Notes: a model not told the origin generated them from the letters alone. A DNA stretch of 64,000 nt from an uncultured Planctomycetaceae bacterium (GCA_964548115.1 CAZJPQ010000017.1:3399-67398), one strand, 5' to 3'. Counted from the stretch's first letter, positions 1 through 64,000 are shown. Made by a program: numbers and translations.

Positions 1-109
1 AGTTCGGTAAACAACGCATTTTAATGCTCTTGATAGGCCTTGCATAACTCAAAAAACAAAAAGAGAGCTATTTGAAGTAAGAAGTCTGATAAAAAAGCAT
101 CTCTACCGC

Positions 110-724
110 TTATGATTGCGTTTTTCTTTTGAGTCCCCTAAGATAATTATCTACAAAATCGGAACAAAGCTTTTGAGCATTTTGTGAACGAGTAATCTGA
201 AGCTTATTATGAGATGAAAGCATCGCAATCCCGTGAACCCCTGCCCACAGAATTCGCGAAGCACTCTGAATTTGAGAGCGACTTCCACCACCCATCAATT
301 CAACAAGCCACTCTTCAGCAACGGAAAAAATCTGTTTAAGACGAGCCTGATACCAATCCGGAATCTCAAAATCCAGAGATGCAGAATGTTCAAAAAGCGA
401 ACTCCAAAGTTTTTCACGCTCTACACTAAACTTTATATAAGCCTGGGCAAGGCCCTTAATTTTAGCATCGCTTTGAGCCTTCTTTCTTTTCAAAGCTTGC
501 TGAAGAAACCCCTCCAGTTGCTCTAAAATCCTAGAATTAACATGAAGCATCAGTTCATCAAAATTGACGAACACGTTGTAAAGCGTTCCTGGAGTATATC
601 CCATCTTTGCAGCAAGCTTACGAACACTTAAAGCTTTGTATCCGAGTTTCTCTACAATTGCATAACTCTCTGAAATTGCCAACTCTTTCAGCTCTTCGCG
701 CGTATGATCCTTTCGCCGCCCCAT
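110..724 (-). CDS. TetR/AcrR family transcriptional regulator (WHG-type C-terminal domain)
   Basis: N-terminal HTH 'LSVRKLAAKMGYTPGTLYNVF' and C-terminal 'LWAGVHGIAML'. Start placed at ATG 724 (MGRRKDH); the ORF track opens at 739. Divergent from the 876 gene. Confidence 0.9.
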   Translation of the reverse strand: MGRRKDHTREELKELAISESYAIVEKLGYKALSVRKLAAKMGYTPGTLYNVFVNFDELMLHVNSRILEQLEGFLQQALKRKKAQSDAKIKGLAQAYIKFSVEREKLWSSLFEHSASLDFEIPDWYQARLKQIFSVAEEWLVELMGGGSRSQIQSASRILWAGVHGIAMLSSHNKLQITRSQNAQKLCSDFVDNYLRGLKRKTQS

Positions 725-763
725 ATTGCCCTCTCGCACCCAAACCTCATGACTTCACAAAAA

Positions 764-804
764 TATTAAACACTGTTCATAATTTTATTGAACAGTGTTT
801 AATA
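764..804. promoter_or_regulatory. Putative TetR operator: perfect 16-bp inverted repeat
   Basis: TATTAAACACTGTTCA (764-779) and TGAACAGTGTTTAATA (789-804) lie in the divergent intergenic region. Each arm contains the palindromic core AACAsTGTT. Confidence 0.75.
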
Positions 805-875
805 AATGATAAGTTATAGAATTTCATTTTCAAGATAAATGTTCAATTGAGATTATTATAGGGTTAGAGGTTGCT

Positions 876-3686
876 ATGGAGTTTTTCTTGTTGGTTCTTG
901 TGGTTGGGCTTATGGGCTTTTGGTTTGCCTCTTCAATTCTAGCCTGGGCAAATTATAAAGGCATAAGAAATTTAAAAAAGAAGATTCAAACCCTTGAGCA
1001 GTCTTTATCCTCTCTTAAACCAGGTGCTCAAAACCTTCAAAAGCAAGTTTCGGACCTTAAAGACTCTCTGTCTTCTCTGAAATCAGGGCAAGAAAAGCAC
1101 TTAGAAACACCCCCCTTTTCAGATCAGCAAAACTTTCCGCCTCCCTTGCCTTCTCAACCACATTCTGAGCCTGTTCCTGCTATTTCTCATGCATCTTCAG
1201 CACCTGAAGCACAACCAGCAATAGCCCAGTCCTCTTCGTTTCCTCAACCAAAAACACTTCACTCCCCCCGATCTCGCCAACAACCTCAAGCTGCCCCTAA
1301 AAAACCTGGCCTTCATACACGAAGTGATTTTTTCGAGCGTAACCTCGGAATGAAAATTCCTATTTGGCTGGGAAGCATAGCCTTGGCTTTAGGAGGAATT
1401 TTTCTTGTAAAGTATTCTATTGACCAAAACCTTCTAAGTCCTTCTGTCCGGGTTTTTGTGGGAGGAATTTTTGGAATTCTTCTTTTAGCAGGCTCGCAAC
1501 TCCTCTATAAGTTCTCAACCATTCCAAACAACCATAAGATTGCTCAGGCTTTATCCGGTGCCGGGCTGGTCGTACTTTATGCAAGTGTATTTGTTGCGAC
1601 CTCGTTCTATGAGCTGCTCTCACCATACCAAGGCTTCTTTGGCATGGCAGTTATCACAGGCACAGCTGTTATGCTCTCACTTCAACAAGGAAGAATGGTT
1701 GCAGCTTTGGGCTTTATTGGAGGATTTTTAAGTCCTGTGCTGGCTGGCTTTCACGACTTAACACCACTCACAACCATGGCCTCGATCTTCCTCCTCTTTG
1801 CTGGATCTATGGGGATTTGCGCTAAGCAGGGATGGTGGAAGCTGAGCTCCTTAATACTGACAGGAGCTGGGGTATGGGCTGCCATTTGGCTCGTAACGTA
1901 TTCTCATGAAGATCTTTCTCCCTGGCTAAGTCTCTTTATTTTGGCTTGTCTTACAGTTTTAGGATTTGGCGTACGCTATGGAAAAACATTTGAAAACAAA
2001 GAAAGCAAGAAAAACTCAATACTAGGCCCCTGGCCCGACTCTTTAATATTTATCAGCATTCCTGTTTCATTCCTGCTCTTCGGTTTTGTTCTTCACCAAA
2101 CAAATTTTGGAAACTTCGAATGGGCATGTTCAGGCATTCTCGTGATAGCATCAATGCTTCTGGCTTATAAAGAGATCAAGCTTTATGCTGTCTTTCCAAT
2201 AATAGGAGCACTGGTTTCTGCTTTTCTCTTTGCTTCATGGCAAGAAAACTCATATCACATACTTGGCATCACCATAGCGCTCTTTACTTTGCCTCTTCTT
2301 CTATTCAGCTACGTTTTAAGCTTTAAAGCAAAAGAATACCATATTTACTGGCAACTCCTTTATGGAGGTATAAGCCTGCTCTTTTTCTTTATTGCTTACT
2401 TTAAACTCGACGCTCTTTCCTCGCCCATAGACATCCCTTTCTTTTGGGGTTTTCTCAGTGGATTTTTAACACTCCCCCACGCTTCTCTTTTTTATAAGGT
2501 GTACAAGAAAGAAAAGCTCGAAAGCGTAGAATCTCAACAAAGACTTACGACAGCATGCACTTTCTTTATAATCTTCCTTTTTATAGCACTCACTATTGAG
2601 TTGCAAAAAGAGTTCTTATCCCCAAGCGTCGCCCTTGGAGCTCTTGTCTTAGCCATAATGCAAAAACATTTCAGAATCAAAGCTTTACGTTTTATCTCTG
2701 GTGCACTTTTACTTTTCTTTTTTGGACTAGCTTTTTATCAATTTATCCCCTTCCTGGAAGTCTTCAGCTCTCATCCTCTCCTCTCTCAACTTCCTACCTC
2801 TACACTTCCGGCAATTATTCGCTGGCCCGTTTTTCAACTGGGACTTCCCGCGGCCTTCTTTATTGCAACAAGCATCTATCTTAAATGCGAAGAGAAGGAT
2901 CTCGTTCGTCAAAGCTTTGAAATTTCTTCTGCTCTGTTGATAACTACCATGGGCTATCTTTTAATTCGACATGGTTTCCATGACTTGGATAGCATACTCT
3001 ACCAACGAGCACGTTTTCTTGAACGTACAATCCATACGAACCTCTTTTTACTATCTGGTTTTATTGCAGCTTCTCTTGGAGCTTTCTTGAGTAGAAAATC
3101 CCTCGTATCGGTTGGTATAGGGCTCTGTGCTTTAGCTTTCTTTCGAGTCTTCTTCTTTGATTTGCTGGTATATAACCCCCTGTGGAACCGTCAAAACGTA
3201 GGAGATTTACCCATCTTGAACATATTATTGCCAGCCTATGCACTGCCTGCTGCGTGGCTTAGTGCCTATATTCGTCATCCCTGGAAGTCAGCGCCAAAGC
3301 ATCTTATGAGCGTTGCAAAGGCTATGACTTTATTCTTAAGCTTTGTTTTTATTTCCTTCCAAGTTCGACATTATTACCAGGGAGCCTTTCTTAACGGTTT
3401 TGATATGACGAACGCTGAAATGTATGCTTACTCTGTGACTTGGATCTTTTTTGGCTTTATACTTCTGATTTTAGGCTTGTGGAAAGAGAGCACTTCGCTG
3501 CGATTGGCCTCATTGCTTGTGATGGTGCTAGCGGTAGGAAAGGTCTTTATCTTTGATGCTGCGGAACTTGAGGGACTTTACAGAGTCGCATCCTTCTTAG
3601 GGCTGGGTTTGAGTTTATTAGCTTTGAGCTACCTTTATGACCGCTTTGTATTTAAACGCACAAACTTAGACGCACAAAAACAATAG
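876..3686 (+). CDS. DUF2339-type polytopic membrane protein
   Basis: N-terminal TM, coiled coil and Pro/Gln-rich linker, then 'FERNLGMKIPIWLGSIALALGGIFLVKYSID' and many TM helices; C-terminal 'KVFIFDAAELEGLYRVASFLGLG'. Confidence 0.85.
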   Translation: MEFFLLVLVVGLMGFWFASSILAWANYKGIRNLKKKIQTLEQSLSSLKPGAQNLQKQVSDLKDSLSSLKSGQEKHLETPPFSDQQNFPPPLPSQPHSEPVPAISHASSAPEAQPAIAQSSSFPQPKTLHSPRSRQQPQAAPKKPGLHTRSDFFERNLGMKIPIWLGSIALALGGIFLVKYSIDQNLLSPSVRVFVGGIFGILLLAGSQLLYKFSTIPNNHKIAQALSGAGLVVLYASVFVATSFYELLSPYQGFFGMAVITGTAVMLSLQQGRMVAALGFIGGFLSPVLAGFHDLTPLTTMASIFLLFAGSMGICAKQGWWKLSSLILTGAGVWAAIWLVTYSHEDLSPWLSLFILACLTVLGFGVRYGKTFENKESKKNSILGPWPDSLIFISIPVSFLLFGFVLHQTNFGNFEWACSGILVIASMLLAYKEIKLYAVFPIIGALVSAFLFASWQENSYHILGITIALFTLPLLLFSYVLSFKAKEYHIYWQLLYGGISLLFFFIAYFKLDALSSPIDIPFFWGFLSGFLTLPHASLFYKVYKKEKLESVESQQRLTTACTFFIIFLFIALTIELQKEFLSPSVALGALVLAIMQKHFRIKALRFISGALLLFFFGLAFYQFIPFLEVFSSHPLLSQLPTSTLPAIIRWPVFQLGLPAAFFIATSIYLKCEEKDLVRQSFEISSALLITTMGYLLIRHGFHDLDSILYQRARFLERTIHTNLFLLSGFIAASLGAFLSRKSLVSVGIGLCALAFFRVFFFDLLVYNPLWNRQNVGDLPILNILLPAYALPAAWLSAYIRHPWKSAPKHLMSVAKAMTLFLSFVFISFQVRHYYQGAFLNGFDMTNAEMYAYSVTWIFFGFILLILGLWKESTSLRLASLLVMVLAVGKVFIFDAAELEGLYRVASFLGLGLSLLALSYLYDRFVFKRTNLDAQKQ

Positions 3687-3708
3687 AAGTTCAAAAGAGG
3701 ACACGACT

Positions 3709-6700
3709 ATGTCAAAAGCCCCTCATGACCACGATAAGACCTCAACACGAAAACCTGCTTCTCGTTCTTTCTCAGGCAAACTATCAGGTTTGCTTATTTC
3801 TCAAGCCAGCGGTGCGTTTAATGATAGCGCCTGGAAAATTATCGTAGCACTCATTGGTTCAAAACTTGCTGTTGATTCATTCGGGGCAGGAACAGGTGCT
3901 TCCTTTCAAGCCTCCCAAGAAGCTACAGCTATGGCTTTTCTTGTCCTCACCATTCCTCTACTCATCTTTTCTTTACCTGCTGGCATACTGGCTGACCGCA
4001 TAAGCAAGCGCTCCATTATCATTTCACTTAAGATCGTTGAGCTCTTTTTAATGCTTGGCGCCACTTTTGTTCTTTTCTATTCTCCCAACGATTACTTTTC
4101 AGCACTCCTCATTTTAGGAATAATGGGGATTCAAAGCTCTTTCTTCAGTCCTGCAAAATACGGAATCCTCCCTGAGATACTGACACACGAACAACTCTCA
4201 AAAGGGAATGCCATTTTAGAAGCCTGGAGTTTTCTTGCTATTATCCTTGGAACAGGGGCAGCAGGCTATTTGATTTCGCTTGAAAATCCTGGTCCCTGGT
4301 TTGGTGGACTTATCCTGAGCTTCTTTGCACTTTCAGGTTTGATTGCGGCTTTTAAAATTCCAAAGGTTCAAGCCGCTCGTCTTGAAAAGGATAAGCTATT
4401 GGCTGGCCTCAAAGATGCAAGCAGGGCTTTGCGAAAAGAAAAGCCGCTTTTATTAGCAACTCTTGGTTCAGCAGCTTTCTGGTTTATTGTAACGCTTCTT
4501 GGTCAAAACATCATTGTTTATCTCAAAGCAGAAATTGGAGTTGCAGATAAATTCAGCGGCATTCCATTAGCACTCTTTGGAGCAGGGGTGATTATCGGTT
4601 CACTCTTTGCCGCAAAGGCATCAGCTCAAAAGGTTGAGTATGGACTCATTCCTCTTGGCGCTATCGGTCTCTTTGCAGGCACGCTTTGTTTTGGGCTGAT
4701 ACAACCAGACTTTCATGGCACCTCTGCTTTTATGTTTGGGCTTGGCATTGCAAGCGGCTTTATCATTATTCCTCTTCAAGCAGTACTGCAATGGTTTGCC
4801 CCTGCTCAATGTCGTGGTTCTCTGATTGCACTTGCTAATGGTCTGAGCTTTGCTGGCATGATTATCGCTTCTTTATTTGGAGCTGCGCTTGCAAATATGA
4901 ATTTTGAGCCAAGTCAAATTTTTCTTGCTGCCGCTTGTCTGATTGGAATAGGAACACTCTGGGCCCTTTGGGTGTTGCCAGATGCTTTCATCAGACTTTT
5001 ACTGATAGTTCTGGCCCATAGCCTGTACAAGATTAAAATACTTGGTCGTGAACATATTCCACCTCAGGGAGGAGCACTCTTAGTATCAAACCACCTTTCT
5101 CTAGTTGATGGTTTGTTTTTAATTGCCAGCCTTGACCGACCTATCCGCTTCATCGTAGATCAAAGCTATTACGAAAAACCGCTTTTAAAACCAATCATGA
5201 AGATACTACGGGCAATTCCTGTTTCTTCGGATGGTGGCCCACGGATTATTATGCGAGCCCTTAAAGATGCTGGAAATTTTCTCGATCAGGGGGAAGTGGT
5301 TTGTATTTTTGCGGAAGGTCAAATCAGTCGCACAGGCATGCTTCTTCCCTTTCGACGAGGCTTTGAGCGAATCGTAAAAGGACGAGCTGTTCCGATTATT
5401 CCTGTTTATCTTGATCGTGTGTGGGGAAGTATCTTCAGCCCGGCAGGTGGACGCATGGTGACAAAATTTCCCCGTCGTCTTCCTTACCCTGTAACAGTTC
5501 ATTTTTCAAATCCTCTGAGCTCTGATACTCCAGCGTCTGACGTACGCAAAACCATTCAAGGTCTTTCTCAACAAGCTTGGGAGTTACGCAAAGCTGATTG
5601 CCTGACACTTGGAAGATCTTTTACAAAAACGGCTCGTTCATTGCCTTTTAAATTTGCCATGGCTGATGCTATGCGGGGCAAGTTTTCCTACTTCAAAAGT
5701 TTTACAGGCTCGATTCTTCTTGGCCGAGCGCTCAAAAAGTATTGGAAAGATCAAGAGCGAGTTGGCATTTTGATGCCACCAAGTATCGCAGGCGCACTCG
5801 TCAATATTGCTGCAAACCTTGGAGGGCGAAGTGTAGTGAACCTTAATTACACCATGGGCAAAGCAAGCTTCTCTTCAGCCTTGGAACAAGCGAAACTGAA
5901 AACACTTGTAACCAGTAAAGCCTTCCTGGAAAAAATAGAACTTGAGCTGCCTGACAACATCGAACTTCTTTATCTTGAGGATATAGGTGCGAAAATTACA
6001 ACGAAAGACCGCATTAAGGCCTTGCTCATGGCCTTATTCATGCCAGCTGGTTTTATTCGTCGAAGACTCTCTGGGCTGAAACAACCAGGCCTTGATGACA
6101 CCGCTGCTATCATCTTCAGTAGCGGAAGCACCGGCGATCCCAAAGGAGTTGAACTCAGCCATTATAATATTGTCTCAAACATTGAGATGGCAAGCCAGGC
6201 TTTGCGCTTTGAAAAATCTGATTGCATTCTACACCTACTTCCCTTTTTTCACTCCTTTGGAAACATTATGCTTTGGCTTGCTCTTTACCAGGGTGGCTCA
6301 CTGGCATTTATCCCAAACCCCATGGATACACCCACAATTGGCAAGCTGACCCAGAAGTATCGCGCAACTTTCCTTGCTGCAACCCCAACATTTTTGCAAA
6401 TATACCTTAAGCGCATTCCACCAGGTCAATTCGGATCGTTGCACCATGTTATTTCTGGAGCGGAAAAACTATCAGATCGCTTGGCAGAATCATTTCGAGA
6501 AAACTTTGGAATTGAAATTCGAGAAGGCTATGGCTGTACGGAATGCTCTCCTGTTGTATCCGTCAACACCAACGATTATCGCGCCCCTGGGTTTTTCCAG
6601 AAAGGTTCGCGCCTCGGCACTGTTGGACAGGCCCTTGCTGGAGTATCCGTTAAAATCGTTGACCCTGAAAGCAACGAAGAGCTTCCTTTTAATACACCAG

Positions 6701-7176
6701 GCATGTTGCTTGTGAAGGGACCAAATGTGATGAAGGGTTATCTCGGCCGCCCTGATTTGACCCAGGAAGTTTTACAAGCTGGTTGGTATCGGACAGGTGA
6801 TATCGCTAAAATTGATGAAGATGGTTATATCACCATTACTGATCGACTATCACGTTTCTCTAAAATCGGCGGCGAGATGGTTCCCCATGGAAAAATCGAA
6901 GAAACCCTCCAGCAAATTGTTGTAAGTGATGTACAAGTTTTTGCGGTAACAGCTTTGCCTGATGATAAGAAAGGCGAGCGCATTGTTGTGCTTCATACCC
7001 TGGAAGAGGAGGAAGAGGTTTCAACGCTGCCGGAATCCCTTCGTCAGGCGGGGTTACCAAATTTGTTTATTCCAAGACACGATCATTTTATAAAGGTTGA
7101 AGAACTTCCCGTTTTGGGTACGGGAAAAATTGATCTTCGAGCTTTAAAAACTATTGCTCAGGAACATTTGGGATAG
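3709..7176 (+). CDS. aas: Acyl-[ACP]--phospholipid O-acyltransferase (LplT-like MFS + PlsC + acyl-ACP synthetase fusion)
   Basis: MFS N-terminus ('FFSPAKYGILPE'), PlsC HX4D 'NHLSLVD' and 'FAEGQISRTG', AMP-binding 'FSSGSTGDPKGV', 'EGYGCTE' and 'YRTGD'. Confidence 0.9.
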   Translation: MSKAPHDHDKTSTRKPASRSFSGKLSGLLISQASGAFNDSAWKIIVALIGSKLAVDSFGAGTGASFQASQEATAMAFLVLTIPLLIFSLPAGILADRISKRSIIISLKIVELFLMLGATFVLFYSPNDYFSALLILGIMGIQSSFFSPAKYGILPEILTHEQLSKGNAILEAWSFLAIILGTGAAGYLISLENPGPWFGGLILSFFALSGLIAAFKIPKVQAARLEKDKLLAGLKDASRALRKEKPLLLATLGSAAFWFIVTLLGQNIIVYLKAEIGVADKFSGIPLALFGAGVIIGSLFAAKASAQKVEYGLIPLGAIGLFAGTLCFGLIQPDFHGTSAFMFGLGIASGFIIIPLQAVLQWFAPAQCRGSLIALANGLSFAGMIIASLFGAALANMNFEPSQIFLAAACLIGIGTLWALWVLPDAFIRLLLIVLAHSLYKIKILGREHIPPQGGALLVSNHLSLVDGLFLIASLDRPIRFIVDQSYYEKPLLKPIMKILRAIPVSSDGGPRIIMRALKDAGNFLDQGEVVCIFAEGQISRTGMLLPFRRGFERIVKGRAVPIIPVYLDRVWGSIFSPAGGRMVTKFPRRLPYPVTVHFSNPLSSDTPASDVRKTIQGLSQQAWELRKADCLTLGRSFTKTARSLPFKFAMADAMRGKFSYFKSFTGSILLGRALKKYWKDQERVGILMPPSIAGALVNIAANLGGRSVVNLNYTMGKASFSSALEQAKLKTLVTSKAFLEKIELELPDNIELLYLEDIGAKITTKDRIKALLMALFMPAGFIRRRLSGLKQPGLDDTAAIIFSSGSTGDPKGVELSHYNIVSNIEMASQALRFEKSDCILHLLPFFHSFGNIMLWLALYQGGSLAFIPNPMDTPTIGKLTQKYRATFLAATPTFLQIYLKRIPPGQFGSLHHVISGAEKLSDRLAESFRENFGIEIREGYGCTECSPVVSVNTNDYRAPGFFQKGSRLGTVGQALAGVSVKIVDPESNEELPFNTPGMLLVKGPNVMKGYLGRPDLTQEVLQAGWYRTGDIAKIDEDGYITITDRLSRFSKIGGEMVPHGKIEETLQQIVVSDVQVFAVTALPDDKKGERIVVLHTLEEEEEVSTLPESLRQAGLPNLFIPRHDHFIKVEELPVLGTGKIDLRALKTIAQEHLG

Positions 7177-7251
7177 GTTTCAGAACAAACAATAAATAGA
7201 TTTTCCAGTTTCAATCAGCTAATCCTAATGATGATCATTCTGGTAGTTAGC

Positions 7252-8160
7252 TTAGTCTCTAGGGCGTTTTTGTGAAACATCTTCCAACATTTTTATTATA
7301 TTTTGAGATTCTGGCTGTTGTTTTAAATAAGCAGAGGAAGGTTCTTGAATTACCGCAATCAAAGTTGTTAAAGTTATTTGATCCCTTACATGTGCTGGAA
7401 CTTCGTGCTCACTTTTTCCTAATTCTTTATATGTCTTAAAAATATTCACTTTATGGGAAGAGAGTAAACGGGCATGGCGATTAGCATTGTATTGACGAGC
7501 AAAGAAAGCTACTAGAAAAAGTCCTACTGTTAAAACACTGAATCGAAAGATAATATAGATTGGAACTTTTTCCTTAGGTGTAAGGCTTCTTAATTCAAGT
7601 GGTAGATTTAGCGAATGACCAATGGACAAATAAATAAGAAGAAGGATAATAACCCCAAACAATAGAACAGAAGAAATCACCTCTGAGTGTTTAAGTTCTT
7701 TTGTGTGTTTTTCAAAAGCCGACCCAAATTCTCCCACGTTTAAGGCCACTGAAGCTTTTTCTTTTTCCTCAACGGCTTTTTCTTTTTCTTCAAAAATTTC
7801 TTCATTTTCTATCTTTGTGTCAACAAATTCTTCTGCTGCTTTTGCATGGTACCGAAGATGATGTGATTGTAGAGGATCTCTAAGAGACTTCCACTCGTCA
7901 GAACCTTTATCTACATTAAGAAGGCGTTTCACATGCTCTATAGTTAAACGTATACGCTCATATAAAAAATGGACTATTTCTTTACGATCCTTCTCTATAA
8001 AATTGCTTTTCTCTATTTTTTCGTAAAGGTTTTCATATCTTTCTATATTTTCCTCAACAATACCGTAGTGAAAATTTCCTCTTTCAAGTTTTTCAAATTC
8101 TCTTTTCAGCTCGTTTATCTTCTCTCTTACTTCGCTAACTTCTGCCATACTAAACTCCAC
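7252..8160 (-). CDS. Hypothetical coiled-coil protein with two TM helices
   Basis: 302-aa ORF with a Glu/Lys-rich N-terminal half and two hydrophobic segments. Visibly more AT-rich than its neighbours. Confidence 0.7.
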   Translation of the reverse strand: MEFSMAEVSEVREKINELKREFEKLERGNFHYGIVEENIERYENLYEKIEKSNFIEKDRKEIVHFLYERIRLTIEHVKRLLNVDKGSDEWKSLRDPLQSHHLRYHAKAAEEFVDTKIENEEIFEEKEKAVEEKEKASVALNVGEFGSAFEKHTKELKHSEVISSVLLFGVIILLLIYLSIGHSLNLPLELRSLTPKEKVPIYIIFRFSVLTVGLFLVAFFARQYNANRHARLLSSHKVNIFKTYKELGKSEHEVPAHVRDQITLTTLIAVIQEPSSAYLKQQPESQNIIKMLEDVSQKRPRD

Positions 8161-8334
8161 TTTCAGCTTTCACGAAAACATTACGACTTGCGACAAACAC
8201 CGCGAACCATACTCTACACAACTACTGCTATCATAGCGCTATCATAGCAGCTGAACTTCCTCACGCTACACTTATTTCTAGTTTTCTACGCCACATCTAC
8301 ACAAGAACACACACAAGCGCATAAAGACATATTC

Positions 8335-10170
8335 TCAACCACCCGACTTTTCGCCAGATTGAATACGCCAGAGTTCAGCATAGATGCCATTCTGAGCTAG
8401 GAGTTGCTCATGGGTTCCCTCTTCAGCGATAGCACCCTCTTTTAACACAATGATACGATCCGCATTACGAATCGTAGAAAGCCGATGGGCAATAATCAAA
8501 GCTGTCTTATCTTCTGTAAAACGATCAAGGCTCTCTTGAATTGCCCGCTCTGTCTCCGTATCAACGGAACTGGTAGCTTCGTCGAGCACAAAAACAGGGG
8601 CATCCTTTAAAATCGCACGGGCAAGACTAAGACGCTGGCGCTGTCCTCCCGACAACTTAATACCACGCTCCCCCACCATCGAATCATAGCCATCAGGTAA
8701 GGATCTTATAAAATCGTGGATTTGAGCGAGCTTTGCAGCCGCTGCTACTTCTTTCAAGTCAGCATCATCATTACCATAGGCAATATTTTCAAAGATGGTC
8801 CCGTGAAAGAGATAAACATCCTGACTCACTAAAGCGATATTTTTACGAAGGGTTTGCATACGTAGTTTTGAAAGCTCAATCCCATCAAGGGTGATACTTC
8901 CCGATTCAAGTTCATAAAGCCGTAAGAGCAGTTTAATCAGCGTTGATTTCCCCGCGCCAGTGACCCCCGCAATTCCTAATTTTTGTCCCTTTGGAATTTC
9001 AAAGCTCAAATTCTTAAAAATAGAACCACCGCGGGCATAACGAAAACACACCTCTTTGAACGCTAATGAGCCTTGAGCACGTTCAAGCGAAAGAGGATTT
9101 TCAGGATCGCGAATAGCAGTTGGAGTATCAAGCAAACCGAAGCTTCGACGAGCACTTGCACGTGCTCGCTCAAATTCATTAAGCACATCCCCAAGTCGTG
9201 TCAATGGCCAAAGAATCCGCTGGATCATCATGGAAAAAGTTACAAGGTGCCCAGCCGTAAAATCCTTTGGTCCTTCAGCGTCATTTAAAACCCAATAACT
9301 TCCGAGCAAAAGCACGCCTCCAAAACCAAGGGCTACAGCCATTCGTATCAAGGGGGTATAAAGCGCACTTAACTTAATAGCATGATGATTTGCATTCTTA
9401 TAATGCTCAGATGCCCGGCGCACTCGCTCAAGCTCAAAGTTTTCAGCAGTAAAGCTCTTAATCACAGGAATGCCAGCAATATTATTTTCAAGCCGGCTTG
9501 AAAGTTCACCAACGGCTTGCCGCACCGTTTGATAACGCGGCCCAAGCATACGCTGATAGAGCAAACTTCCCCAAATAATAATGGGAACAGGAGCCAAGCC
9601 TATCAAAGCCAACTGCCAGGAAATATCAAAAAGAATGGCACCAGCGAATAAGAAAAGCACCCCAAGCTGGAGTATCTCATTAAAGCCCGTATTCAAAAAG
9701 CGCTCAAGTTGATTGACATCATCGTTCAGCATTGCCATGGTTTCACCGAGCCGATGCTCCTCAAAAAAAGCGATCTCACGGCTTTGAAGCTGGCCATAGG
9801 CATCGACTCGCAGGTCATTTTGCAGATCCTGAGCAAGATTCATAAAGCCATACTGATACATCCACTGGAAAAGACTTTCTAAAGCAAAGATAGCGACTGC
9901 TAAAAAAGCCAGAAAAGCCGCCATCAGCCAATAGTCCTGGGTTCCAACAATGTTTGCAATCCAGGCAGGAGGCTTACGGCTGATGCAATCGATCACCCAG
10001 CCAACGAGAAGCGGAGGCATTAAATCAAGAACTTTGTTGAGCACGCTGGAAGTGGAAGCAAAAGCAAAACGTCCACGGTAAGGACGCAAATAGCTGAAAA
10101 GCCGCAGCATGGGCTTTTTTGGTTCTTGAATGAGCTGAGCGTAAGACTCCCTACTATGTGACTTGTTCAT
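8335..10170 (-). CDS. ABC transporter permease/ATP-binding protein (MsbA/MdlB-like half transporter)
   Basis: TM domain followed by Walker A 'GVTGAGKST', signature 'LSGGQRQR', Walker B 'VLDEATS' and H-loop 'IAHRLST'. Confidence 0.92.
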   Translation of the reverse strand: MNKSHSRESYAQLIQEPKKPMLRLFSYLRPYRGRFAFASTSSVLNKVLDLMPPLLVGWVIDCISRKPPAWIANIVGTQDYWLMAAFLAFLAVAIFALESLFQWMYQYGFMNLAQDLQNDLRVDAYGQLQSREIAFFEEHRLGETMAMLNDDVNQLERFLNTGFNEILQLGVLFLFAGAILFDISWQLALIGLAPVPIIIWGSLLYQRMLGPRYQTVRQAVGELSSRLENNIAGIPVIKSFTAENFELERVRRASEHYKNANHHAIKLSALYTPLIRMAVALGFGGVLLLGSYWVLNDAEGPKDFTAGHLVTFSMMIQRILWPLTRLGDVLNEFERARASARRSFGLLDTPTAIRDPENPLSLERAQGSLAFKEVCFRYARGGSIFKNLSFEIPKGQKLGIAGVTGAGKSTLIKLLLRLYELESGSITLDGIELSKLRMQTLRKNIALVSQDVYLFHGTIFENIAYGNDDADLKEVAAAAKLAQIHDFIRSLPDGYDSMVGERGIKLSGGQRQRLSLARAILKDAPVFVLDEATSSVDTETERAIQESLDRFTEDKTALIIAHRLSTIRNADRIIVLKEGAIAEEGTHEQLLAQNGIYAELWRIQSGEKSGG

Positions 10171-10614
10171 ATTTTCGATCCCAGGCTATAGAAAAATAAT
10201 CGTAAAGTATAAGCCCGGAAAGAGCAGATACCAGAGAATAACTGGTTAATAAAAAAGAGTCATGACGAGCTGAGAGGGAGATTTCCAGCAAAGTGAAATA
10301 TGGCTTTGGAAAAGTCTTGATAGCGGTTGTTGAAACGAAACTCAGGCTCCTTAAGAGTGACAATACAAATATTGTTTTATGCCTGCTGCGAAACTCCACA
10401 AGTTTTATTTTCGCATGACCAAAAACCTTCAACACGACTCATGCAACTTTTTTTCTTTCACACAATTCGTGACTGTTGTGATTGATTCTTAATGGAGAGC
10501 TTGGACTTTTCATGTCAACTCAACGAACCATGTCCCACAGAATGCAACGATTTGAAAACAAGTCGAGACGCTGCCCTCTGCTACTACCGATATCACTGAA
10601 AATAACTCTAAAAG

Positions 10615-10672
10615 TGCTACGATGTTGTCCCAAACAATGCTACGATGTTGCCATAAAAATGCTACGATGTTG
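10615..10672 (+). repeat. Three direct repeats of TGCTACGATGTTG
   Basis: Exact 13-mers at 10615-10627, 10638-10650 and 10660-10672 (spacing 23 and 22 bp). GCCATAAAAAT also occurs twice. Confidence 0.9.
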
Positions 10673-10804
10673 ATGCTAGCCATAAAAATTTTTATTTTCC
10701 ATTGCAACTATATATAGTATGATATAAAACACAAACAAACAGCATGTATTATCTCTGCCGTACTGCGCTTTTTATCACTTTCACCTAGTAAGGAAAATAG
10801 AATT

Positions 10805-11599
10805 ATGAAATCCAAAGAAGAAGTAGCAGAAATTCTTAACTCTATAATGGAAAATCAAGATATGGGATTTAAAGAAAAAGTAGAAAAAGGTTTCAACCTT
10901 CTATTCGAGGAAAATTTTCTTCCGAATCGACCAGCAGAAGTTTATGGCGCTTTTCCTCGAGCTCTTTTCAAAGAGCAAAAAAGAACACCAGAAGCAAGCG
11001 AGTATAGGGTTAGACTCATCTTCTCCTTAGGCAAACGGCCATCTATTCATCAAGAAAAATTACGAGGAGAGGCTTGTGCTGTCGATGGGGCACGTCATTC
11101 TCTCATCTCGCTTGACCACGGACTAGCAACACTTGCATATGCAAAATCAACGATAAGGGTTGACGGGGGTTACAGCTTAAAAGAGACTCTCTATCGGGCT
11201 AAGGAAGAACTTCATAATGCTGGCGCACCGACTGAAGGGCGCTGGATTGTTCTTCATTACAGTCATTACGGGGATCTGATGATGGCTGAAGAAAATTCTA
11301 AACTTTTTGATGACCCCAGAAACAGGTTTGAATCTTGTTCTCAAGGAACTATCTGCGGAACTCTTCTTGGTTTCAACGTATTCTTAAGTTCTCATATCAA
11401 AACAAGCCCTGATGACTTTCATCAAAACATCTTTGGTGTTACAAACGGCTCAAACAGCTCTCTTATTTATGGCCTTGATAAAAGAGAAGTTAACCTGATA
11501 AATAATTCTGGATTGGAAAAGATTCAACTAGAAATCCCTTATTGGGTAGAAAATCAACCAGCAAAATATCTTGGCATTATAAATACCATAAAGTCTTAA
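10805..11599 (+). CDS. Orphan protein resembling a degenerate phage major capsid protein (HK97 fold, T7/P22-coat-like)
   Basis: RBS AAGGA upstream. 'LYRAKEELHNAGAPTEGRWIVLHYSHYGDL...GTICGTLLGFNVFLSSHI' resembles the capsid motif 'a...L....vP..gR..vv.p..y..L...G.ig...Gf.v..Sn.l'. Confidence 0.55.
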   Translation: MKSKEEVAEILNSIMENQDMGFKEKVEKGFNLLFEENFLPNRPAEVYGAFPRALFKEQKRTPEASEYRVRLIFSLGKRPSIHQEKLRGEACAVDGARHSLISLDHGLATLAYAKSTIRVDGGYSLKETLYRAKEELHNAGAPTEGRWIVLHYSHYGDLMMAEENSKLFDDPRNRFESCSQGTICGTLLGFNVFLSSHIKTSPDDFHQNIFGVTNGSNSSLIYGLDKREVNLINNSGLEKIQLEIPYWVENQPAKYLGIINTIKS

Positions 11600-11613
11600 G
11601 TTCTCACTTCCTT

Positions 11614-13746
11614 TCATAACTCCCTGGCGAGAGCGCTCTGAAAAGCTTCCAGCTCAAATACAGGTTGTGCACAAACATGGTTCTCGCAAATATAAGCCGT
11701 GACCTTCTCTTTAATCATTGACTGATTCTTTGTGAAAGGAAGAAGCTCTTCAAGTTCTGATGCATTCTCTTCTGTCCGTAGAACAGCAAGCGCATGGGGA
11801 AAGAAGTTTAGACTTTGAAGATAATCAAGAAAGGGTTTGGCCTGAGCTTGCTCTCGACACGAAAGCACAACTTCCTGACTCGAAGCAAGAGCAAAATCAA
11901 GAGCACACAACGCCCGGGCATGTCCATCGGGCTGGGCCTGAAGCTGAGCCGAAAAATGAGAAAAAAGCCTTTCTGCATGTTCAAGCAGATCATCACGCCC
12001 AAGCAAACGCCCAAGCTTCAAAAGTATTTCAGCAGCAACGCTGTTGCCCGATGGTTCTGCTCCATCATAAAGATCTTTATGGCGCACAAGCAGCTCTTCT
12101 TCGCCTTGTCTGCTTAAAAAGAAAGCACCATTTTCCTGGTCAAGAAAAAGTTCAAGCATTTTTTCACATAAGCGAAGAGAAGCTTTTAAATAATCAAGCT
12201 TGAAGGTACTTTGGTAAAGCTCAAATAAACCATTGGCATAAAAGGCATAATCATCAAGGAAACCCTTAACGTCTGAACGCTTGCCCTTACAGTAAGAACG
12301 AAAAAGTTGATCTTCTTCACTCAGTAAATGTGATAGCACATAGTTCGCATTTTTTTCAGCAGCTTGAAGTAAAGACTGATCCTTTAAAACCCGAGCACCT
12401 AAAGCAAGTGCCTCAAGCATAAGGCCATTCCAGGATGTAAGCATTTTATCATCAAGACCTGGGCGCTGACGGTTCTCGCGCTGAGTAAAAAGCTTCTCCA
12501 AAAGTGGTTTGATTTTGTCCTGATAATCTTTTGGATTTTCTATTCCAAAAGCTTTGAGCTGAGCTCGTCCTTTTGCATGCAGAATATTTAAACCCGTCTC
12601 TTGCCCACTCGCTTCATCACGATAGTTTCCTTCTTCGCGCAGATCAAAAAGATCTACTATTATCTGAGCCTCTTCTTGACCCAAAATATCAAAAATTTCC
12701 TGATAGCCAAAAACATAGAAAGCCCCCTCTTCTTTGTTGCCCTCTTGATCTAGACTGTCGGCATCCTCAGCGGAAAAGAAACCGCCTTCGGGATTTTGGA
12801 GATCACGCAGCACATAACGAAAGATATCCCTTGCTTGCTCTGCAAAGAAAGTATCTTGGGTCATCTGGTAGGTCTCAAGGTATGCCCTGGCAAGTAGAGC
12901 TTGATCGTAAAGCATTTTTTCAAAATGGGACAGGCGCCACTCTTGATCCGTTGAATAACGATGAAAGCCCCCTCCAACGTGGTCATGGATTCCTCCCATG
13001 GCAATTTTCTCAAGGGAAAAAGTAACCATCTTCCGCGCTTGCTCGCTCCCACTTCGTGCATAATAACGAAGCAAAAAGTTATAAACATGAGGAGTTGGAA
13101 ATTTTAGACGCGAACCAAAACCACCATGGACCTGATCAAACCGGCCTGACAAGCGCTCAAAAGCCTTATCAAAAACACTTGTCGAAGGCAGGCTTCCTTC
13201 AGCTCCACTTTGAGAATGAGCAACGTCCCGAAGCTCTTTTGTGATCAAACTTGCATGCCCCATTAATCTTTCTCGATCATGCTGCCAAAATTCCTGGGTC
13301 TTTTTTAATAATGAAAAAAAACCAGGCCGTCCAAAACGCTCACGGGGTGGAAAATATGTTCCCAAAAAGAAAGGACGCCCCTTATGATCAAGCATAAGAG
13401 ACATCGGCCAACCACCATGCCCACTTGCCATCTGAAGAGCCTGCATATAAAGCGCATCAATATCTGGGCGCTCCTCTCGATCAACCTTGATGGCAATAAA
13501 ATGCTGATTAAGATATTCAGCAACTTCCTGATCTTCAAAGGATTCATGCTCCATCACATGACACCAGTGGCATGTGGAATAACCAATGCTCAAGAATATT
13601 GGCTTATCCTGAGATTTTGCGACTTCAAAAGCCTGATCACACCAAGGCCACCAATCAACGGGATTATGGGCATGCTGTAAAAGATAAGGACTTGTTTGAT
13701 CAATAAGTCGATTCGTAAAAGCCGGCTTCTTTGTCATTATTTTCAC
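11614..13746 (-). CDS. Thioredoxin domain-containing protein (YyaL/SPATA20 family)
   Basis: '[24 protein letters not shown]', '[16 protein letters not shown]', '[10 protein letters not shown]'. Confidence 0.93.
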
Positions 13747-13873
13747 CTTCTATACAATTATTAGGCGCAAGCTTTATGCCTCTCTTTTTCATGACAAGTA
13801 TAAAACCAGAGGCAAAACTTTTGCCTATTATAATCAGAGTAAAGAAACTTTGAGATACCTCGAATCCAAAGCG

Positions 13874-14764
13874 TTAATTATCAAGGCTCAAGAGAATATC
13901 AGACTTTCGTGCTTCCTCTCGCACGCGCTCAATAATATCGGGAATGTCTTTGACATCAAGATCAAGAACCTTAAAGCTTTCCTCTGGAAAGGCCATGGCA
14001 CGATAGTTTCCAGAAAAGCCTAAGTTTTGATGATTACAAATATAATCAGAAAGATGTATCAGGTGTGTGAGAGCCAGCAGGTCTTTGTCTGCCGCCTGAC
14101 TTGGATAATGATGATAACGTATGACGTTGCGAATAGAATTGGGAAGTTTCCAGCGCTCTGCCAAAAGATCACCAACTTCGCCATGATGAATTTTCAGTAA
14201 TCGCTCCTCAGATTCATAAAGCAAAGACTGCTCCTGCTTAGCTGCTTCGATGACTCCCATAAACTCTTCGTTAAAATACTGATCAAGCAAGATCTTGCCA
14301 ATATCATGACAAAGACCTGCAAGAATAATTTCTGACTCTGGGAATGGCAGCTCCAATGAAGAAAAGTTGAGCACCGTTCCTGCCACAAATCCACAGCTGA
14401 TAGAATGTCGCCAAAATTCTTTGCGATCAAAAGCAGTTTGTCCTCGCGCAGGAAAGAGCTTTAAAACGCTGGTTGTAATCACAAGATCACGTAAAACGTT
14501 CATGCCCAACCGAACAACAGCTGCTTGAATTGTAATATTCTTACGATAGTTAAAAGAAGGGGCATAAAGTGGTGAATTCACGAGCTTTAAAACTCGCGTC
14601 ATGATGGGTGGGTCATCGTCGATAATACGAGCAACTGAAGATGCTGAAGCATTTGGATTTTTAATTTCTTTATTGAGCAAGGCCACAACAACCGGCAAGG
14701 TTGGGAGTCTATCCAAACCCTCAAGTTTTTCAATGATGCGATCTCGTATACCTGAGTGACTCAC
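13874..14764 (-). CDS. HDOD domain signal-transduction protein
   Basis: 'LPTLP', 'DPPIMTRVLKLVNSP', 'FWRHS', 'LCHDIGK', 'IRYHH'. Probable GTG start at 14764 after GGAG; the ORF track opens at 14785. Confidence 0.88.
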   Translation of the reverse strand: MSHSGIRDRIIEKLEGLDRLPTLPVVVALLNKEIKNPNASASSVARIIDDDPPIMTRVLKLVNSPLYAPSFNYRKNITIQAAVVRLGMNVLRDLVITTSVLKLFPARGQTAFDRKEFWRHSISCGFVAGTVLNFSSLELPFPESEIILAGLCHDIGKILLDQYFNEEFMGVIEAAKQEQSLLYESEERLLKIHHGEVGDLLAERWKLPNSIRNVIRYHHYPSQAADKDLLALTHLIHLSDYICNHQNLGFSGNYRAMAFPEESFKVLDLDVKDIPDIIERVREEARKSDILLSLDN

Positions 14765-15102
14765 TTCGATACTCCACAACAACATTCACAGCGACGACTC
14801 ATACAAATGGATTCCTCGTCTCGCTCTCCTCTATATTTTTGAAGAACAAGAAATAAAAGTAGAGAACTCCCCTAAAAGCTCCATCATAGCGGATCAACGC
14901 CGGGGCGCAAGCTATGATCTGAAAAGCTCTCAAAACATTTTATACCATAGCTTTTGCTAAAAGTCCCTTTTCTTGTTTTAAGGATTCTTTATTATTATCT
15001 GAACATAAAAATAAGATTTCTTACCAGATCTCAGAGATTCGAAGTTTTGAAAAAGGCATCTGCCTCGTAAGGCGCAGCCTTCATACAAGAAAGAGTCGTG
15101 TC

Positions 15103-16278
15103 ATGGGAAAAGCTTTACCAAAGAAAAAGCTGGCATCAAAACAAAGTTCGAAGTCAAAATCTTCGAAATCAAAATCATTGAAGTCCAAGCCTCTTCGCTC
15201 TCAGAAGCAACCCAAAGGCTTAGATTATCGTTCCTCAGGTGTTGATATTGATGCAGGCAATCGTTTTGTTCACTTTATTGGTCAGCATGTTCGTTCGACC
15301 TATTCTGATCGCGTCTTGGCTATGCCTAATGGTTTTGCCGGCATGTTTAGCCTTGCTCCTGGAAAGGGTTATCGACGTCAATATCGCAACCCTGTTTTAG
15401 TTGCCTGTACCGATGGGGTTGGCACCAAACTTAAAGTTGCTTTTGCCGCAAATCACCATCAAAGCGTAGGGGTTGATTTAGTTGCAATGAGCATCAACGA
15501 TTTATTGTGTCTGGGGGCAGAGCCCTTATTCTTTCTTGATTACTTTGCCTGTTCAAAGCTCGATGAAAAACAAAGTCAAGCAATTCTTTTAGGGATTATT
15601 CAAGGCTGTAAAGAAGCTGGCGCTGCTCTGCTTGGAGGAGAAAGCGCAGAGATGCCCGGACTTTATGCCAAAGGAGAGTACGATCTTGCAGGCTTTGGCC
15701 TTGGAGTGGTTGAAGAGGGCAAGGTCATCGATGGTTCTGATGTAAAAAGTGGCGATCTGATTATTGGGTTACCCTCAAATGGTCTTCACTCCAATGGCTT
15801 CAGCCTGGCCCGCAAGGCACTCTTCAAACGCGCAGGTTTAAAACTCAGCGATAAACCAAAGGTACTGAAGGGCAAGAAACTCAGCGATGTTTTGCTTAAG
15901 CCGACCCGCATTTATGCTCAACCTGTTTCAAAACTGCTGGCATGCCAGGGACGTAAAAAGATCGTCAAAGCCATGGCCCATATCACAGGCGGAGGCCTGA
16001 TTGAAAACGTACCGAGAGTACTGCCAAAAGATTGTAAAGCTCTGATAGATCGTTCAAAGATCAAACTTCCTCCAATTTTCAAACTGATTCAGGAAGCAGG
16101 AAAGATCGAGCAATCAGAAATGTACAGGGTCTTTAATATGGGAATTGGTTTTACGGTGGTAGTGGCAGCACAATATGCTGAGCTTGCTCTGCAAGAATTA
16201 CAAGCAGCTGGCGAAAGAGGGGCCCGTATTATCGGTGAAATTGTCCCGGGCAAGCCTGGCCTTGAATGGACTGAATAG
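15103..16278 (+). CDS. purM: Phosphoribosylformylglycinamidine cyclo-ligase (AIR synthetase) with K/S-rich N-terminal extension
   Basis: 'YRSSGVDIDAGN', 'TDGVGTKL', 'GGESAEMPG', 'GLHSNGFSL', 'HITGGG', 'FNMGIG'. Confidence 0.95.
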   Translation: MGKALPKKKLASKQSSKSKSSKSKSLKSKPLRSQKQPKGLDYRSSGVDIDAGNRFVHFIGQHVRSTYSDRVLAMPNGFAGMFSLAPGKGYRRQYRNPVLVACTDGVGTKLKVAFAANHHQSVGVDLVAMSINDLLCLGAEPLFFLDYFACSKLDEKQSQAILLGIIQGCKEAGAALLGGESAEMPGLYAKGEYDLAGFGLGVVEEGKVIDGSDVKSGDLIIGLPSNGLHSNGFSLARKALFKRAGLKLSDKPKVLKGKKLSDVLLKPTRIYAQPVSKLLACQGRKKIVKAMAHITGGGLIENVPRVLPKDCKALIDRSKIKLPPIFKLIQEAGKIEQSEMYRVFNMGIGFTVVVAAQYAELALQELQAAGERGARIIGEIVPGKPGLEWTE

Positions 16279-16367
16279 GCTGAAATACTGGTGCACTATT
16301 TGAGACTTGCCTGTCAGGTCTTTGTTGTAGAGCATTCCAGAAGTTGTAAAGGCATGCTCTTTTGTAT

Positions 16368-16535
16368 CAGAAAAAGAATGGTGGACCCGAGGGGATTTGA
16401 ACCCGTTCAAGAGTCCGGGGGGACTCTTGGACCCCGCGAAGCGCACAGGGGTTCAAACAAACGTGCAAAGCCAAGCTCTACAACAAGAAACCAACCAACA
16501 GAAAAAGAATGGTGGACCCGAGGGGATTTGAACCC
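16368..16535. repeat. 37-bp direct repeat comprising the tRNA-Ala 3' end (att-like)
   Basis: CAGAAAAAGAATGGTGGACCCGAGGGGATTTGAACCC at 16368-16404 and 16499-16535. Confidence 0.9.
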
Positions 16536-16585
16536 CTGACCTTGTCATTGCGAACGACACGCTCTCCCAGCTGAGCTACGGGCCC
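16510..16585 (-). tRNA. tRNA-Ala (anticodon CGC)
   Basis: Reverse complement reads GGGCCCG TA GCTC AGCTGGGA GAGC G TGTCG TT CGC AA TGACA AGGTC AGGGG TTCAAAT CCCCT CGGGTCC A CCA. It is 76 nt, with the G3:U70 pair and an encoded CCA. Confidence 0.96.
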
Positions 16586-16662
16586 TTTTTGAGTGCTTAG
16601 AGTATACTCAGGCTCAGTCCATCTACAAGCAAGACTCAAAACTTTTAAGCTATCACCAAAGG

Positions 16663-17814
16663 CTAAAAAGAATCCTCGTTTATGAGTTGCGCTCTTAAAG
16701 CTTCACTCAGTCTGTCCATCTCTTCAGGGTATTCCCGCAAGAACTCTAAAGCCTCGGGTTTGCTCTCACCAAGTACCAGGTCTTCCCATTCGAAATAACG
16801 ACATCCCCAGTCATCCTGCTGGCGCTGGACAACGCCATGCCGTAAACTCAAATCCAGGAGATTGCGAGCGCGATCAAATCCCTCTTCAAAAAGGAAAGCC
16901 AGTTCACAGCTTTGAAAAGGTTTCGCAAACTTATTTTTTGTTAAACGGGCTTTCAGCATATGCCCCACGACCTTCTTCTTTACTTGAAGAAACGGGCCTT
17001 TCCGAAGTTCCATCCGGGTATTCGCATAAAAGGACAAAGCTCGACCACCAGTCGTTGCTTCCCGAGGACCAAAGACATAATCAAAACGATGGCGCATCTG
17101 ATTGGTAAAAAGCAAACAGGTATTGTATTGACGCACCAGAGGCGCTATCCCTCGCAAAGCCTGGTTCATAAAGTGCGCATGGGCCCAGGCACGTTCGTCT
17201 TGTTCGAATGACTCTTGCTTTTCAAGCTGAGGAACAAGGCCTGCCACAGAGTCAATAACCATGATGTCAAAAGCTGAACTTCGAAGCAGGCCTCCAGCAA
17301 CCCGAAAAGCTTCTTCGCCATCATCGGGTTGGCAAAGGTAAAGCCGATTAAGATCGACTCCAAACTTACGGGCATAGTTGGCATCAAAAGCATGATCCGC
17401 ATCAATGAAAGCAGCAAAATTTTGATTTTTACGCTGAGCATCAGCAATGGCATAAAGACAAAGTGCTGTTTTTCCTGATTCTTCAGCACCATAAATTTCG
17501 TTGATTGAACCAGGAAAGAACCCTCCGCCCAGACAAAGATCAAGGGAAAGATCTCCGCTGGAAAAAGCGCTTTGTCTTAAGGCCTCTCCTTGTTTATCTT
17601 CTTCTTTTTCGCTCTGCCCCGGGCCTGTAAAACCTGTCGCCTGATTTTTATTGGTATGAATTTTTTGTAATACAGCTTCAAGGATTCGAGCGCGTTGGTT
17701 GGAATGATCCTTATTGTTATGCTCTGGAAGGCTTGCTCTCTGATCGTGGTTTGAAGCAGGCTTTTTGGATGAAGCTCTCTGAGAAGGAAAATCATCCTCG
17801 GGACGTGAAGGCAT
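16663..17814 (-). CDS. recA: Divergent RecA paralog with N-terminal extension
   Basis: 'SSGDLSLDLCLGGG', Walker A 'GAEESGKT', 'FIDADHAFD', 'QPDDGE', 'DSVAGLVP', 'FTNQMR', 'TTGGRALSFYA', 'KNK'. Likely start ATG 17814; the ORF track opens at 17886. Confidence 0.85.
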   Translation of the reverse strand: MPSRPEDDFPSQRASSKKPASNHDQRASLPEHNNKDHSNQRARILEAVLQKIHTNKNQATGFTGPGQSEKEEDKQGEALRQSAFSSGDLSLDLCLGGGFFPGSINEIYGAEESGKTALCLYAIADAQRKNQNFAAFIDADHAFDANYARKFGVDLNRLYLCQPDDGEEAFRVAGGLLRSSAFDIMVIDSVAGLVPQLEKQESFEQDERAWAHAHFMNQALRGIAPLVRQYNTCLLFTNQMRHRFDYVFGPREATTGGRALSFYANTRMELRKGPFLQVKKKVVGHMLKARLTKNKFAKPFQSCELAFLFEEGFDRARNLLDLSLRHGVVQRQQDDWGCRYFEWEDLVLGESKPEALEFLREYPEEMDRLSEALRAQLINEDSF

Positions 17815-17969
17815 AGGTTTTCTCAGCGTTTTCTTCAAGAGTTTAATAAACCATCCTAACACACTTGCTCGCTCTTTAGCAAGCAAGACAGCTGCTATCC
17901 ATCATTATTCAGAAGGTTCTTTCGGTCAATAGCTGGAAAGAAAATTCTCTCTGCTATTTCTGAGCATGT

Positions 17970-18326
17970 TCAAGAACTGAGTTCCTGAATGGTTGTTTTA
18001 ATATCATCAACCATAAGAACACCGTGGGCTCCATAAACTCGTAACCTTTTATGGTAACCAGGGTCGTGATTCAGTGTTAGCACTGCCAGTTTGAGATCAG
18101 GGTGAAAATGTCTTGCTTTTGAAGAAACCTTGCGCATATCATTTTCACTCAAGATCAGTATCTGGAAATCCATGACCTTAAGCAAACTCCAGAGCGTCTT
18201 CGGGGACGCCACCCCATGGGTATTGCTATAACCATAAGCCTGAAAACTTTCCACGAGAGTTTCTCGAGTAAAATCATCACGCCAAAAGATAAGAATCCTA
18301 AGATTGAGATCGACCTTTGTTTCCAT
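17970..18326 (-). CDS. Atypical single-domain receiver-like (pseudo-response regulator) protein
   Basis: Strong RBS AGGAGG before ATG 18326 (METKVDL). CheY-like pattern 'RILIFWRDD...GY...ILILS...PDLKLAVLT...GAHGVL', lacking the phospho-Asp and the conserved Lys. Confidence 0.6.
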   Translation of the reverse strand: METKVDLNLRILIFWRDDFTRETLVESFQAYGYSNTHGVASPKTLWSLLKVMDFQILILSENDMRKVSSKARHFHPDLKLAVLTLNHDPGYHKRLRVYGAHGVLMVDDIKTTIQELSS

Positions 18327-18379
18327 CGCTTCAAGCCTCCTTTTCAATAAAAGGTTGGGCGGATAAGCAATGCCGGAAT

Positions 18380-18560
18380 AAAAAAAGGGCACACCAGCCA
18401 TCGCTCCCGGACCAGGCCAGCTACAGCCTCTCGTAAAAAGCGAATATACCAGTGCACCCAATGAGGTGTACTGCATACGCATTTTTACGAGCGGTCTAAA
18501 ACGTAGCTGTTCGGTCCAGGCCGCTATACAATTGTCGCCAAGCATTCTTGCTTGACTTGG
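18380..18560 (-). ncRNA. Candidate structured RNA / long 5' leader hairpin (family not recognised)
   Basis: Nested complementary blocks over 18406-18520: GGACC/GGTCC, CAGCTAC/GTAGCTG, CTCGTAAAAA/TTTTTACGAG, GCG/CGC, CAGTGCACC/GGTGTACTG. A second hairpin lies at 18538-18560 and a T-run on the minus strand at 18380-18386. The strand is uncertain. Confidence 0.45.
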
Positions 18561-18826
18561 GAACCATCATAAACCAGAGATTTGATGAGTTCTAAATGAT
18601 TCTGATGGGATTATAAATTTTATAGCCGTTGCAATCTCTGACCGAAAGTGATTTTAATCACGTTTCAGAGGAGGAAGAGGTGACCATAGAACTCAAGAAT
18701 AATGAACGAACTTTGCAACCCTTCGAAATGAGAGACTTTGGAACGAGAAGGAAGTGCTGGGAGCACTCCGTGAAGTGGAAAAGCTTGTTCTTTATGAGAC
18801 TCTTATATAACACAATAATTTTATAT

Positions 18827-19057
18827 TTTTGCAACCAGCCACTTATGACAGGTTGCATTCGCAACCCATTATTTAGAAACAACTTACAACTCTAAATTGG
18901 GGCTCGAAAAACACCCGAGTATGGTTGCAAAATAAGGCTCAAAAGTTCTAACAATCGCTTCGAGCTTTTCCGTTTCGGTGCAGCTTGGAGGCTGCACCTC
19001 CCACTTCAAAGGGTTGCAAAATTACTCTTAAAAGACACCAACGAACACTTCGAGCTT
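18827..19057. repeat. Cluster of GGTTGC(AAAA)/GCAACC repeats and a REP-like hairpin (possible MITE/REP remnant)
   Basis: TTTTGCAACC 18827, GGTTGC 18851, GCAACC 18861, GGTTGCAAAA 18923 and 19012, CTTCGAGCTT 18958 and 19048. Hairpin GGTGCAGC-TTGGAG-GCTGCACC at 18977-18998. Confidence 0.5.
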
Positions 19058-19085
19058 CCCCAGCTTAACCCCTACTTTCAAGCCA

Positions 19086-20111
19086 TTACTCCGATGCTAC
19101 AAGTATGATCTTGCCGCAGTTCTTGCGTTCGTGCATGCGCTCGTGAGCAGCCTTAACATCCTCGAAAGAATAGGTTTTATCAATCACCGGCTTGACCTTG
19201 CCTTCCATATAAAGCTCAAGTAGCCGCTGAAGAATAGCTTTAAAGAGTTCCTGCTTATGCCACAACCGCCCAATGTGCAAGCCCAGTATCGACTTGTTAT
19301 CGTTCATCAAACGAAAAGGACTTAACGATGGTACTGACAAGAAAGGCAGCAGAAGCTTCCACCACTGGCGTTTCCTGCCACGGTTTAAATTCGCAAAGCC
19401 ATAAGCCACCAAACGCCCTCCCGGCTTCAGAAGCTGATAGCCCTTAAGCCAGTCCTTTCCTCCCAAGGGATCAAAGATCACATCAAGCCCTTGATTTGAA
19501 GCAAGCTTTAAAACCTCTTGTTTATAATCCTGAAGACGATAATCAATGGGATAATCACACCCCTGTTCCCTTATATATTCATGCTTTGCTCCTGAAGCAG
19601 TACCATAAACTTCAAGATCTTCAACAAGCCTGGACAGCTGCAACAAAGCAGTACCAACCCCACCGGCTGCCATATGAATCAAGACCTGCTCTTTAGGCTG
19701 AACATGGGCAAGATAAAAAAGAGCATAATAAGCCGTAAGGTAATTGACCGGTAGAGCGGCAGCCTGCTCAAAACTCATGCTTTCGGGAATCAGGAAAACC
19801 TGCTCCGAAGGGACACAAACAAGCTCTGCCTGAGCCCCAAAGTTTTTAATCACCATTACCCGCTGGCCGACCTCGACGCCTTCTACTTCAGCTCCTAAGG
19901 CTTGAACGACTCCGGAAGCTTCGTAGCCCAAAATTGTCGGTGGCTTCGGAGCATCAGGATAAAGCCCCTGCCGAGCCATGATATCCGCAAAGTTTAAACC
20001 ACAGGCGTGAATTTGAACAAGAACCTCTCCTGCCCCAGGCTGAGGATCTGGATACTCCTGGAGCTTCAAAACTTCTGGTCCCCCATAACGGGATAAGCAA
20101 ATGGCACGCAT
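19086..20111 (-). CDS. MDR-family NADPH:quinone oxidoreductase (VAT-1-like)
   Basis: 'GLNFADIMARQGLYP', 'GYEASGVV', 'VNYLTAY', 'HMAAGGVG', 'RKNCGKIIL'. Confidence 0.9.
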   Translation of the reverse strand: MRAICLSRYGGPEVLKLQEYPDPQPGAGEVLVQIHACGLNFADIMARQGLYPDAPKPPTILGYEASGVVQALGAEVEGVEVGQRVMVIKNFGAQAELVCVPSEQVFLIPESMSFEQAAALPVNYLTAYYALFYLAHVQPKEQVLIHMAAGGVGTALLQLSRLVEDLEVYGTASGAKHEYIREQGCDYPIDYRLQDYKQEVLKLASNQGLDVIFDPLGGKDWLKGYQLLKPGGRLVAYGFANLNRGRKRQWWKLLLPFLSVPSLSPFRLMNDNKSILGLHIGRLWHKQELFKAILQRLLELYMEGKVKPVIDKTYSFEDVKAAHERMHERKNCGKIILVASE

Positions 20112-20202
20112 ACTTTCTCTCTTTTCCCCTTACCTCTTCAACAAAAACAAAGCCTGTTGAAAAATGAAACTCAAAAACAAACTCTACAGGTCTAAGCTCT
20201 AA

Positions 20203-20244
20203 AAATACAAGGGCTGCCCCCGAACTCCCTCGGAAACAGCCCTT
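20203..20244 (-). terminator. Rho-independent terminator downstream of nrdB
   Basis: Minus strand AAGGGCTGTTTCCG...CGGGGGCAGCCCTT followed by a T-rich tail. The G:U pairs support the minus orientation. Confidence 0.65.
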
Positions 20245-20281
20245 ACAAAAGAAGTCTTGAGATGCTTCCGGAAAGTTAGAC

Positions 20282-21508
20282 CTAATCCCAGTTTAAAGCA
20301 CCACCAGTTTGGTATTCAGTAACCCTTGTCTCAAAGAAGTTCTTCTCTTTGTTCAAGTCAATCACTTCACTCATCCAGGGGAAGGGATTGGTCGCGCCAG
20401 GGTACTGCTCCGTAAGGCCAATTTGCTGGCAACGACGGTTCGCAATGTACTGCAGATAGTCTACAAACATATCAGCGTTTAACCCAAGCACTCCCCGAGG
20501 CATCGTGTCAAAAGCATAACGAATTTCAAGATCAACCCCCTGCCTGATCAAGCTAATGACTTCCTTTTGGAATTCAGGGGTCCAAAGATGCGGGTTCTCA
20601 AGCTTAATCTGATTAATCACATCAATACCATAATTCATATGCATTGACTCATCGCGCATGATGTATTGGAATTGCTCTGATGCTCCAACCATTTTATTAC
20701 GACGTCCAAAAGCTAACATCTGGACAAAACCAACGTAGAAGAAAATACCTTCCATAATCACATAAAAACCAATTAAATTACGAAGCAAACGCTGATCCGT
20801 TTCAGGAGTTCCCGTTTTAAAGTTTGGATCTGCAAGCTCGTCAGTAAATTGCAACTCAAAGGCTGCTTTATCATGTACTGAAGGAATCTCCCGGTACATG
20901 TTAAAGATCTCAGCCTCATCAAGCCCTAGACTCTCAATCACATACTGGTAGGCGTGGGTATGCAAAGCCTCTTCAAAAGCCTGACGCAAGAGGTACTGGC
21001 GACATTCTGGATTCGTAATATGACGATAAACAGCCAACACAAGGTTATTCGCCACCAATGAATCAGCAGTCGAGAAAAAGCCCAGGTTACGCTTAATGAT
21101 ACGACGTTCATCTTCTGTTAACCCACGAGGATTTTTCCACAGCGTGATATCAGAAGTCATATTAATTTCTTGAGGCATCCAATGGTTCGCACAAGCAGCC
21201 AAATACTTATCCCAGGCCCAGTTGTACTTAAATGGCACTAACTGATTAAGGTCTGCTCGACAATTAATAATCTTCTTATCATCAACACGAATACGCGAAG
21301 CCCCCATGGTCACTTCGCTAAACTCAGCGGCTTGTGATGACTGAGCTTGCTTGCCCGCCTCTTCTTTTGCCGAAGCCACGCCAGCTTCCTGCAGCTTACG
21401 TTCAGCTAAAGCTGCAGCACTCATGGCCTTTGTAGCCGCATTCCCTTGAGTCGCTTTACCTTCAGGTGACTTTTCAGCTTTTTTTGGTTCCTCATCCCAT
21501 TCCAACAT
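20282..21508 (-). CDS. nrdB: Ribonucleoside-diphosphate reductase subunit beta (class Ia)
   Basis: 'FFSTADSLV' (Asp ligand), 'EEALHTHAY' (radical Tyr present), 'EGIFFY', 'RDESMH', '[13 protein letters not shown]'. Confidence 0.95.
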
Positions 21509-21821
21509 CGTGATTGTTCTCCCTTATCAATACATTTATTCATAACATTAATATTATATTTTTATGCTGCTTCTTTTGCTCTTTCTGATGCGGCTTGATT
21601 ATTGTGTACCCCTGCCTGCTTCTTTCAATTCATAACATAATGGCTTTAGTACATCTCTCCGCAACTTGTTTGAAGAGCTTCCTACTTGTCATAGTAGCCC
21701 CAGCAGCCTCTCACAAAGCGCCACCCAAACAAGTCAATATTCAAGTCGTCCAACAGGCTTGCTTTACTCAAGCATGTTCTTCAAAATGATCTTCGCCTGA
21801 ACCTCTCCCCTTAGGTGCAAA

Positions 21822-24644
21822 CTACTGACAGGCCTCGCACTCAGGATCATCAATAGAACAAGCCCTTGGAGCTGAAGCATGGCTATTCACTGCGTTTAAA
21901 TTTCCAACGGTTACCGTTGATTTTTCAGCATGGGTTGCCCCCAAAGCCCGCAGATAATAGGTTGTTTTCAACCCCTGTTTCCAAGCTAAACGATAGAGCT
22001 CGTCAAGCTTGCGCCCAGAGGGCTCAGCCATATAAAGGTTTAAAGATTGAGCCTGATCAATCCACTTCTGACGACGACTGGCAGCCCCCACTAGCCAACG
22101 GGGCTCAAGCTCAAAGGCTGTAGCATAAAGCTGCTTCAGATCTTCCGGCACGCGCTCAATTTTCTGCAAGCTGCCATCGTAATACTTCAAATCATGAACC
22201 ATGGCATCGTCCCAAAGATCACGTTCTTTCAAAGCAGCAGCCAAATAAGGATTCACAACCGTAAACTCACCCGAAAGATTCGACTTCACATAAAGATTCT
22301 GGTAAGTCGGTTCAATGGATTGGCTCACCCCACAAATATTTGAAATGGTAGCCGTTGGTGCAATCGCTAAACAGTTTGAATTGCGCATGCCATAGGTCGT
22401 AACATGTTCCCGCAGAACTCCCCAATCAAGCTGAGAAGAACGATCAACATCAAGATATTCTTTACCACGTTCATTTTGAAGGATATCAAGACTATCCATG
22501 GGTAAAATTCCGCGGCTCCACAAGGATCCCTTAAAGGTTGAATAGCTGCCTCGCTCACGGGCAAGTTCCGAAGAAGCCATAATTGCATTGTAACTGATGA
22601 GCTCCATGGAAGCATCGGCAAACTCAAGGGCTTGCTCCGAAGCATAAGCAATGTTCTGCTTATAAAGAGCATCTTGAAAACCCATAACCCCAAGACCTAT
22701 AGGACGGTGGCGTAAATTTGAACGACGAGCTTGAGGAACACTGTAGTAGTTAATATCGATCACATTATCAAGCATACGAATAGCGGTTTTCACCGTTTTT
22801 TGCAGCTTTTCTTCGTTAATGCCATTCTCATCAACATGGGCTGGCAAGTTAATCGAACCGAGATTACAAACGGCAATTTCATCATCCGAGGTATTTAAAG
22901 TAATTTCTGTACACAGATTAGAACTATGAATCACCCCCTTATGACTTTGAGGAGAACGGACATTACAAGCATCCTTAAAGGTGATCCATGGGTGGCCTGT
23001 CTCATAAAGCATTGAAAGCATCTTGCGCCATAAGCCTAAAGCTTCGATCTCTTTGAAGACCTTGAGCTCTCCTCGAGAGGCCTTATCTTCACAAAGAAGG
23101 TAAGCCTGCTCGAAAGCCCGACCACTTTTCTCATGGAGTTCAGGGACCTCATCAGGCGAAAAGAGCGTCCATTTCCCACCCTCCTCAACTCGCTTCATGA
23201 AAAGATCCGGAATCCAGTTGGCCGTGTTCATATCATGGGTACGGCGACGATCATCACCCGTATTCTTGCGTAGCTCTAAAAACTCTTCAACATCGATGTG
23301 CCAACTTTCAAGATAACCACAAACAGCTCCCTTACGCTTTCCTCCTTGATTAACGGCAACCGCTGTATCATTGGCAACCTTCATGAAAGGGATAGAGCCC
23401 TGGGACTTCCCGTTGGTACCTTCTATATAGGCCCCCATACCACGTACCCGAGTCCAGTCGTTCCCAAGACCACCAGAAAATTTGGCCAATAAAGCATTAT
23501 CTGTAATGGCATTAAAAATACCTCGCAGATCATCAGGGATCGTTGTTAAAAAACAACTGGAAAGCTGAGGCCGTGGTGTGCCAGCGTTGAAAAGGGTTGG
23601 GGTTGAGCTCATGAATTCAAACTGAGAAAGGACATCATAAAACTTCAAGACCTGTTTCTCACGCTCGACTTCATTTAAGCAAAGCCCCATGGCCACGCGC
23701 ATAAAAAGCATTTGAGGTAATTCAAAACGCACTTCGTTAGAATGCAGGAAATACCGATCGTAAAGTGTTTGCAAACCAAGATAGGTGAAATTGAAATCAC
23801 GTTCCGGCTTAATACCCTCCACAATCTTTTCAAGGTCAAAATCGGCAAGCTTCTTATCAAGCAAACCAAGCTCAATGCCACGTTCAACATAACTTAAAAA
23901 ATATTGCTTATAGCTCTTTGCCATTTCCTCGCCAGTAAGCTCCTGAGGATCACCACTCAAAAAGGTAATAGCCTCCCGCCGTAACTGATGCAACAAAAGT
24001 CTTGAAGCGACATAGGTATAATTAGGCTCTTGCTCAATCAATTGACGAGCACACATAATAAGAGCTTGAGAAACTTCTTCCTCGGGAATTCCTTTATAAA
24101 GGTTTTTAAGGGTTGCTTTGATAAGGTCTTGGCTCGAACAACCTTCTAACCCAAGGCAAGCTTCTTCTACAATTTTTTCAAGGCGTTCCTGATCAAGAGA
24201 AGCATCACTGCCGTCTCGAAGACGGACCTGGATCCTCGCTGTATCCTTCTTAAGCTGAGCCTGCTCCTGAGCACGCTTATTTGAACGCTCTTCGCGATAA
24301 AGCACATAAGCACGGGCAACCTTATAATGCCCCTCACGCATGAACCAAAGCTCAACATGGTCCTGAATTTCTTCAATGTGAATAGCTGCCCCCTGAGCCC
24401 GGTGACGAGTCAAACTATTCACCACCAACTCAGTCAAATGATCCACCAGCGCATGAGTACTTTGAGCACTCTTTCCACTACTGCCCTCAACAGCAACAAA
24501 TGCCTTCTTCATGGCAGTTGAAATTTTATCAGCACTAAAATCAACAACATCACCAGAGCGACGAATCACACGATAACCCTGGCCAAGTTGGCTATTCTTT
24601 CGTTCTGTAGTTAAAGCACCTGATGCTTGAAATCCCTCCGACAT
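21822..24644 (-). CDS. nrdA: Ribonucleoside-diphosphate reductase subunit alpha with two N-terminal ATP-cone-like domains
   Basis: 'TPTLFNAG', 'LSSCF', 'SNLCTEI', 'VCNLGS', 'APTATIS', 'KTTYYLR' and C-terminal 'CEACQ'. Confidence 0.96.
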   Translation of the reverse strand: MSEGFQASGALTTERKNSQLGQGYRVIRRSGDVVDFSADKISTAMKKAFVAVEGSSGKSAQSTHALVDHLTELVVNSLTRHRAQGAAIHIEEIQDHVELWFMREGHYKVARAYVLYREERSNKRAQEQAQLKKDTARIQVRLRDGSDASLDQERLEKIVEEACLGLEGCSSQDLIKATLKNLYKGIPEEEVSQALIMCARQLIEQEPNYTYVASRLLLHQLRREAITFLSGDPQELTGEEMAKSYKQYFLSYVERGIELGLLDKKLADFDLEKIVEGIKPERDFNFTYLGLQTLYDRYFLHSNEVRFELPQMLFMRVAMGLCLNEVEREKQVLKFYDVLSQFEFMSSTPTLFNAGTPRPQLSSCFLTTIPDDLRGIFNAITDNALLAKFSGGLGNDWTRVRGMGAYIEGTNGKSQGSIPFMKVANDTAVAVNQGGKRKGAVCGYLESWHIDVEEFLELRKNTGDDRRRTHDMNTANWIPDLFMKRVEEGGKWTLFSPDEVPELHEKSGRAFEQAYLLCEDKASRGELKVFKEIEALGLWRKMLSMLYETGHPWITFKDACNVRSPQSHKGVIHSSNLCTEITLNTSDDEIAVCNLGSINLPAHVDENGINEEKLQKTVKTAIRMLDNVIDINYYSVPQARRSNLRHRPIGLGVMGFQDALYKQNIAYASEQALEFADASMELISYNAIMASSELARERGSYSTFKGSLWSRGILPMDSLDILQNERGKEYLDVDRSSQLDWGVLREHVTTYGMRNSNCLAIAPTATISNICGVSQSIEPTYQNLYVKSNLSGEFTVVNPYLAAALKERDLWDDAMVHDLKYYDGSLQKIERVPEDLKQLYATAFELEPRWLVGAASRRQKWIDQAQSLNLYMAEPSGRKLDELYRLAWKQGLKTTYYLRALGATHAEKSTVTVGNLNAVNSHASAPRACSIDDPECEACQ

Positions 24645-24929
24645 GTTCTCCCTTTCATGATCTGCTTACTTGTTCATAGCTTAAGACTCAAATGACAAGA
24701 TGAACCCCTTAAGCAATTTTCTTAACGTTCTTTCTTCAATCTACATTCTTGGTATGTTCTTGTATTTTTCCTTCAATTACTTCGCTACTCTGCAAGCCCC
24801 CGTTACCTATAAAAATCAGGGACACAATACATACAATCTCGACGACTTTTCTTTCTGAAACTCTTGAAAAAGAGCTCAAAATATTCAATGAAAAGTGCTA
24901 AGTCTTTACAATAAAGAAACTTAGGTCTA

Positions 24930-25020
24930 ACCCTAGATAGTGTGGTACTGCCATCGCCTTAGAACCACATATTGGTGTGTCCACTATACACAAGAGGTTC
25001 TCTCATACAAGATAGTATAT
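24930..25020. promoter_or_regulatory. Tandem NrdR boxes upstream of nrdA
   Basis: ACCCTAGATAGTGTGG (24930-24945), GAACCACATATTGGTG (24962-24977) and a weaker ATACAAGATAGTATAT (25005-25020) resemble acaCwAtATaTwGtgt. The first two are 32 bp apart, typical of NrdR box pairs. Confidence 0.7.
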
Positions 25021-25565
25021 ATATCGTATATCGTTACTCGCTGTAAAACAGGTCCCCCCACTATGCATAAGAAGCTTTTATGCAACACTTTATGCAACAC
25101 AAAAAAGTCTTCATTTTTGAGAAGAAAAGTTATTCTTTATTATAAAAAGAGGATCCCTTCCCATTATTTCTTGATTTCCAAGGTTCCATCAGAGTCATTT
25201 TTTCTTTTAAAATTTCTCTTTCTCTTTTTATCTCTATGAGTAAAAAACTTTTGCTTCTCCATAACCCCCCATTGACTATCCAAGATCTCTCTGCACTTTA
25301 CGACCAGCTTCTTTTCTCCTTTTCATATGAGAATTACGAGAAAAATACCCACTTGTCATTTTCAGGTTGAAAGACCTGAAAAACACTGTCAAAGAAGTGT
25401 GAAAGCCATGTGGAAAACTATAGCAAAAAACCCCACAAAGGAGGTTCTCTTGAGATAACCTTGGAAAGCTTATAGTAAAGCTCAGGATTCTCTGTCATAA
25501 TGAAAGAGCAATTCGTATGAGCGTAGAAAGAAACAATTCAAAAACCTTACCTACTTACAAATTCC

Positions 25566-26621
25566 ATGAGCTCTATTTACCAAAGCCTTGCGACTTCACC
25601 TGATGAAAGTTTCGATGAAAACTTACGGCCACAGGAATTAAAGCATTTCATCGGACAAGAAAAGGTCGTAGAAAATCTACGTCTTTATATTCAAGCTGCC
25701 CGCGGGCGGGGTGAAGCTCTTGATCACGTGCTCTTTTCTGGCCAGCCAGGGCTTGGCAAAACGACTTTAGCTCGGCTTATTGCTTCTGAAATGGCTGTTG
25801 GCATTAAAGAGTGTAGCGCCCCAACACTTGAGCGGGCTGGTGATCTGGTCGGTCTTCTGACTTCACTCGACCAGGCTGATGTGCTCTTTATAGATGAAAT
25901 TCACCGCCTGCCGGTGAGCATTGAAGAGTATCTTTACTCCGCGATGGAAGACGGCCATGTTGATGTTATGCTTGATACTGGGCCTGCGGCTAGAAGTGTG
26001 CGGATTGAGCTTAAAGCATTCACTTTAGTAGGGGCTACAACTCGAGAAGGCTTGCTGGCAGCTCCTTTCCGAGCGCGCTTTGGAGTGCTTGAAAGACTTG
26101 AGCCTTACTCCATTGAAAGGCTGGTAGAAATTCTCCAGCGCTCGGCCCGAATTTTTGATTTGGAGATGGGGGTTGAGGCTGCAAAATTACTTGCTATGCG
26201 AGCACGTGGAACGCCTCGAATTGCGAATCGAATTCTCAGACGTGTACGAGACGTCGCTCAGGTTAAAGGTGGCAATAAGATTGATCTTGAAGTTGCTCAA
26301 GAAGGTCTTGAACGCCTTGGGATTGACCAGCATGGCCTTACGCTCCTTGATCGAAAAATTCTTCATGTGCTGGGTCGTAACCAAAATAAGCCGGTTGGGC
26401 TTAAGACGCTGGCAACGGCTATTGGCGAGGTGGAAGATACGATCGAAGATGTCTATGAACCCTTCTTGATCCAGCAGGGGATTATTTCAAAAACCGCTCG
26501 AGGACGGACCCTGACGCCCTATGGACAGAAAATTATGGGATTTGAAACAGAAGCTTCAGCCAGCCCTTCAAAGGAGGAAACGCCAGACTCCTCTTCTCCT
26601 CAAGCTCGCAAACTTTTTTAG
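25566..26621 (+). CDS. ruvB: Holliday junction branch migration DNA helicase RuvB
   Basis: 'LRPQEL..FIGQ', 'GQPGLGKTT', 'LFIDEIHR', 'FTLVGATT', 'RGTPRIANR', 'EPFL'. Confidence 0.97.
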   Translation: MSSIYQSLATSPDESFDENLRPQELKHFIGQEKVVENLRLYIQAARGRGEALDHVLFSGQPGLGKTTLARLIASEMAVGIKECSAPTLERAGDLVGLLTSLDQADVLFIDEIHRLPVSIEEYLYSAMEDGHVDVMLDTGPAARSVRIELKAFTLVGATTREGLLAAPFRARFGVLERLEPYSIERLVEILQRSARIFDLEMGVEAAKLLAMRARGTPRIANRILRRVRDVAQVKGGNKIDLEVAQEGLERLGIDQHGLTLLDRKILHVLGRNQNKPVGLKTLATAIGEVEDTIEDVYEPFLIQQGIISKTARGRTLTPYGQKIMGFETEASASPSKEETPDSSSPQARKLF

Positions 26622-26756
26622 CCTCAAATAGCTCCATAATCAGTCACAAATTAGAGATGAAAGAACTTTCATTTTATTGGAACCATGGAAACCATAGTTT
26701 TGCAGATCGTTCTTTATTTTACAGAACCCCCTAGTTTAGGAACTAAAGAGGACAAA

Positions 26757-27046
26757 ATGATGAGTGATAGCATTTCAATTCTATTTATGAGCGATTAGAA
26801 TCAATTGAAGAAGCTATCAGAATGAGTGATAGTGATATGGGCGCTATTGTTGAACGCTTAGAAAACACAGAAAAACAGCTTCATCAAATTTCAGAAGGGC
26901 TTTTAACAAACCATGAGCCTAAGAAACTTGAGAAAGCATACAAGCGATCTCGCTTCTTATGGGCTTTGTTGATCATATTTGTATCGTGCTGGCTTCTTGT
27001 CTTCTTCCCAGAAGCTCTTGTAGACGCAAAAAATATGCTTCAATAA
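26757..27046 (+). CDS. Small coiled-coil, C-terminally anchored membrane protein; apparently frameshifted near its 5' end
   Basis: ORF 26822-27046 has a TM helix. The RBS AGAGG and ATG at 26757 are out of frame by 1 nt, and the upstream frame encodes a second copy of the MSDS...ERLE unit. Confidence 0.55.
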
Positions 27047-27156
27047 TCCCCTGTCTCACCTAACCTTGAACCAATTCCCCGAACCAACATCCTGCCGCAG
27101 CTCCCTCTACGCTGAGCTTGCTGCCATACGAATTATTGAAGGCTTAGAGCATCATC

Positions 27157-28752
27157 CTAACGAGGATCGACATAAAGACGAGCTTGAGATTCCGGCAACA
27201 CCTGAAAGCGGATATACTTGCGAGACTCTCGATAGTGTTGGTCAAAGACAAGCCCACCACCACCAATCACAAGGTCCGTATTAGGTTGAACCTTGTCATG
27301 AATAACAACTCCCATGTCCTTGAGAATCTCTTCAAGCTGGAACTTTCCATATCTGGTGTAGGGAGCGCCCCAATATCGCCCGTGCAAAGCCACAGAAAGA
27401 TATTTTCCCTGGGACCAGAAAACGTTTATGATCGAATCTCCTTCGTGAATCTTTCCTTCTTCGCCATCAAGCCTATCCAGAATCACACACAGAGAAAAAG
27501 AAGGGCTGAGAGTTCGAATCACCTCCACAACAGCTTTAGACGATTGTTTCACATTTTCTTCTCCAGCAGGATAAACCTCGAAACGCATGCCAGGAAGCAC
27601 GCCATCATCTGAACCAAGACTGATATGACAACGCCGCGAGTCTCGATCAAGATAGGTAATCCTGCCATCAATATCCCCCACCTCAGAGATCAAGAATTGA
27701 TCACCTACCTCTTTATTTTCCTGGAGCAGACGATGGAAATCAGCAGCATCTTGTTCGTGAGCAGTCACTTCTTGCTTATAGCGCCTGATCATCTGCTGCA
27801 AACGTTCGATACTTTGATCCTTTGGTGACTCCACGTCTTCTGCAAGCTCGCGCCAACCTGACTCAAAGCTCTCTGTTCGTGTACGAATAGTATTAATCAC
27901 GTCAGTGTTTTTATCATGGATGCCATCAAGATCCTTAAGCTGTTTATCAACCTGAATGACAAGCTCATCCATGCTGGTTTTAAATTGTTTCCAGCCATCA
28001 ACCTTGCCATAAAGCAAAATATACTGCTTTGCGGTTGCCTCTGCCAAGACCCCAATAAGCTCATACTGCAAACGTATGATCGATTCGATAGTCGGACGCT
28101 GAGAACGATGAAGACGAAGATCTTGTGGCTCTTCTTGACCTTCAAAACGCTTTAAAGCATCATCAAGTACCGCCTGATCCTGAGGTCGCACAAACTCACT
28201 ATCTTCTGCAGAAGCATCACGACGTAATTTTTGAAGAGCTGCAATAGTCGCCCCCTCACCTTCGTTACCCTTTGCAGCTATTGCATCTTTCAAACTATAG
28301 TAATGATCATAAAGCTTCCAAGCCAGGTTACGCACCATCTCTTGACGCCATTGAGCAAGAGCCTTGCCCTCTCCTCGCATATCAGAGATGCTGTTGCCCC
28401 CCATATCGTTGAGAACGCTTTGCTCGTATTCTGCCCACTCCTTCATGAAAGGCCGAATTTCCTGGTTTTCTAAAGTTGGCAAACCTCGAACCGGTTGAGA
28501 AACGGGAACAGGCTTAAATATTCCATACCCACTGCGCTCTATTAAAAGACGCATCTCTTCTTTAAAATCAGCATGTTCCGCTTCAATTCTTTTAATACTA
28601 TTCTGGGCTTGCTGAACAATTGGCTTTTGAAGCTTATCAAGGGAAACAAGATAAGCATACGCAACTATTCCAAAGAGCAACACTGGAGAAAGCCAGGCTG
28701 TTATAAGCCATGGCCACGTAAATACCCGTTGACGGTCTTCTTTTGCTTGCAT
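27157..28752 (-). CDS. Membrane-anchored coiled-coil protein with C-terminal beta-barrel and BRCT-like domains (paralog 1)
   Basis: N-terminal TM, long coiled coil, 'DGRITYLD...ISLGSDDGVLPGMRFEV...GDSIIN', then BRCT-like 'LEEILKDMGVVIHDKVQPNTDLVIGG'. Confidence 0.75.
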   Translation of the reverse strand: MQAKEDRQRVFTWPWLITAWLSPVLLFGIVAYAYLVSLDKLQKPIVQQAQNSIKRIEAEHADFKEEMRLLIERSGYGIFKPVPVSQPVRGLPTLENQEIRPFMKEWAEYEQSVLNDMGGNSISDMRGEGKALAQWRQEMVRNLAWKLYDHYYSLKDAIAAKGNEGEGATIAALQKLRRDASAEDSEFVRPQDQAVLDDALKRFEGQEEPQDLRLHRSQRPTIESIIRLQYELIGVLAEATAKQYILLYGKVDGWKQFKTSMDELVIQVDKQLKDLDGIHDKNTDVINTIRTRTESFESGWRELAEDVESPKDQSIERLQQMIRRYKQEVTAHEQDAADFHRLLQENKEVGDQFLISEVGDIDGRITYLDRDSRRCHISLGSDDGVLPGMRFEVYPAGEENVKQSSKAVVEVIRTLSPSFSLCVILDRLDGEEGKIHEGDSIINVFWSQGKYLSVALHGRYWGAPYTRYGKFQLEEILKDMGVVIHDKVQPNTDLVIGGGGLVFDQHYRESRKYIRFQVLPESQARLYVDPR

Positions 28753-28821
28753 ACTCGCCTCTATTATACTCTTTTATCTGTAATACATATATGCAACACA
28801 ACATCTGTGCAGCACAAAGAA

Positions 28822-30213
28822 CTATTCTCTTGTGATTGGACCTGAAATTCCAAGCATGTAAAGGATTTCCTCTTCAGTCATAACTTCAAACCGAACACCC
28901 TTTTTAATAAGTTGATTATACTCTTCCTTCAGGTTCCAATTCCCCCCAAGCACAACAACCTCAAGACTTTCGTCCGTGAGAGGAACAACCTGACGTCCAT
29001 ACTTCAAAAGCAATTCCTTCAATTCCTGTTGTGATAAACGACTATACTCTCCTCCAAATTCTCCCAGAAAAGCATAACGCAAATAGGGTTGTTCTTTTGA
29101 ATATTTTTCATTGATAATTAAATCCCCAACTCGAGGATAACCTTCATCTGAATGTAAACTATCAATCCGGCAGCGAGACATTTCTCCAGAAAGGACCTCC
29201 TTAACCCGAAGAGAGGCAATCGTGATATAACCTTGCTTGCCAGGAAGAGAACGAATGACTCGAAAAGTCATTTCATTACGAATATTTTCACTCTGCCCCA
29301 GGTTAATGAAAGCCCAATCATTATTTTCATCAACGAATACAATCTGCCCGTCAGGGTCCTGTTCTCGAGCGCGAGCCTGAGTTCGTTCAGAAAGCAGTGT
29401 TATTGCCTTTTCCCGCAAACGGCTTGCTTCTTCAACAGAAGCTCCAACTTTAAGACGCTCTTCATCAAGACGCCGCTTTTCTGCCTCGACCTCAACATAA
29501 GCCCCTTCTAATACTCCATGGGCTTCCTTGGCAGCAGCCGTTTCAGCCCTTAAGTCTTCCTCTTGCCCCTCGCTATTATCAAGGAGCTTTTGATTGACAT
29601 CATCTAATTTTTGACGATGCTGATCTTTCTTATTGTTTGAACTTTCTATCCACTCTCGTTTTCCTTCATCGAGATCTTTTTGCTCTTGGTCTCGCAACAG
29701 ACTTATTCTTCTTAAAAGCTTTAATAAATCATTAACTTTTGCATCTTGCTTGGCTATCAGTGTCATCAAATCCATTTGCACATTAAGATAAGGTTCTTCT
29801 GAAACCGAGGATTTCGAGAGACGCCCTGGCTCACCACCTTGTAAAACGCTTAAGCCCTCTTCTTTCTTTTGTCCTACCGCCTCTTCTGAAACGTCCCAAA
29901 CTTTTGGTTTATGTTCCTGATAACGGTAAAGCAGATTGCTGATGGTTTCGAGACTTGGAAGTTCGCCATGAATATGCTTAAACCCTAAAGGCTGACTGGC
30001 AAAAACAGCCTGTTCTTGCACTCTTGACCACTCGGCCTGGTAACGCATTTCAAGGGCCTTAAACTTTTCGACATAATTTCGATCCTGTTTGTAGGTATCA
30101 TAACGCATCATACAAACAACACCCAAAGCAATAAGTGCTAACGCAACCAGCACCAGCATCAGTATATCCGGACGAAAAGCAGCTTTTCGGGACAGTCGAA
30201 GAGAATTTGTCAT
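28822..30213 (-). CDS. Membrane-anchored coiled-coil protein with C-terminal beta-barrel and BRCT-like domains (paralog 2)
   Basis: N-terminal TM, coiled coil, 'DGQIVFVD...INLGQSENIRNEMTFRV...GDLIIN', 'LKELLLKYGRQV...VVVLGG'. Likely start ATG 30213. Confidence 0.75.
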   Translation of the reverse strand: MTNSLRLSRKAAFRPDILMLVLVALALIALGVVCMMRYDTYKQDRNYVEKFKALEMRYQAEWSRVQEQAVFASQPLGFKHIHGELPSLETISNLLYRYQEHKPKVWDVSEEAVGQKKEEGLSVLQGGEPGRLSKSSVSEEPYLNVQMDLMTLIAKQDAKVNDLLKLLRRISLLRDQEQKDLDEGKREWIESSNNKKDQHRQKLDDVNQKLLDNSEGQEEDLRAETAAAKEAHGVLEGAYVEVEAEKRRLDEERLKVGASVEEASRLREKAITLLSERTQARAREQDPDGQIVFVDENNDWAFINLGQSENIRNEMTFRVIRSLPGKQGYITIASLRVKEVLSGEMSRCRIDSLHSDEGYPRVGDLIINEKYSKEQPYLRYAFLGEFGGEYSRLSQQELKELLLKYGRQVVPLTDESLEVVVLGGNWNLKEEYNQLIKKGVRFEVMTEEEILYMLGISGPITRE

Positions 30214-30638
30214 GAAGATCCTTTTTTCATGTCTTATTGAAACATCTGTAAAAATTGAACACTCCAGGCCTTCTGTCAAAAAAAATGAAGAAAGAGACAA
30301 ACTCTATAAGCTTTGAGTATAGAGAAGGTACCTTTTAAGATCGTATGTTCCAGCGCCTGAGCAAGCAAGTTCAAACCGCTCTTATCATCTTGACGTCACG
30401 GAGTATTTTTTGGCCAGTATTTTTTTGCTCAAGAAATTTTATAAGAGAAAAATTCCTTTTTAGCTTGCCACAATTCTTTTTCCATTTCATATTCTAGCCG
30501 ATATCTTTTCTTCAACCAGTAGTTCCTACTCTGACATTCAACTCCTCTCTTACCGTTAGGCTTACCCCGATATTACAATAGGTAGGCAGAGATTCCCTCC
30601 GATTATAGGCTTCATTGTAAATTCAACTTCCTTCTTTC

Positions 30639-33464
30639 ATGAAAAAACAAAAAACCTTTTATATCGTTGATGGCTTTAGCCAAATTTTTCGAGCATATTA
30701 TGCTCCAGCAGCTTTTCGTAATCGAGGAGCAGCCCAGGGTGCAACCTATATTTTCACCCGCATGCTTTTAAAACTCCTGCAAAAAGGAAAGCCAACAGCT
30801 CTTGTTTGTGCTTTAGACTCCAGCGGACAGGGGAGTGTTCGTAACGACATTTATCCTGACTATAAAGCCAATCGCGACCCCATGCCTGAAGAACTTGCAG
30901 AGCAATTGCCTTCCATGCGAGCAATTATTGAAGCCATGGGCATTCCTATTATTGAGGGTGGCGCTTACGAAGCAGATGATGTGATTGGAACCCTGGCACA
31001 AAAAGCCGAAGCCCAGGGGTATCAGGTTCGAATTGTCAGTCGTGATAAAGATCTGAAACAGCTGCTATCAGAAAACACTTACCTTTATGATGTTGATGAT
31101 GGTTCGCTTTACGGGCCAGAAGAACTTGAAATTGATCTTGGTCTTAAGCCTCAGCAATTCATTGATTTTTTAGCCCTTGCTGGAGACAAGGTTGACAATA
31201 TTCCTGGAGTCCCTGGAGTTGGTCCTAAGCGAGCCCAAGCCTTGCTCCAGGAACACGGATCTCTTGAGGAAATTCTTAAACAAGCAGAGAGCATAAAACA
31301 ACCTAAAATGCGTGAAAACCTGATTGCATTTAGAGAGCAAGCTCCTGTTTCACGCCAACTTGCTACCATCTATACTGATATTAAACTTGAGCTTGAACTT
31401 GATGATGCCCTGCAGAAAGAACTGAACCGCGAAACCCTTGAACCACTCTTTAAACGCTTCAGTTTTCGAAGTCTGCTTCAAGAACTTGGCTGGACAAGCT
31501 CGGAAGAACCCGAACAACCATCAAAAACACCCTCTCAAAAATCAGCACGATCAGCTTCAACACCACAAAAAAAACAAGGAGCAGATCTTTTCTCAAATTT
31601 AGACACGCCACAAAGCTCTTCTTCGTCTCAAAAGACTATTCAAAGGACAACCCAAAAACGCGGCACTTATACCCTGATTGATGATTCAAAAAGCTTTCAA
31701 ACTTTTCTAAAAGAACTTCGAAAGCAGAAACGCTTTGCTTTTGATACCGAAACGACCTCGCTGAATCCTTTTCAAGCTGAACTGGTGGGAATCAGTATTT
31801 CCTGGCAAGCTGGGCAAGGCTACTACATTGCCCTTAAAGGACCAGAAGGCGAACAAACCTGTGATACCAAAGAGGTTCTTGGCGGACTTCAACCGATTCT
31901 GGAAGATCCGGCCATTGGAAAGGTTGGACAAAACCTTAAATATGATCTCCTAATCATGAGAACACACAAGATTCGTGTCCAGGGTGTTGTTTTCGATACA
32001 ATGATTGGAGCTTATCTTGCGGATAATACCAGACAGGAAATCAGTCTCGATCAATTGGCCCACGAATATCTCAACGGCTATGAATGCATCCCCATCACAC
32101 AACTGATCGGTGAAGATAAGAAGAATCAAAAAACTTTAGATCAAATTCCTATCAAGAGAGTCGCTGATTATGCGGGTGAAGATGCCGATATTTCCTGGCA
32201 ACTCTTTGAGCAAATTGAACCGGAATTGGAAGAACGCAGCCTGACACAACTCAGTAGTGACCTTGAAATGCCTCTCGTTGAAGTATTAGCTGAGATGGAA
32301 TATAATGGCATTCGCATTGATAAAGATTACCTTGAAACCCTTTCAAAAGAATTTTTAAAGGAACTCGAAAAAGCGAAGAAAAAATGCTTTGAAATTGCTG
32401 GTCGTGAGTTTACTATTAACTCTCCGAAGCAACTTGCTGAAATTCTCTTCGACGAACTTGGTCTTCAACCTCAAAGTAAGACGGCAAAAGGAGCTCGAAG
32501 TACTTCTGTATCAGTGCTTGAACGTTTGGCTCATGAACACCCTTTACCAGAAATTATTCTTCGTTTCCGTCACCTCTCAAAACTCAAAGCTACTTATGTC
32601 GATAGCCTGCCAAAACTTGTAGATAAAGAAAACAGAGTTCATACGACCTTTCGTCAAGCTGTTTCAACAGGACGCTTAGCAAGCAACGATCCGAACGTAC
32701 AAAATATTCCAATACGCACAAAAGAAGGACAAAAAATACGCAAGGCTTTTGTAGCTCAAGATCAAAATTTCTGCTTAGTTGTTGCTGATTACAGTCAAAT
32801 TGAATTGCGAATTCTAGCTCATTTATGCGAGGACAAAACATTACGCCAGGCATTTCTTGACAAGCGTGACATTCATAAAGCCGTCGCCTCAGAGGTCTAT
32901 GGAGTCAATGAATCCGAAGTAAGTGACACAATGCGCTCACAGGTTAAAGCCATCCATTTCGGCATTCTTTACGGGCAAAGTGCGTTCAGCCTTTCTCAAG
33001 TTTTAAAGATTCCCCGCAAAGAGGCCTTGGATTTTATTAAAGCATACTTTCAACGTTTCCCGAAAGTTCAGGACTATATTACTCAGATCCATACTCAAGC
33101 ACAGGAAAATGGTTATGTAACAACAATCCTCGGACGAAGGCGTTATATTCCAGGAGCTCAAGAACGAAATCGCACTGTTCAAGCTCACGGCTTACGACAA
33201 GCTTTCAATACAGTAACCCAGGGTTCAGCAGCAGACCTTATTAAAATGGCAATGCTCAAAATCTACCGACGCATCCAGAAGGAAAAGCAAAATTTCAAAC
33301 TCTTAATTCAGGTTCATGATGAGCTGATCCTTGAAGTTCCGAAACAAGACGAAAAAGAAGCAAAGGTATTTCTAGCGCATGAAATGGAAAATGCTCTTCA
33401 GCTTGAGGTTCCCTTACATGTAGAAGTTGGCTCAGGTCCAAATTGGTTAGAAGCAAAAGCGTAG
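30639..33464 (+). CDS. polA: DNA polymerase I
   Basis: 5'-3' exo 'YEADDVIGT' and 'GDKVDNIPGVPGVG'; 3'-5' exo 'FDTETT'; motif A 'ADYSQIELR'; motif C 'QVHDEL'. Confidence 0.97.
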   Translation: MKKQKTFYIVDGFSQIFRAYYAPAAFRNRGAAQGATYIFTRMLLKLLQKGKPTALVCALDSSGQGSVRNDIYPDYKANRDPMPEELAEQLPSMRAIIEAMGIPIIEGGAYEADDVIGTLAQKAEAQGYQVRIVSRDKDLKQLLSENTYLYDVDDGSLYGPEELEIDLGLKPQQFIDFLALAGDKVDNIPGVPGVGPKRAQALLQEHGSLEEILKQAESIKQPKMRENLIAFREQAPVSRQLATIYTDIKLELELDDALQKELNRETLEPLFKRFSFRSLLQELGWTSSEEPEQPSKTPSQKSARSASTPQKKQGADLFSNLDTPQSSSSSQKTIQRTTQKRGTYTLIDDSKSFQTFLKELRKQKRFAFDTETTSLNPFQAELVGISISWQAGQGYYIALKGPEGEQTCDTKEVLGGLQPILEDPAIGKVGQNLKYDLLIMRTHKIRVQGVVFDTMIGAYLADNTRQEISLDQLAHEYLNGYECIPITQLIGEDKKNQKTLDQIPIKRVADYAGEDADISWQLFEQIEPELEERSLTQLSSDLEMPLVEVLAEMEYNGIRIDKDYLETLSKEFLKELEKAKKKCFEIAGREFTINSPKQLAEILFDELGLQPQSKTAKGARSTSVSVLERLAHEHPLPEIILRFRHLSKLKATYVDSLPKLVDKENRVHTTFRQAVSTGRLASNDPNVQNIPIRTKEGQKIRKAFVAQDQNFCLVVADYSQIELRILAHLCEDKTLRQAFLDKRDIHKAVASEVYGVNESEVSDTMRSQVKAIHFGILYGQSAFSLSQVLKIPRKEALDFIKAYFQRFPKVQDYITQIHTQAQENGYVTTILGRRRYIPGAQERNRTVQAHGLRQAFNTVTQGSAADLIKMAMLKIYRRIQKEKQNFKLLIQVHDELILEVPKQDEKEAKVFLAHEMENALQLEVPLHVEVGSGPNWLEAKA

Positions 33465-33529
33465 GTGAGAACAGAACCCCAAAAAAGGAGCTCTGAGATT
33501 CTCATAAAAAACGTAGAGAAAAAGAACTC

Positions 33530-34153
33530 GTGAATCAAAAACAAAAGGCTATTGTTTTAGGAATTACAGGAGGTATTGGAAGCGGTAAGAGCTCACTTGC
33601 TCGAGAGCTTGAAAAGCATGGTGCAACGGTTATTGATGCTGATGTATTTGCTCGTAAGGCTTTGCTGGAACCAACCATTCGAACAAAGCTTGAACAGGCC
33701 TTTGGCTCTGAAATCATAGACCACCAAGGCAACATTAACCGCTCTTTATTGGCACAAAAGGCTTTTCGTAACCAGGATGCCCTTCAAACATTAAATAGCA
33801 TTACCCATCCATGGATACGCCAAGCTATTCAAACAAAACTTGAGGAATTACTGACAGATAAAACAACAAAAGCAATTGTACTTGATATTCCTCTCTTATT
33901 AGAAGCTGGAATTTATGAACCCTTTCTTGATGTGGTTGTATTTGTGGATGCTCCAAAAGAAATTCGCGAACAACGTGTCATAAAAAATCGCTCTTGGGAA
34001 AAAGGTGAACTAGAACGGCGCGAAGCTCAGCAGATGCCTTTGGAAGAGAAAAAACAGCGTTCTGACAGGATTATTTACAACAATGGGCAAACGAACGACT
34101 TCGCTATACAAGCAAGCAAGCTTTGGCAACATTACTATAAAGACTTCAAATAA
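33530..34153 (+). CDS. coaE: Dephospho-CoA kinase
   Basis: 'GITGGIGSGKS', 'IDAD', 'LNSITHP', 'DIPLLLE'; located downstream of polA. Confidence 0.95.
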   Translation: MNQKQKAIVLGITGGIGSGKSSLARELEKHGATVIDADVFARKALLEPTIRTKLEQAFGSEIIDHQGNINRSLLAQKAFRNQDALQTLNSITHPWIRQAIQTKLEELLTDKTTKAIVLDIPLLLEAGIYEPFLDVVVFVDAPKEIREQRVIKNRSWEKGELERREAQQMPLEEKKQRSDRIIYNNGQTNDFAIQASKLWQHYYKDFK

Positions 34154-34263
34154 ACAGGACACTCTTTTATAAAAAACACCCTGATATTAAAAATATTCAC
34201 TGGAGAATTAAGCCTTTAGAGTGGTTCTAAAGCGCTTAAAAAATCGAAGGATTGGAATTTACA

Positions 34264-36123
34264 ATGGCAAAGAAAACCCTTGACGCAGAACTCTCAGACA
34301 ACGAAGAAAAAACAGTGGCTGTAAAGCCAAAAAAGAAAGCTGCTAAGAAAAAAGCAAAGAAAAAAGCTGCTAAAAAACCGACAGCAGAAAGTGGCTCATC
34401 TCATGATGAGGGCTTAACAGCAGCTTCGGAGAGTGATGCACCACAAGGGAAAAACCCCGAAGACAGTACAAAGAGCAAACCTAAAGGATCAAGAAAACCT
34501 AAAGAACAACCCACAGAACCTACTTCTGCAGAACCAAAAGCATCCAAAGAAAAAGCCGAAATAGAATCCAGTGATGATAAAACTCAGTCCCCTGAACAAC
34601 AATCCAAACAACAGCCTCAAGCTGCTCATACGCCATCTCAAAATCAAGACTCAGCAAAGCAAAAGAAACAAGCAGGAAATCAAGGAACTGAAAAAGAAAA
34701 CTCTCAGAAAAAAGCGGAAAACCAGAATAACCACAACAACAATAACAGCAATAATCATAATGAAGGACGACGAGACCGTGGAGGGCGGCGCAACCGCCAT
34801 AAGCGAGGCAATAAAAATCAGAGTTCATCACATAATGATTTGACTGAGGTTGAAGGACCGCTTTCTGGCACCATGATCTTCTTGCACGAAGAACAGGCTA
34901 AACCGATTCAAAAACTCCAAAAAGATGCTTCTGAGATCAATTTACGAGATACTTCTGGGCTGAAGAAACAAGAGCTCATTTTTCGCCTCCTGAAGCAAAA
35001 AGTTAAAATGGGAGCTAAAATTTACGGCCAGGGTGTGATGGAAGTCCTTCCTGATAATTTCGGTTTCTTGCGTACTCCAGCCTATAGTTATACTCCAAGC
35101 CCTGACGATATTTATGTCTCTCCTTCACAAATTCGTCGTTTTGGCCTTCGCTCTGGACATGTTGTCAGCGGCCAGATACGTCCTCCCAAAGATGGCGAGC
35201 GTTACTTTGCCCTCTTAAAGGTTGACAAGACCAATGGTGAAGATCCCGCAAACTTGCCAACGATTGCTCCTTTTGACGAGCTCACCCCGCACTATCCAGA
35301 CAAGCGAATTACCCTTGAACGAGCTGATGATCTTGATATGCGCATCATTGACCTTATTACTCCAATAGGTCTTGGACAACGCGGTCTGATCGTTGCTCCA
35401 CCACGAACAGGAAAAACCGTACTGCTCCAAAAGATTGCAAATTCAATTACTACAAACTGCCCTAACATTAAGCTGATCGTACTTTTGATTGATGAACGTC
35501 CTGAAGAAGTGACCGATATGTCACGTAATGTTCGCGGAGAGGTTATCAGTTCGACTTTTGATGAACCAGCTTCACGACACGTACAGGTGGCTGAAATGGT
35601 GATTGAAAAAGCTCGCCGTATGGTTGAATTCGGTGATGATGTCTTTATTCTTCTTGACTCCATTACTCGCCTGGGACGAGCCTACAACACAGAAGTACCT
35701 CATTCCGGAAAGATTCTTACCGGTGGTGTTGATGCCGCAGCCCTCCAAAAACCAAAGCGCTTCTTTGGAGCAGCTCGAAACATTGAAAACGGCGGCTCAC
35801 TCACTATTCTTGCAACGGCCTTAATTGAAACCGGCAGCAAAATGGACGAGGTGATCTTTGAAGAATTCAAAGGCACTGGAAATATGGAGCTTCACCTTGA
35901 TCGCAGGCTTGCAGATCGTCGTGTTTTCCCTGCCCTTGATGTAACAAGTTCTGGAACTCGCAAAGAAGAGCTCTTACTTGATCCTGAAGAAATGAAACGC
36001 ATGTGGCTCCTTCGTCGTGTTTTAAATGATATGAAACCACTTGATGCCATGGAAATGCTCAAGGAAAAACTGAAGAAGACAAAAACGAATGCTGAATTCC
36101 TAATGTCCATGAACCCTCGTTAG
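34264..36123 (+). CDS. rho: Transcription termination factor Rho with long disordered N-terminal extension
   Basis: 'FGFLR', '[13 protein letters not shown]', 'APPRTGKT', '[11 protein letters not shown]', '[12 protein letters not shown]'. Confidence 0.97.
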
Positions 36124-36145
36124 CCTCTAATAAGAAAACCAGCCA

Positions 36146-37150
36146 ATGAGTGATCAAAAAAAAACCCGAGTTGCTGTACTTGGAAGCAATGCGTTTTCAG
36201 CATCAGACTTTATTGAGTTCTTGCTTTCAGAACAACGCTTTGAGATTTTAGGGATAAGCCGCTCGCCACTCCGTCATCAGGTTTTTCGCTCTTATGCTCC
36301 TTCGCAAAATGGGCCTTTTCATTTTTATCAATACGATTTCAACAAGGATATGCCTGCGCTCATAAAGGAACTGGATCGCTTTGAGCCAGACTACATCGTC
36401 AACTTTGCAGCTCAGAGTGAAGTAGCCCCAAGCTGGAAACATCCTGAACACTGGTTTCAAACCAACACCGTAGCACTGGCGAAACTGATCAACGCTCTCA
36501 AGGATCGCTCTTACCTTCAGAAGTACCTGCACATCTCTTCCCCAGAAGTTTATGGCACCTGCCAGGGCTACATCGATGAGCAAACCCCTCTGAATCCGAG
36601 TACGCCTTACGCCGCTTCAAAAGCAGCAGCTGACCTTTTACTGAAAACGTTTTTTGAAGCCTATGATTTCCCACTCGTAACTGTTAGAGCTACGAACGTT
36701 TACGGAGCTTATCAACAGCTTTTTAAAATCATTCCTCGCACAATCATTTATGCAAAGCTTTGCAAAACTTTAAAGCTTCATGGAGGAGGCAAAGCCGTAA
36801 AATCTTACATTCACATCCGGGATGTATCTCGTGGTGAATTAGCCATTCTAGAGAGTGCCCAGCCAGGAGAGCTTTACCACCTTTCCCCCGATCGAGGCTG
36901 GTCTATCCGAGAGCTCGTTGAAAAAATTCTGCTCCTTATGAGCAAAGATTTTGACACCTGCGTTCAAAGCACTGAAGAACGTTTAGGGCAGGATGCAGCT
37001 TATACCATAGATTCTTCGAAAGCCCGAAAAGCTTTCAACTGGCAGCCGCAGGTGGGTATTGATCACGGTTTGGAAAAAGTTGTACAATGGATCGAATCAA
37101 CGTGGGAAACCATTAAAGAGCTCCCACACGAATATCAACACCAGGCATAA
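36146..37150 (+). CDS. NAD-dependent epimerase/dehydratase (dTDP-glucose 4,6-dehydratase-like)
   Basis: 'VLGSNAFS', 'NFAAQSEV', 'SSPEVYG', YXXXK 'PYAASK', 'NVYG'. Confidence 0.85.
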   Translation: MSDQKKTRVAVLGSNAFSASDFIEFLLSEQRFEILGISRSPLRHQVFRSYAPSQNGPFHFYQYDFNKDMPALIKELDRFEPDYIVNFAAQSEVAPSWKHPEHWFQTNTVALAKLINALKDRSYLQKYLHISSPEVYGTCQGYIDEQTPLNPSTPYAASKAAADLLLKTFFEAYDFPLVTVRATNVYGAYQQLFKIIPRTIIYAKLCKTLKLHGGGKAVKSYIHIRDVSRGELAILESAQPGELYHLSPDRGWSIRELVEKILLLMSKDFDTCVQSTEERLGQDAAYTIDSSKARKAFNWQPQVGIDHGLEKVVQWIESTWETIKELPHEYQHQA

Positions 37151-37165
37151 ATACGACCTCTTTTC

Positions 37166-40100
37166 ATGAAAAACTCTTCGCAAAAGCCTCTATCCCCTGA
37201 AGTCCAAGCTTTTTCCCAAGAGTTAGCCCCTTCCTTTTTCCAGAACCTGAAGACTCAAAGTGTTCAAATAGGGAAGGCCAAAGGCCCAGCACTTGCAATT
37301 GCTCTTGCCCGACTTGCAGAAGCCCACCAGGGAACACTCTGTGTGCTCGCTCCCCCCTCCTATCCTTATCAGAAACTTGAGCAAGACCTCAGCACTCTTC
37401 TACCAAAACTTGAATACCTACGAGCGCCATCAGAACCGTTGAGCAAAGACTATAGCTCAGAAGAGTTACGATCCTGGTACCCTTTTCTTTCTTCACTGCT
37501 GGCCTTCAGAAAGAACCCATCAGAATCAAAAATACTCTTTACCACTCCAGCAAGCATGCTGAGCCCCCTGCCTGATGAAAACGGGATTGACAGCTCAAGC
37601 ATGACCTTTGAGCGTAAACAAGAATATAACCCTGAAAAAATCATGAAGCATTTCATTGATGCTGGTTATGAACGAGTAGCCCAGGTTGAAGAACCCGGGC
37701 ATTTTTCTCAGCGGGGCGGAATACTTGATTTTTGGCCTTATCTTGAAACGTATCCTATACGACTTGATTTTTTTGGAGAGCAGCTTGAGAATCTGAAGTA
37801 CTTCGATGCCACAAGTCAGCGTTCTCTTTCAACACATCAGAGAGTTCAATTTTCTTTGCTTACTCAAAAAGAACTTGAAACTTCTTCGCCGCAGGCATTT
37901 TCAGGAATTTTCAACTACCTTCCTGAAAATACACTTAAAGTAACTCTGGAGTACAGAGAACTCCTTCACCACCTCGATGGAATGCGAACATTTCTTAAAG
38001 GCAAAGAACAATACCAGCGCTTTAAGGCTCTCGAACAATGGCTTCAAAGTTTAAGCCGTTGCGATTTTTTTGAACAGCCTCTCCTTGAAACTCAACAAGC
38101 CTTAAATCTTTCCTATACTTCCTTAGGCCACACAAATCATGGCTCTCTCAATATAGCGAAAAAAATAAAGCATTTTCAATCGACTTATTCCACTATAAAA
38201 GTTTATGCCGGAAGCCCGGAAGAGGCTCTCCGCTTCGAACATTTTGTTGAAATCCACAAGTTTAAAACTGAAGGTCTGAGTGTTTATCCATTTGAGCTAA
38301 GCGAAAGCGTGCTTTTTCCCCAATCTGGAGAAGCTTTACTATCAGGAGCTGAGCTCTTCGGGAAGGAGCAAAAACGCTTCGGTATTCCAAGTGGAGAAAA
38401 GTCTCTTTCCAATGATCACCATCGAAAGATTGAAGACTTCATCAAGCTTGAAGAAAACGACTTTGTCGTCCACAAGGAACATGGAATTGCACGCTACAGA
38501 GGCCTAGAGACCCTCTTAACACCTGATGGCAAACGAGAAGAATACCTTCATCTTCAATTTGCTGAAAACACAGAAATTCATGTTCCGATTTCTCAAGCTG
38601 AAATGGTCCAAAAATATATCGGATCACGAGGCTCCACTCCAAAGCTTTCAAGGTATCAATCCCATTCATGGCAAGAAAAGAAAAAGCATGTTGAAATTGC
38701 TGTACTCAAACTTGCAACAGAAATGATTGAACTTCAGGCTCTACGAATGGACCAGGAAGGGTTTTCTTTTCCAGCGGAAAATGAGTTGCTGCACGACTTC
38801 GTTGAAGCTTTCCCTTATCGTGATACTCCAGACCAAGAAAAAGCCTGGCACGAAATTCAAACTGATATGGAACAAAGTCGTCCAATGGATCGTCTTTTGT
38901 GCGGCGATGTCGGCTTTGGAAAAACAGAGCTTGCCATACGAGCAGCTTTTAAATGTGCTCTTGCGGGAAAGCAAACTGCTATTCTTGTGCCAACGACTGT
39001 TCTTTGCCAACAGCACTTCCTGAGCTTCTCACAACGAATGCAAAAATTCCCAGTGATTGTCGATTCTCTATCACGTTTGAAAACAGCAAAAGAACAAAAA
39101 GCAACTTTAAAGCGCCTGAGCGAAGGAAAAATAGATATCTTAATTGGAACTCATCGTATCGTTTCAAAAGACGTTATCTTTAAAGATCTTGGGCTTGCTA
39201 TTATTGATGAAGAACAACGTTTTGGCGTAAAACATAAAGAAGCTCTCAAAAAAATGCGCTCAAGCGTTGATGTTCTGACCTTGACAGCAACCCCAATTCC
39301 ACGAACGCTCCACATGGCATTGCTTGGGGTTCGTGACATCAGCTCACTGACGACTGCGCCGAAGAAAAGACAGCCCATTGCGACTCAAATCCAAACTTGG
39401 AATAGAGGCTTTTTGGCTGATGCTATTGATAGAGAACTGAAGCGAGAAGGCCAAATTTTCTTCATTCATAATCGTATTCATGACATCGAAATAATCGTTG
39501 AAAAGCTGCAGGCAATTGCTCCAAAAGCACGTATCACCTATGCCCACGGACGCATGAAAGAACAAAAACTTGAAACAAATGTACTTGCTTTCATAAATCA
39601 TCACTATGACTTGCTTGTAGCGACAACCATTATTGAAAATGGAATTGATATTGCCCGAGCAAATACAATTTTCATTGATCAGGCAGATCATTACGGGCTT
39701 GCTGAACTGCACCAATTACGAGGGCGAGTTGGACGTTACGACCGCAAGGCATATTGCTATCTTCTTGTGTCTGACCAGCTAAGCACTCAAGAAGCCAGTA
39801 AAAAACGTTTGCAAGCAATTCTTGAGCACGCTGAGCTGGGAGCAGGTTTTCGAATTGCTATGCGTGATCTGGAAATTCGTGGGGCTGGAAATATCATTGG
39901 TACCGAGCAGTCCGGGCATATTGCCAGCATTGGTTATGATCTCTACTGCCAAATTCTTGAACGCACTATGCGCAAACTCCAGGGTGAAAACCTGGAACCA
40001 GAGAAAAAAACTTCAATTAAGCTCAACCTTGACACGGTTTTACCCGAAGACTATATCCAGGACCCGGCTCAAAGGATTCAAACCTACCGCTTAATCCATC

Positions 40101-40468
40101 AAGCAGGAACCCCCTCTGAAGCTCGACAGGTTAAAAAAGAGCTGGAAGATCGATTTGGAAATCCTCCTCAAAAGGTCAAAGACATGCTCAAGCTGGCAGT
40201 TATTCGTAAACGCTTGGAAAAACTTGGAGTCTTAAACTTAAATTTCAGTAAACCCCCTGAACACAAAACGGGATATTTCCGCCTTAAAATCGTAAATCAA
40301 GAAATTTATACTAAGATGAAGCAACTTAAAGCTGGGGTTCGTCAGCTTGATACGAAAACCCTCTTTTTACCCTTGGGAAAAAAATCAAAGAAGCCTCGAG
40401 AACAGCTTGATTTTCTCTTTCACTTTTTACAAAGCATGGTAGACAAAAAGCTGATCAAGGAAAGGTAA
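37166..40468 (+). CDS. mfd: Transcription-repair coupling factor
   Basis: UvrB-homology 'RGGILD', CarD/RID 'VVHKEHGIARY', 'CGDVGFGKTE', 'DEEQRFG', 'QLRGRVGR', 'DLEIRGAGN' and TRCF C-terminus. Confidence 0.96.
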   Translation: MKNSSQKPLSPEVQAFSQELAPSFFQNLKTQSVQIGKAKGPALAIALARLAEAHQGTLCVLAPPSYPYQKLEQDLSTLLPKLEYLRAPSEPLSKDYSSEELRSWYPFLSSLLAFRKNPSESKILFTTPASMLSPLPDENGIDSSSMTFERKQEYNPEKIMKHFIDAGYERVAQVEEPGHFSQRGGILDFWPYLETYPIRLDFFGEQLENLKYFDATSQRSLSTHQRVQFSLLTQKELETSSPQAFSGIFNYLPENTLKVTLEYRELLHHLDGMRTFLKGKEQYQRFKALEQWLQSLSRCDFFEQPLLETQQALNLSYTSLGHTNHGSLNIAKKIKHFQSTYSTIKVYAGSPEEALRFEHFVEIHKFKTEGLSVYPFELSESVLFPQSGEALLSGAELFGKEQKRFGIPSGEKSLSNDHHRKIEDFIKLEENDFVVHKEHGIARYRGLETLLTPDGKREEYLHLQFAENTEIHVPISQAEMVQKYIGSRGSTPKLSRYQSHSWQEKKKHVEIAVLKLATEMIELQALRMDQEGFSFPAENELLHDFVEAFPYRDTPDQEKAWHEIQTDMEQSRPMDRLLCGDVGFGKTELAIRAAFKCALAGKQTAILVPTTVLCQQHFLSFSQRMQKFPVIVDSLSRLKTAKEQKATLKRLSEGKIDILIGTHRIVSKDVIFKDLGLAIIDEEQRFGVKHKEALKKMRSSVDVLTLTATPIPRTLHMALLGVRDISSLTTAPKKRQPIATQIQTWNRGFLADAIDRELKREGQIFFIHNRIHDIEIIVEKLQAIAPKARITYAHGRMKEQKLETNVLAFINHHYDLLVATTIIENGIDIARANTIFIDQADHYGLAELHQLRGRVGRYDRKAYCYLLVSDQLSTQEASKKRLQAILEHAELGAGFRIAMRDLEIRGAGNIIGTEQSGHIASIGYDLYCQILERTMRKLQGENLEPEKKTSIKLNLDTVLPEDYIQDPAQRIQTYRLIHQAGTPSEARQVKKELEDRFGNPPQKVKDMLKLAVIRKRLEKLGVLNLNFSKPPEHKTGYFRLKIVNQEIYTKMKQLKAGVRQLDTKTLFLPLGKKSKKPREQLDFLFHFLQSMVDKKLIKER

Positions 40469-40569
40469 CTTCCAAGCCGGAAGCTTCTCTTCTCAACATA
40501 CTGCAAATAAAGTAAAAGAACTCTTATAAATACACATAAACGCTTAAATTGGAATGGAGCTCATTGAGA

Positions 40570-41850
40570 ATGAAGACCTTAAATCTTGTCCTTTTAATGA
40601 TGGCTGTTTATTTTTTCTGCTTATCTCATTCTGGGTTCGCACATAAAGACTCTCATATTTTGGCTCAAGAGCCAGGACTTCTTTTAAAACCAGATTCATC
40701 ACTAAATCCTTTCACCACACTTTTGGCCCAAGATAATAGACTTGAAGATTTCATGCTCCGTTACAAGGATGGGGAAAATATTATCCTTGCTTTTGTTGAC
40801 GGAAAACCAGTTACCACTGAGTCAATCAAAAATGATCTGAGCACCGATTTCGATGCACTTGTTAACACCGAACTGGCTCAAGCTCAAAGAATTGCCCAGC
40901 TGCAAGGAGCTGCTGCTGGTTCCCAAATTATGAACCGGAAACAAGCTGAACTTCTTGTTATTTACAAATATGCTCGTACACAAAAAGTACTCGACATTAT
41001 ATTAAATAACGAGGCTCAAGCCCTTGATTTGCCAATTCAGGAAATTTCAATTGATAGACACATCCAAAATCTCCAAAAAATTGCAAACATTAGAATAGGT
41101 GACGACGAAGGTTGGGCCCAGTACACTCTCCAAAACTTTGGTAAAACCCCACTGGAGTTTCGGCAAGACATTCGTGAAGAAGTTCAACGTCGAAATTTAC
41201 TTGGCGCAATAGCAGGGGAATTTGGACCACTTCGTGGCGTTGATCTTCCCGTCTTCTTCCCCCTTGAAATCACACCAACTGAGCTTCGCCAGGAATACAA
41301 ACGTACAAAAAAACAATGGAGAGTTCTGCGAAACATAGATTATGACTTGCTCGCCATTAAGCACCCAAGGGAACTCGAACGGAGTAAGCGCATCAAAATT
41401 TTTGAAATTCTTAATGATACTCGTGCACGCTTTGTTTCAGGAGAAAGTTTTGATGCTTTAAAGCGCTTTATGGAGAGCGAGGTCGAACAACTTCGCGAAG
41501 TGGAGGTCAAAGTTGAAGTTCAAACAAATATTAAAGCTTTTGATGACAGTGCCCTTGATGAACTGGGACAAAGCATTCGAAGTCTCTCTCCTGGGGAAAT
41601 CTCGCAAACCCAAAAAAGCATTATGACCCAGGAAGGAGAATCATGGGAATATACGTATATCGTTCGTTTAAATCAAAGCCAGGATGACGTCTCTCGAAAC
41701 TTTGTTGACCCCATCGTACAGCGAGATTTATATCAAAAGCTTTACCAACAAAAGCTTGAGGAGAATCATCAACGAGCAAGAATTGCGCTTCTTCGTCGCG
41801 CAGTCATTGTTCCACAAACTTTTATGCGGCTCCAATCACAAACCAACTAA
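40570..41850 (+). CDS. Exported SurA/PrsA-like chaperone (divergent)
   Basis: Signal peptide, 'ILAFVDGKPVT', 'GESFDAL', 'LSPGEISQ'. Position after mfd matches the common mfd-surA arrangement. Confidence 0.6.
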   Translation: MKTLNLVLLMMAVYFFCLSHSGFAHKDSHILAQEPGLLLKPDSSLNPFTTLLAQDNRLEDFMLRYKDGENIILAFVDGKPVTTESIKNDLSTDFDALVNTELAQAQRIAQLQGAAAGSQIMNRKQAELLVIYKYARTQKVLDIILNNEAQALDLPIQEISIDRHIQNLQKIANIRIGDDEGWAQYTLQNFGKTPLEFRQDIREEVQRRNLLGAIAGEFGPLRGVDLPVFFPLEITPTELRQEYKRTKKQWRVLRNIDYDLLAIKHPRELERSKRIKIFEILNDTRARFVSGESFDALKRFMESEVEQLREVEVKVEVQTNIKAFDDSALDELGQSIRSLSPGEISQTQKSIMTQEGESWEYTYIVRLNQSQDDVSRNFVDPIVQRDLYQKLYQQKLEENHQRARIALLRRAVIVPQTFMRLQSQTN

Positions 41851-41972
41851 GAGGCTTATAAAAAATCGAAAAATGCTGGCTTGATCTTTTTTATAAATTG
41901 CTATAAGTTAGCGTTGATTAGAAATTGTGAAATGATGAACGGACATTTATTTTCAACAGAAGTCTGCACTTT

Positions 41973-42233
41973 GTGAATGGAGAAGGCGTGGTTATACGAA
42001 AAAACCCACCACCAAAGCGTTATAAAGTAGGGGAAATCATGGAACACACCTCGATTTCTCGTCAGACAATACACAATTATACCATGCTTGGCCTCATCAA
42101 ACCCATAGAACGGACTGATTCAGGACACCGCCTTTATGACGAAAGTGTTTTTGAACGACTCCGTAAGATTGAGCTTCTCAAGCTCCACCACACACTCTCT
42201 GAAATCAAAGATTTCCTCGAGCAAGAGGAGTAA
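41973..42233 (+). CDS. Small MerR-family HTH regulator
   Basis: 'YKVGEIMEHTSISRQTIHNYTMLGLIKPIERTDSGHRLYDE'; no effector domain. Confidence 0.85.
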   Translation: MNGEGVVIRKNPPPKRYKVGEIMEHTSISRQTIHNYTMLGLIKPIERTDSGHRLYDESVFERLRKIELLKLHHTLSEIKDFLEQEE

Positions 42234-42361
42234 ATCCCTCTTGCCCTCCCCCTCTTTTCCTAACAGCACAACATGATTAAGAATTGAAAACTCCAAGCCA
42301 ATACCATAAAGGCCAGGCTTCGTTATGCTGGTTTCGTAAACATATCGCGCTCAAGTTCTCT

Positions 42362-43630
42362 TTAAAATAACCTATATGAAGCTAACGCACGATAGGCTTT
42401 AAAACATTCCTGCACTTGGCTTCGCTTTACTTTTTTGATGGCTTCCAAAATTTCATCAGAAGTTTTAGCAATGCCACAACTTCTTTGAATAAAACTTTGA
42501 GCGATTAAAAAGCGCGAGGAATCTTGGTTGTTCAAATACTCTTCTATTAATGAACTTCGAATTCCTTCAAACTCGGCTTCTGTTATGCCACTTTCTTGAA
42601 GGTATTGAAGTTCCTGGAATACCATCTTCTCGACTTTTTGAAGCTGGGCAGAATCACAACTTGCATAGACAAAGTTTAAGCCTGTTGCGTTTTGAATGAA
42701 ACTTCCAATGCTATAAGCAAGACCAAACTCCTCACGAATAACCTTAAAGAGCCGAGAACTTGATAAACGCCCAAAGATAGCATCACAAAATTGAAAACAA
42801 GAAAATTCAGGACTGGCAAGGTTGATCCCCGTCTGAAAGCTTAAACCAAGAACCCCCTGATGCAATCCTACCTGCCTTTCCTCCTGTACCCGAAAGAGTA
42901 ATTTTTTCTTAAAAGGCTGATTAAGTGGAACCTCTTTTGGTTTTGTTCGTTTTAAAGTTTCAAAGGTTTCCATCAAGGGGAAAAGATACTTCTTCTCTTT
43001 CATTGGCCCTGAAAGGGCTATGGTCAATGAAGCACTTTCTCTTATTTGCTTAAAATACTGATAAGTAGAAAATGCACTCGCTTTTTCCACCTCTTGCTTG
43101 CTTCCATACTCTGGAAGACTATAGGAACTTTCTGGAATGCTTATTTCTGCTAGTTTGCGTAAAACATAACTTTGTTTTTCATCAACTAGATTTTCGATAC
43201 TTTGTAAAAGCTGGGCTTTCTCTGATTCAAAAATGTCCTTTGAAAACTCTTTTCCCCCCACCGTTAAAGGATTCATAATCAGTTCATAGGCCAAGTCTAA
43301 TACACTCCGATACACTTCTGTCCCAGAAAGTAAACAAGCAGGGTCTGGAAAGCGAATTCCTATAGTTCCATACTGCTGACGACCTGAACATACAACAGAA
43401 TGATACAAGCTTGCTCCATAAAGGTCTTCACAGTGCTGAACAAGCGCCTTCATACTTGGATAGCGTTCCGCGGCACTACAAAGCACCCCAGGGATAAGTG
43501 CACCGTGAGCAGCACTTTTAACTTCTAAAGGTAAAGTGAAAGTTAGCGACAACGTTAAAAACTTAAACTTTTCTGAAGCAAGAAAAAGGTAGTCAATATA
43601 CCCCTTGCTTTTAGTGGTGTATAAGGTCAT
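42362..43630 (-). CDS. M16 family peptidase-like, non-catalytic subunit (YmfF-like)
   Basis: 'KFKFLTLSL', 'EDLYGA', 'SSRLFKVIREEFGLAYSI'; no HXXEH motif. Confidence 0.8.
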   Translation of the reverse strand: MTLYTTKSKGYIDYLFLASEKFKFLTLSLTFTLPLEVKSAAHGALIPGVLCSAAERYPSMKALVQHCEDLYGASLYHSVVCSGRQQYGTIGIRFPDPACLLSGTEVYRSVLDLAYELIMNPLTVGGKEFSKDIFESEKAQLLQSIENLVDEKQSYVLRKLAEISIPESSYSLPEYGSKQEVEKASAFSTYQYFKQIRESASLTIALSGPMKEKKYLFPLMETFETLKRTKPKEVPLNQPFKKKLLFRVQEERQVGLHQGVLGLSFQTGINLASPEFSCFQFCDAIFGRLSSSRLFKVIREEFGLAYSIGSFIQNATGLNFVYASCDSAQLQKVEKMVFQELQYLQESGITEAEFEGIRSSLIEEYLNNQDSSRFLIAQSFIQRSCGIAKTSDEILEAIKKVKRSQVQECFKAYRALASYRLF

Positions 43631-43821
43631 CAAATCCAACTTCCACTAAGTTTTCCAACAAGATTTTCCAAAGACTCTAAGTTGATTTTGCGTTTACCGC
43701 CATCTGGAAAACTATCAAGCTGATCCTGATACACAGCGTTCAGGTTCAAATCAAATATTTTTACGATCTCACCTATAGACAGGCTGTTTTTTTCATAATA
43801 GTCTAAAATAGCAGATTTCAT
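43630..43821 (-). CDS. Small hypothetical protein translationally coupled to the M16 gene
   Basis: 63-aa ORF with a GAGAG RBS-like element. Its TGA overlaps the downstream ATG (TGATG). Confidence 0.55.
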   Translation of the reverse strand: MKSAILDYYEKNSLSIGEIVKIFDLNLNAVYQDQLDSFPDGGKRKINLESLENLVGKLSGSWI

Positions 43822-44093
43822 TCGCTCTCTACTCGTTTTTATCTCTCTTAAATTTCAACCTCAAACCCATGAACCTCGTGTGCCCTGACGCTCTAGATCT
43901 GACCTTCCCCTACTCTGTGAGCTACTTGATGATACCCTGTCTATTCCATTCACTGAGCCAGAGAGCCTCTCGCAAAAAGAATAAAAAAAGAGACTTGTTT
44001 TACTGAAAACTTTTATCAATAAGAGTGCATAATTGAACAATTCATTGTAACCGTTCAATACGCCCCATAAAGAATAATACAAAGGAAAAGCCC

Positions 44094-44708
44094 ATGCCAA
44101 ACCCAATAGCGCACCTTGAGTTCCTTATGAGCCGTCGCACTCGAAGACGTTTTTTAAATGATTCTGTTCCTGTAGACATTCTTAAACGAGCACTTCAAGC
44201 AGCAAGTTACGCCCCTTCAGGAGCAAACGCCCAACCCTGGGAATTCGTATTAATTCCTCAAGGAAATCATCGAAAAGAAATCCAGGAAATGTGTGAAGTT
44301 GCCGATAGGCGATTTCATGAGAAAGCACCACTCTGGCTTCAACAGTGGTTTCAAGAACAAAACGTAACAATTGAAAAGATTTACTTCGATACTGCCCCTT
44401 GGCTTATTTGTGTTTTCGGACGACGTGATTTACCCTACTGGCTGCCGAGTGTTTGGCTGGCTATTTCTCAATTGGTCAACCAGCTTCACGCAGAGAATAT
44501 TGGAAGTGTTGTTTATACCCCAACTTTAGGAAAAGACTTCAATCGCTTTTTAGGAGTTGAAGAAAACTGGTCCCTTCAGGCTATGCTGCCAGTGGGATAC
44601 CCGGACCCTGAAGAAAAAATAAAAGAACGTCCACGCATCTCAATCCATGAAAAAACCCTTATTTACACCCAGGCGGGGCTCAAAAATCTGGAAAACCTGT
44701 CCACCTGA
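44094..44708 (+). CDS. Nitroreductase family protein (iodotyrosine deiodinase-like)
   Basis: 'SRRTRRRF', 'APSGANAQPWEF', 'APWLICVF', 'YTP', 'LPVGYP'. Confidence 0.8.
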   Translation: MPNPIAHLEFLMSRRTRRRFLNDSVPVDILKRALQAASYAPSGANAQPWEFVLIPQGNHRKEIQEMCEVADRRFHEKAPLWLQQWFQEQNVTIEKIYFDTAPWLICVFGRRDLPYWLPSVWLAISQLVNQLHAENIGSVVYTPTLGKDFNRFLGVEENWSLQAMLPVGYPDPEEKIKERPRISIHEKTLIYTQAGLKNLENLST

Positions 44709-44867
44709 AAATATGCTCCGGCTCTCTACCCCAAAACTCTGCACTACCTGAACTTCTTGAGTGTTGCTTTTCCAACAAGCTTATAGAAAAAGATAAATCA
44801 AAAAAACTCACCATTTCGATGAGCAGCAAATACCTTGAAATATTTATGTTTTACTCCTTTAAAAATC

Positions 44868-46415
44868 CTAAAAATGATTTTCCTCTCGATCAAGAGATCG
44901 ATAGCTAATGGCTTCTGAAATATGTTCTGGAAGAATTTCTTTGCTCTCTACAATATCAGCAATAGTCCGCGCTAATTTTTTAACACGTATATAAGCTCGC
45001 GGTGAAAGAGAAAGGGATTTCATCGCAGTCGCCAGCAGCTTCTCTGATTCTGGGGCTAAAATAACAAACTTTTGTACCATGCTGTCCGTCATATGAGCAT
45101 TACAAGAAATTGCTGTTCCAGCAAAACGTCTTGCCTGAATATTTCGACCTTTCTGAACCTGTTCAACCATGGTTTTAGAGTCAATAGGACTCCTCTTGGT
45201 GCGAGAAAGCTTACGATAATCGACAGCAGCAACTTCCAGGTGGATATCTATACGATCAAGCAAAGGCCCCGAGATTCTATTTCTATAAGCTATGATTTGA
45301 CGGGGAGTATCTTGACAACGGCGGTGTGGGTGACCATAGTAACCGCAAGGGCATGGATTCATAGCTGCAACCAGCATAAAACGTGCAGGAAAATTCCAGG
45401 AGCCAGCAGCACGAGAAAGAGTAACCGTTCCATTTTCCAAGGGCTGACGTAAACTTTCAAGAGTCTTTCGACTGAACTCTGGCAATTCATCAAGAAAAAG
45501 AACGCCATTATGAGCAAGGCTCATCTCTCCAGGACGCGGATTGCTTCCGCCTCCAACAAGACCTGCTTCGCTTATTGTGTGGTGAGGAGATCGAAACGGT
45601 CGAATTCTTGTAAAAGGTTCTTCTTTTGAAAGCTTGCCGGCAATTGAATATACCTTTGTCGTTTCTAAAGCCTCTTCTACTGAAAGAGCTGGCAATACAC
45701 CCGGAATCCGTTTGGCAATCATTGATTTCCCAACTCCAGGATTGCCTATCATAAGCAGGTTATGCCCACCTGCAGCAGCAACAACAATAGCACGCTTAAC
45801 AGATTCGTGCCCCTTGACATCAGCAAAATCTATTGAAATATTTGAAGCTTGGGAAAAAGTTGAAAAAATATCATCCAAGTTCTTTCGATAAGGAGCTATA
45901 GGATGACTGCCATTTAAAAACCCAACAACTTCACAGAGCTTTGATACAGGATAGACGTTTATATTTTTGACAAGCGCTGCTTCCTGAGCGTTTTCTTCAG
46001 GAACAATAATAGACTTAACCCCCCGCTGCCTTAGCTCAAGAGTAATAGGCAAAATACCAGGAACCCTGCGAATGCGACCATCAAGAGCAAGTTCGCCTAA
46101 AACCGCAAAATTCCGGAGAGAAACTGGGTTGATCTGGTGAGAAACAGCAAGAATGCCCGCAGCAATGGGAAGATCAAGGCTTGGTCCCTCTTTTCGTATG
46201 TCAGCAGGGGCAAGATTAATTGTAAGACGATTAATAGGAAAATCATAGCTGGAATTTTCAATGGCCGTACGCACCCGCTGCTTGGACTCATTGACAGCCT
46301 TGTCCGGCAAGCCTACGATCTGCGTAACAGAAAGCCCATAAGAACTATCAACCTCTATTTCGATTGGAACTGCATTAACCCCTTGAAAAGTTGAGGAAAG
46401 CACCTTGACAACCAT
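44868..46415 (-). CDS. comM: YifB/ComM family Mg-chelatase-like AAA+ ATPase
   Basis: 'IVGLPD', 'NLAPADIRKEG', 'GNPGVGKS', 'RPFRSPHH', 'GVLFLDELPEF', 'AMNPCPCG', 'SGPLLDRID'. Likely start ATG 46415. Confidence 0.93.
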   Translation of the reverse strand: MVVKVLSSTFQGVNAVPIEIEVDSSYGLSVTQIVGLPDKAVNESKQRVRTAIENSSYDFPINRLTINLAPADIRKEGPSLDLPIAAGILAVSHQINPVSLRNFAVLGELALDGRIRRVPGILPITLELRQRGVKSIIVPEENAQEAALVKNINVYPVSKLCEVVGFLNGSHPIAPYRKNLDDIFSTFSQASNISIDFADVKGHESVKRAIVVAAAGGHNLLMIGNPGVGKSMIAKRIPGVLPALSVEEALETTKVYSIAGKLSKEEPFTRIRPFRSPHHTISEAGLVGGGSNPRPGEMSLAHNGVLFLDELPEFSRKTLESLRQPLENGTVTLSRAAGSWNFPARFMLVAAMNPCPCGYYGHPHRRCQDTPRQIIAYRNRISGPLLDRIDIHLEVAAVDYRKLSRTKRSPIDSKTMVEQVQKGRNIQARRFAGTAISCNAHMTDSMVQKFVILAPESEKLLATAMKSLSLSPRAYIRVKKLARTIADIVESKEILPEHISEAISYRSLDREENHF

Positions 46416-46614
46416 GCCGTTGTCTCGGCTAAATTCTTTCTGAAAAGCGTTCTTTGCAGCTGCAATATTCAAAATTTCCCTTTTTCTTATTTAATTGAAC
46501 AAAGATACACAAAATACTGTATATAAAAATAGCTTTCAAAACAACACTATTCTAACGTTTTGGAGTATTTTTTGAGAAAAAATACAATAATGAAGAATGA
46601 AGGAGGGCTGCCCC

Positions 46615-48009
46615 CTAGTCTTGAGAGGCATGCAAAGGCATTACAATGGCTTCATTTCGGAAATAGCTTTTTGCTGCCTCAATATGAGGATCTTGTGTTC
46701 TAAGGACGTCATATTCGTCAAGGGTTATGAAATCCTTGATTTTATCTTGAGGAAGCTCATAGGTTAAAAGATCAAAACGCTGGAGCATTGAAAATTCTTG
46801 TTCTTGAGTAAGAGGGTAATAGAAATCTGGCTCTACTCCACTACCACTATACCTTTGAAATTTCTGTCCCTGATTTCGACGGAAACTATTTCCCAGAGGG
46901 GTATAGTAGCTTGCAACTGTCACCTTAAGCTTATACTCCGGATGCGACCCCAGCTTCACGGTTTCCTGAATAACTCCTTTTCCAAAAGAAGGCTCACCAA
47001 TAATAAAAGCAAGGTTATAATCCTGCAAGGCGCCAATAAGAACTTCTGAAGCGCTGGCACTGTAACGATTTTGAAGTACAACTATTGGAACTTTGACCAA
47101 ACTCCTATTATCTTTTGTCGTATAAATTGTTCCTCGAGAAGTTAAATCTGGCTGAGCGCCAAGTTTCTTGAGACGTTGAAGCTTAAGAGGCCCTGCTTTT
47201 GTAGAAACGATTGGAAGCCCCTCTTTTTTACCAATAAGCATGTCTGCAACTTTGGTAACAGCATCAAGGCTTCCCCCCGGGTTGTGGCGCAAATCAAGAA
47301 TGAGCCCTTCCATTCCTTGCGCCTGAAGCTTTTCCATTGAAGACTCAAATTGTTGAGCCGTATTGAGAGCGAACGAAGCTATACGAACATAACCAATCTT
47401 TGTTTCTTCAAGCAAACGGGCTCCTTGAACTGAATGGATGATGATATTTTCTCGTTCAACAGAAACCTCAAAAGTTTGGCTGGATCCCTCCTGGTCAAGG
47501 CGTCTTACGGCCAGTTTTACTTTGCTTTCCAGCTTTCCTCGAATTAAAGAACTTACTTCTGCACTTTCTATTTTCCGCAATGAACGCCCGTCAATACTCT
47601 CAATCCTATCCCCAGCACGAAGCCCGGCCCTATATGCAGGCCCCGAGGGATTTACTCCCACAACAAAAAGACTTCCATCTTTACTGAAGTTTACTCGAAT
47701 ACCAATGCCAAAGAATTCGCCTTTTTGTTCTTCTGCTTGGCGCTTGGCTTTTGATGGAGCCCAAAGAGTTGTATAAGGATCATTTAATGCATTTGTTATG
47801 CCAACAAGCCCGCTTTCATAAAGCGCTTTATGGTCAACCGGCCCATCATAGTGATAGCGCAGCAAAGCGATGACCTCATCGACCATTTGATGTTCGGTCG
47901 TACGCGATTCCAATAAAGAACGAAAGCCGCCCCTGGCGTCATATTGCCACAGGCATGCTAATCCGATAATAATGAGAAGTGGAAGAATTTGAAGGGTTTT
48001 ACTTTTCAT
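46615..48009 (-). CDS. S41 family C-terminal processing peptidase (CtpA/Prc-like)
   Basis: 'LNDPYT', PDZ 'GIGI', 'LDLRHNPGG', catalytic 'SASASE' and 'FGKG'. Confidence 0.92.
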   Translation of the reverse strand: MKSKTLQILPLLIIIGLACLWQYDARGGFRSLLESRTTEHQMVDEVIALLRYHYDGPVDHKALYESGLVGITNALNDPYTTLWAPSKAKRQAEEQKGEFFGIGIRVNFSKDGSLFVVGVNPSGPAYRAGLRAGDRIESIDGRSLRKIESAEVSSLIRGKLESKVKLAVRRLDQEGSSQTFEVSVERENIIIHSVQGARLLEETKIGYVRIASFALNTAQQFESSMEKLQAQGMEGLILDLRHNPGGSLDAVTKVADMLIGKKEGLPIVSTKAGPLKLQRLKKLGAQPDLTSRGTIYTTKDNRSLVKVPIVVLQNRYSASASEVLIGALQDYNLAFIIGEPSFGKGVIQETVKLGSHPEYKLKVTVASYYTPLGNSFRRNQGQKFQRYSGSGVEPDFYYPLTQEQEFSMLQRFDLLTYELPQDKIKDFITLDEYDVLRTQDPHIEAAKSYFRNEAIVMPLHASQD

Positions 48010-49037
48010 AGCTTTTCCGTTCTTGAACTTTCTCGTTTACGACGACTTACCTTCTCAAGAAAGTTTCGCTCTTTCTGAGAAAGACTTTTAAGACCTCCTT
48101 GAGAAATACGATCCAGGAGTGCATCAATCTCCTCCCTTTCTTTCCTCTCTTCTTCCTTTATCTTTTCAAATGCCTCTGCCTTAAGGTTTGCCTCCTCCAA
48201 TTCCGGATCCTTAACGGAAATAGCAGGAAAAATCTTTGTTGTAGCACTTCTCTTTCGGGATGGTTCCCAGCCTGGCAGCCTTAAAAAAGATTCTGACTGC
48301 TCTTTTTTGGGAAATTTTCTAGCCCTAGAATCACGAGGAGAAGAACTCATATCTAAAGAATAAAAGACCCAGCCCCACAAGCTGCCCCCAATGAGTGCAG
48401 GAAGCGAGTATACTATAAGGCCTTGATTGATATACGACTGCAGTGAAAAGAGCGCTATCACAAAAAAAATAATTATTCCAAGCGTCATTGGACTTAAGTT
48501 AAAAAGAACCCGAGTCCCTCTATAAGAACGAGCCAAATATACACTCATTCCCATGAGGAGAGGAGCAAACCCCATACTAACAGGTTTGTCATGGACCCAA
48601 GGGTCGATTAAAGCTGCAAGCAGATTTGCAATGAAAGCTGTTGATACAAGAAAAACTATATACTTCTTTTTACCAAACATATCCTCAAGAACAGACCCAA
48701 CAAGCCACATAGAAAATATGCCATGAAAGACCAAAGAAAAGAGACTGGCATGCATTAAAGGAGCCGTAAAAAGCTGCCAAGGCCCAATCCATTGAGAATC
48801 AAAAGGGAAAAGTGCATGGGGAGTTAAAGCAAACTCTTGCAATACTTTAGAAGCATTTGATTGGCCTGGCTCGAAAAGACTTCGGCCAGCAGAAGCAATA
48901 TTTTCAGAACAAACTCCAAGACATAAATAAACTCCAGCCAATATGCCCATAAGCCATTTGTTCACAAAGCTGAGCTCTGGAAGCCTATACTCAGCTCTTT
49001 TTTCTTCGTACATGTAGTCTCGGTCATAGTATGCCAT
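48006..49037 (-). CDS. Rhomboid-like intramembrane protein, apparently catalytically inactive, with C-terminal DUF6576-like helix
   Basis: 'MAYYDRDYM', 'PWQLFTAPLMH', 'GSVLEDMFGKKK', C-terminal 'EIDALLDRISQGGLKSLSQKERNFL'. GxSG reads GFAP and AHLGG reads PALIGG. Confidence 0.75.
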   Translation of the reverse strand: MAYYDRDYMYEEKRAEYRLPELSFVNKWLMGILAGVYLCLGVCSENIASAGRSLFEPGQSNASKVLQEFALTPHALFPFDSQWIGPWQLFTAPLMHASLFSLVFHGIFSMWLVGSVLEDMFGKKKYIVFLVSTAFIANLLAALIDPWVHDKPVSMGFAPLLMGMSVYLARSYRGTRVLFNLSPMTLGIIIFFVIALFSLQSYINQGLIVYSLPALIGGSLWGWVFYSLDMSSSPRDSRARKFPKKEQSESFLRLPGWEPSRKRSATTKIFPAISVKDPELEEANLKAEAFEKIKEEERKEREEIDALLDRISQGGLKSLSQKERNFLEKVSRRKRESSRTEKL

Positions 49038-49345
49038 AATAAAACCTATTTTATGGAAATAAAAGCGACTTCATTTTCAAGGCAAAGACGGACTCGATTT
49101 GAGAAAGTTCTACTTCGATGTGTATGATAGCCCCCTACGACAAAACATGAAAGCCTCCATAGCTTTTCTCGAATATTTAAGGTTGCTTACCCCTATTTTA
49201 ACACGGTTTTCATAAAAATAATCTGTCTTAAAGTGAATTGAGGTTTTATTTTATATTTTCTATAATAATACCGTATGGTGATGAGAGGTTCATTTTACAC
49301 TATACAAGAAGGTTTATGTATATAAGAAGAGCGAGTTAAAGATTT

Positions 49346-50488
49346 ATGCAAATGAAAGCATTTGACAAAGATCAACTGTATGGAGAGAAGGCCGTTGAAA
49401 TGGGCTTCCTTTCCCAAGAAAGATTTCAAAAAATTCTTCAAAAACAGAAAGAACTGGAAGTTTCCGGCAAACAAGTTTCCGTTCGTTCCATTCTTGAAAA
49501 AGTAGGTATTTTAAGCCCTGAAAAAATAAAACGCATTGAAGAAGCCATTGCTGAGAGCACCTCTCGAGAAGCTCTTCTCGCTGAAAAAGGTTACTCCAAG
49601 CAAGGAATGGAGTCTATAACCCCTCAAGCACTAGTAGAATTAGAAGCAAATCAACCGTTTTCTTACCAGGCAAGTGCGCCACTACTCTCAAGACTTGATT
49701 CAAGCCCCAAACTTTCAACTATCCCAGCTGAGGAAGAAAAGCTTGAGGTTGAATCTTTTGCCCTTGGTGATGTCTTTAAAGAAACAAGGAACCTCTCTCT
49801 CTGGGAAGAGTACAGCCAGGAAGCAGATCTTGCTGATCTTGAGGAAGATTCTTCTATGCTTCTGGAACCAGAAGGAGACGATGATCAGCCTGAGCCAGCC
49901 CAGGAAGACAACCCAAACCTTCTGACACAAGAAAGCCTATCTTTTGAAAGCCAAGAAGATATTCAAGAAAACACCTTGATAAAAAAGCAGGAGCAAACCT
50001 CTTCCAGCGAAGAAACTCTTGAGCATGCAGTTGACTTAGAAGCTTCGCAAAAAACAGAACAAGAAATCACCGAACAAGTGCTTTCAAAGGGACAAGACCT
50101 GGCCTCTCCCCAAGAAGAAAAACTTGTTGAGCAACAGGAATTAAAACAAACAGAAAACCCGAAAGACCCCTTAGAAGAAAATAGGGACCTTTTGCAAAAA
50201 GACTATGAAACCTCAAACTTCGAAGATGAAATAAGAAATGACGAAACTTCGGCTTTGGTTTCCTCCTCTGAAATAAGAGCAGAAGAAACCCTGGAAAATG
50301 CTCAAAATCAGGCCCCCATAGAACCTCCAATTGAAACCCAAGCTCGCGAGCTTCACGATGAAGTGGAAAAATCTGAGCAGCACGTTGAAGAAAAACAAAA
50401 AGAATCCATACAAAAAAATATGGCCTTATTATCAAGTTTGGGAGTTTGTTTTTTAGCACTTCTTTACTACCTGCTCTTTTTTGCTTGA
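49346..50488 (+). CDS. MshEN-like N-terminal domain + acidic disordered region + C-terminal TM anchor
   Basis: 'DQLYGEKAVEMGFLSQERFQKILQKQ...VRSILEKVGILSPEKI', a very Glu-rich middle region and a hydrophobic C-terminus. Confidence 0.6.
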   Translation: MQMKAFDKDQLYGEKAVEMGFLSQERFQKILQKQKELEVSGKQVSVRSILEKVGILSPEKIKRIEEAIAESTSREALLAEKGYSKQGMESITPQALVELEANQPFSYQASAPLLSRLDSSPKLSTIPAEEEKLEVESFALGDVFKETRNLSLWEEYSQEADLADLEEDSSMLLEPEGDDDQPEPAQEDNPNLLTQESLSFESQEDIQENTLIKKQEQTSSSEETLEHAVDLEASQKTEQEITEQVLSKGQDLASPQEEKLVEQQELKQTENPKDPLEENRDLLQKDYETSNFEDEIRNDETSALVSSSEIRAEETLENAQNQAPIEPPIETQARELHDEVEKSEQHVEEKQKESIQKNMALLSSLGVCFLALLYYLLFFA

Positions 50489-50648
50489 TTAAGAATAAAT
50501 CTGACCAGCCCGAGTTCTTACCAAAAAAGAGTTTGAAAAATTCTCCAAGACGCAGGTCATTTTAAACCAGCGTTTCTGCTTGCATTATTATAAACTCCAT
50601 ACATTAAGATACTGCTTTTAAAAGTTGGGTCTTCACATCGGAGTTTCA

Positions 50649-52010
50649 ATGCCAAATTTCAAGCTTTATTTTCTTTGCTGCTTTTTCCTACTCGCAGGGA
50701 CGCAGGCTCTGGTCATTACAAACGTTTTTTCTCAAGAAAAAAAAGACGACTTTGCCTTGCCTTCAGAATTGTTTCAAAAAGAATCAAAAAAGCCTATTCC
50801 TCCTTCTTCTGACAACGAAGAAAGCACCACACAGGAGTCCTTAAACACTGTCACAAAACATTTTGATGATACAAGAGAAGCAAAGTTTAAAATTCAAACC
50901 CCTCATTGGTTCTTACAAAAATATCAGAATGAATACGAACAGACCAAGGAGCACCTCTCTTTTCGCATAGACCAAGAAGATTCGCCCTTGGAGTTACGAT
51001 ATGGTGAAGAAGTTGCTCAAGTTCCAGTTATAACAGCCCTCTTTTTAAAAGAAGAGTCTGAGCAAGAACTTGATGCAGAGACTTTTCGCCAACGCCCCAA
51101 CCATGGCGTTAATCTTGCATTCATGATAAAATCAACGCCACCTTATTTCGGCCCCTATCAGGTTCTGTTGGATCATTCTTTGGTACGAGAGTCCGGAGAA
51201 GAGTTGCTTCGCACCTATACTTATGAGAACCTCCCGACCTTCGAAATTCAACGCTTTTCCCTGGGAGGCGCACTCCCAGGTCTTAACCTTTTTCGGCTTC
51301 GTATCCAATATACAAACCAGGCAGGAGTCACAACTCAAAGCCAAGGCATTTATCATCTGACCAAGATTCATGAAGTAGGCCTCTTTAATATCAAAGCTCA
51401 GTGTTCCGTTTCGAATCAAAAACAAAAGATTCGCCAACACTTCTTTTATCAAACAGAATTAGAGACTTCCGTTGACTTCTTTGTCAGTGAGGCTTTCGAT
51501 CCCGCTTTTTTAACGTTACACCTTAAACAAAAAACAGAGAATCGAGAAACATGGCACAATGTTCATCAAGAAATTCGAGAACCCTTACTTAAGGCTTTTC
51601 AAAATAGATCTCAAGAACAAACGCTATCTGAAGTTCCTCTTGTTGCAAATGAAGTAATGAAAACTCAAAAGAAGGAGAGAAAAACACATTCAGTATATCT
51701 CCCCAGGGAAATACTCAAGCTTGAAAAATTAGACAACAGGCACTACCGAGTCAGTTTCAAGCATACTTTTTCAATTAGCGAAAAACTTATGCCTTTCTTT
51801 CAAGCCTCAGATTATCAACTTGAGCTGCATCACCAAAAATATATGAGTCCAATAGAAAGTATTCCTTTTTATGTTCGCATAAAAGGGGAAAAGGCAGGGC
51901 AAGACCAAAACCCTGTGTTTCTTGAGTGTGGCTTTGAACAAGAAGCGTTCAAGAGCTTTCCTTTTATAGATTCTGGAACATTCACAACAACAGGCCATTC
52001 AAGCAAGTGA
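50649..52010 (+). CDS. Hypothetical exported protein
   Basis: Long ORF with a signal-peptide-like N-terminus. Its stop overlaps the start of the next gene (GTGA). Confidence 0.7.
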   Translation: MPNFKLYFLCCFFLLAGTQALVITNVFSQEKKDDFALPSELFQKESKKPIPPSSDNEESTTQESLNTVTKHFDDTREAKFKIQTPHWFLQKYQNEYEQTKEHLSFRIDQEDSPLELRYGEEVAQVPVITALFLKEESEQELDAETFRQRPNHGVNLAFMIKSTPPYFGPYQVLLDHSLVRESGEELLRTYTYENLPTFEIQRFSLGGALPGLNLFRLRIQYTNQAGVTTQSQGIYHLTKIHEVGLFNIKAQCSVSNQKQKIRQHFFYQTELETSVDFFVSEAFDPAFLTLHLKQKTENRETWHNVHQEIREPLLKAFQNRSQEQTLSEVPLVANEVMKTQKKERKTHSVYLPREILKLEKLDNRHYRVSFKHTFSISEKLMPFFQASDYQLELHHQKYMSPIESIPFYVRIKGEKAGQDQNPVFLECGFEQEAFKSFPFIDSGTFTTTGHSSK

Positions 52011-53143
52011 TTCCACAGGTTTTAACTGATGTTTTCGAACAACTTCCCGCTCTCCATGGAAAGGAGCGCATTGAAGTGTTACGGCAGCTTGGCTGGATGC
52101 TTCAACAGGGCGTCGACCTTGGAAGCTTCGAAACTCTATTTGAAATCATGGCTTCTATCTGGGGGGAAACTTCTTTTCAAGGCCTGGAAAAAACGTCCTG
52201 GAATATCATATTTTCAGATCATGGCATCACCAACCACTGGCCAGATGCAGGGACACCAACAACTCAAATACTCGAAAGCTTTTTAACGCATTCTTCGCCA
52301 ACTCTTCAATACGGAACAACCCTTGGGTTAGAGCCGACCCTTCTTGACGTAGGGGTTGCTGCTGCTCGTTTCAAAAAAGAACAAAAAGAGCTTACAAGCT
52401 TTAAACTTCGTCGAGGAAGCGGCGACTTTTCAGAAGTCCCATCACTCAGCGAAGATGAAGCTGAAGATCTCGTTTCAAAAGGGATTGAATATGCCCAAAA
52501 ACTCCCCCCTTGCTCTACGTGCCTCCTCTCAAGCTATGCAAGGGGAAGTGAACTTTCTTCCGTCGCTCTTCTTAAAAGCTTATCAAGCTCGCTTACGACT
52601 CTTGAACTTTTGGTGCGACCAGATGGTTTTGACGATATTGCTTTTAATGATGCTCGTCGATGCATTGAACAAGCCCTTGAAAAACACCGCTCCTGCCTCA
52701 GTAATCCTTTTTCCAGCCTGGCAGCTCTGGGTGGTTTTGAACATGCTTTTATGGTCGGTATGATTGCTGGCTGTGTGGCCCGAAAGAACTTTATCATCAT
52801 TGAAGGAACTGCTCCAAAGGCTGCTGCTCTCTGGTTACTCCACCTCAAGAAAGAAATTGCACCTTTTTTACTCTTCCTTGATGAACGCTTTCTCAGCTCT
52901 TTCGAAATAACAACTTACAATCCCTGCTTCTTTTCTTCACAAATGAGTCAAATAAAAGGAGTTGGTGGATTACTCGCGCTTCGCATCCTGCGAGACTTGC
53001 GCACTCTTTATACTTCCAGCTCAAAAGACCCTCAGTACCTGGAATACCTGGAACAAGAGCGCCATGTAAATTTTGAGGTTGATATTGGAAATATAGAGCG
53101 AAGCAATGGAGAGCGCGTCATAAACAAAAAAGAGAGCCGCTGA
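52007..53143 (+). CDS. CobT-like (nicotinate-nucleotide--dimethylbenzimidazole phosphoribosyltransferase fold), divergent
   Basis: 'IIFSDHGI', 'LLDVGV', 'GSGDF', 'PFSSLAALGGFEHAFMVG', 'IIIEG'. The LGEG catalytic motif is absent. Confidence 0.7.
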   Translation: MIPQVLTDVFEQLPALHGKERIEVLRQLGWMLQQGVDLGSFETLFEIMASIWGETSFQGLEKTSWNIIFSDHGITNHWPDAGTPTTQILESFLTHSSPTLQYGTTLGLEPTLLDVGVAAARFKKEQKELTSFKLRRGSGDFSEVPSLSEDEAEDLVSKGIEYAQKLPPCSTCLLSSYARGSELSSVALLKSLSSSLTTLELLVRPDGFDDIAFNDARRCIEQALEKHRSCLSNPFSSLAALGGFEHAFMVGMIAGCVARKNFIIIEGTAPKAAALWLLHLKKEIAPFLLFLDERFLSSFEITTYNPCFFSSQMSQIKGVGGLLALRILRDLRTLYTSSSKDPQYLEYLEQERHVNFEVDIGNIERSNGERVINKKESR

Positions 53144-53288
53144 GCAGCCAAAAGCTTGACCTCGCCTCCCCTTAAGTCAGAGAGCCGAAAACATCCTTCC
53201 TTCAACTTAAGAGTTTAATTCAAGAAGGACGAATTCTGAGGCAGTGAAAATCAATGAACTGCACCTGAAGTTTGTCGCTGTCTGCCTC

Positions 53289-56200
53289 CTACTCATTTTC
53301 TGGAGAAGGAGGAATAAACCCTGGCAAAGGCTCAAAGCGCACGCTGATGCTGGTAAGTTGCTCTGATTCTATGGTAAAGGTTTGTACTACCGCCTGATAA
53401 TTTGGAAGTTTAAGTTCAATAGTATATGTATCCGGTGGAAAATCTTTGAGAACGAAAGAGTTTTTCTTCTCAGGATCCTGAGGCAATAAAATATTCAAAA
53501 GTAAATCTGAAATAGTAAAACGCTTTTTGTAAGCATCACCGTTTGAGGCCTTGATGCTATATTGAAGGTCTTGAGCAGCCTGTGTCGTAAGATCTTCATT
53601 CAGGATTTGGATTTCAAGATCTCCAGAGGGTGCAAGCACAAAGGTTATTTCGGTTTCACTATCAGCAATAATTTCAGCATTTTTAACAATAACAGGAGCA
53701 TAATTATTGACCTGCAAAATAAAATTCCAAGTGCCAACAGGAATTCCATCGATAGCAAAGGAAACTTCTCCTGTATCAGGATCTGAACCAAAAACTATAT
53801 TTGTATCAGGCAATCCCTGAACACTCCCACCAAGCTCGACCCTTTCGCCACTTTGATCTTCAATTGTCAGAGTTCCTCGGGAATCCATAAAACTTAAAAT
53901 GCCTTCTGAATCATCTGCAGGAACAAAGTTTTGAACAATTCCACGCATGCTCCCAGTATTCCCTTCAAGCACAAGCTGAACTCCTTGAAGCGATGAATCA
54001 TAAAGGTTCAACGGACCTAAAACCTGGAAGCCTCCGTCTTTACTACGGGCCGTAAGCTTGTAAATCCCAGGGGTTAATCCTGAAATAGAAAAGAGACCTG
54101 TTCTCAAGTTAGGATAAACAGGATCATAAAGTTGAGCAACCATCTGATCAAAAGCAGATTCTTGAAGCTCAGCTTGCTTTTCTCCCTCATTGATACTGGC
54201 ATCATTGAAGGGCGAAGCAAAAACAATAGTGTCACGTGGTAATGGCTCCCCATTTGCCATCACAACTTTTCCATGAATCGTGCGTGTATAAAAATGAATA
54301 TCGATTGCTTGCTCTGGCTTTTCTGAAACCCGAATTTTTTGTGAGCTCAAAGGTTGAAAGCGGCCGCGCCCAACCTGAATACCGCTATCTGGAAGCTTGA
54401 TACCACCCCGAAAGACTAGATAGGTTCCCAGGGGAAGATTGCTGATACTATAATTCCCCTCCTGATCACTTTGAACGGTCCGCATGGAACTTCCTTCAAA
54501 ACCCCCTCCTCCAAGGGTAATTCCTCCTTTATAGGGTTCATCATCAAGATAGATTTTTCCAAAGATTGTCGTCGTTCCTGGAATTTTTTCGTGAACATCG
54601 TGCTCTATTTCATCACCAAAATCAATCCGTACTCGCTCTTTAGAATTAACTTGAAGAAAACTTAATAAATTCGTCGAACTTCCTGCCCTAAGAGTATAAT
54701 CACCCGGCGTAAGCCCTTCTATGCGGTACATTCCTTTTGCATCTGTTTCTGCGCTGCGGACAAAAGGAGCTCCTGAAACAATTCCTACCGCATTAATAGT
54801 AATACCCGCCTTAGGTTCTTCTTGTTCATCATAATAGGTGCCATAAATAACCCCTCCTCCTTGGAGTCGGAAAATAACTTCGGTTTCTTCGCCAGCTTTA
54901 ACCTCAACTCCCTCCTTAAAGCCTGGCTCGTGAGTTTCGGTTGCTGCCATTAAACTGTACTTCCCGGCACTCAAGCTTGACAACTCAAAGTACCCTTCCT
55001 GGTTACTTTCAATATTAGCGGTAAAAGCCTCTTTCCCAGAATCACTTGATTCTCTGCCAAAAAGGGTTTTGAAGTAAAACTGAACTTTTTGTGAATTCGG
55101 ATCTCCTTCAAGAACACCACCTATCTTCACTCCTGGAAGAGGTCGGTTATGCCCATCATAGACATAACCAATAATTTTTCCTGCCTGTTTAAGTATAATT
55201 TCAACCTCAGTGCTCCTATGAGGCACAGCAGTAATTCGCTCTTTTGTGCCTGGGGCATATCCCTCTGCTTCAGCACGCAGGTAGTTCCACGTTATTTGCG
55301 AACTCGCCCACGATTGAGCAGGAATAAAATCAAGCTTAAAACGCCCCTGCTGATCTGTCTGAGTACTTAAAAAACGTTTTGGCTGAACGACACCTGTCAA
55401 GAGTTTACTGTTTTGATGCCACTTATTTTCTTGTTCGTTCACATAAACGGTGGCCCCTGCAATTGGCTCTAAAGCCTCATTAACAACTCGACCTGTGATT
55501 GTCCCGCCAGCTCGTAAAGCAATTGTTCCAAGATCTTTTCTTTCCCCATTGACTATGCGAAAAAAAACTTTTTCGTAACTGTGCCCAGGGCCCGAAACCC
55601 GCACAGCAAGGCGTGGTCCACCAATCATAATTGGCGCACTCTTAAACTCAAATTCTCCATTTTCTCCAGTGTGCATTGAATCAATCGAGCCGCCAAACTC
55701 CCAACCAAGCTCGACAAAAGCCCCACTAATAGGCTGACGCTCGTTTTCACGGCTTACAACTTTTCCAAACACACTGCCTGCCTGGGCGAGACGAAAAGTG
55801 AAGTCTCGAGTTTCCGACTCACGAAGCTCTAAAGTTGCTTGATTCGTCGTTTCTGATCTCCATGCAAAAGCAAAATAGCCAACCTTTTGAGCTTCAAATG
55901 TGTGGTTTCCTGGAGAAATTCCCTGAATTTCAAGCTTTCCGTTACTATCTGTCTGCATCCCTTGATTATGGATCTGAAGAAGTTCATAAAGGCGAGTGTT
56001 ACTCTGAAGCACAATCTCAACATCCTCCAGAGGAACATCATTATTGTCAACATCGATGACATTGGTTTTTAAAACCGCTTCCGGAAAAATCTGAATGTCT
56101 TTTTTGTGGTCTGAAGACAATGTTTTTTCAGCATCACTTGAGTCCTGAACCTTTGATAGTGAAAAACTTTCAGAATAACTGATCCCCCACCCCATAGAAA

Positions 56201-56663
56201 GTACAGCTACAAAAACCTTTTGAAAAGCCTGGGCATTTTCAAAACGATATTGCCCCGAGTCATTCGTAGAAGTTTCCTGGATCAATTGAGGAGGAGAGGC
56301 TGCTGTGAAAAGATAAACCTGCAATCCGGGAACTCCCCCCCTTTCATCATAAACCTTTCCAAAAACATTCCCTTCCTCAACTTCTTGAGCTACAGAAGAG
56401 GCTTGTTCGCTGGAACCTGAAGAAGACTTATTTTGGTTCGTGTCCGGCGAGATAACTTCTCTTGGCTTTTTATTGTGTTCAGAAACCACTTTGTCTCTTG
56501 TTTTGTTTTTACTTGCTTTTCTGGTCTCTCGACCATTTTCAAGGGCAATTTTCTCAGCACCATTTTTACTCTTATCTTTATCCAGCAACACCCACGCGCC
56601 ACCAAATACGAGTAAAAGAAAGCAGAACCCAATGACAAACCAAAGAAATATCTTATTTTCCAT
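53289..56663 (-). CDS. Large membrane-anchored protein with tandem carboxypeptidase regulatory-like (Cna-B-type) repeats
   Basis: N-terminal TM and repeated 'G.I.G.V.D....P..G..V ... TD..G.F.I.GL.PG.Y.L' units. Confidence 0.85.
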   Translation of the reverse strand: MENKIFLWFVIGFCFLLLVFGGAWVLLDKDKSKNGAEKIALENGRETRKASKNKTRDKVVSEHNKKPREVISPDTNQNKSSSGSSEQASSVAQEVEEGNVFGKVYDERGGVPGLQVYLFTAASPPQLIQETSTNDSGQYRFENAQAFQKVFVAVLSMGWGISYSESFSLSKVQDSSDAEKTLSSDHKKDIQIFPEAVLKTNVIDVDNNDVPLEDVEIVLQSNTRLYELLQIHNQGMQTDSNGKLEIQGISPGNHTFEAQKVGYFAFAWRSETTNQATLELRESETRDFTFRLAQAGSVFGKVVSRENERQPISGAFVELGWEFGGSIDSMHTGENGEFEFKSAPIMIGGPRLAVRVSGPGHSYEKVFFRIVNGERKDLGTIALRAGGTITGRVVNEALEPIAGATVYVNEQENKWHQNSKLLTGVVQPKRFLSTQTDQQGRFKLDFIPAQSWASSQITWNYLRAEAEGYAPGTKERITAVPHRSTEVEIILKQAGKIIGYVYDGHNRPLPGVKIGGVLEGDPNSQKVQFYFKTLFGRESSDSGKEAFTANIESNQEGYFELSSLSAGKYSLMAATETHEPGFKEGVEVKAGEETEVIFRLQGGGVIYGTYYDEQEEPKAGITINAVGIVSGAPFVRSAETDAKGMYRIEGLTPGDYTLRAGSSTNLLSFLQVNSKERVRIDFGDEIEHDVHEKIPGTTTIFGKIYLDDEPYKGGITLGGGGFEGSSMRTVQSDQEGNYSISNLPLGTYLVFRGGIKLPDSGIQVGRGRFQPLSSQKIRVSEKPEQAIDIHFYTRTIHGKVVMANGEPLPRDTIVFASPFNDASINEGEKQAELQESAFDQMVAQLYDPVYPNLRTGLFSISGLTPGIYKLTARSKDGGFQVLGPLNLYDSSLQGVQLVLEGNTGSMRGIVQNFVPADDSEGILSFMDSRGTLTIEDQSGERVELGGSVQGLPDTNIVFGSDPDTGEVSFAIDGIPVGTWNFILQVNNYAPVIVKNAEIIADSETEITFVLAPSGDLEIQILNEDLTTQAAQDLQYSIKASNGDAYKKRFTISDLLLNILLPQDPEKKNSFVLKDFPPDTYTIELKLPNYQAVVQTFTIESEQLTSISVRFEPLPGFIPPSPENE

Positions 56664-56754
56664 GCCTTTATTTTCACCCTTGCTCTCAAAAACAAATAAT
56701 TAAAACTTTTATAAGACAGCTGCACGAAGGTTGTGTCGCTGCTACGTGGTCAAT

Positions 56755-58044
56755 CTAACGAACAACCTTGACATTCACCCAGTTTGCTCTGTCATCAACA
56801 TCAGCATTATCAGCAGCTCGAACAATCAAAGTGATGCTCTTTGCGCCCATAATATCTGCTTCGATATAAAAAGGAGCATCCCCCTTTTTCATAATACCTG
56901 AGTCCTCTTGCTTCTTAACTGGAGAAGCCTTAAGACTACTTTCCCAAATTTTTAGAGCTTGAGGCTTCCCATCAACTTCTAATTCAAAAACAAGACTTGC
57001 CATAGGGCCTGCAGAATCATCAATCCCAATGAGCGCACTAAAAGACTTATACTGCCCACTTAACTCATACGTTAATCGTGAAATGGCATGCACCCCAAGG
57101 CCTTTCGCATACTCCTTGCCTTGCATACGCAATGCCCCCCCACCTTGAGCACGATCAACCTGATACCCAAAAAGATAGTCACTTTGCTCCTCTTCCGTTT
57201 CATCTGCACTTCGAAAGTAAGAATGCTCCTCAACCTTTTCAGGGGTTAAGTCTGAAAGATATAAAAAACGACCATTTTTGAATAAAATAGTACCAAGGTT
57301 TTCTGTTGAAACCGAAAGCTCACCACACAGCCTTGTTTCAATAGAAAGGCCCTGATCTTTCCATGCTTTCAAAGTGCCAGAAACAATGCCGCCTGTGATT
57401 GTTGTGAACAAAGCATAAACCTCTGAAAAAGTGTCTACTTCATCTGGAAGAACGGGCCCGCGGACAATTGAACGAATACTTTCCCACGAATGCCAACTCC
57501 CTTCATCCTGGTCAAGCCCTGTAATAAAAAGCTTCACTCGTTCTTCTTTAATTTCCTCAAGATAACAAAGAGGAGAAGAGCCACTTTCAAAGTAAATCTT
57601 ATAATCTCCCTGGTCTCTCTCAAGCTCTTCTGAAGAGACTATTTTATCCTTCTCTGATTGAGGTGAAGCTCGTTTTTCTATCCGCAGAATTGAAAAGATA
57701 TCGATCTCAACCCGCCCAAAGCTTGGTGTCAGAAAAGTACAACTTCCATAACTTTCGCTTTCAAGGATCGCCCCAAAAAAAACAGTCCCATCAAGAAGTA
57801 CGACACGAAAAGGAGCTAAATCAGGTGACGGTTGCGATGGAACACGATCAAATTGTATTTCTTCAATTGAATCTAACTTTATTCCAATGGAATCATCCTG
57901 TCCTTCTGGAACAATCAACAGACGTTTTTGGTTATCAAACGTTGTTATCTCACCTTTAACCGGAGGCTGGTCAAGGGCGAATAGTGTTTCAGCCCTAAGC
58001 TGACTCAAACTCAAAAAAGCCAAACAAAAGAGGAATATTTTCAT
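56755..58044 (-). CDS. Exported NPCBM/NEW2 domain protein
   Basis: Signal peptide; C-terminal 'YLSDL...YAKGLGVHAISRLTYEL...FSALIGIDD...DRANWVN'. Likely start ATG 58044. Confidence 0.85.
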   Translation of the reverse strand: MKIFLFCLAFLSLSQLRAETLFALDQPPVKGEITTFDNQKRLLIVPEGQDDSIGIKLDSIEEIQFDRVPSQPSPDLAPFRVVLLDGTVFFGAILESESYGSCTFLTPSFGRVEIDIFSILRIEKRASPQSEKDKIVSSEELERDQGDYKIYFESGSSPLCYLEEIKEERVKLFITGLDQDEGSWHSWESIRSIVRGPVLPDEVDTFSEVYALFTTITGGIVSGTLKAWKDQGLSIETRLCGELSVSTENLGTILFKNGRFLYLSDLTPEKVEEHSYFRSADETEEEQSDYLFGYQVDRAQGGGALRMQGKEYAKGLGVHAISRLTYELSGQYKSFSALIGIDDSAGPMASLVFELEVDGKPQALKIWESSLKASPVKKQEDSGIMKKGDAPFYIEADIMGAKSITLIVRAADNADVDDRANWVNVKVVR

Positions 58045-58621
58045 TCTGGGTTTTCGTATGAGATTAAGAAAAAAACCACGGAACATCGCGAGACCTTTCA
58101 ATGTTAGAGAACGACTCAAAAGCAAGCAAGTTATTGCCTCTCCACTTTAGTTAGAAATAACGATGTGCATTATACCAAAAGGATAAGCAGAAGTCACTCA
58201 TCAGCTTTTATCACCCTCGTATCGCTTTCATCATGAAATATTCATTCATCTCATAAAAGAGAGTCGGCTTTCAACTCTGCCCTACAATTATAAAGTAAAG
58301 AAGTGAGATAGAGCTCCTAAAACCCTCGATAAAACTATCAAAGATTTTTCTTTGCTCATTCTTTATGAATGAAATGAAAAATCGAAACGAATACTGCTTT
58401 TTAGCAGGGTATTTTTCTCGATAAAAATCAGGAAAAAATCCATACTAATGGAAACTTTCCTTTGTTTGCCGCTTTGAAGACTTTGCTCTAAGGGTGGCTC
58501 TATGGTAAAAGGTTTAGTATTATGATGTCTCAAAGAGTGTAAAGAAATCCATATTTATACTGCAGGCATGCCTGAAAACTGCTGAACGGCCATGGCAAAT
58601 CAAAGCTGGTGAGGAGAATAC

Positions 58622-59614
58622 GTGGCACTTTTTAAACGAAATAGTGAAACACGGCTAGAGGAATCTGCCACTATCACTGACAACAACACCTTTCACCTCA
58701 AACGCAAAATTGCTGAGGGAGGAATGGGAGCTGTTTATGAAGCAACCCAATTAGGCGCAGAAGGCTTTGAAAAACGTATGGCCGTGAAAACGATTCTTGA
58801 AGATTTTACAACAAATCAAGAATTTGTAGATATGTTCATAGGCGAGGCAAAGCTTGTCGCTGACTTGATTCATCAGCATATTGTCCAGATTTATCAATTA
58901 GGAAAAACCGGCAAGCATTACTACATTGCAATGGAATATATCCATGGGCTGAATCTTGAAGAGTTCATTGAACGCCACCATCAGTTTAAGAAACGGATCC
59001 CAACAGAAATATGTGTTTATATCGCCAGTCGCGTGGCACGAGCTTTAGAATACGCCCATGGGAAACGCAATAGCTTTGGAGAATTACTGGGGATCGTCCA
59101 TCGAGATGTTTCACCCAAAAACATTATGATTGACTCAGAGGGTGTCGTAAAGCTCACTGATTTCGGAATTGCCAAGGCCCGCAATATCATGAAGGATAAG
59201 GAAGGCGATGTCTTAATGGGCAAAGTCCAGTACATGTCTCCTGAACAGGCCCAATTCGAACATACTGATGGTCGCTCAGATATTTTTTCTTTAGGCATCG
59301 TACTTTATGAAATGTTAGCTGGTCAAAATATCTTTTCTGATGATGACACACTTGTATGCATAAATAACATCGTTAAGAAACCGATTCCTCCTATTTCGGA
59401 ATACAACCCCCATATAGACGAGAACTTGAATGCTCTTTTACTCAAAATGCTGGAACGGGATCGTTCAAAGCGTTATCAAAATGCTGGAGAGTGTGGCACA
59501 GCTTTAGAACGTTACATCTATTCAGGCGGGTATGGGCCAACTTTCAATACTTTGGCGGATTACCTCAAGTCGCTCTTCCCCAAGTTTAAGCAGTCTCAGG
59601 CTGAGGGGACCTAG
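58622..59614 (+). CDS. Hanks-type serine/threonine protein kinase (soluble, kinase domain only)
   Basis: RBS GAGGAG; 'IAEGGMGAVY', 'AVK', 'HRDVSPKN', 'DFG', 'YMSPEQ', 'SDIFSLG'. Confidence 0.95.
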   Translation: MALFKRNSETRLEESATITDNNTFHLKRKIAEGGMGAVYEATQLGAEGFEKRMAVKTILEDFTTNQEFVDMFIGEAKLVADLIHQHIVQIYQLGKTGKHYYIAMEYIHGLNLEEFIERHHQFKKRIPTEICVYIASRVARALEYAHGKRNSFGELLGIVHRDVSPKNIMIDSEGVVKLTDFGIAKARNIMKDKEGDVLMGKVQYMSPEQAQFEHTDGRSDIFSLGIVLYEMLAGQNIFSDDDTLVCINNIVKKPIPPISEYNPHIDENLNALLLKMLERDRSKRYQNAGECGTALERYIYSGGYGPTFNTLADYLKSLFPKFKQSQAEGT

Positions 59615-59668
59615 TATTTCAGAAGGCTCTCAAGGATTCGTGATATCAATAAATGAAAGGGCAGTATA

Positions 59669-59929
59669 ATGGCCAAAACATTAAAATACTATAGCATGGA
59701 GTTCCCCCAAAAGCTGGTGAATGAGCCAATCCTCTATAATATCAGCATCAAATTTGGGATTCTTTTCAATATTGCAAGAGCAAACGTTAGTGAATCTCAG
59801 GGAAAACTTGAGCTTTCACTTGAAGGAGATGCAAACAAACTTGTTTTAGCCCTTAATTACCTCAAGGAAAGAGGGGTTGAAATTAAAGAGGTTCCAGCTC
59901 CTATTACGACGTCTTCAAGCTCTGATTAA
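59669..59929 (+). CDS. NIL domain protein
   Basis: 'FPQKLVNEPILYNISIKFGILFNIARANV...GKLELSLEG...ALNYLKERGVEI'. Confidence 0.8.
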   Translation: MAKTLKYYSMEFPQKLVNEPILYNISIKFGILFNIARANVSESQGKLELSLEGDANKLVLALNYLKERGVEIKEVPAPITTSSSSD

Positions 59930-60135
59930 AGTTTTCATTTTTCTTAAACCATAAACCGTTGTACTTCGTTTGTAGAAACTATTTTCAATTGCAGTCATTG
60001 TCAAAGTTATCAAAAAAATTGAAGCTCAAGCCAGGTATCCAGTACAGCATACGGCCAACAAGGAAAAGAAGAATCTATTTGCAAAATAAACTTCATTTTG
60101 TCGCAACAGCTTAAGATTTTCACTCAATTTTAAGA

Positions 60136-60960
60136 TTGAACGAACAAAAGAAAGGGCCAAACTTGGATAGCACGCCTCCAAGTCATAGTGAAAACTTAAA
60201 CCCAAGTCTTGAAACGGGAAAAAAAGATAATCTTAAAAAACTTTTAAGTCTTGATGGTTTAAAGTCTGAACTTGTCACGACAATCTCCAGAGAGCTCAAA
60301 ACTTCTCTGGGGCTTGCTTCGGGTTATGTTACAATGCTTGAGGACATGAGTCTTGGCAAGCTCAACGAAGAACAAATTGAAGCTCTCGGCACTATTAAAA
60401 AGCAACTTTCTCGGATCTCCCAAAAGAATCAAAACCTTGCTCAAATTGCTCAACTAGCCTTATCACTTCCAAAAAGCTTAATTGAAGAGGTTGACCTTGG
60501 AAGGTTGCTTGAAGCAGAATACATCGGCTTCAAACAGGCCTGTCAACGCAAGCGCCTTAACATTCAGGTTGATATAGAACCTCGCCTTCCGGTCATTCTT
60601 GGACACCAGGACTTTATTGGAGATGTACTGCGACGTTTAATTGACAATGCCGTGCACTACACAGATTCTGGAGGAAATGTCCGAATTTCAATTCAAAACC
60701 GCCAAGAAGGAAAGTATGGAGCAGGGATCTATATTGAGATCAAAGACTCTGGCTGCGGTATTGATGAGCGTCTTGCGCCAACACTCTTTGACCGCTTTAG
60801 TGAGTTTCGTGATATTCAGCACCACAGCTCTGGGCGATCAGGCCTAGGGCTTGGTTTAGCAATCTGCCGCCATATTGTAGAACTCCATCAAGGTAAAATT
60901 TGGGTGAAAAGTAAAGTTAACCAGGGAAGTACCTTCTTTGTTTTCTTTCCAGTTCCTTGA
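60136..60960 (+). CDS. Sensor-less histidine kinase-like protein with the phospho-His replaced by Arg
   Basis: H-box reads 'ISRELKTSL'. N box 'LIDNAVHYT', G1 'DSGCGI', F box and G2 'GLGLGLAIC' are intact. Confidence 0.85.
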   Translation: MNEQKKGPNLDSTPPSHSENLNPSLETGKKDNLKKLLSLDGLKSELVTTISRELKTSLGLASGYVTMLEDMSLGKLNEEQIEALGTIKKQLSRISQKNQNLAQIAQLALSLPKSLIEEVDLGRLLEAEYIGFKQACQRKRLNIQVDIEPRLPVILGHQDFIGDVLRRLIDNAVHYTDSGGNVRISIQNRQEGKYGAGIYIEIKDSGCGIDERLAPTLFDRFSEFRDIQHHSSGRSGLGLGLAICRHIVELHQGKIWVKSKVNQGSTFFVFFPVP

Positions 60961-61037
60961 GACTTGAGCTTTGCTCTTCTTTAAAACACATGAGTACGGC
61001 CAAAAAACCGTCAAAATAATGGGAGCCATGATAAACA

Positions 61038-62246
61038 ATGAGTACAGCAAATAATCCTTCCAACACACGAGTTGTCATCACCCACGCCTTCCGAACACCT
61101 ATTGGCAAGTACTTAGGCGCTCTTAAAGATCTTTCTGCTCCAGAACTTGGGACTCAAATTGTACAAGGCCTCATTCAAAAATCAGGCCTTGCGCCGAATC
61201 TCGTTGACGAGCTCTTCTTTGGACACGGCAGACAGGCTGGCAGCGGGCCTAACCCTGCTCGACAAATTTCACTTCGGTCAGGCATTCCTGCTACAACACC
61301 AGCTTTCACAATTAACCAGGCCTGCGCTTCCGGTTTGAGGGCAATTATACTTGCAGCTCAATCAATCATGCTTGGACATAACTCTATCGCTATTGCCGGT
61401 GGAGTTGAATCCATGTCAAATATGCCATTCATGCTGCCTAAGATGCGCGAAGGCTTACGACTTGGTCATACGAAACTCATAGATGCCATGTACCAGGATG
61501 GTTTCAGTTGTCCTTTAGCAAATGAACTTATGGGAGAAACAGCCGAGCGCTTAGCTCAGCATTACGTACTCTCTCGGAAAGAACTAGACCAATACGCCCT
61601 GCGTTCTCAGCGACTTTGTCAACAGGCTAGAGAAGAGAACCGTTTCCAGGATGAAATTATCCCCATTACCCTTATGACTCGAAAAAAGGAAGAGCAGCTC
61701 TTTGCCACAGATGAACATCCTCGGGATAATCTTGTCCTTGAAAAACTAGCAAAACTTCCTCCAGTTTTTAACCAGGAAAAGGGCATGGTAACCGCTGGTA
61801 ATTCATCGGGGATTACCGATGGAGCAGCAGCCTTACTTCTCATGAGTGAAGCAGCGGCAATTGAACATGGCTTTGAGCCACTGGCAATTTTTGAAGCTTG
61901 GGCTCAAGCCGGAACTGATCCAAAAATAATGGGAATTGGGCCAGTGCCTGCTTGCAAAAAACTTGAAGCTTTAACTCAACGGGAAACAACAGACTACGAT
62001 CGAGTTGAACTCAACGAAGCTTTTGCCGCCCAGGTGTTAGCTTGCAACGAAGATCTTGGGATTGCTCAAGAGCGGCTCAATGTCAATGGCGGAGCAATTG
62101 CTCTTGGCCATCCCATCGGTTGCACTGGAGCTCGAATTGTAGTGAGTCTGCTCCACGATCTGCGTAAACAGAAGCTTCATAGTGGACTTGCAACGCTTTG
62201 TGTTTCCGGAGGCATGGGGGTCGCTGCCAGCTTTATACGCCCATAG
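61038..62246 (+). CDS. Acetyl-CoA C-acetyltransferase (thiolase)
   Basis: 'NQACASG', 'GGVESMS', 'NEAFA', '[11 protein letters not shown]', 'LCVSGGMG'. Confidence 0.95.
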
Positions 62247-62344
62247 CTTTTAACGTAAATCAAAAAGTCCCAACAACCACAACCCCTTGGCGCCATCTTC
62301 TCAGGGTTATATTTCACAGTAATTGAGCAAACCTATAACTCCCC

Positions 62345-63244
62345 ATGGTTGATGAAACTTATATCGTTGTGCTGAACGATGATGATAAAGTAGCCTCTGC
62401 GCAGCTTTTTTCTCTCTTCCTCAATGCTGGACTCCAAAAAACTGATGCTCGCTACCTTGCACGCCATACGCGTGGGCTTATAAACTTTGACCTTTCAGAA
62501 GAGCAAGCTTCTCAGATAGCAGAAGAACTGAATCTTCAGAATATCAAAGCCTATGCTTTGCCTGAATCAGAGTATCCAACAATAATCCGCCCCAAGCTTC
62601 TTAGTCGTTTAGAAATTTCTGAGCAAGGATTGTGGTTTCCAACCATCGAGCTTGCCCTCAAGCAGACCGAGGTTGCTTGGGAAAGCATTACTTTTCTTGC
62701 GGTTGCTCTTCAATACTCCAACGACTTGGAACACCTTCCAGGCCAACAAAGAGAAGCAATTGAAAAGAAGAAAGAGGAGTTGCTTTTCTCAGAAACCAAA
62801 ATATTCCCACTTTACGAATACCTTTCAGGCATCATTGAGCCGAAAATAAATCCAATACGTTTGACAAAGCCTTCTCACCATAAAGAGCAAAGAATTTTTG
62901 GTTTCAAAAACAAGAAGTACCAGCGCTTTGCAATGAAGAAGAAAGAGCAAGAACGCTTTGTTACCCCACACGCAAACCTTGAAGCTTCTCTCTACTTTGG
63001 AGCTCATGGAGAACTTTATCAACTCTCTGGTTCGAAGGCTGTCTACAGTCAGGAGTCGCATCCGGTTCACTGGCTTTTAGCATTTCATCAGCTCGTTCAA
63101 AGCATCACAGCATATGCCCTCAGTGCCTATATTCCACAAGCCACAGAACGTTTTGTTCAAGGCAGCAACCAAGCTGACTATCTTTTCCAAAATGACTTTG
63201 AGCTTCGAAACTACCTGCACTGGCTTGTGGGACAAAAACTTTGA
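62345..63244 (+). CDS. Hypothetical protein
   Basis: 299-aa ORF with ATG start. The N-terminal ~75 aa loosely resemble an L7/L12-C/ClpS-like alpha/beta domain. Confidence 0.65.
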   Translation: MVDETYIVVLNDDDKVASAQLFSLFLNAGLQKTDARYLARHTRGLINFDLSEEQASQIAEELNLQNIKAYALPESEYPTIIRPKLLSRLEISEQGLWFPTIELALKQTEVAWESITFLAVALQYSNDLEHLPGQQREAIEKKKEELLFSETKIFPLYEYLSGIIEPKINPIRLTKPSHHKEQRIFGFKNKKYQRFAMKKKEQERFVTPHANLEASLYFGAHGELYQLSGSKAVYSQESHPVHWLLAFHQLVQSITAYALSAYIPQATERFVQGSNQADYLFQNDFELRNYLHWLVGQKL

Positions 63245-63265
63245 GAAATACAAAACCCTTTAAAC

Positions 63266-64000
63266 TCAAGACGAAAGCCCTGGGAAAAAGAGTCCTGCTT
63301 CAGGTGGCAAGCCAAGCATACAGTTGGCACATTCAATTGCTTTCATAGCACTTCCAAAGCCGAGGTTGTCAAGCGCAACACTGATACAAAGAGTATCGTC
63401 AAGAATTCGCAAAGAAAAATGACAGCGGTTGCTATGGAGCACATCTTTTAATTCCGGCGGGCTGTGCAGGAGAGAGACAAACGTAGCCCCCTGGTAATAT
63501 TCCTCATAAAGCGTATTAAGGGAACCTATGGTCAACGTTTTGCTGAGCTCAAGAAAAATGGTTGTGAAAAGTCCTCGTCTCAAACCTGAGAATTGTGGCG
63601 CAAGATAAATATTAAAAGCAGGCTCTGGACCACGCCCAAGCCAATAGTTTAACTCAAGAGCCTGGGGGTGTTCTAAAAGCTGAAAATGCGAAATATTGGA
63701 TCCTTGATGATTATCCGCAAAGCCGCTGATGTCTCTTCCAAGTTCACTTGTACCAATAGTTCCGACACTAAAGATACTATTCTGTAAGAGATCAACGCTT
63801 GCAATCGGCTCTAAAGCCGTAATAATTGCTGCGGCAAAAGAACCGGGAACAGCAACACATGAAGCCTCTGCAATATCTTGAACCCTGCGATGAGTTAAAC
63901 CATATGCAAAATCATCAAGCATCTCAGGAGCAGGGTGCCGCTCCTTATAAAGCCGGGCAAAGAATTCAGTATCGCAAGGACGAAAAAGAGCAGAACAATC
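63266..64000 (-). CDS. argC: ArgC-like (N-acetyl-gamma-glutamyl-phosphate reductase) protein, 5'-truncated by the window edge, catalytic Cys replaced
   Basis: The frame stays open to the window end ('DCSALFRPCD...HPAPEML'). Also 'AYGL', 'VAVPGSF' (canonical NPGCY), 'HSNRCH', 'LDNLGFGSA' and 'NCMLGLP'. Confidence 0.75.
   Translation of the reverse strand, partial: DCSALFRPCDTEFFARLYKERHPAPEMLDDFAYGLTHRRVQDIAEASCVAVPGSFAAAIITALEPIASVDLLQNSIFSVGTIGTSELGRDISGFADNHQGSNISHFQLLEHPQALELNYWLGRGPEPAFNIYLAPQFSGLRRGLFTTIFLELSKTLTIGSLNTLYEEYYQGATFVSLLHSPPELKDVLHSNRCHFSLRILDDTLCISVALDNLGFGSAMKAIECANCMLGLPPEAGLFFPGLSS

Follow-up and report, generated by a model that had tools for sequence, protein, structure and literature searches.

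An orphan gene derived from a tailed-phage major capsid protein gene, cut down and set among host genes in an uncultured Planctomycetaceae bacterium

A single gene of phage origin was found among host genes in a 64,000-nucleotide stretch of DNA from an uncultured Planctomycetaceae bacterium (GCA_964548115.1, CAZJPQ010000017.1:3399-67398; this whole stretch is called the window here and positions are counted from its first letter). The gene (10805..11599, + strand) derives from the major capsid protein (MCP) gene of a tailed-phage lineage, the one which also lies behind a head-tail module on contig C9 and a pair of terminase genes on contig C20 of the same genome. The best reading of its present state, held at a little short of an even chance, is that it is a stranded remnant of a deletion and fusion and has no shell function.

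The orphan gene begins with ATG and encodes 264 amino acids; all 264 codons are open and the stop codon lies within the coordinates given above. An AAGGA sequence (10790-10794, + strand), which is like a ribosome-binding site by consensus resemblance only, is found 10 nt 5' of the ATG; the original prediction had placed an intact 264-aa ORF with such a site here, and both are present. The ORF contains no in-frame stop, whereas the other five frames have 17, 20, 9, 20 and 18, and a stop frequency of 0.055, as seen locally off frame, gives a probability of 3.4e-7 for 264 codons to be open by chance. GC at the three codon positions is 0.52/0.36/0.30 for the ORF, and the order GC1 > GC2 > GC3 is seen alike in the N-terminal part and in the capsid-homologous part, with coding-like values of 0.53/0.33/0.28 for residues 1-80. 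The orphan ORF is a real coding sequence, now or until very recently. Three direct repeats with the core TGCTACGATGTTG (10610..10677, assigned to neither strand, spacing 22-23 bp) lie 130-190 bp upstream of the ORF, and this 12-nt core has only three copies in the 2.85-Mb genome, all of them at 10610..10677.

The upstream flank of the ORF is an ABC transporter gene (8335-10170, - strand; PF00664 and PF00005) and the downstream flank is a convergent gene for a YyaL/DUF255-type thioredoxin-domain protein (11614-13746, - strand; PF03190), the stop of which is 14 nt from the end of the orphan ORF; the Pfam assignments thus bear out the location between an ABC transporter and YyaL that had been given from the sequence. 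Pfam searches on 12 ORFs (110-21505) gave host-type families, or no match in the case of two ORFs, the families being TetR, DUF2339, an MFS-acyltransferase-AMP-binding fusion, ABC, YyaL, HDOD, PurM-like, RecA, zinc dehydrogenase and ribonucleotide reductase small chain. A head module (portal, scaffold, capsid) is absent around the orphan gene, where the neighbours are the ABC transporter and YyaL. The sole tRNA gene in the window is for tRNA-Ala (16510-16585), Rfam gave no matches across 9900-11900, and a promoter and terminator scan found nothing above chance (2 promoter-like sites compared to 3.8 expected).

Residues 81-261 of the product (11045..11587, + strand) are homologous to HK97-fold MCPs, and we regard the identity of the protein as capsid-derived and cut down as firm. 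A profile was built from a capsid family of 16 proteins (the C9 MCP and 15 relatives), and hhalign aligned ORF residues 81-261 to profile positions 103-297 with a probability of 97.4% and E 1.5e-11. BLASTP against the C9 MCP gave 31% identity over 207 columns (ORF 78-261 against 105-302, E 3e-22), with 56 identities (32%) in the 176 well-aligned columns; PHROG 267, "major head protein", matched ORF residues 126-204 (E 4.5e-5), and the capsid family HMM matched positions 118-244 (E 1.2e-16). The motifs AP.EGR and G..GF.V are common to the orphan ORF and the capsid family in the alignment, and both peptide strings on which the original prediction had based its capsid likeness are present in the translation, so that this likeness is now upheld by the PHROG, BLASTP and hhalign results together. 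Searches of the whole ORF with Pfam and NCBIfam found no family even at E up to 10, and a PDB sequence search gave a sole match at E 0.2, which is meaningless. As the source of the orphan gene, the evidence supports a capsid gene with the HK97 fold, of the P22-coat, N4-gp56 or T7-like kind.

Structure prediction backs the sequence evidence and is not stand-alone evidence of the fold, because of a caution on Z scores given below and because the alignment used in folding was made of capsid proteins. Folding from the single sequence was poor (pLDDT 41.7), and an AlphaFold model made with the capsid alignment was of low confidence (pLDDT 50.0, pTM 0.50). In this model a 30-residue spine-like helix is predicted at residues 82-111, followed by what may be a beta-rich A-domain-like core and C-terminal strands; short strands are drawn at residues 45-47 and 66-74, where pLDDT is below 50. 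Foldseek with the low-confidence model gave 15 matches at E <=0.001, those listed being all phage capsids or encapsulins, in agreement with the HK97-fold relationship that had been proposed for checking in this way. The top match was 9m66 (E 3.5e-5, TM 0.36), the encapsulin 8t6r was among the matches (E 9e-5), and PDB 7rwz, the SaPIbov5 Ccm protein, stood at rank 48 of the list. A second aligner (VIA) gave Z up to 9.5 (8h89, 9d7z, 9eg4), with 9.1 for cyanophage A4, 8.9 for phage N4 and 8.6 for the encapsulin 9bje, on the same low-confidence model built on a capsid alignment; its matches were all capsids or encapsulins and the trimmed alignments spanned model residues 113-264 at Z 8-9.5, values to be read with caution, since models without a true match often reach a best Z of 7-8.

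The fold-level encapsulin matches (8t6r and 9bje), as far as the model can be trusted, and a length of 264 aa, which is like that of encapsulins, would suit a self-assembling shell protein, either a non-canonical encapsulin or a still-functional capsid. We consider this very improbable. The encapsulin matches are no better than those to phage capsids, the whole ORF belongs to no Pfam or NCBIfam family, and the adjacent genes, both on the opposite strand, are of no cargo type. The parts of a capsid protein that are missing or altered in the orphan protein also speak against a shell. Its N-terminal third is unrelated to any capsid: residues 1-80 (10805..11044, + strand), which occupy the place of the N-arm and E-loop and are without detectable relative, were left unaligned to the capsid family profile by hhalign, and BLASTP gave no alignment between the N-termini of the ORF and the C9 MCP. 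A PHROG search with residues 1-95 found no family, and a search of the N-terminal region in a collection of 5.8 billion clusters returned, among 4 candidates, no protein but the ORF. Two ideas about this region were tried and rejected. Residues 1-95 have no similarity by BLASTP to the protein at the scaffold position on C9, which disposes of a scaffold fusion. A frameshift was discarded as well: a sub-profile of capsid family positions 1-102 found no match in the six frames of 9900-11900 and no N-terminal capsid remnant was seen there in any frame, and therefore the missing N-terminal third is not hidden by a frameshift.

Further along, at a junction near residues 230-235 (11492..11509, + strand), about 17 family residues are absent: the alignment has a 17-column gap between N234 and S235, where residues are present in all 16 family members, and the gaps introduced by hhalign coincide with this junction. 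Within the aligned part the orphan ORF keeps 11 of the 23 family-invariant positions and has changed the other 12, and retention was not significantly higher at the most deeply conserved sites (11 kept and 12 lost compared to 7 kept and 13 lost, Fisher p 0.54). The description of the gene as a degenerate capsid with its N-arm/E-loop region replaced, as made from the sequence alone, fits these results. Taken together, the unmatched residues 1-80, the loss of about 17 residues and the retention of only 11 of 23 invariants make a normal shell protein or an encapsulin very unlikely. In the HK97 fold the N-arm, E-loop and P-domain provide the subunit-subunit and capsomer-capsomer contacts, and the loss of these elements argues against self-assembly of the orphan protein. 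Contacts by the N-arm, E-loop and P-domain are described in like terms for the phi12 capsid protein and for Ccm (PMC8569155). The suggestion of an encapsulin-like shell in the original prediction is accordingly disfavoured, there being no Pfam or NCBIfam match, no adjacent cargo gene, an unrecognisable N-arm/E-loop third and a C-terminal deletion.

The sole relative detected for the orphan ORF lies in its own genome and is the 305-aa MCP encoded at C9:40324-41241, which matches PHROG 267 at E 4.9e-22 and is above the Pfam cut-offs for PF25209 Phage_capsid_4 (34.7 bits) and PF11651 P22_CoatProtein (31.9 bits), its family also being assigned PF19821. The gene order on C9 is portal (PHROG 64; SPP1_portal, 28.9 bits), a 209-aa gene at the scaffold position and the MCP gene, followed 3' of the MCP by about 12 kb of same-strand ORFs, one of which has YadA-head repeats. 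Fifteen relatives of the C9 MCP were found at 43-68% identity, one of them named in its source as an N4-gp56 family major capsid protein; the capsid family profile matches the solved capsid proteins 9jwb, 8i4l, 8e16 and 4bml, and phage records gave 12 matches to the C9 MCP at 24-30% identity. The C9 protein is accordingly a genuine MCP within a head-tail module of phage type. Host genes precede the portal (asd, and DUF6941, on which no literature was found) and the module ends before UbiD. On C20, an Sf6-type small terminase gene (PF20901, E 1.6e-31) comes after a TerL gene (PHROG 2, E 3.5e-36), with host genes beyond it, the TerL and TerS pair adjoining a host aldehyde dehydrogenase gene. The assembly is a draft of 53 contigs, and many of the C9 and C20 ORFs are without annotation. 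Pfam terminase and portal models gave no matches in this genome, and the same models miss known divergent TerL and portal proteins.

On a viral contig (L004), TerL, portal, scaffold-position gene and MCP are consecutive, with TerL just upstream of the portal. Identities to its products are 50% for the C20 TerL, 33% for the C9 portal and 50% for the C9 MCP, and in a TerL tree the protein of this genome groups with the viral contig (SH-aLRT 100). As L004-like genes are found on both C9 and C20, at least two host-flanked loci come from one phage lineage, and the orphan gene is a third. Loci of the capsid family numbered none on genome contigs, one on viral contigs and two on metagenome contigs, one of the latter being on a 7,015-base contig with match coordinates the same as those of the viral one and the other on a contig of 1.5 kb. 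When 20 ORF products from the C9 region were compared with the whole genome by tblastn, only the MCP had a second copy in the genome and contig C17 was matched by the MCP only. The genome has only two tyrosine recombinases, on contigs C12 and C4, and none is near the C9, C20 or orphan loci. The absence of other phage genes, which had been noted for the window, holds as far as it is covered by the Pfam families of the 12 ORFs (110-21505), the single tblastn match on C17 and the position of the recombinases elsewhere. The original prediction had argued for domestication rather than a prophage remnant. This contrast finds no support: the closest relative of the gene proves to be the MCP of a phage-derived module in its own genome, and the simplest reading makes the gene a remnant.

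The scatter of one lineage's phage-type genes over at least three host-flanked loci, with no phage-type integrase near them (the two tyrosine recombinases being on other contigs) and with all of the C9 module ORFs intact, could also come from a host-kept, multi-locus particle system like a gene transfer agent (GTA), in which C9 and C20 would work together with the orphan protein as a minor or specialised subunit, at the vertices for example. Multi-locus GTA "genomes" have reportedly been described. We think such a system improbable here, as the capsid family was found in none of 60 relatives, which gives no hint of vertical descent, GC3 in the C9 genes is phage-like, and the orphan protein is without the elements used by every shell subunit; the scatter is accounted for just as well by a prophage that is simply rearranged or decaying. 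The scatter fits a rearranged, decaying prophage, and a host-kept multi-locus particle system is less likely.

Terminase genes standing alone were seen elsewhere in the class. Among 29 other genomes of this class, 25 carry an intact TerL-like gene; none was found in 31 genomes from other classes in the phylum. In three genera this TerL is the lone phage-type gene, with shared host neighbours (arginase, adenylate/guanylate cyclase and a protein of 470-480 aa) and with no C9-type head or tail genes within 10 kb. The C20 TerL of the present genome falls outside the lone-TerL clade. The lone TerL found across the class may exceed the orphan gene in interest.

No ortholog of the orphan gene was found in any collection searched. 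A word-indexed homolog search found only the ORF itself among 311 word-sharing candidates, as did phmmer over 1.84 billion cluster representatives; among 50,697 phage records the best match was at E 0.9, so that there was no closer phage there, and plasmids gave one match at E 1. Species-representative genomes and viral contigs gave nothing beyond a match of 50 residues on a Rhizobiales contig, which was rejected as chance because it does not share the reading frame of the gene at that place. Neither the ORF nor the capsid family profile was matched in any of 60 relatives, drawn from the same family, order, class and phylum. Kinship with the nearest genome is only at the level of family, with a YyaL 49% identical to that of the present genome; YyaL orthologs were found in 12 of 12 relatives (44-49% identical), and at the three loci inspected YyaL was the sole one of 13 window genes to be found nearby. 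With a GC3 of 0.30 the orphan ORF stands at the 2nd percentile among 1163 host ORFs at least 300 aa long (mean 0.372) and resembles the C9 module genes, which are mostly at 0.28-0.34. Its GC3 is therefore phage-like and not ameliorated, which suggests a fairly recent arrival. The proposal that the gene had been domesticated by the host finds no backing in these results, since there is no ortholog in any collection searched and GC3 is still phage-like.

The frame has been under selection through nearly all of its divergence, as judged from a substitution-only neutral walk of synthetic coding sequences to 32% identity (about 0.6 substitutions per site), after which only 3 of 2000 sequences of 181 codons and 0 of 2000 of 264 codons were stop-free, numbers that indels would lower further. 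This selection for an open frame acted either in a phage or in this host. A first tree with 21 rows, made up of the ORF, the 16 proteins of the family, a viral contig and three phage outgroups, placed the ORF inside the C9 MCP subclade on a terminal branch of 3.93 compared to 0.24. In a second tree of 20 rows, from which the very long A-4L row was removed and in which the ORF was trimmed to residues 81-264, it was a weakly supported sister (72/49) of the C9 MCP, its branch being 2.88 compared to 0.11; an AU test did not reject a position outside the capsid family (p 0.33). The orphan gene is either a fast-evolving duplicate of the capsid gene of the resident lineage or comes from a separate, more distant phage.

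On the reading of the gene as a stranded remnant, it would be all that survives of a phage-derived segment now gone; a deletion would have joined the beginning of some other phage gene, in frame, to the capsid gene's 3' two-thirds, the remainder of the phage-derived element being lost. The product would be unable to assemble into a shell and without a known role in the host; the sequence would have diverged before the stranding, while under selection among phages, and the still open frame would mean that the stranding was recent on the scale of point mutation. This reading is supported by the absence of the gene and its family from all 60 relatives and of an ortholog from the collections, by the phage-like GC3, which has not been ameliorated, by the way in which phage genes of the same lineage are scattered, those of C20 and C9 lying between host genes, and by the shortage of promoter-like sites (2 compared to 3.8 expected). 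Against it are the full open frame, which includes 80 unrelated N-terminal codons with a probability of 0.011 of being open by chance at the local off-frame stop frequency of 0.055, and the neutral walk, which so seldom stayed stop-free (0-3 of 2000). There is also no debris of other phage genes on either side, and a clean single survivor is what selection would give. If the weakly supported placement as sister of the C9 MCP is right, there was a burst of change after duplication, which would fit a new role better than a fresh relic.

The points which count against a remnant are among those that would favour an assembly-interfering capsid homolog, a "poison subunit" or decoy, as a single-gene chromosomal analogue of SaPIbov5 Ccm, which we regard as the main rival reading, possible though less likely than the remnant. 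The A-domain core, whose place is round the capsomer axis, would have been kept while the N-arm/E-loop and part of the P-domain, which tie together subunits as well as capsomers, are gone, and the protein would enter or bind L004-like capsomers and stall or misdirect the growth of the shell; the targets would include the lineage of the resident C9 element, and the population would be protected. An open frame kept through heavy divergence, a clean single survivor with a ribosome-binding-site-like sequence, a best tree in which the ORF is sister of the resident MCP on a very long branch, and a retained part that, in the model, appears to align to capsid A/P cores are all in keeping with this. 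The identity to the resident MCP (31-32%) is similar to the 24% given for Ccm and its target (PMC8569155), and defence by blocking virion assembly has precedents (PMC8569155, PMC11364771). The reading is weakened by the lack of orthologs and hence of any sign of conservation, by the absence of a match to PADLOC defence models, and by the absence of a satellite or defence island around the orphan gene. Moreover, the change of 12 of the 23 family-invariant positions may have abolished binding too, the structural model is of low confidence (pLDDT 50), and Ccm has a complete HK97 fold with N-arm and E-loop (PMC8569155), which the orphan protein does not have.

A narrower form of this idea is a chromosomal, single-gene anti-phage "capsomer poison" made up of the A-domain core, the spine helix and a new helical N-terminus, which we find doubtful. 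Such a protein might conceivably dock in L004-like capsomers without the N-arm, E-loop and P-domain contacts and so cap or derail assembly. Equally doubtful, it would stand as a minimal counterpart of Ccm outside satellites, arisen possibly from a duplicated resident capsid gene by rapid change. The literature surveyed (listings and two abstracts) held satellite and prophage cases only and no stand-alone chromosomal capsid decoy, which is not proof of absence. As a remnant only, the orphan gene would be nothing unusual where prophages decay, of use mainly in correcting its annotation from hypothetical protein to capsid-derived fragment and as a pointer to the scattered phage genes of this genome; should selection be keeping it, it would be a cut-down capsid homolog used outside the virion and would offer a simple single-gene model of defence by assembly interference.

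Compared with the C9 MCP family, the orphan protein is alike in residues 81-261 (family positions 103-297), whereas nothing in it corresponds to the first 102 family positions; compared with the C9 MCP itself, it has a pI of 6.3 rather than 4.4, scores below every Pfam capsid model and is encoded outside a head module. SaPIbov5 Ccm is a capsid-protein homolog of a phage satellite which redirects capsid assembly of the helper phage; it has 24% identity to its target capsid protein, forms no capsids when alone, and has a complete HK97 fold, with N-arm, E-loop, P domain and A domain, together with an N-terminal delta domain (PMC8569155). The orphan gene is like the Ccm gene in being a diverged MCP homolog encoded outside a phage of similar capsid (31% identity, compared to 24% for Ccm), but its product differs in the unrelated N-terminal third and the C-terminal deletion, and while Ccm belongs to a mobile island and has a demonstrated function, the orphan gene is flanked by host genes with no integrase nearby. 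Defence by blocked virion assembly is said to have further published precedent.

Encapsulins share with the orphan protein a similar size and, in the low-confidence model, what may be an HK97-type fold. They are encoded next to cargo genes, or fused with them, such as those for peroxidase, ferritin-like proteins, desulfurase and the like, and the orphan gene, unlike them, has no adjacent cargo gene, no family match and no recognisable shell-forming N-terminal elements. Genes recruited from mobile genetic elements are defined by vertical inheritance under purifying selection, and the orphan gene differs from these in being present in 0 of 60 relatives. Remnants of defective prophages are likewise single phage structural genes amid host genes with related genes scattered through the genome, as is the case for this capsid-derived gene.

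The sole relative of the orphan, capsid-derived ORF of the window was the major capsid protein (MCP) of a phage-type module of about 15 kb on C9, another contig of the same genome (C9:38205-53069, covered by 8206-20000 of locus L003 and 887-5067 of locus L020), in which a portal gene, a gene in the scaffold position and the MCP gene were found together with a tail module, every ORF being intact. The module lies between host genes, with asd and a gene for a DUF6941 protein on one side and UbiD on the other, and neither a terminase nor an integrase gene was found beside it. The DUF6941 protein adjoins the portal gene (L003 7162-7587, minus strand; PF22091, E 8e-21); a weak paralog of it lies on contig C39 of the same genome, and a literature search found no mention of DUF6941.

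A terminase pair, TerL followed by an Sf6-type TerS, was found on a further contig of this genome, C20 (L019 3073-5298), where it adjoins a host aldehyde dehydrogenase gene and is separate from the portal gene on C9. The C20 TerL shares 50% identity with the TerL of the related viral contig L004. The GC3 values of the C20 TerL and TerS genes (0.42 and 0.37 respectively) are host-like and differ from those of the C9 module. The gene order of the pair, with TerL first and TerS second, is unusual.

In the window itself, the orphan ORF and the divergent ABC transporter gene lie on either side of a 634-bp intergenic region which contains three direct repeats with the core TGCTACGATGTTG, spaced by 22-23 bp (window 10610-10677). 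The 12-nt core was absent from the rest of the genome, and the triple repeat is possibly a binding array for a regulator. There is also an exact 13-nt direct repeat, TCTTAAGTTCTCA, with copies 212 nt apart at window 11382-11394, within the orphan ORF, and 11594-11606, across its stop codon, which may be due to chance or may be the vestige of a recombination joint. A 302-aa ORF (window 7252-8160, minus strand), with a single gene between it and the orphan ORF, looks foreign; its GC3 is very low (0.24), it belongs to no family in Pfam or PHROG, and its PADLOC matches were weak and to DrmE models only (E 9e-4, 15.7 bits). The RecA of the window (407 aa, 16663-17886, minus strand) matches the Pfam RecA model only from residue 103, indicating that the protein is extended at its N-terminus by some 100 residues, a stretch rich in charged and polar residues.

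Among 29 further genomes from the class to which this genome belongs, an intact, lone TerL-like gene (PF03237) was detected in 25, with one match per genome in most, compared to none of the 31 from other classes of the phylum. At the loci inspected from three genera (L033 9023-10309, minus strand; L034 9166-10440 and L035 9528-10961, both plus strand) no head or tail genes were found nearby, and the surrounding host genes common to all three encode an arginase, a Guanylate_cyc protein and a protein of 470-480 aa without known function. In G021, one of these relatives, a weak DUF6941 homolog (L035 12159-12563, plus strand) and the lone TerL gene are 1.2 kb apart. The lone TerL is a candidate for a terminase gene domesticated across the class.
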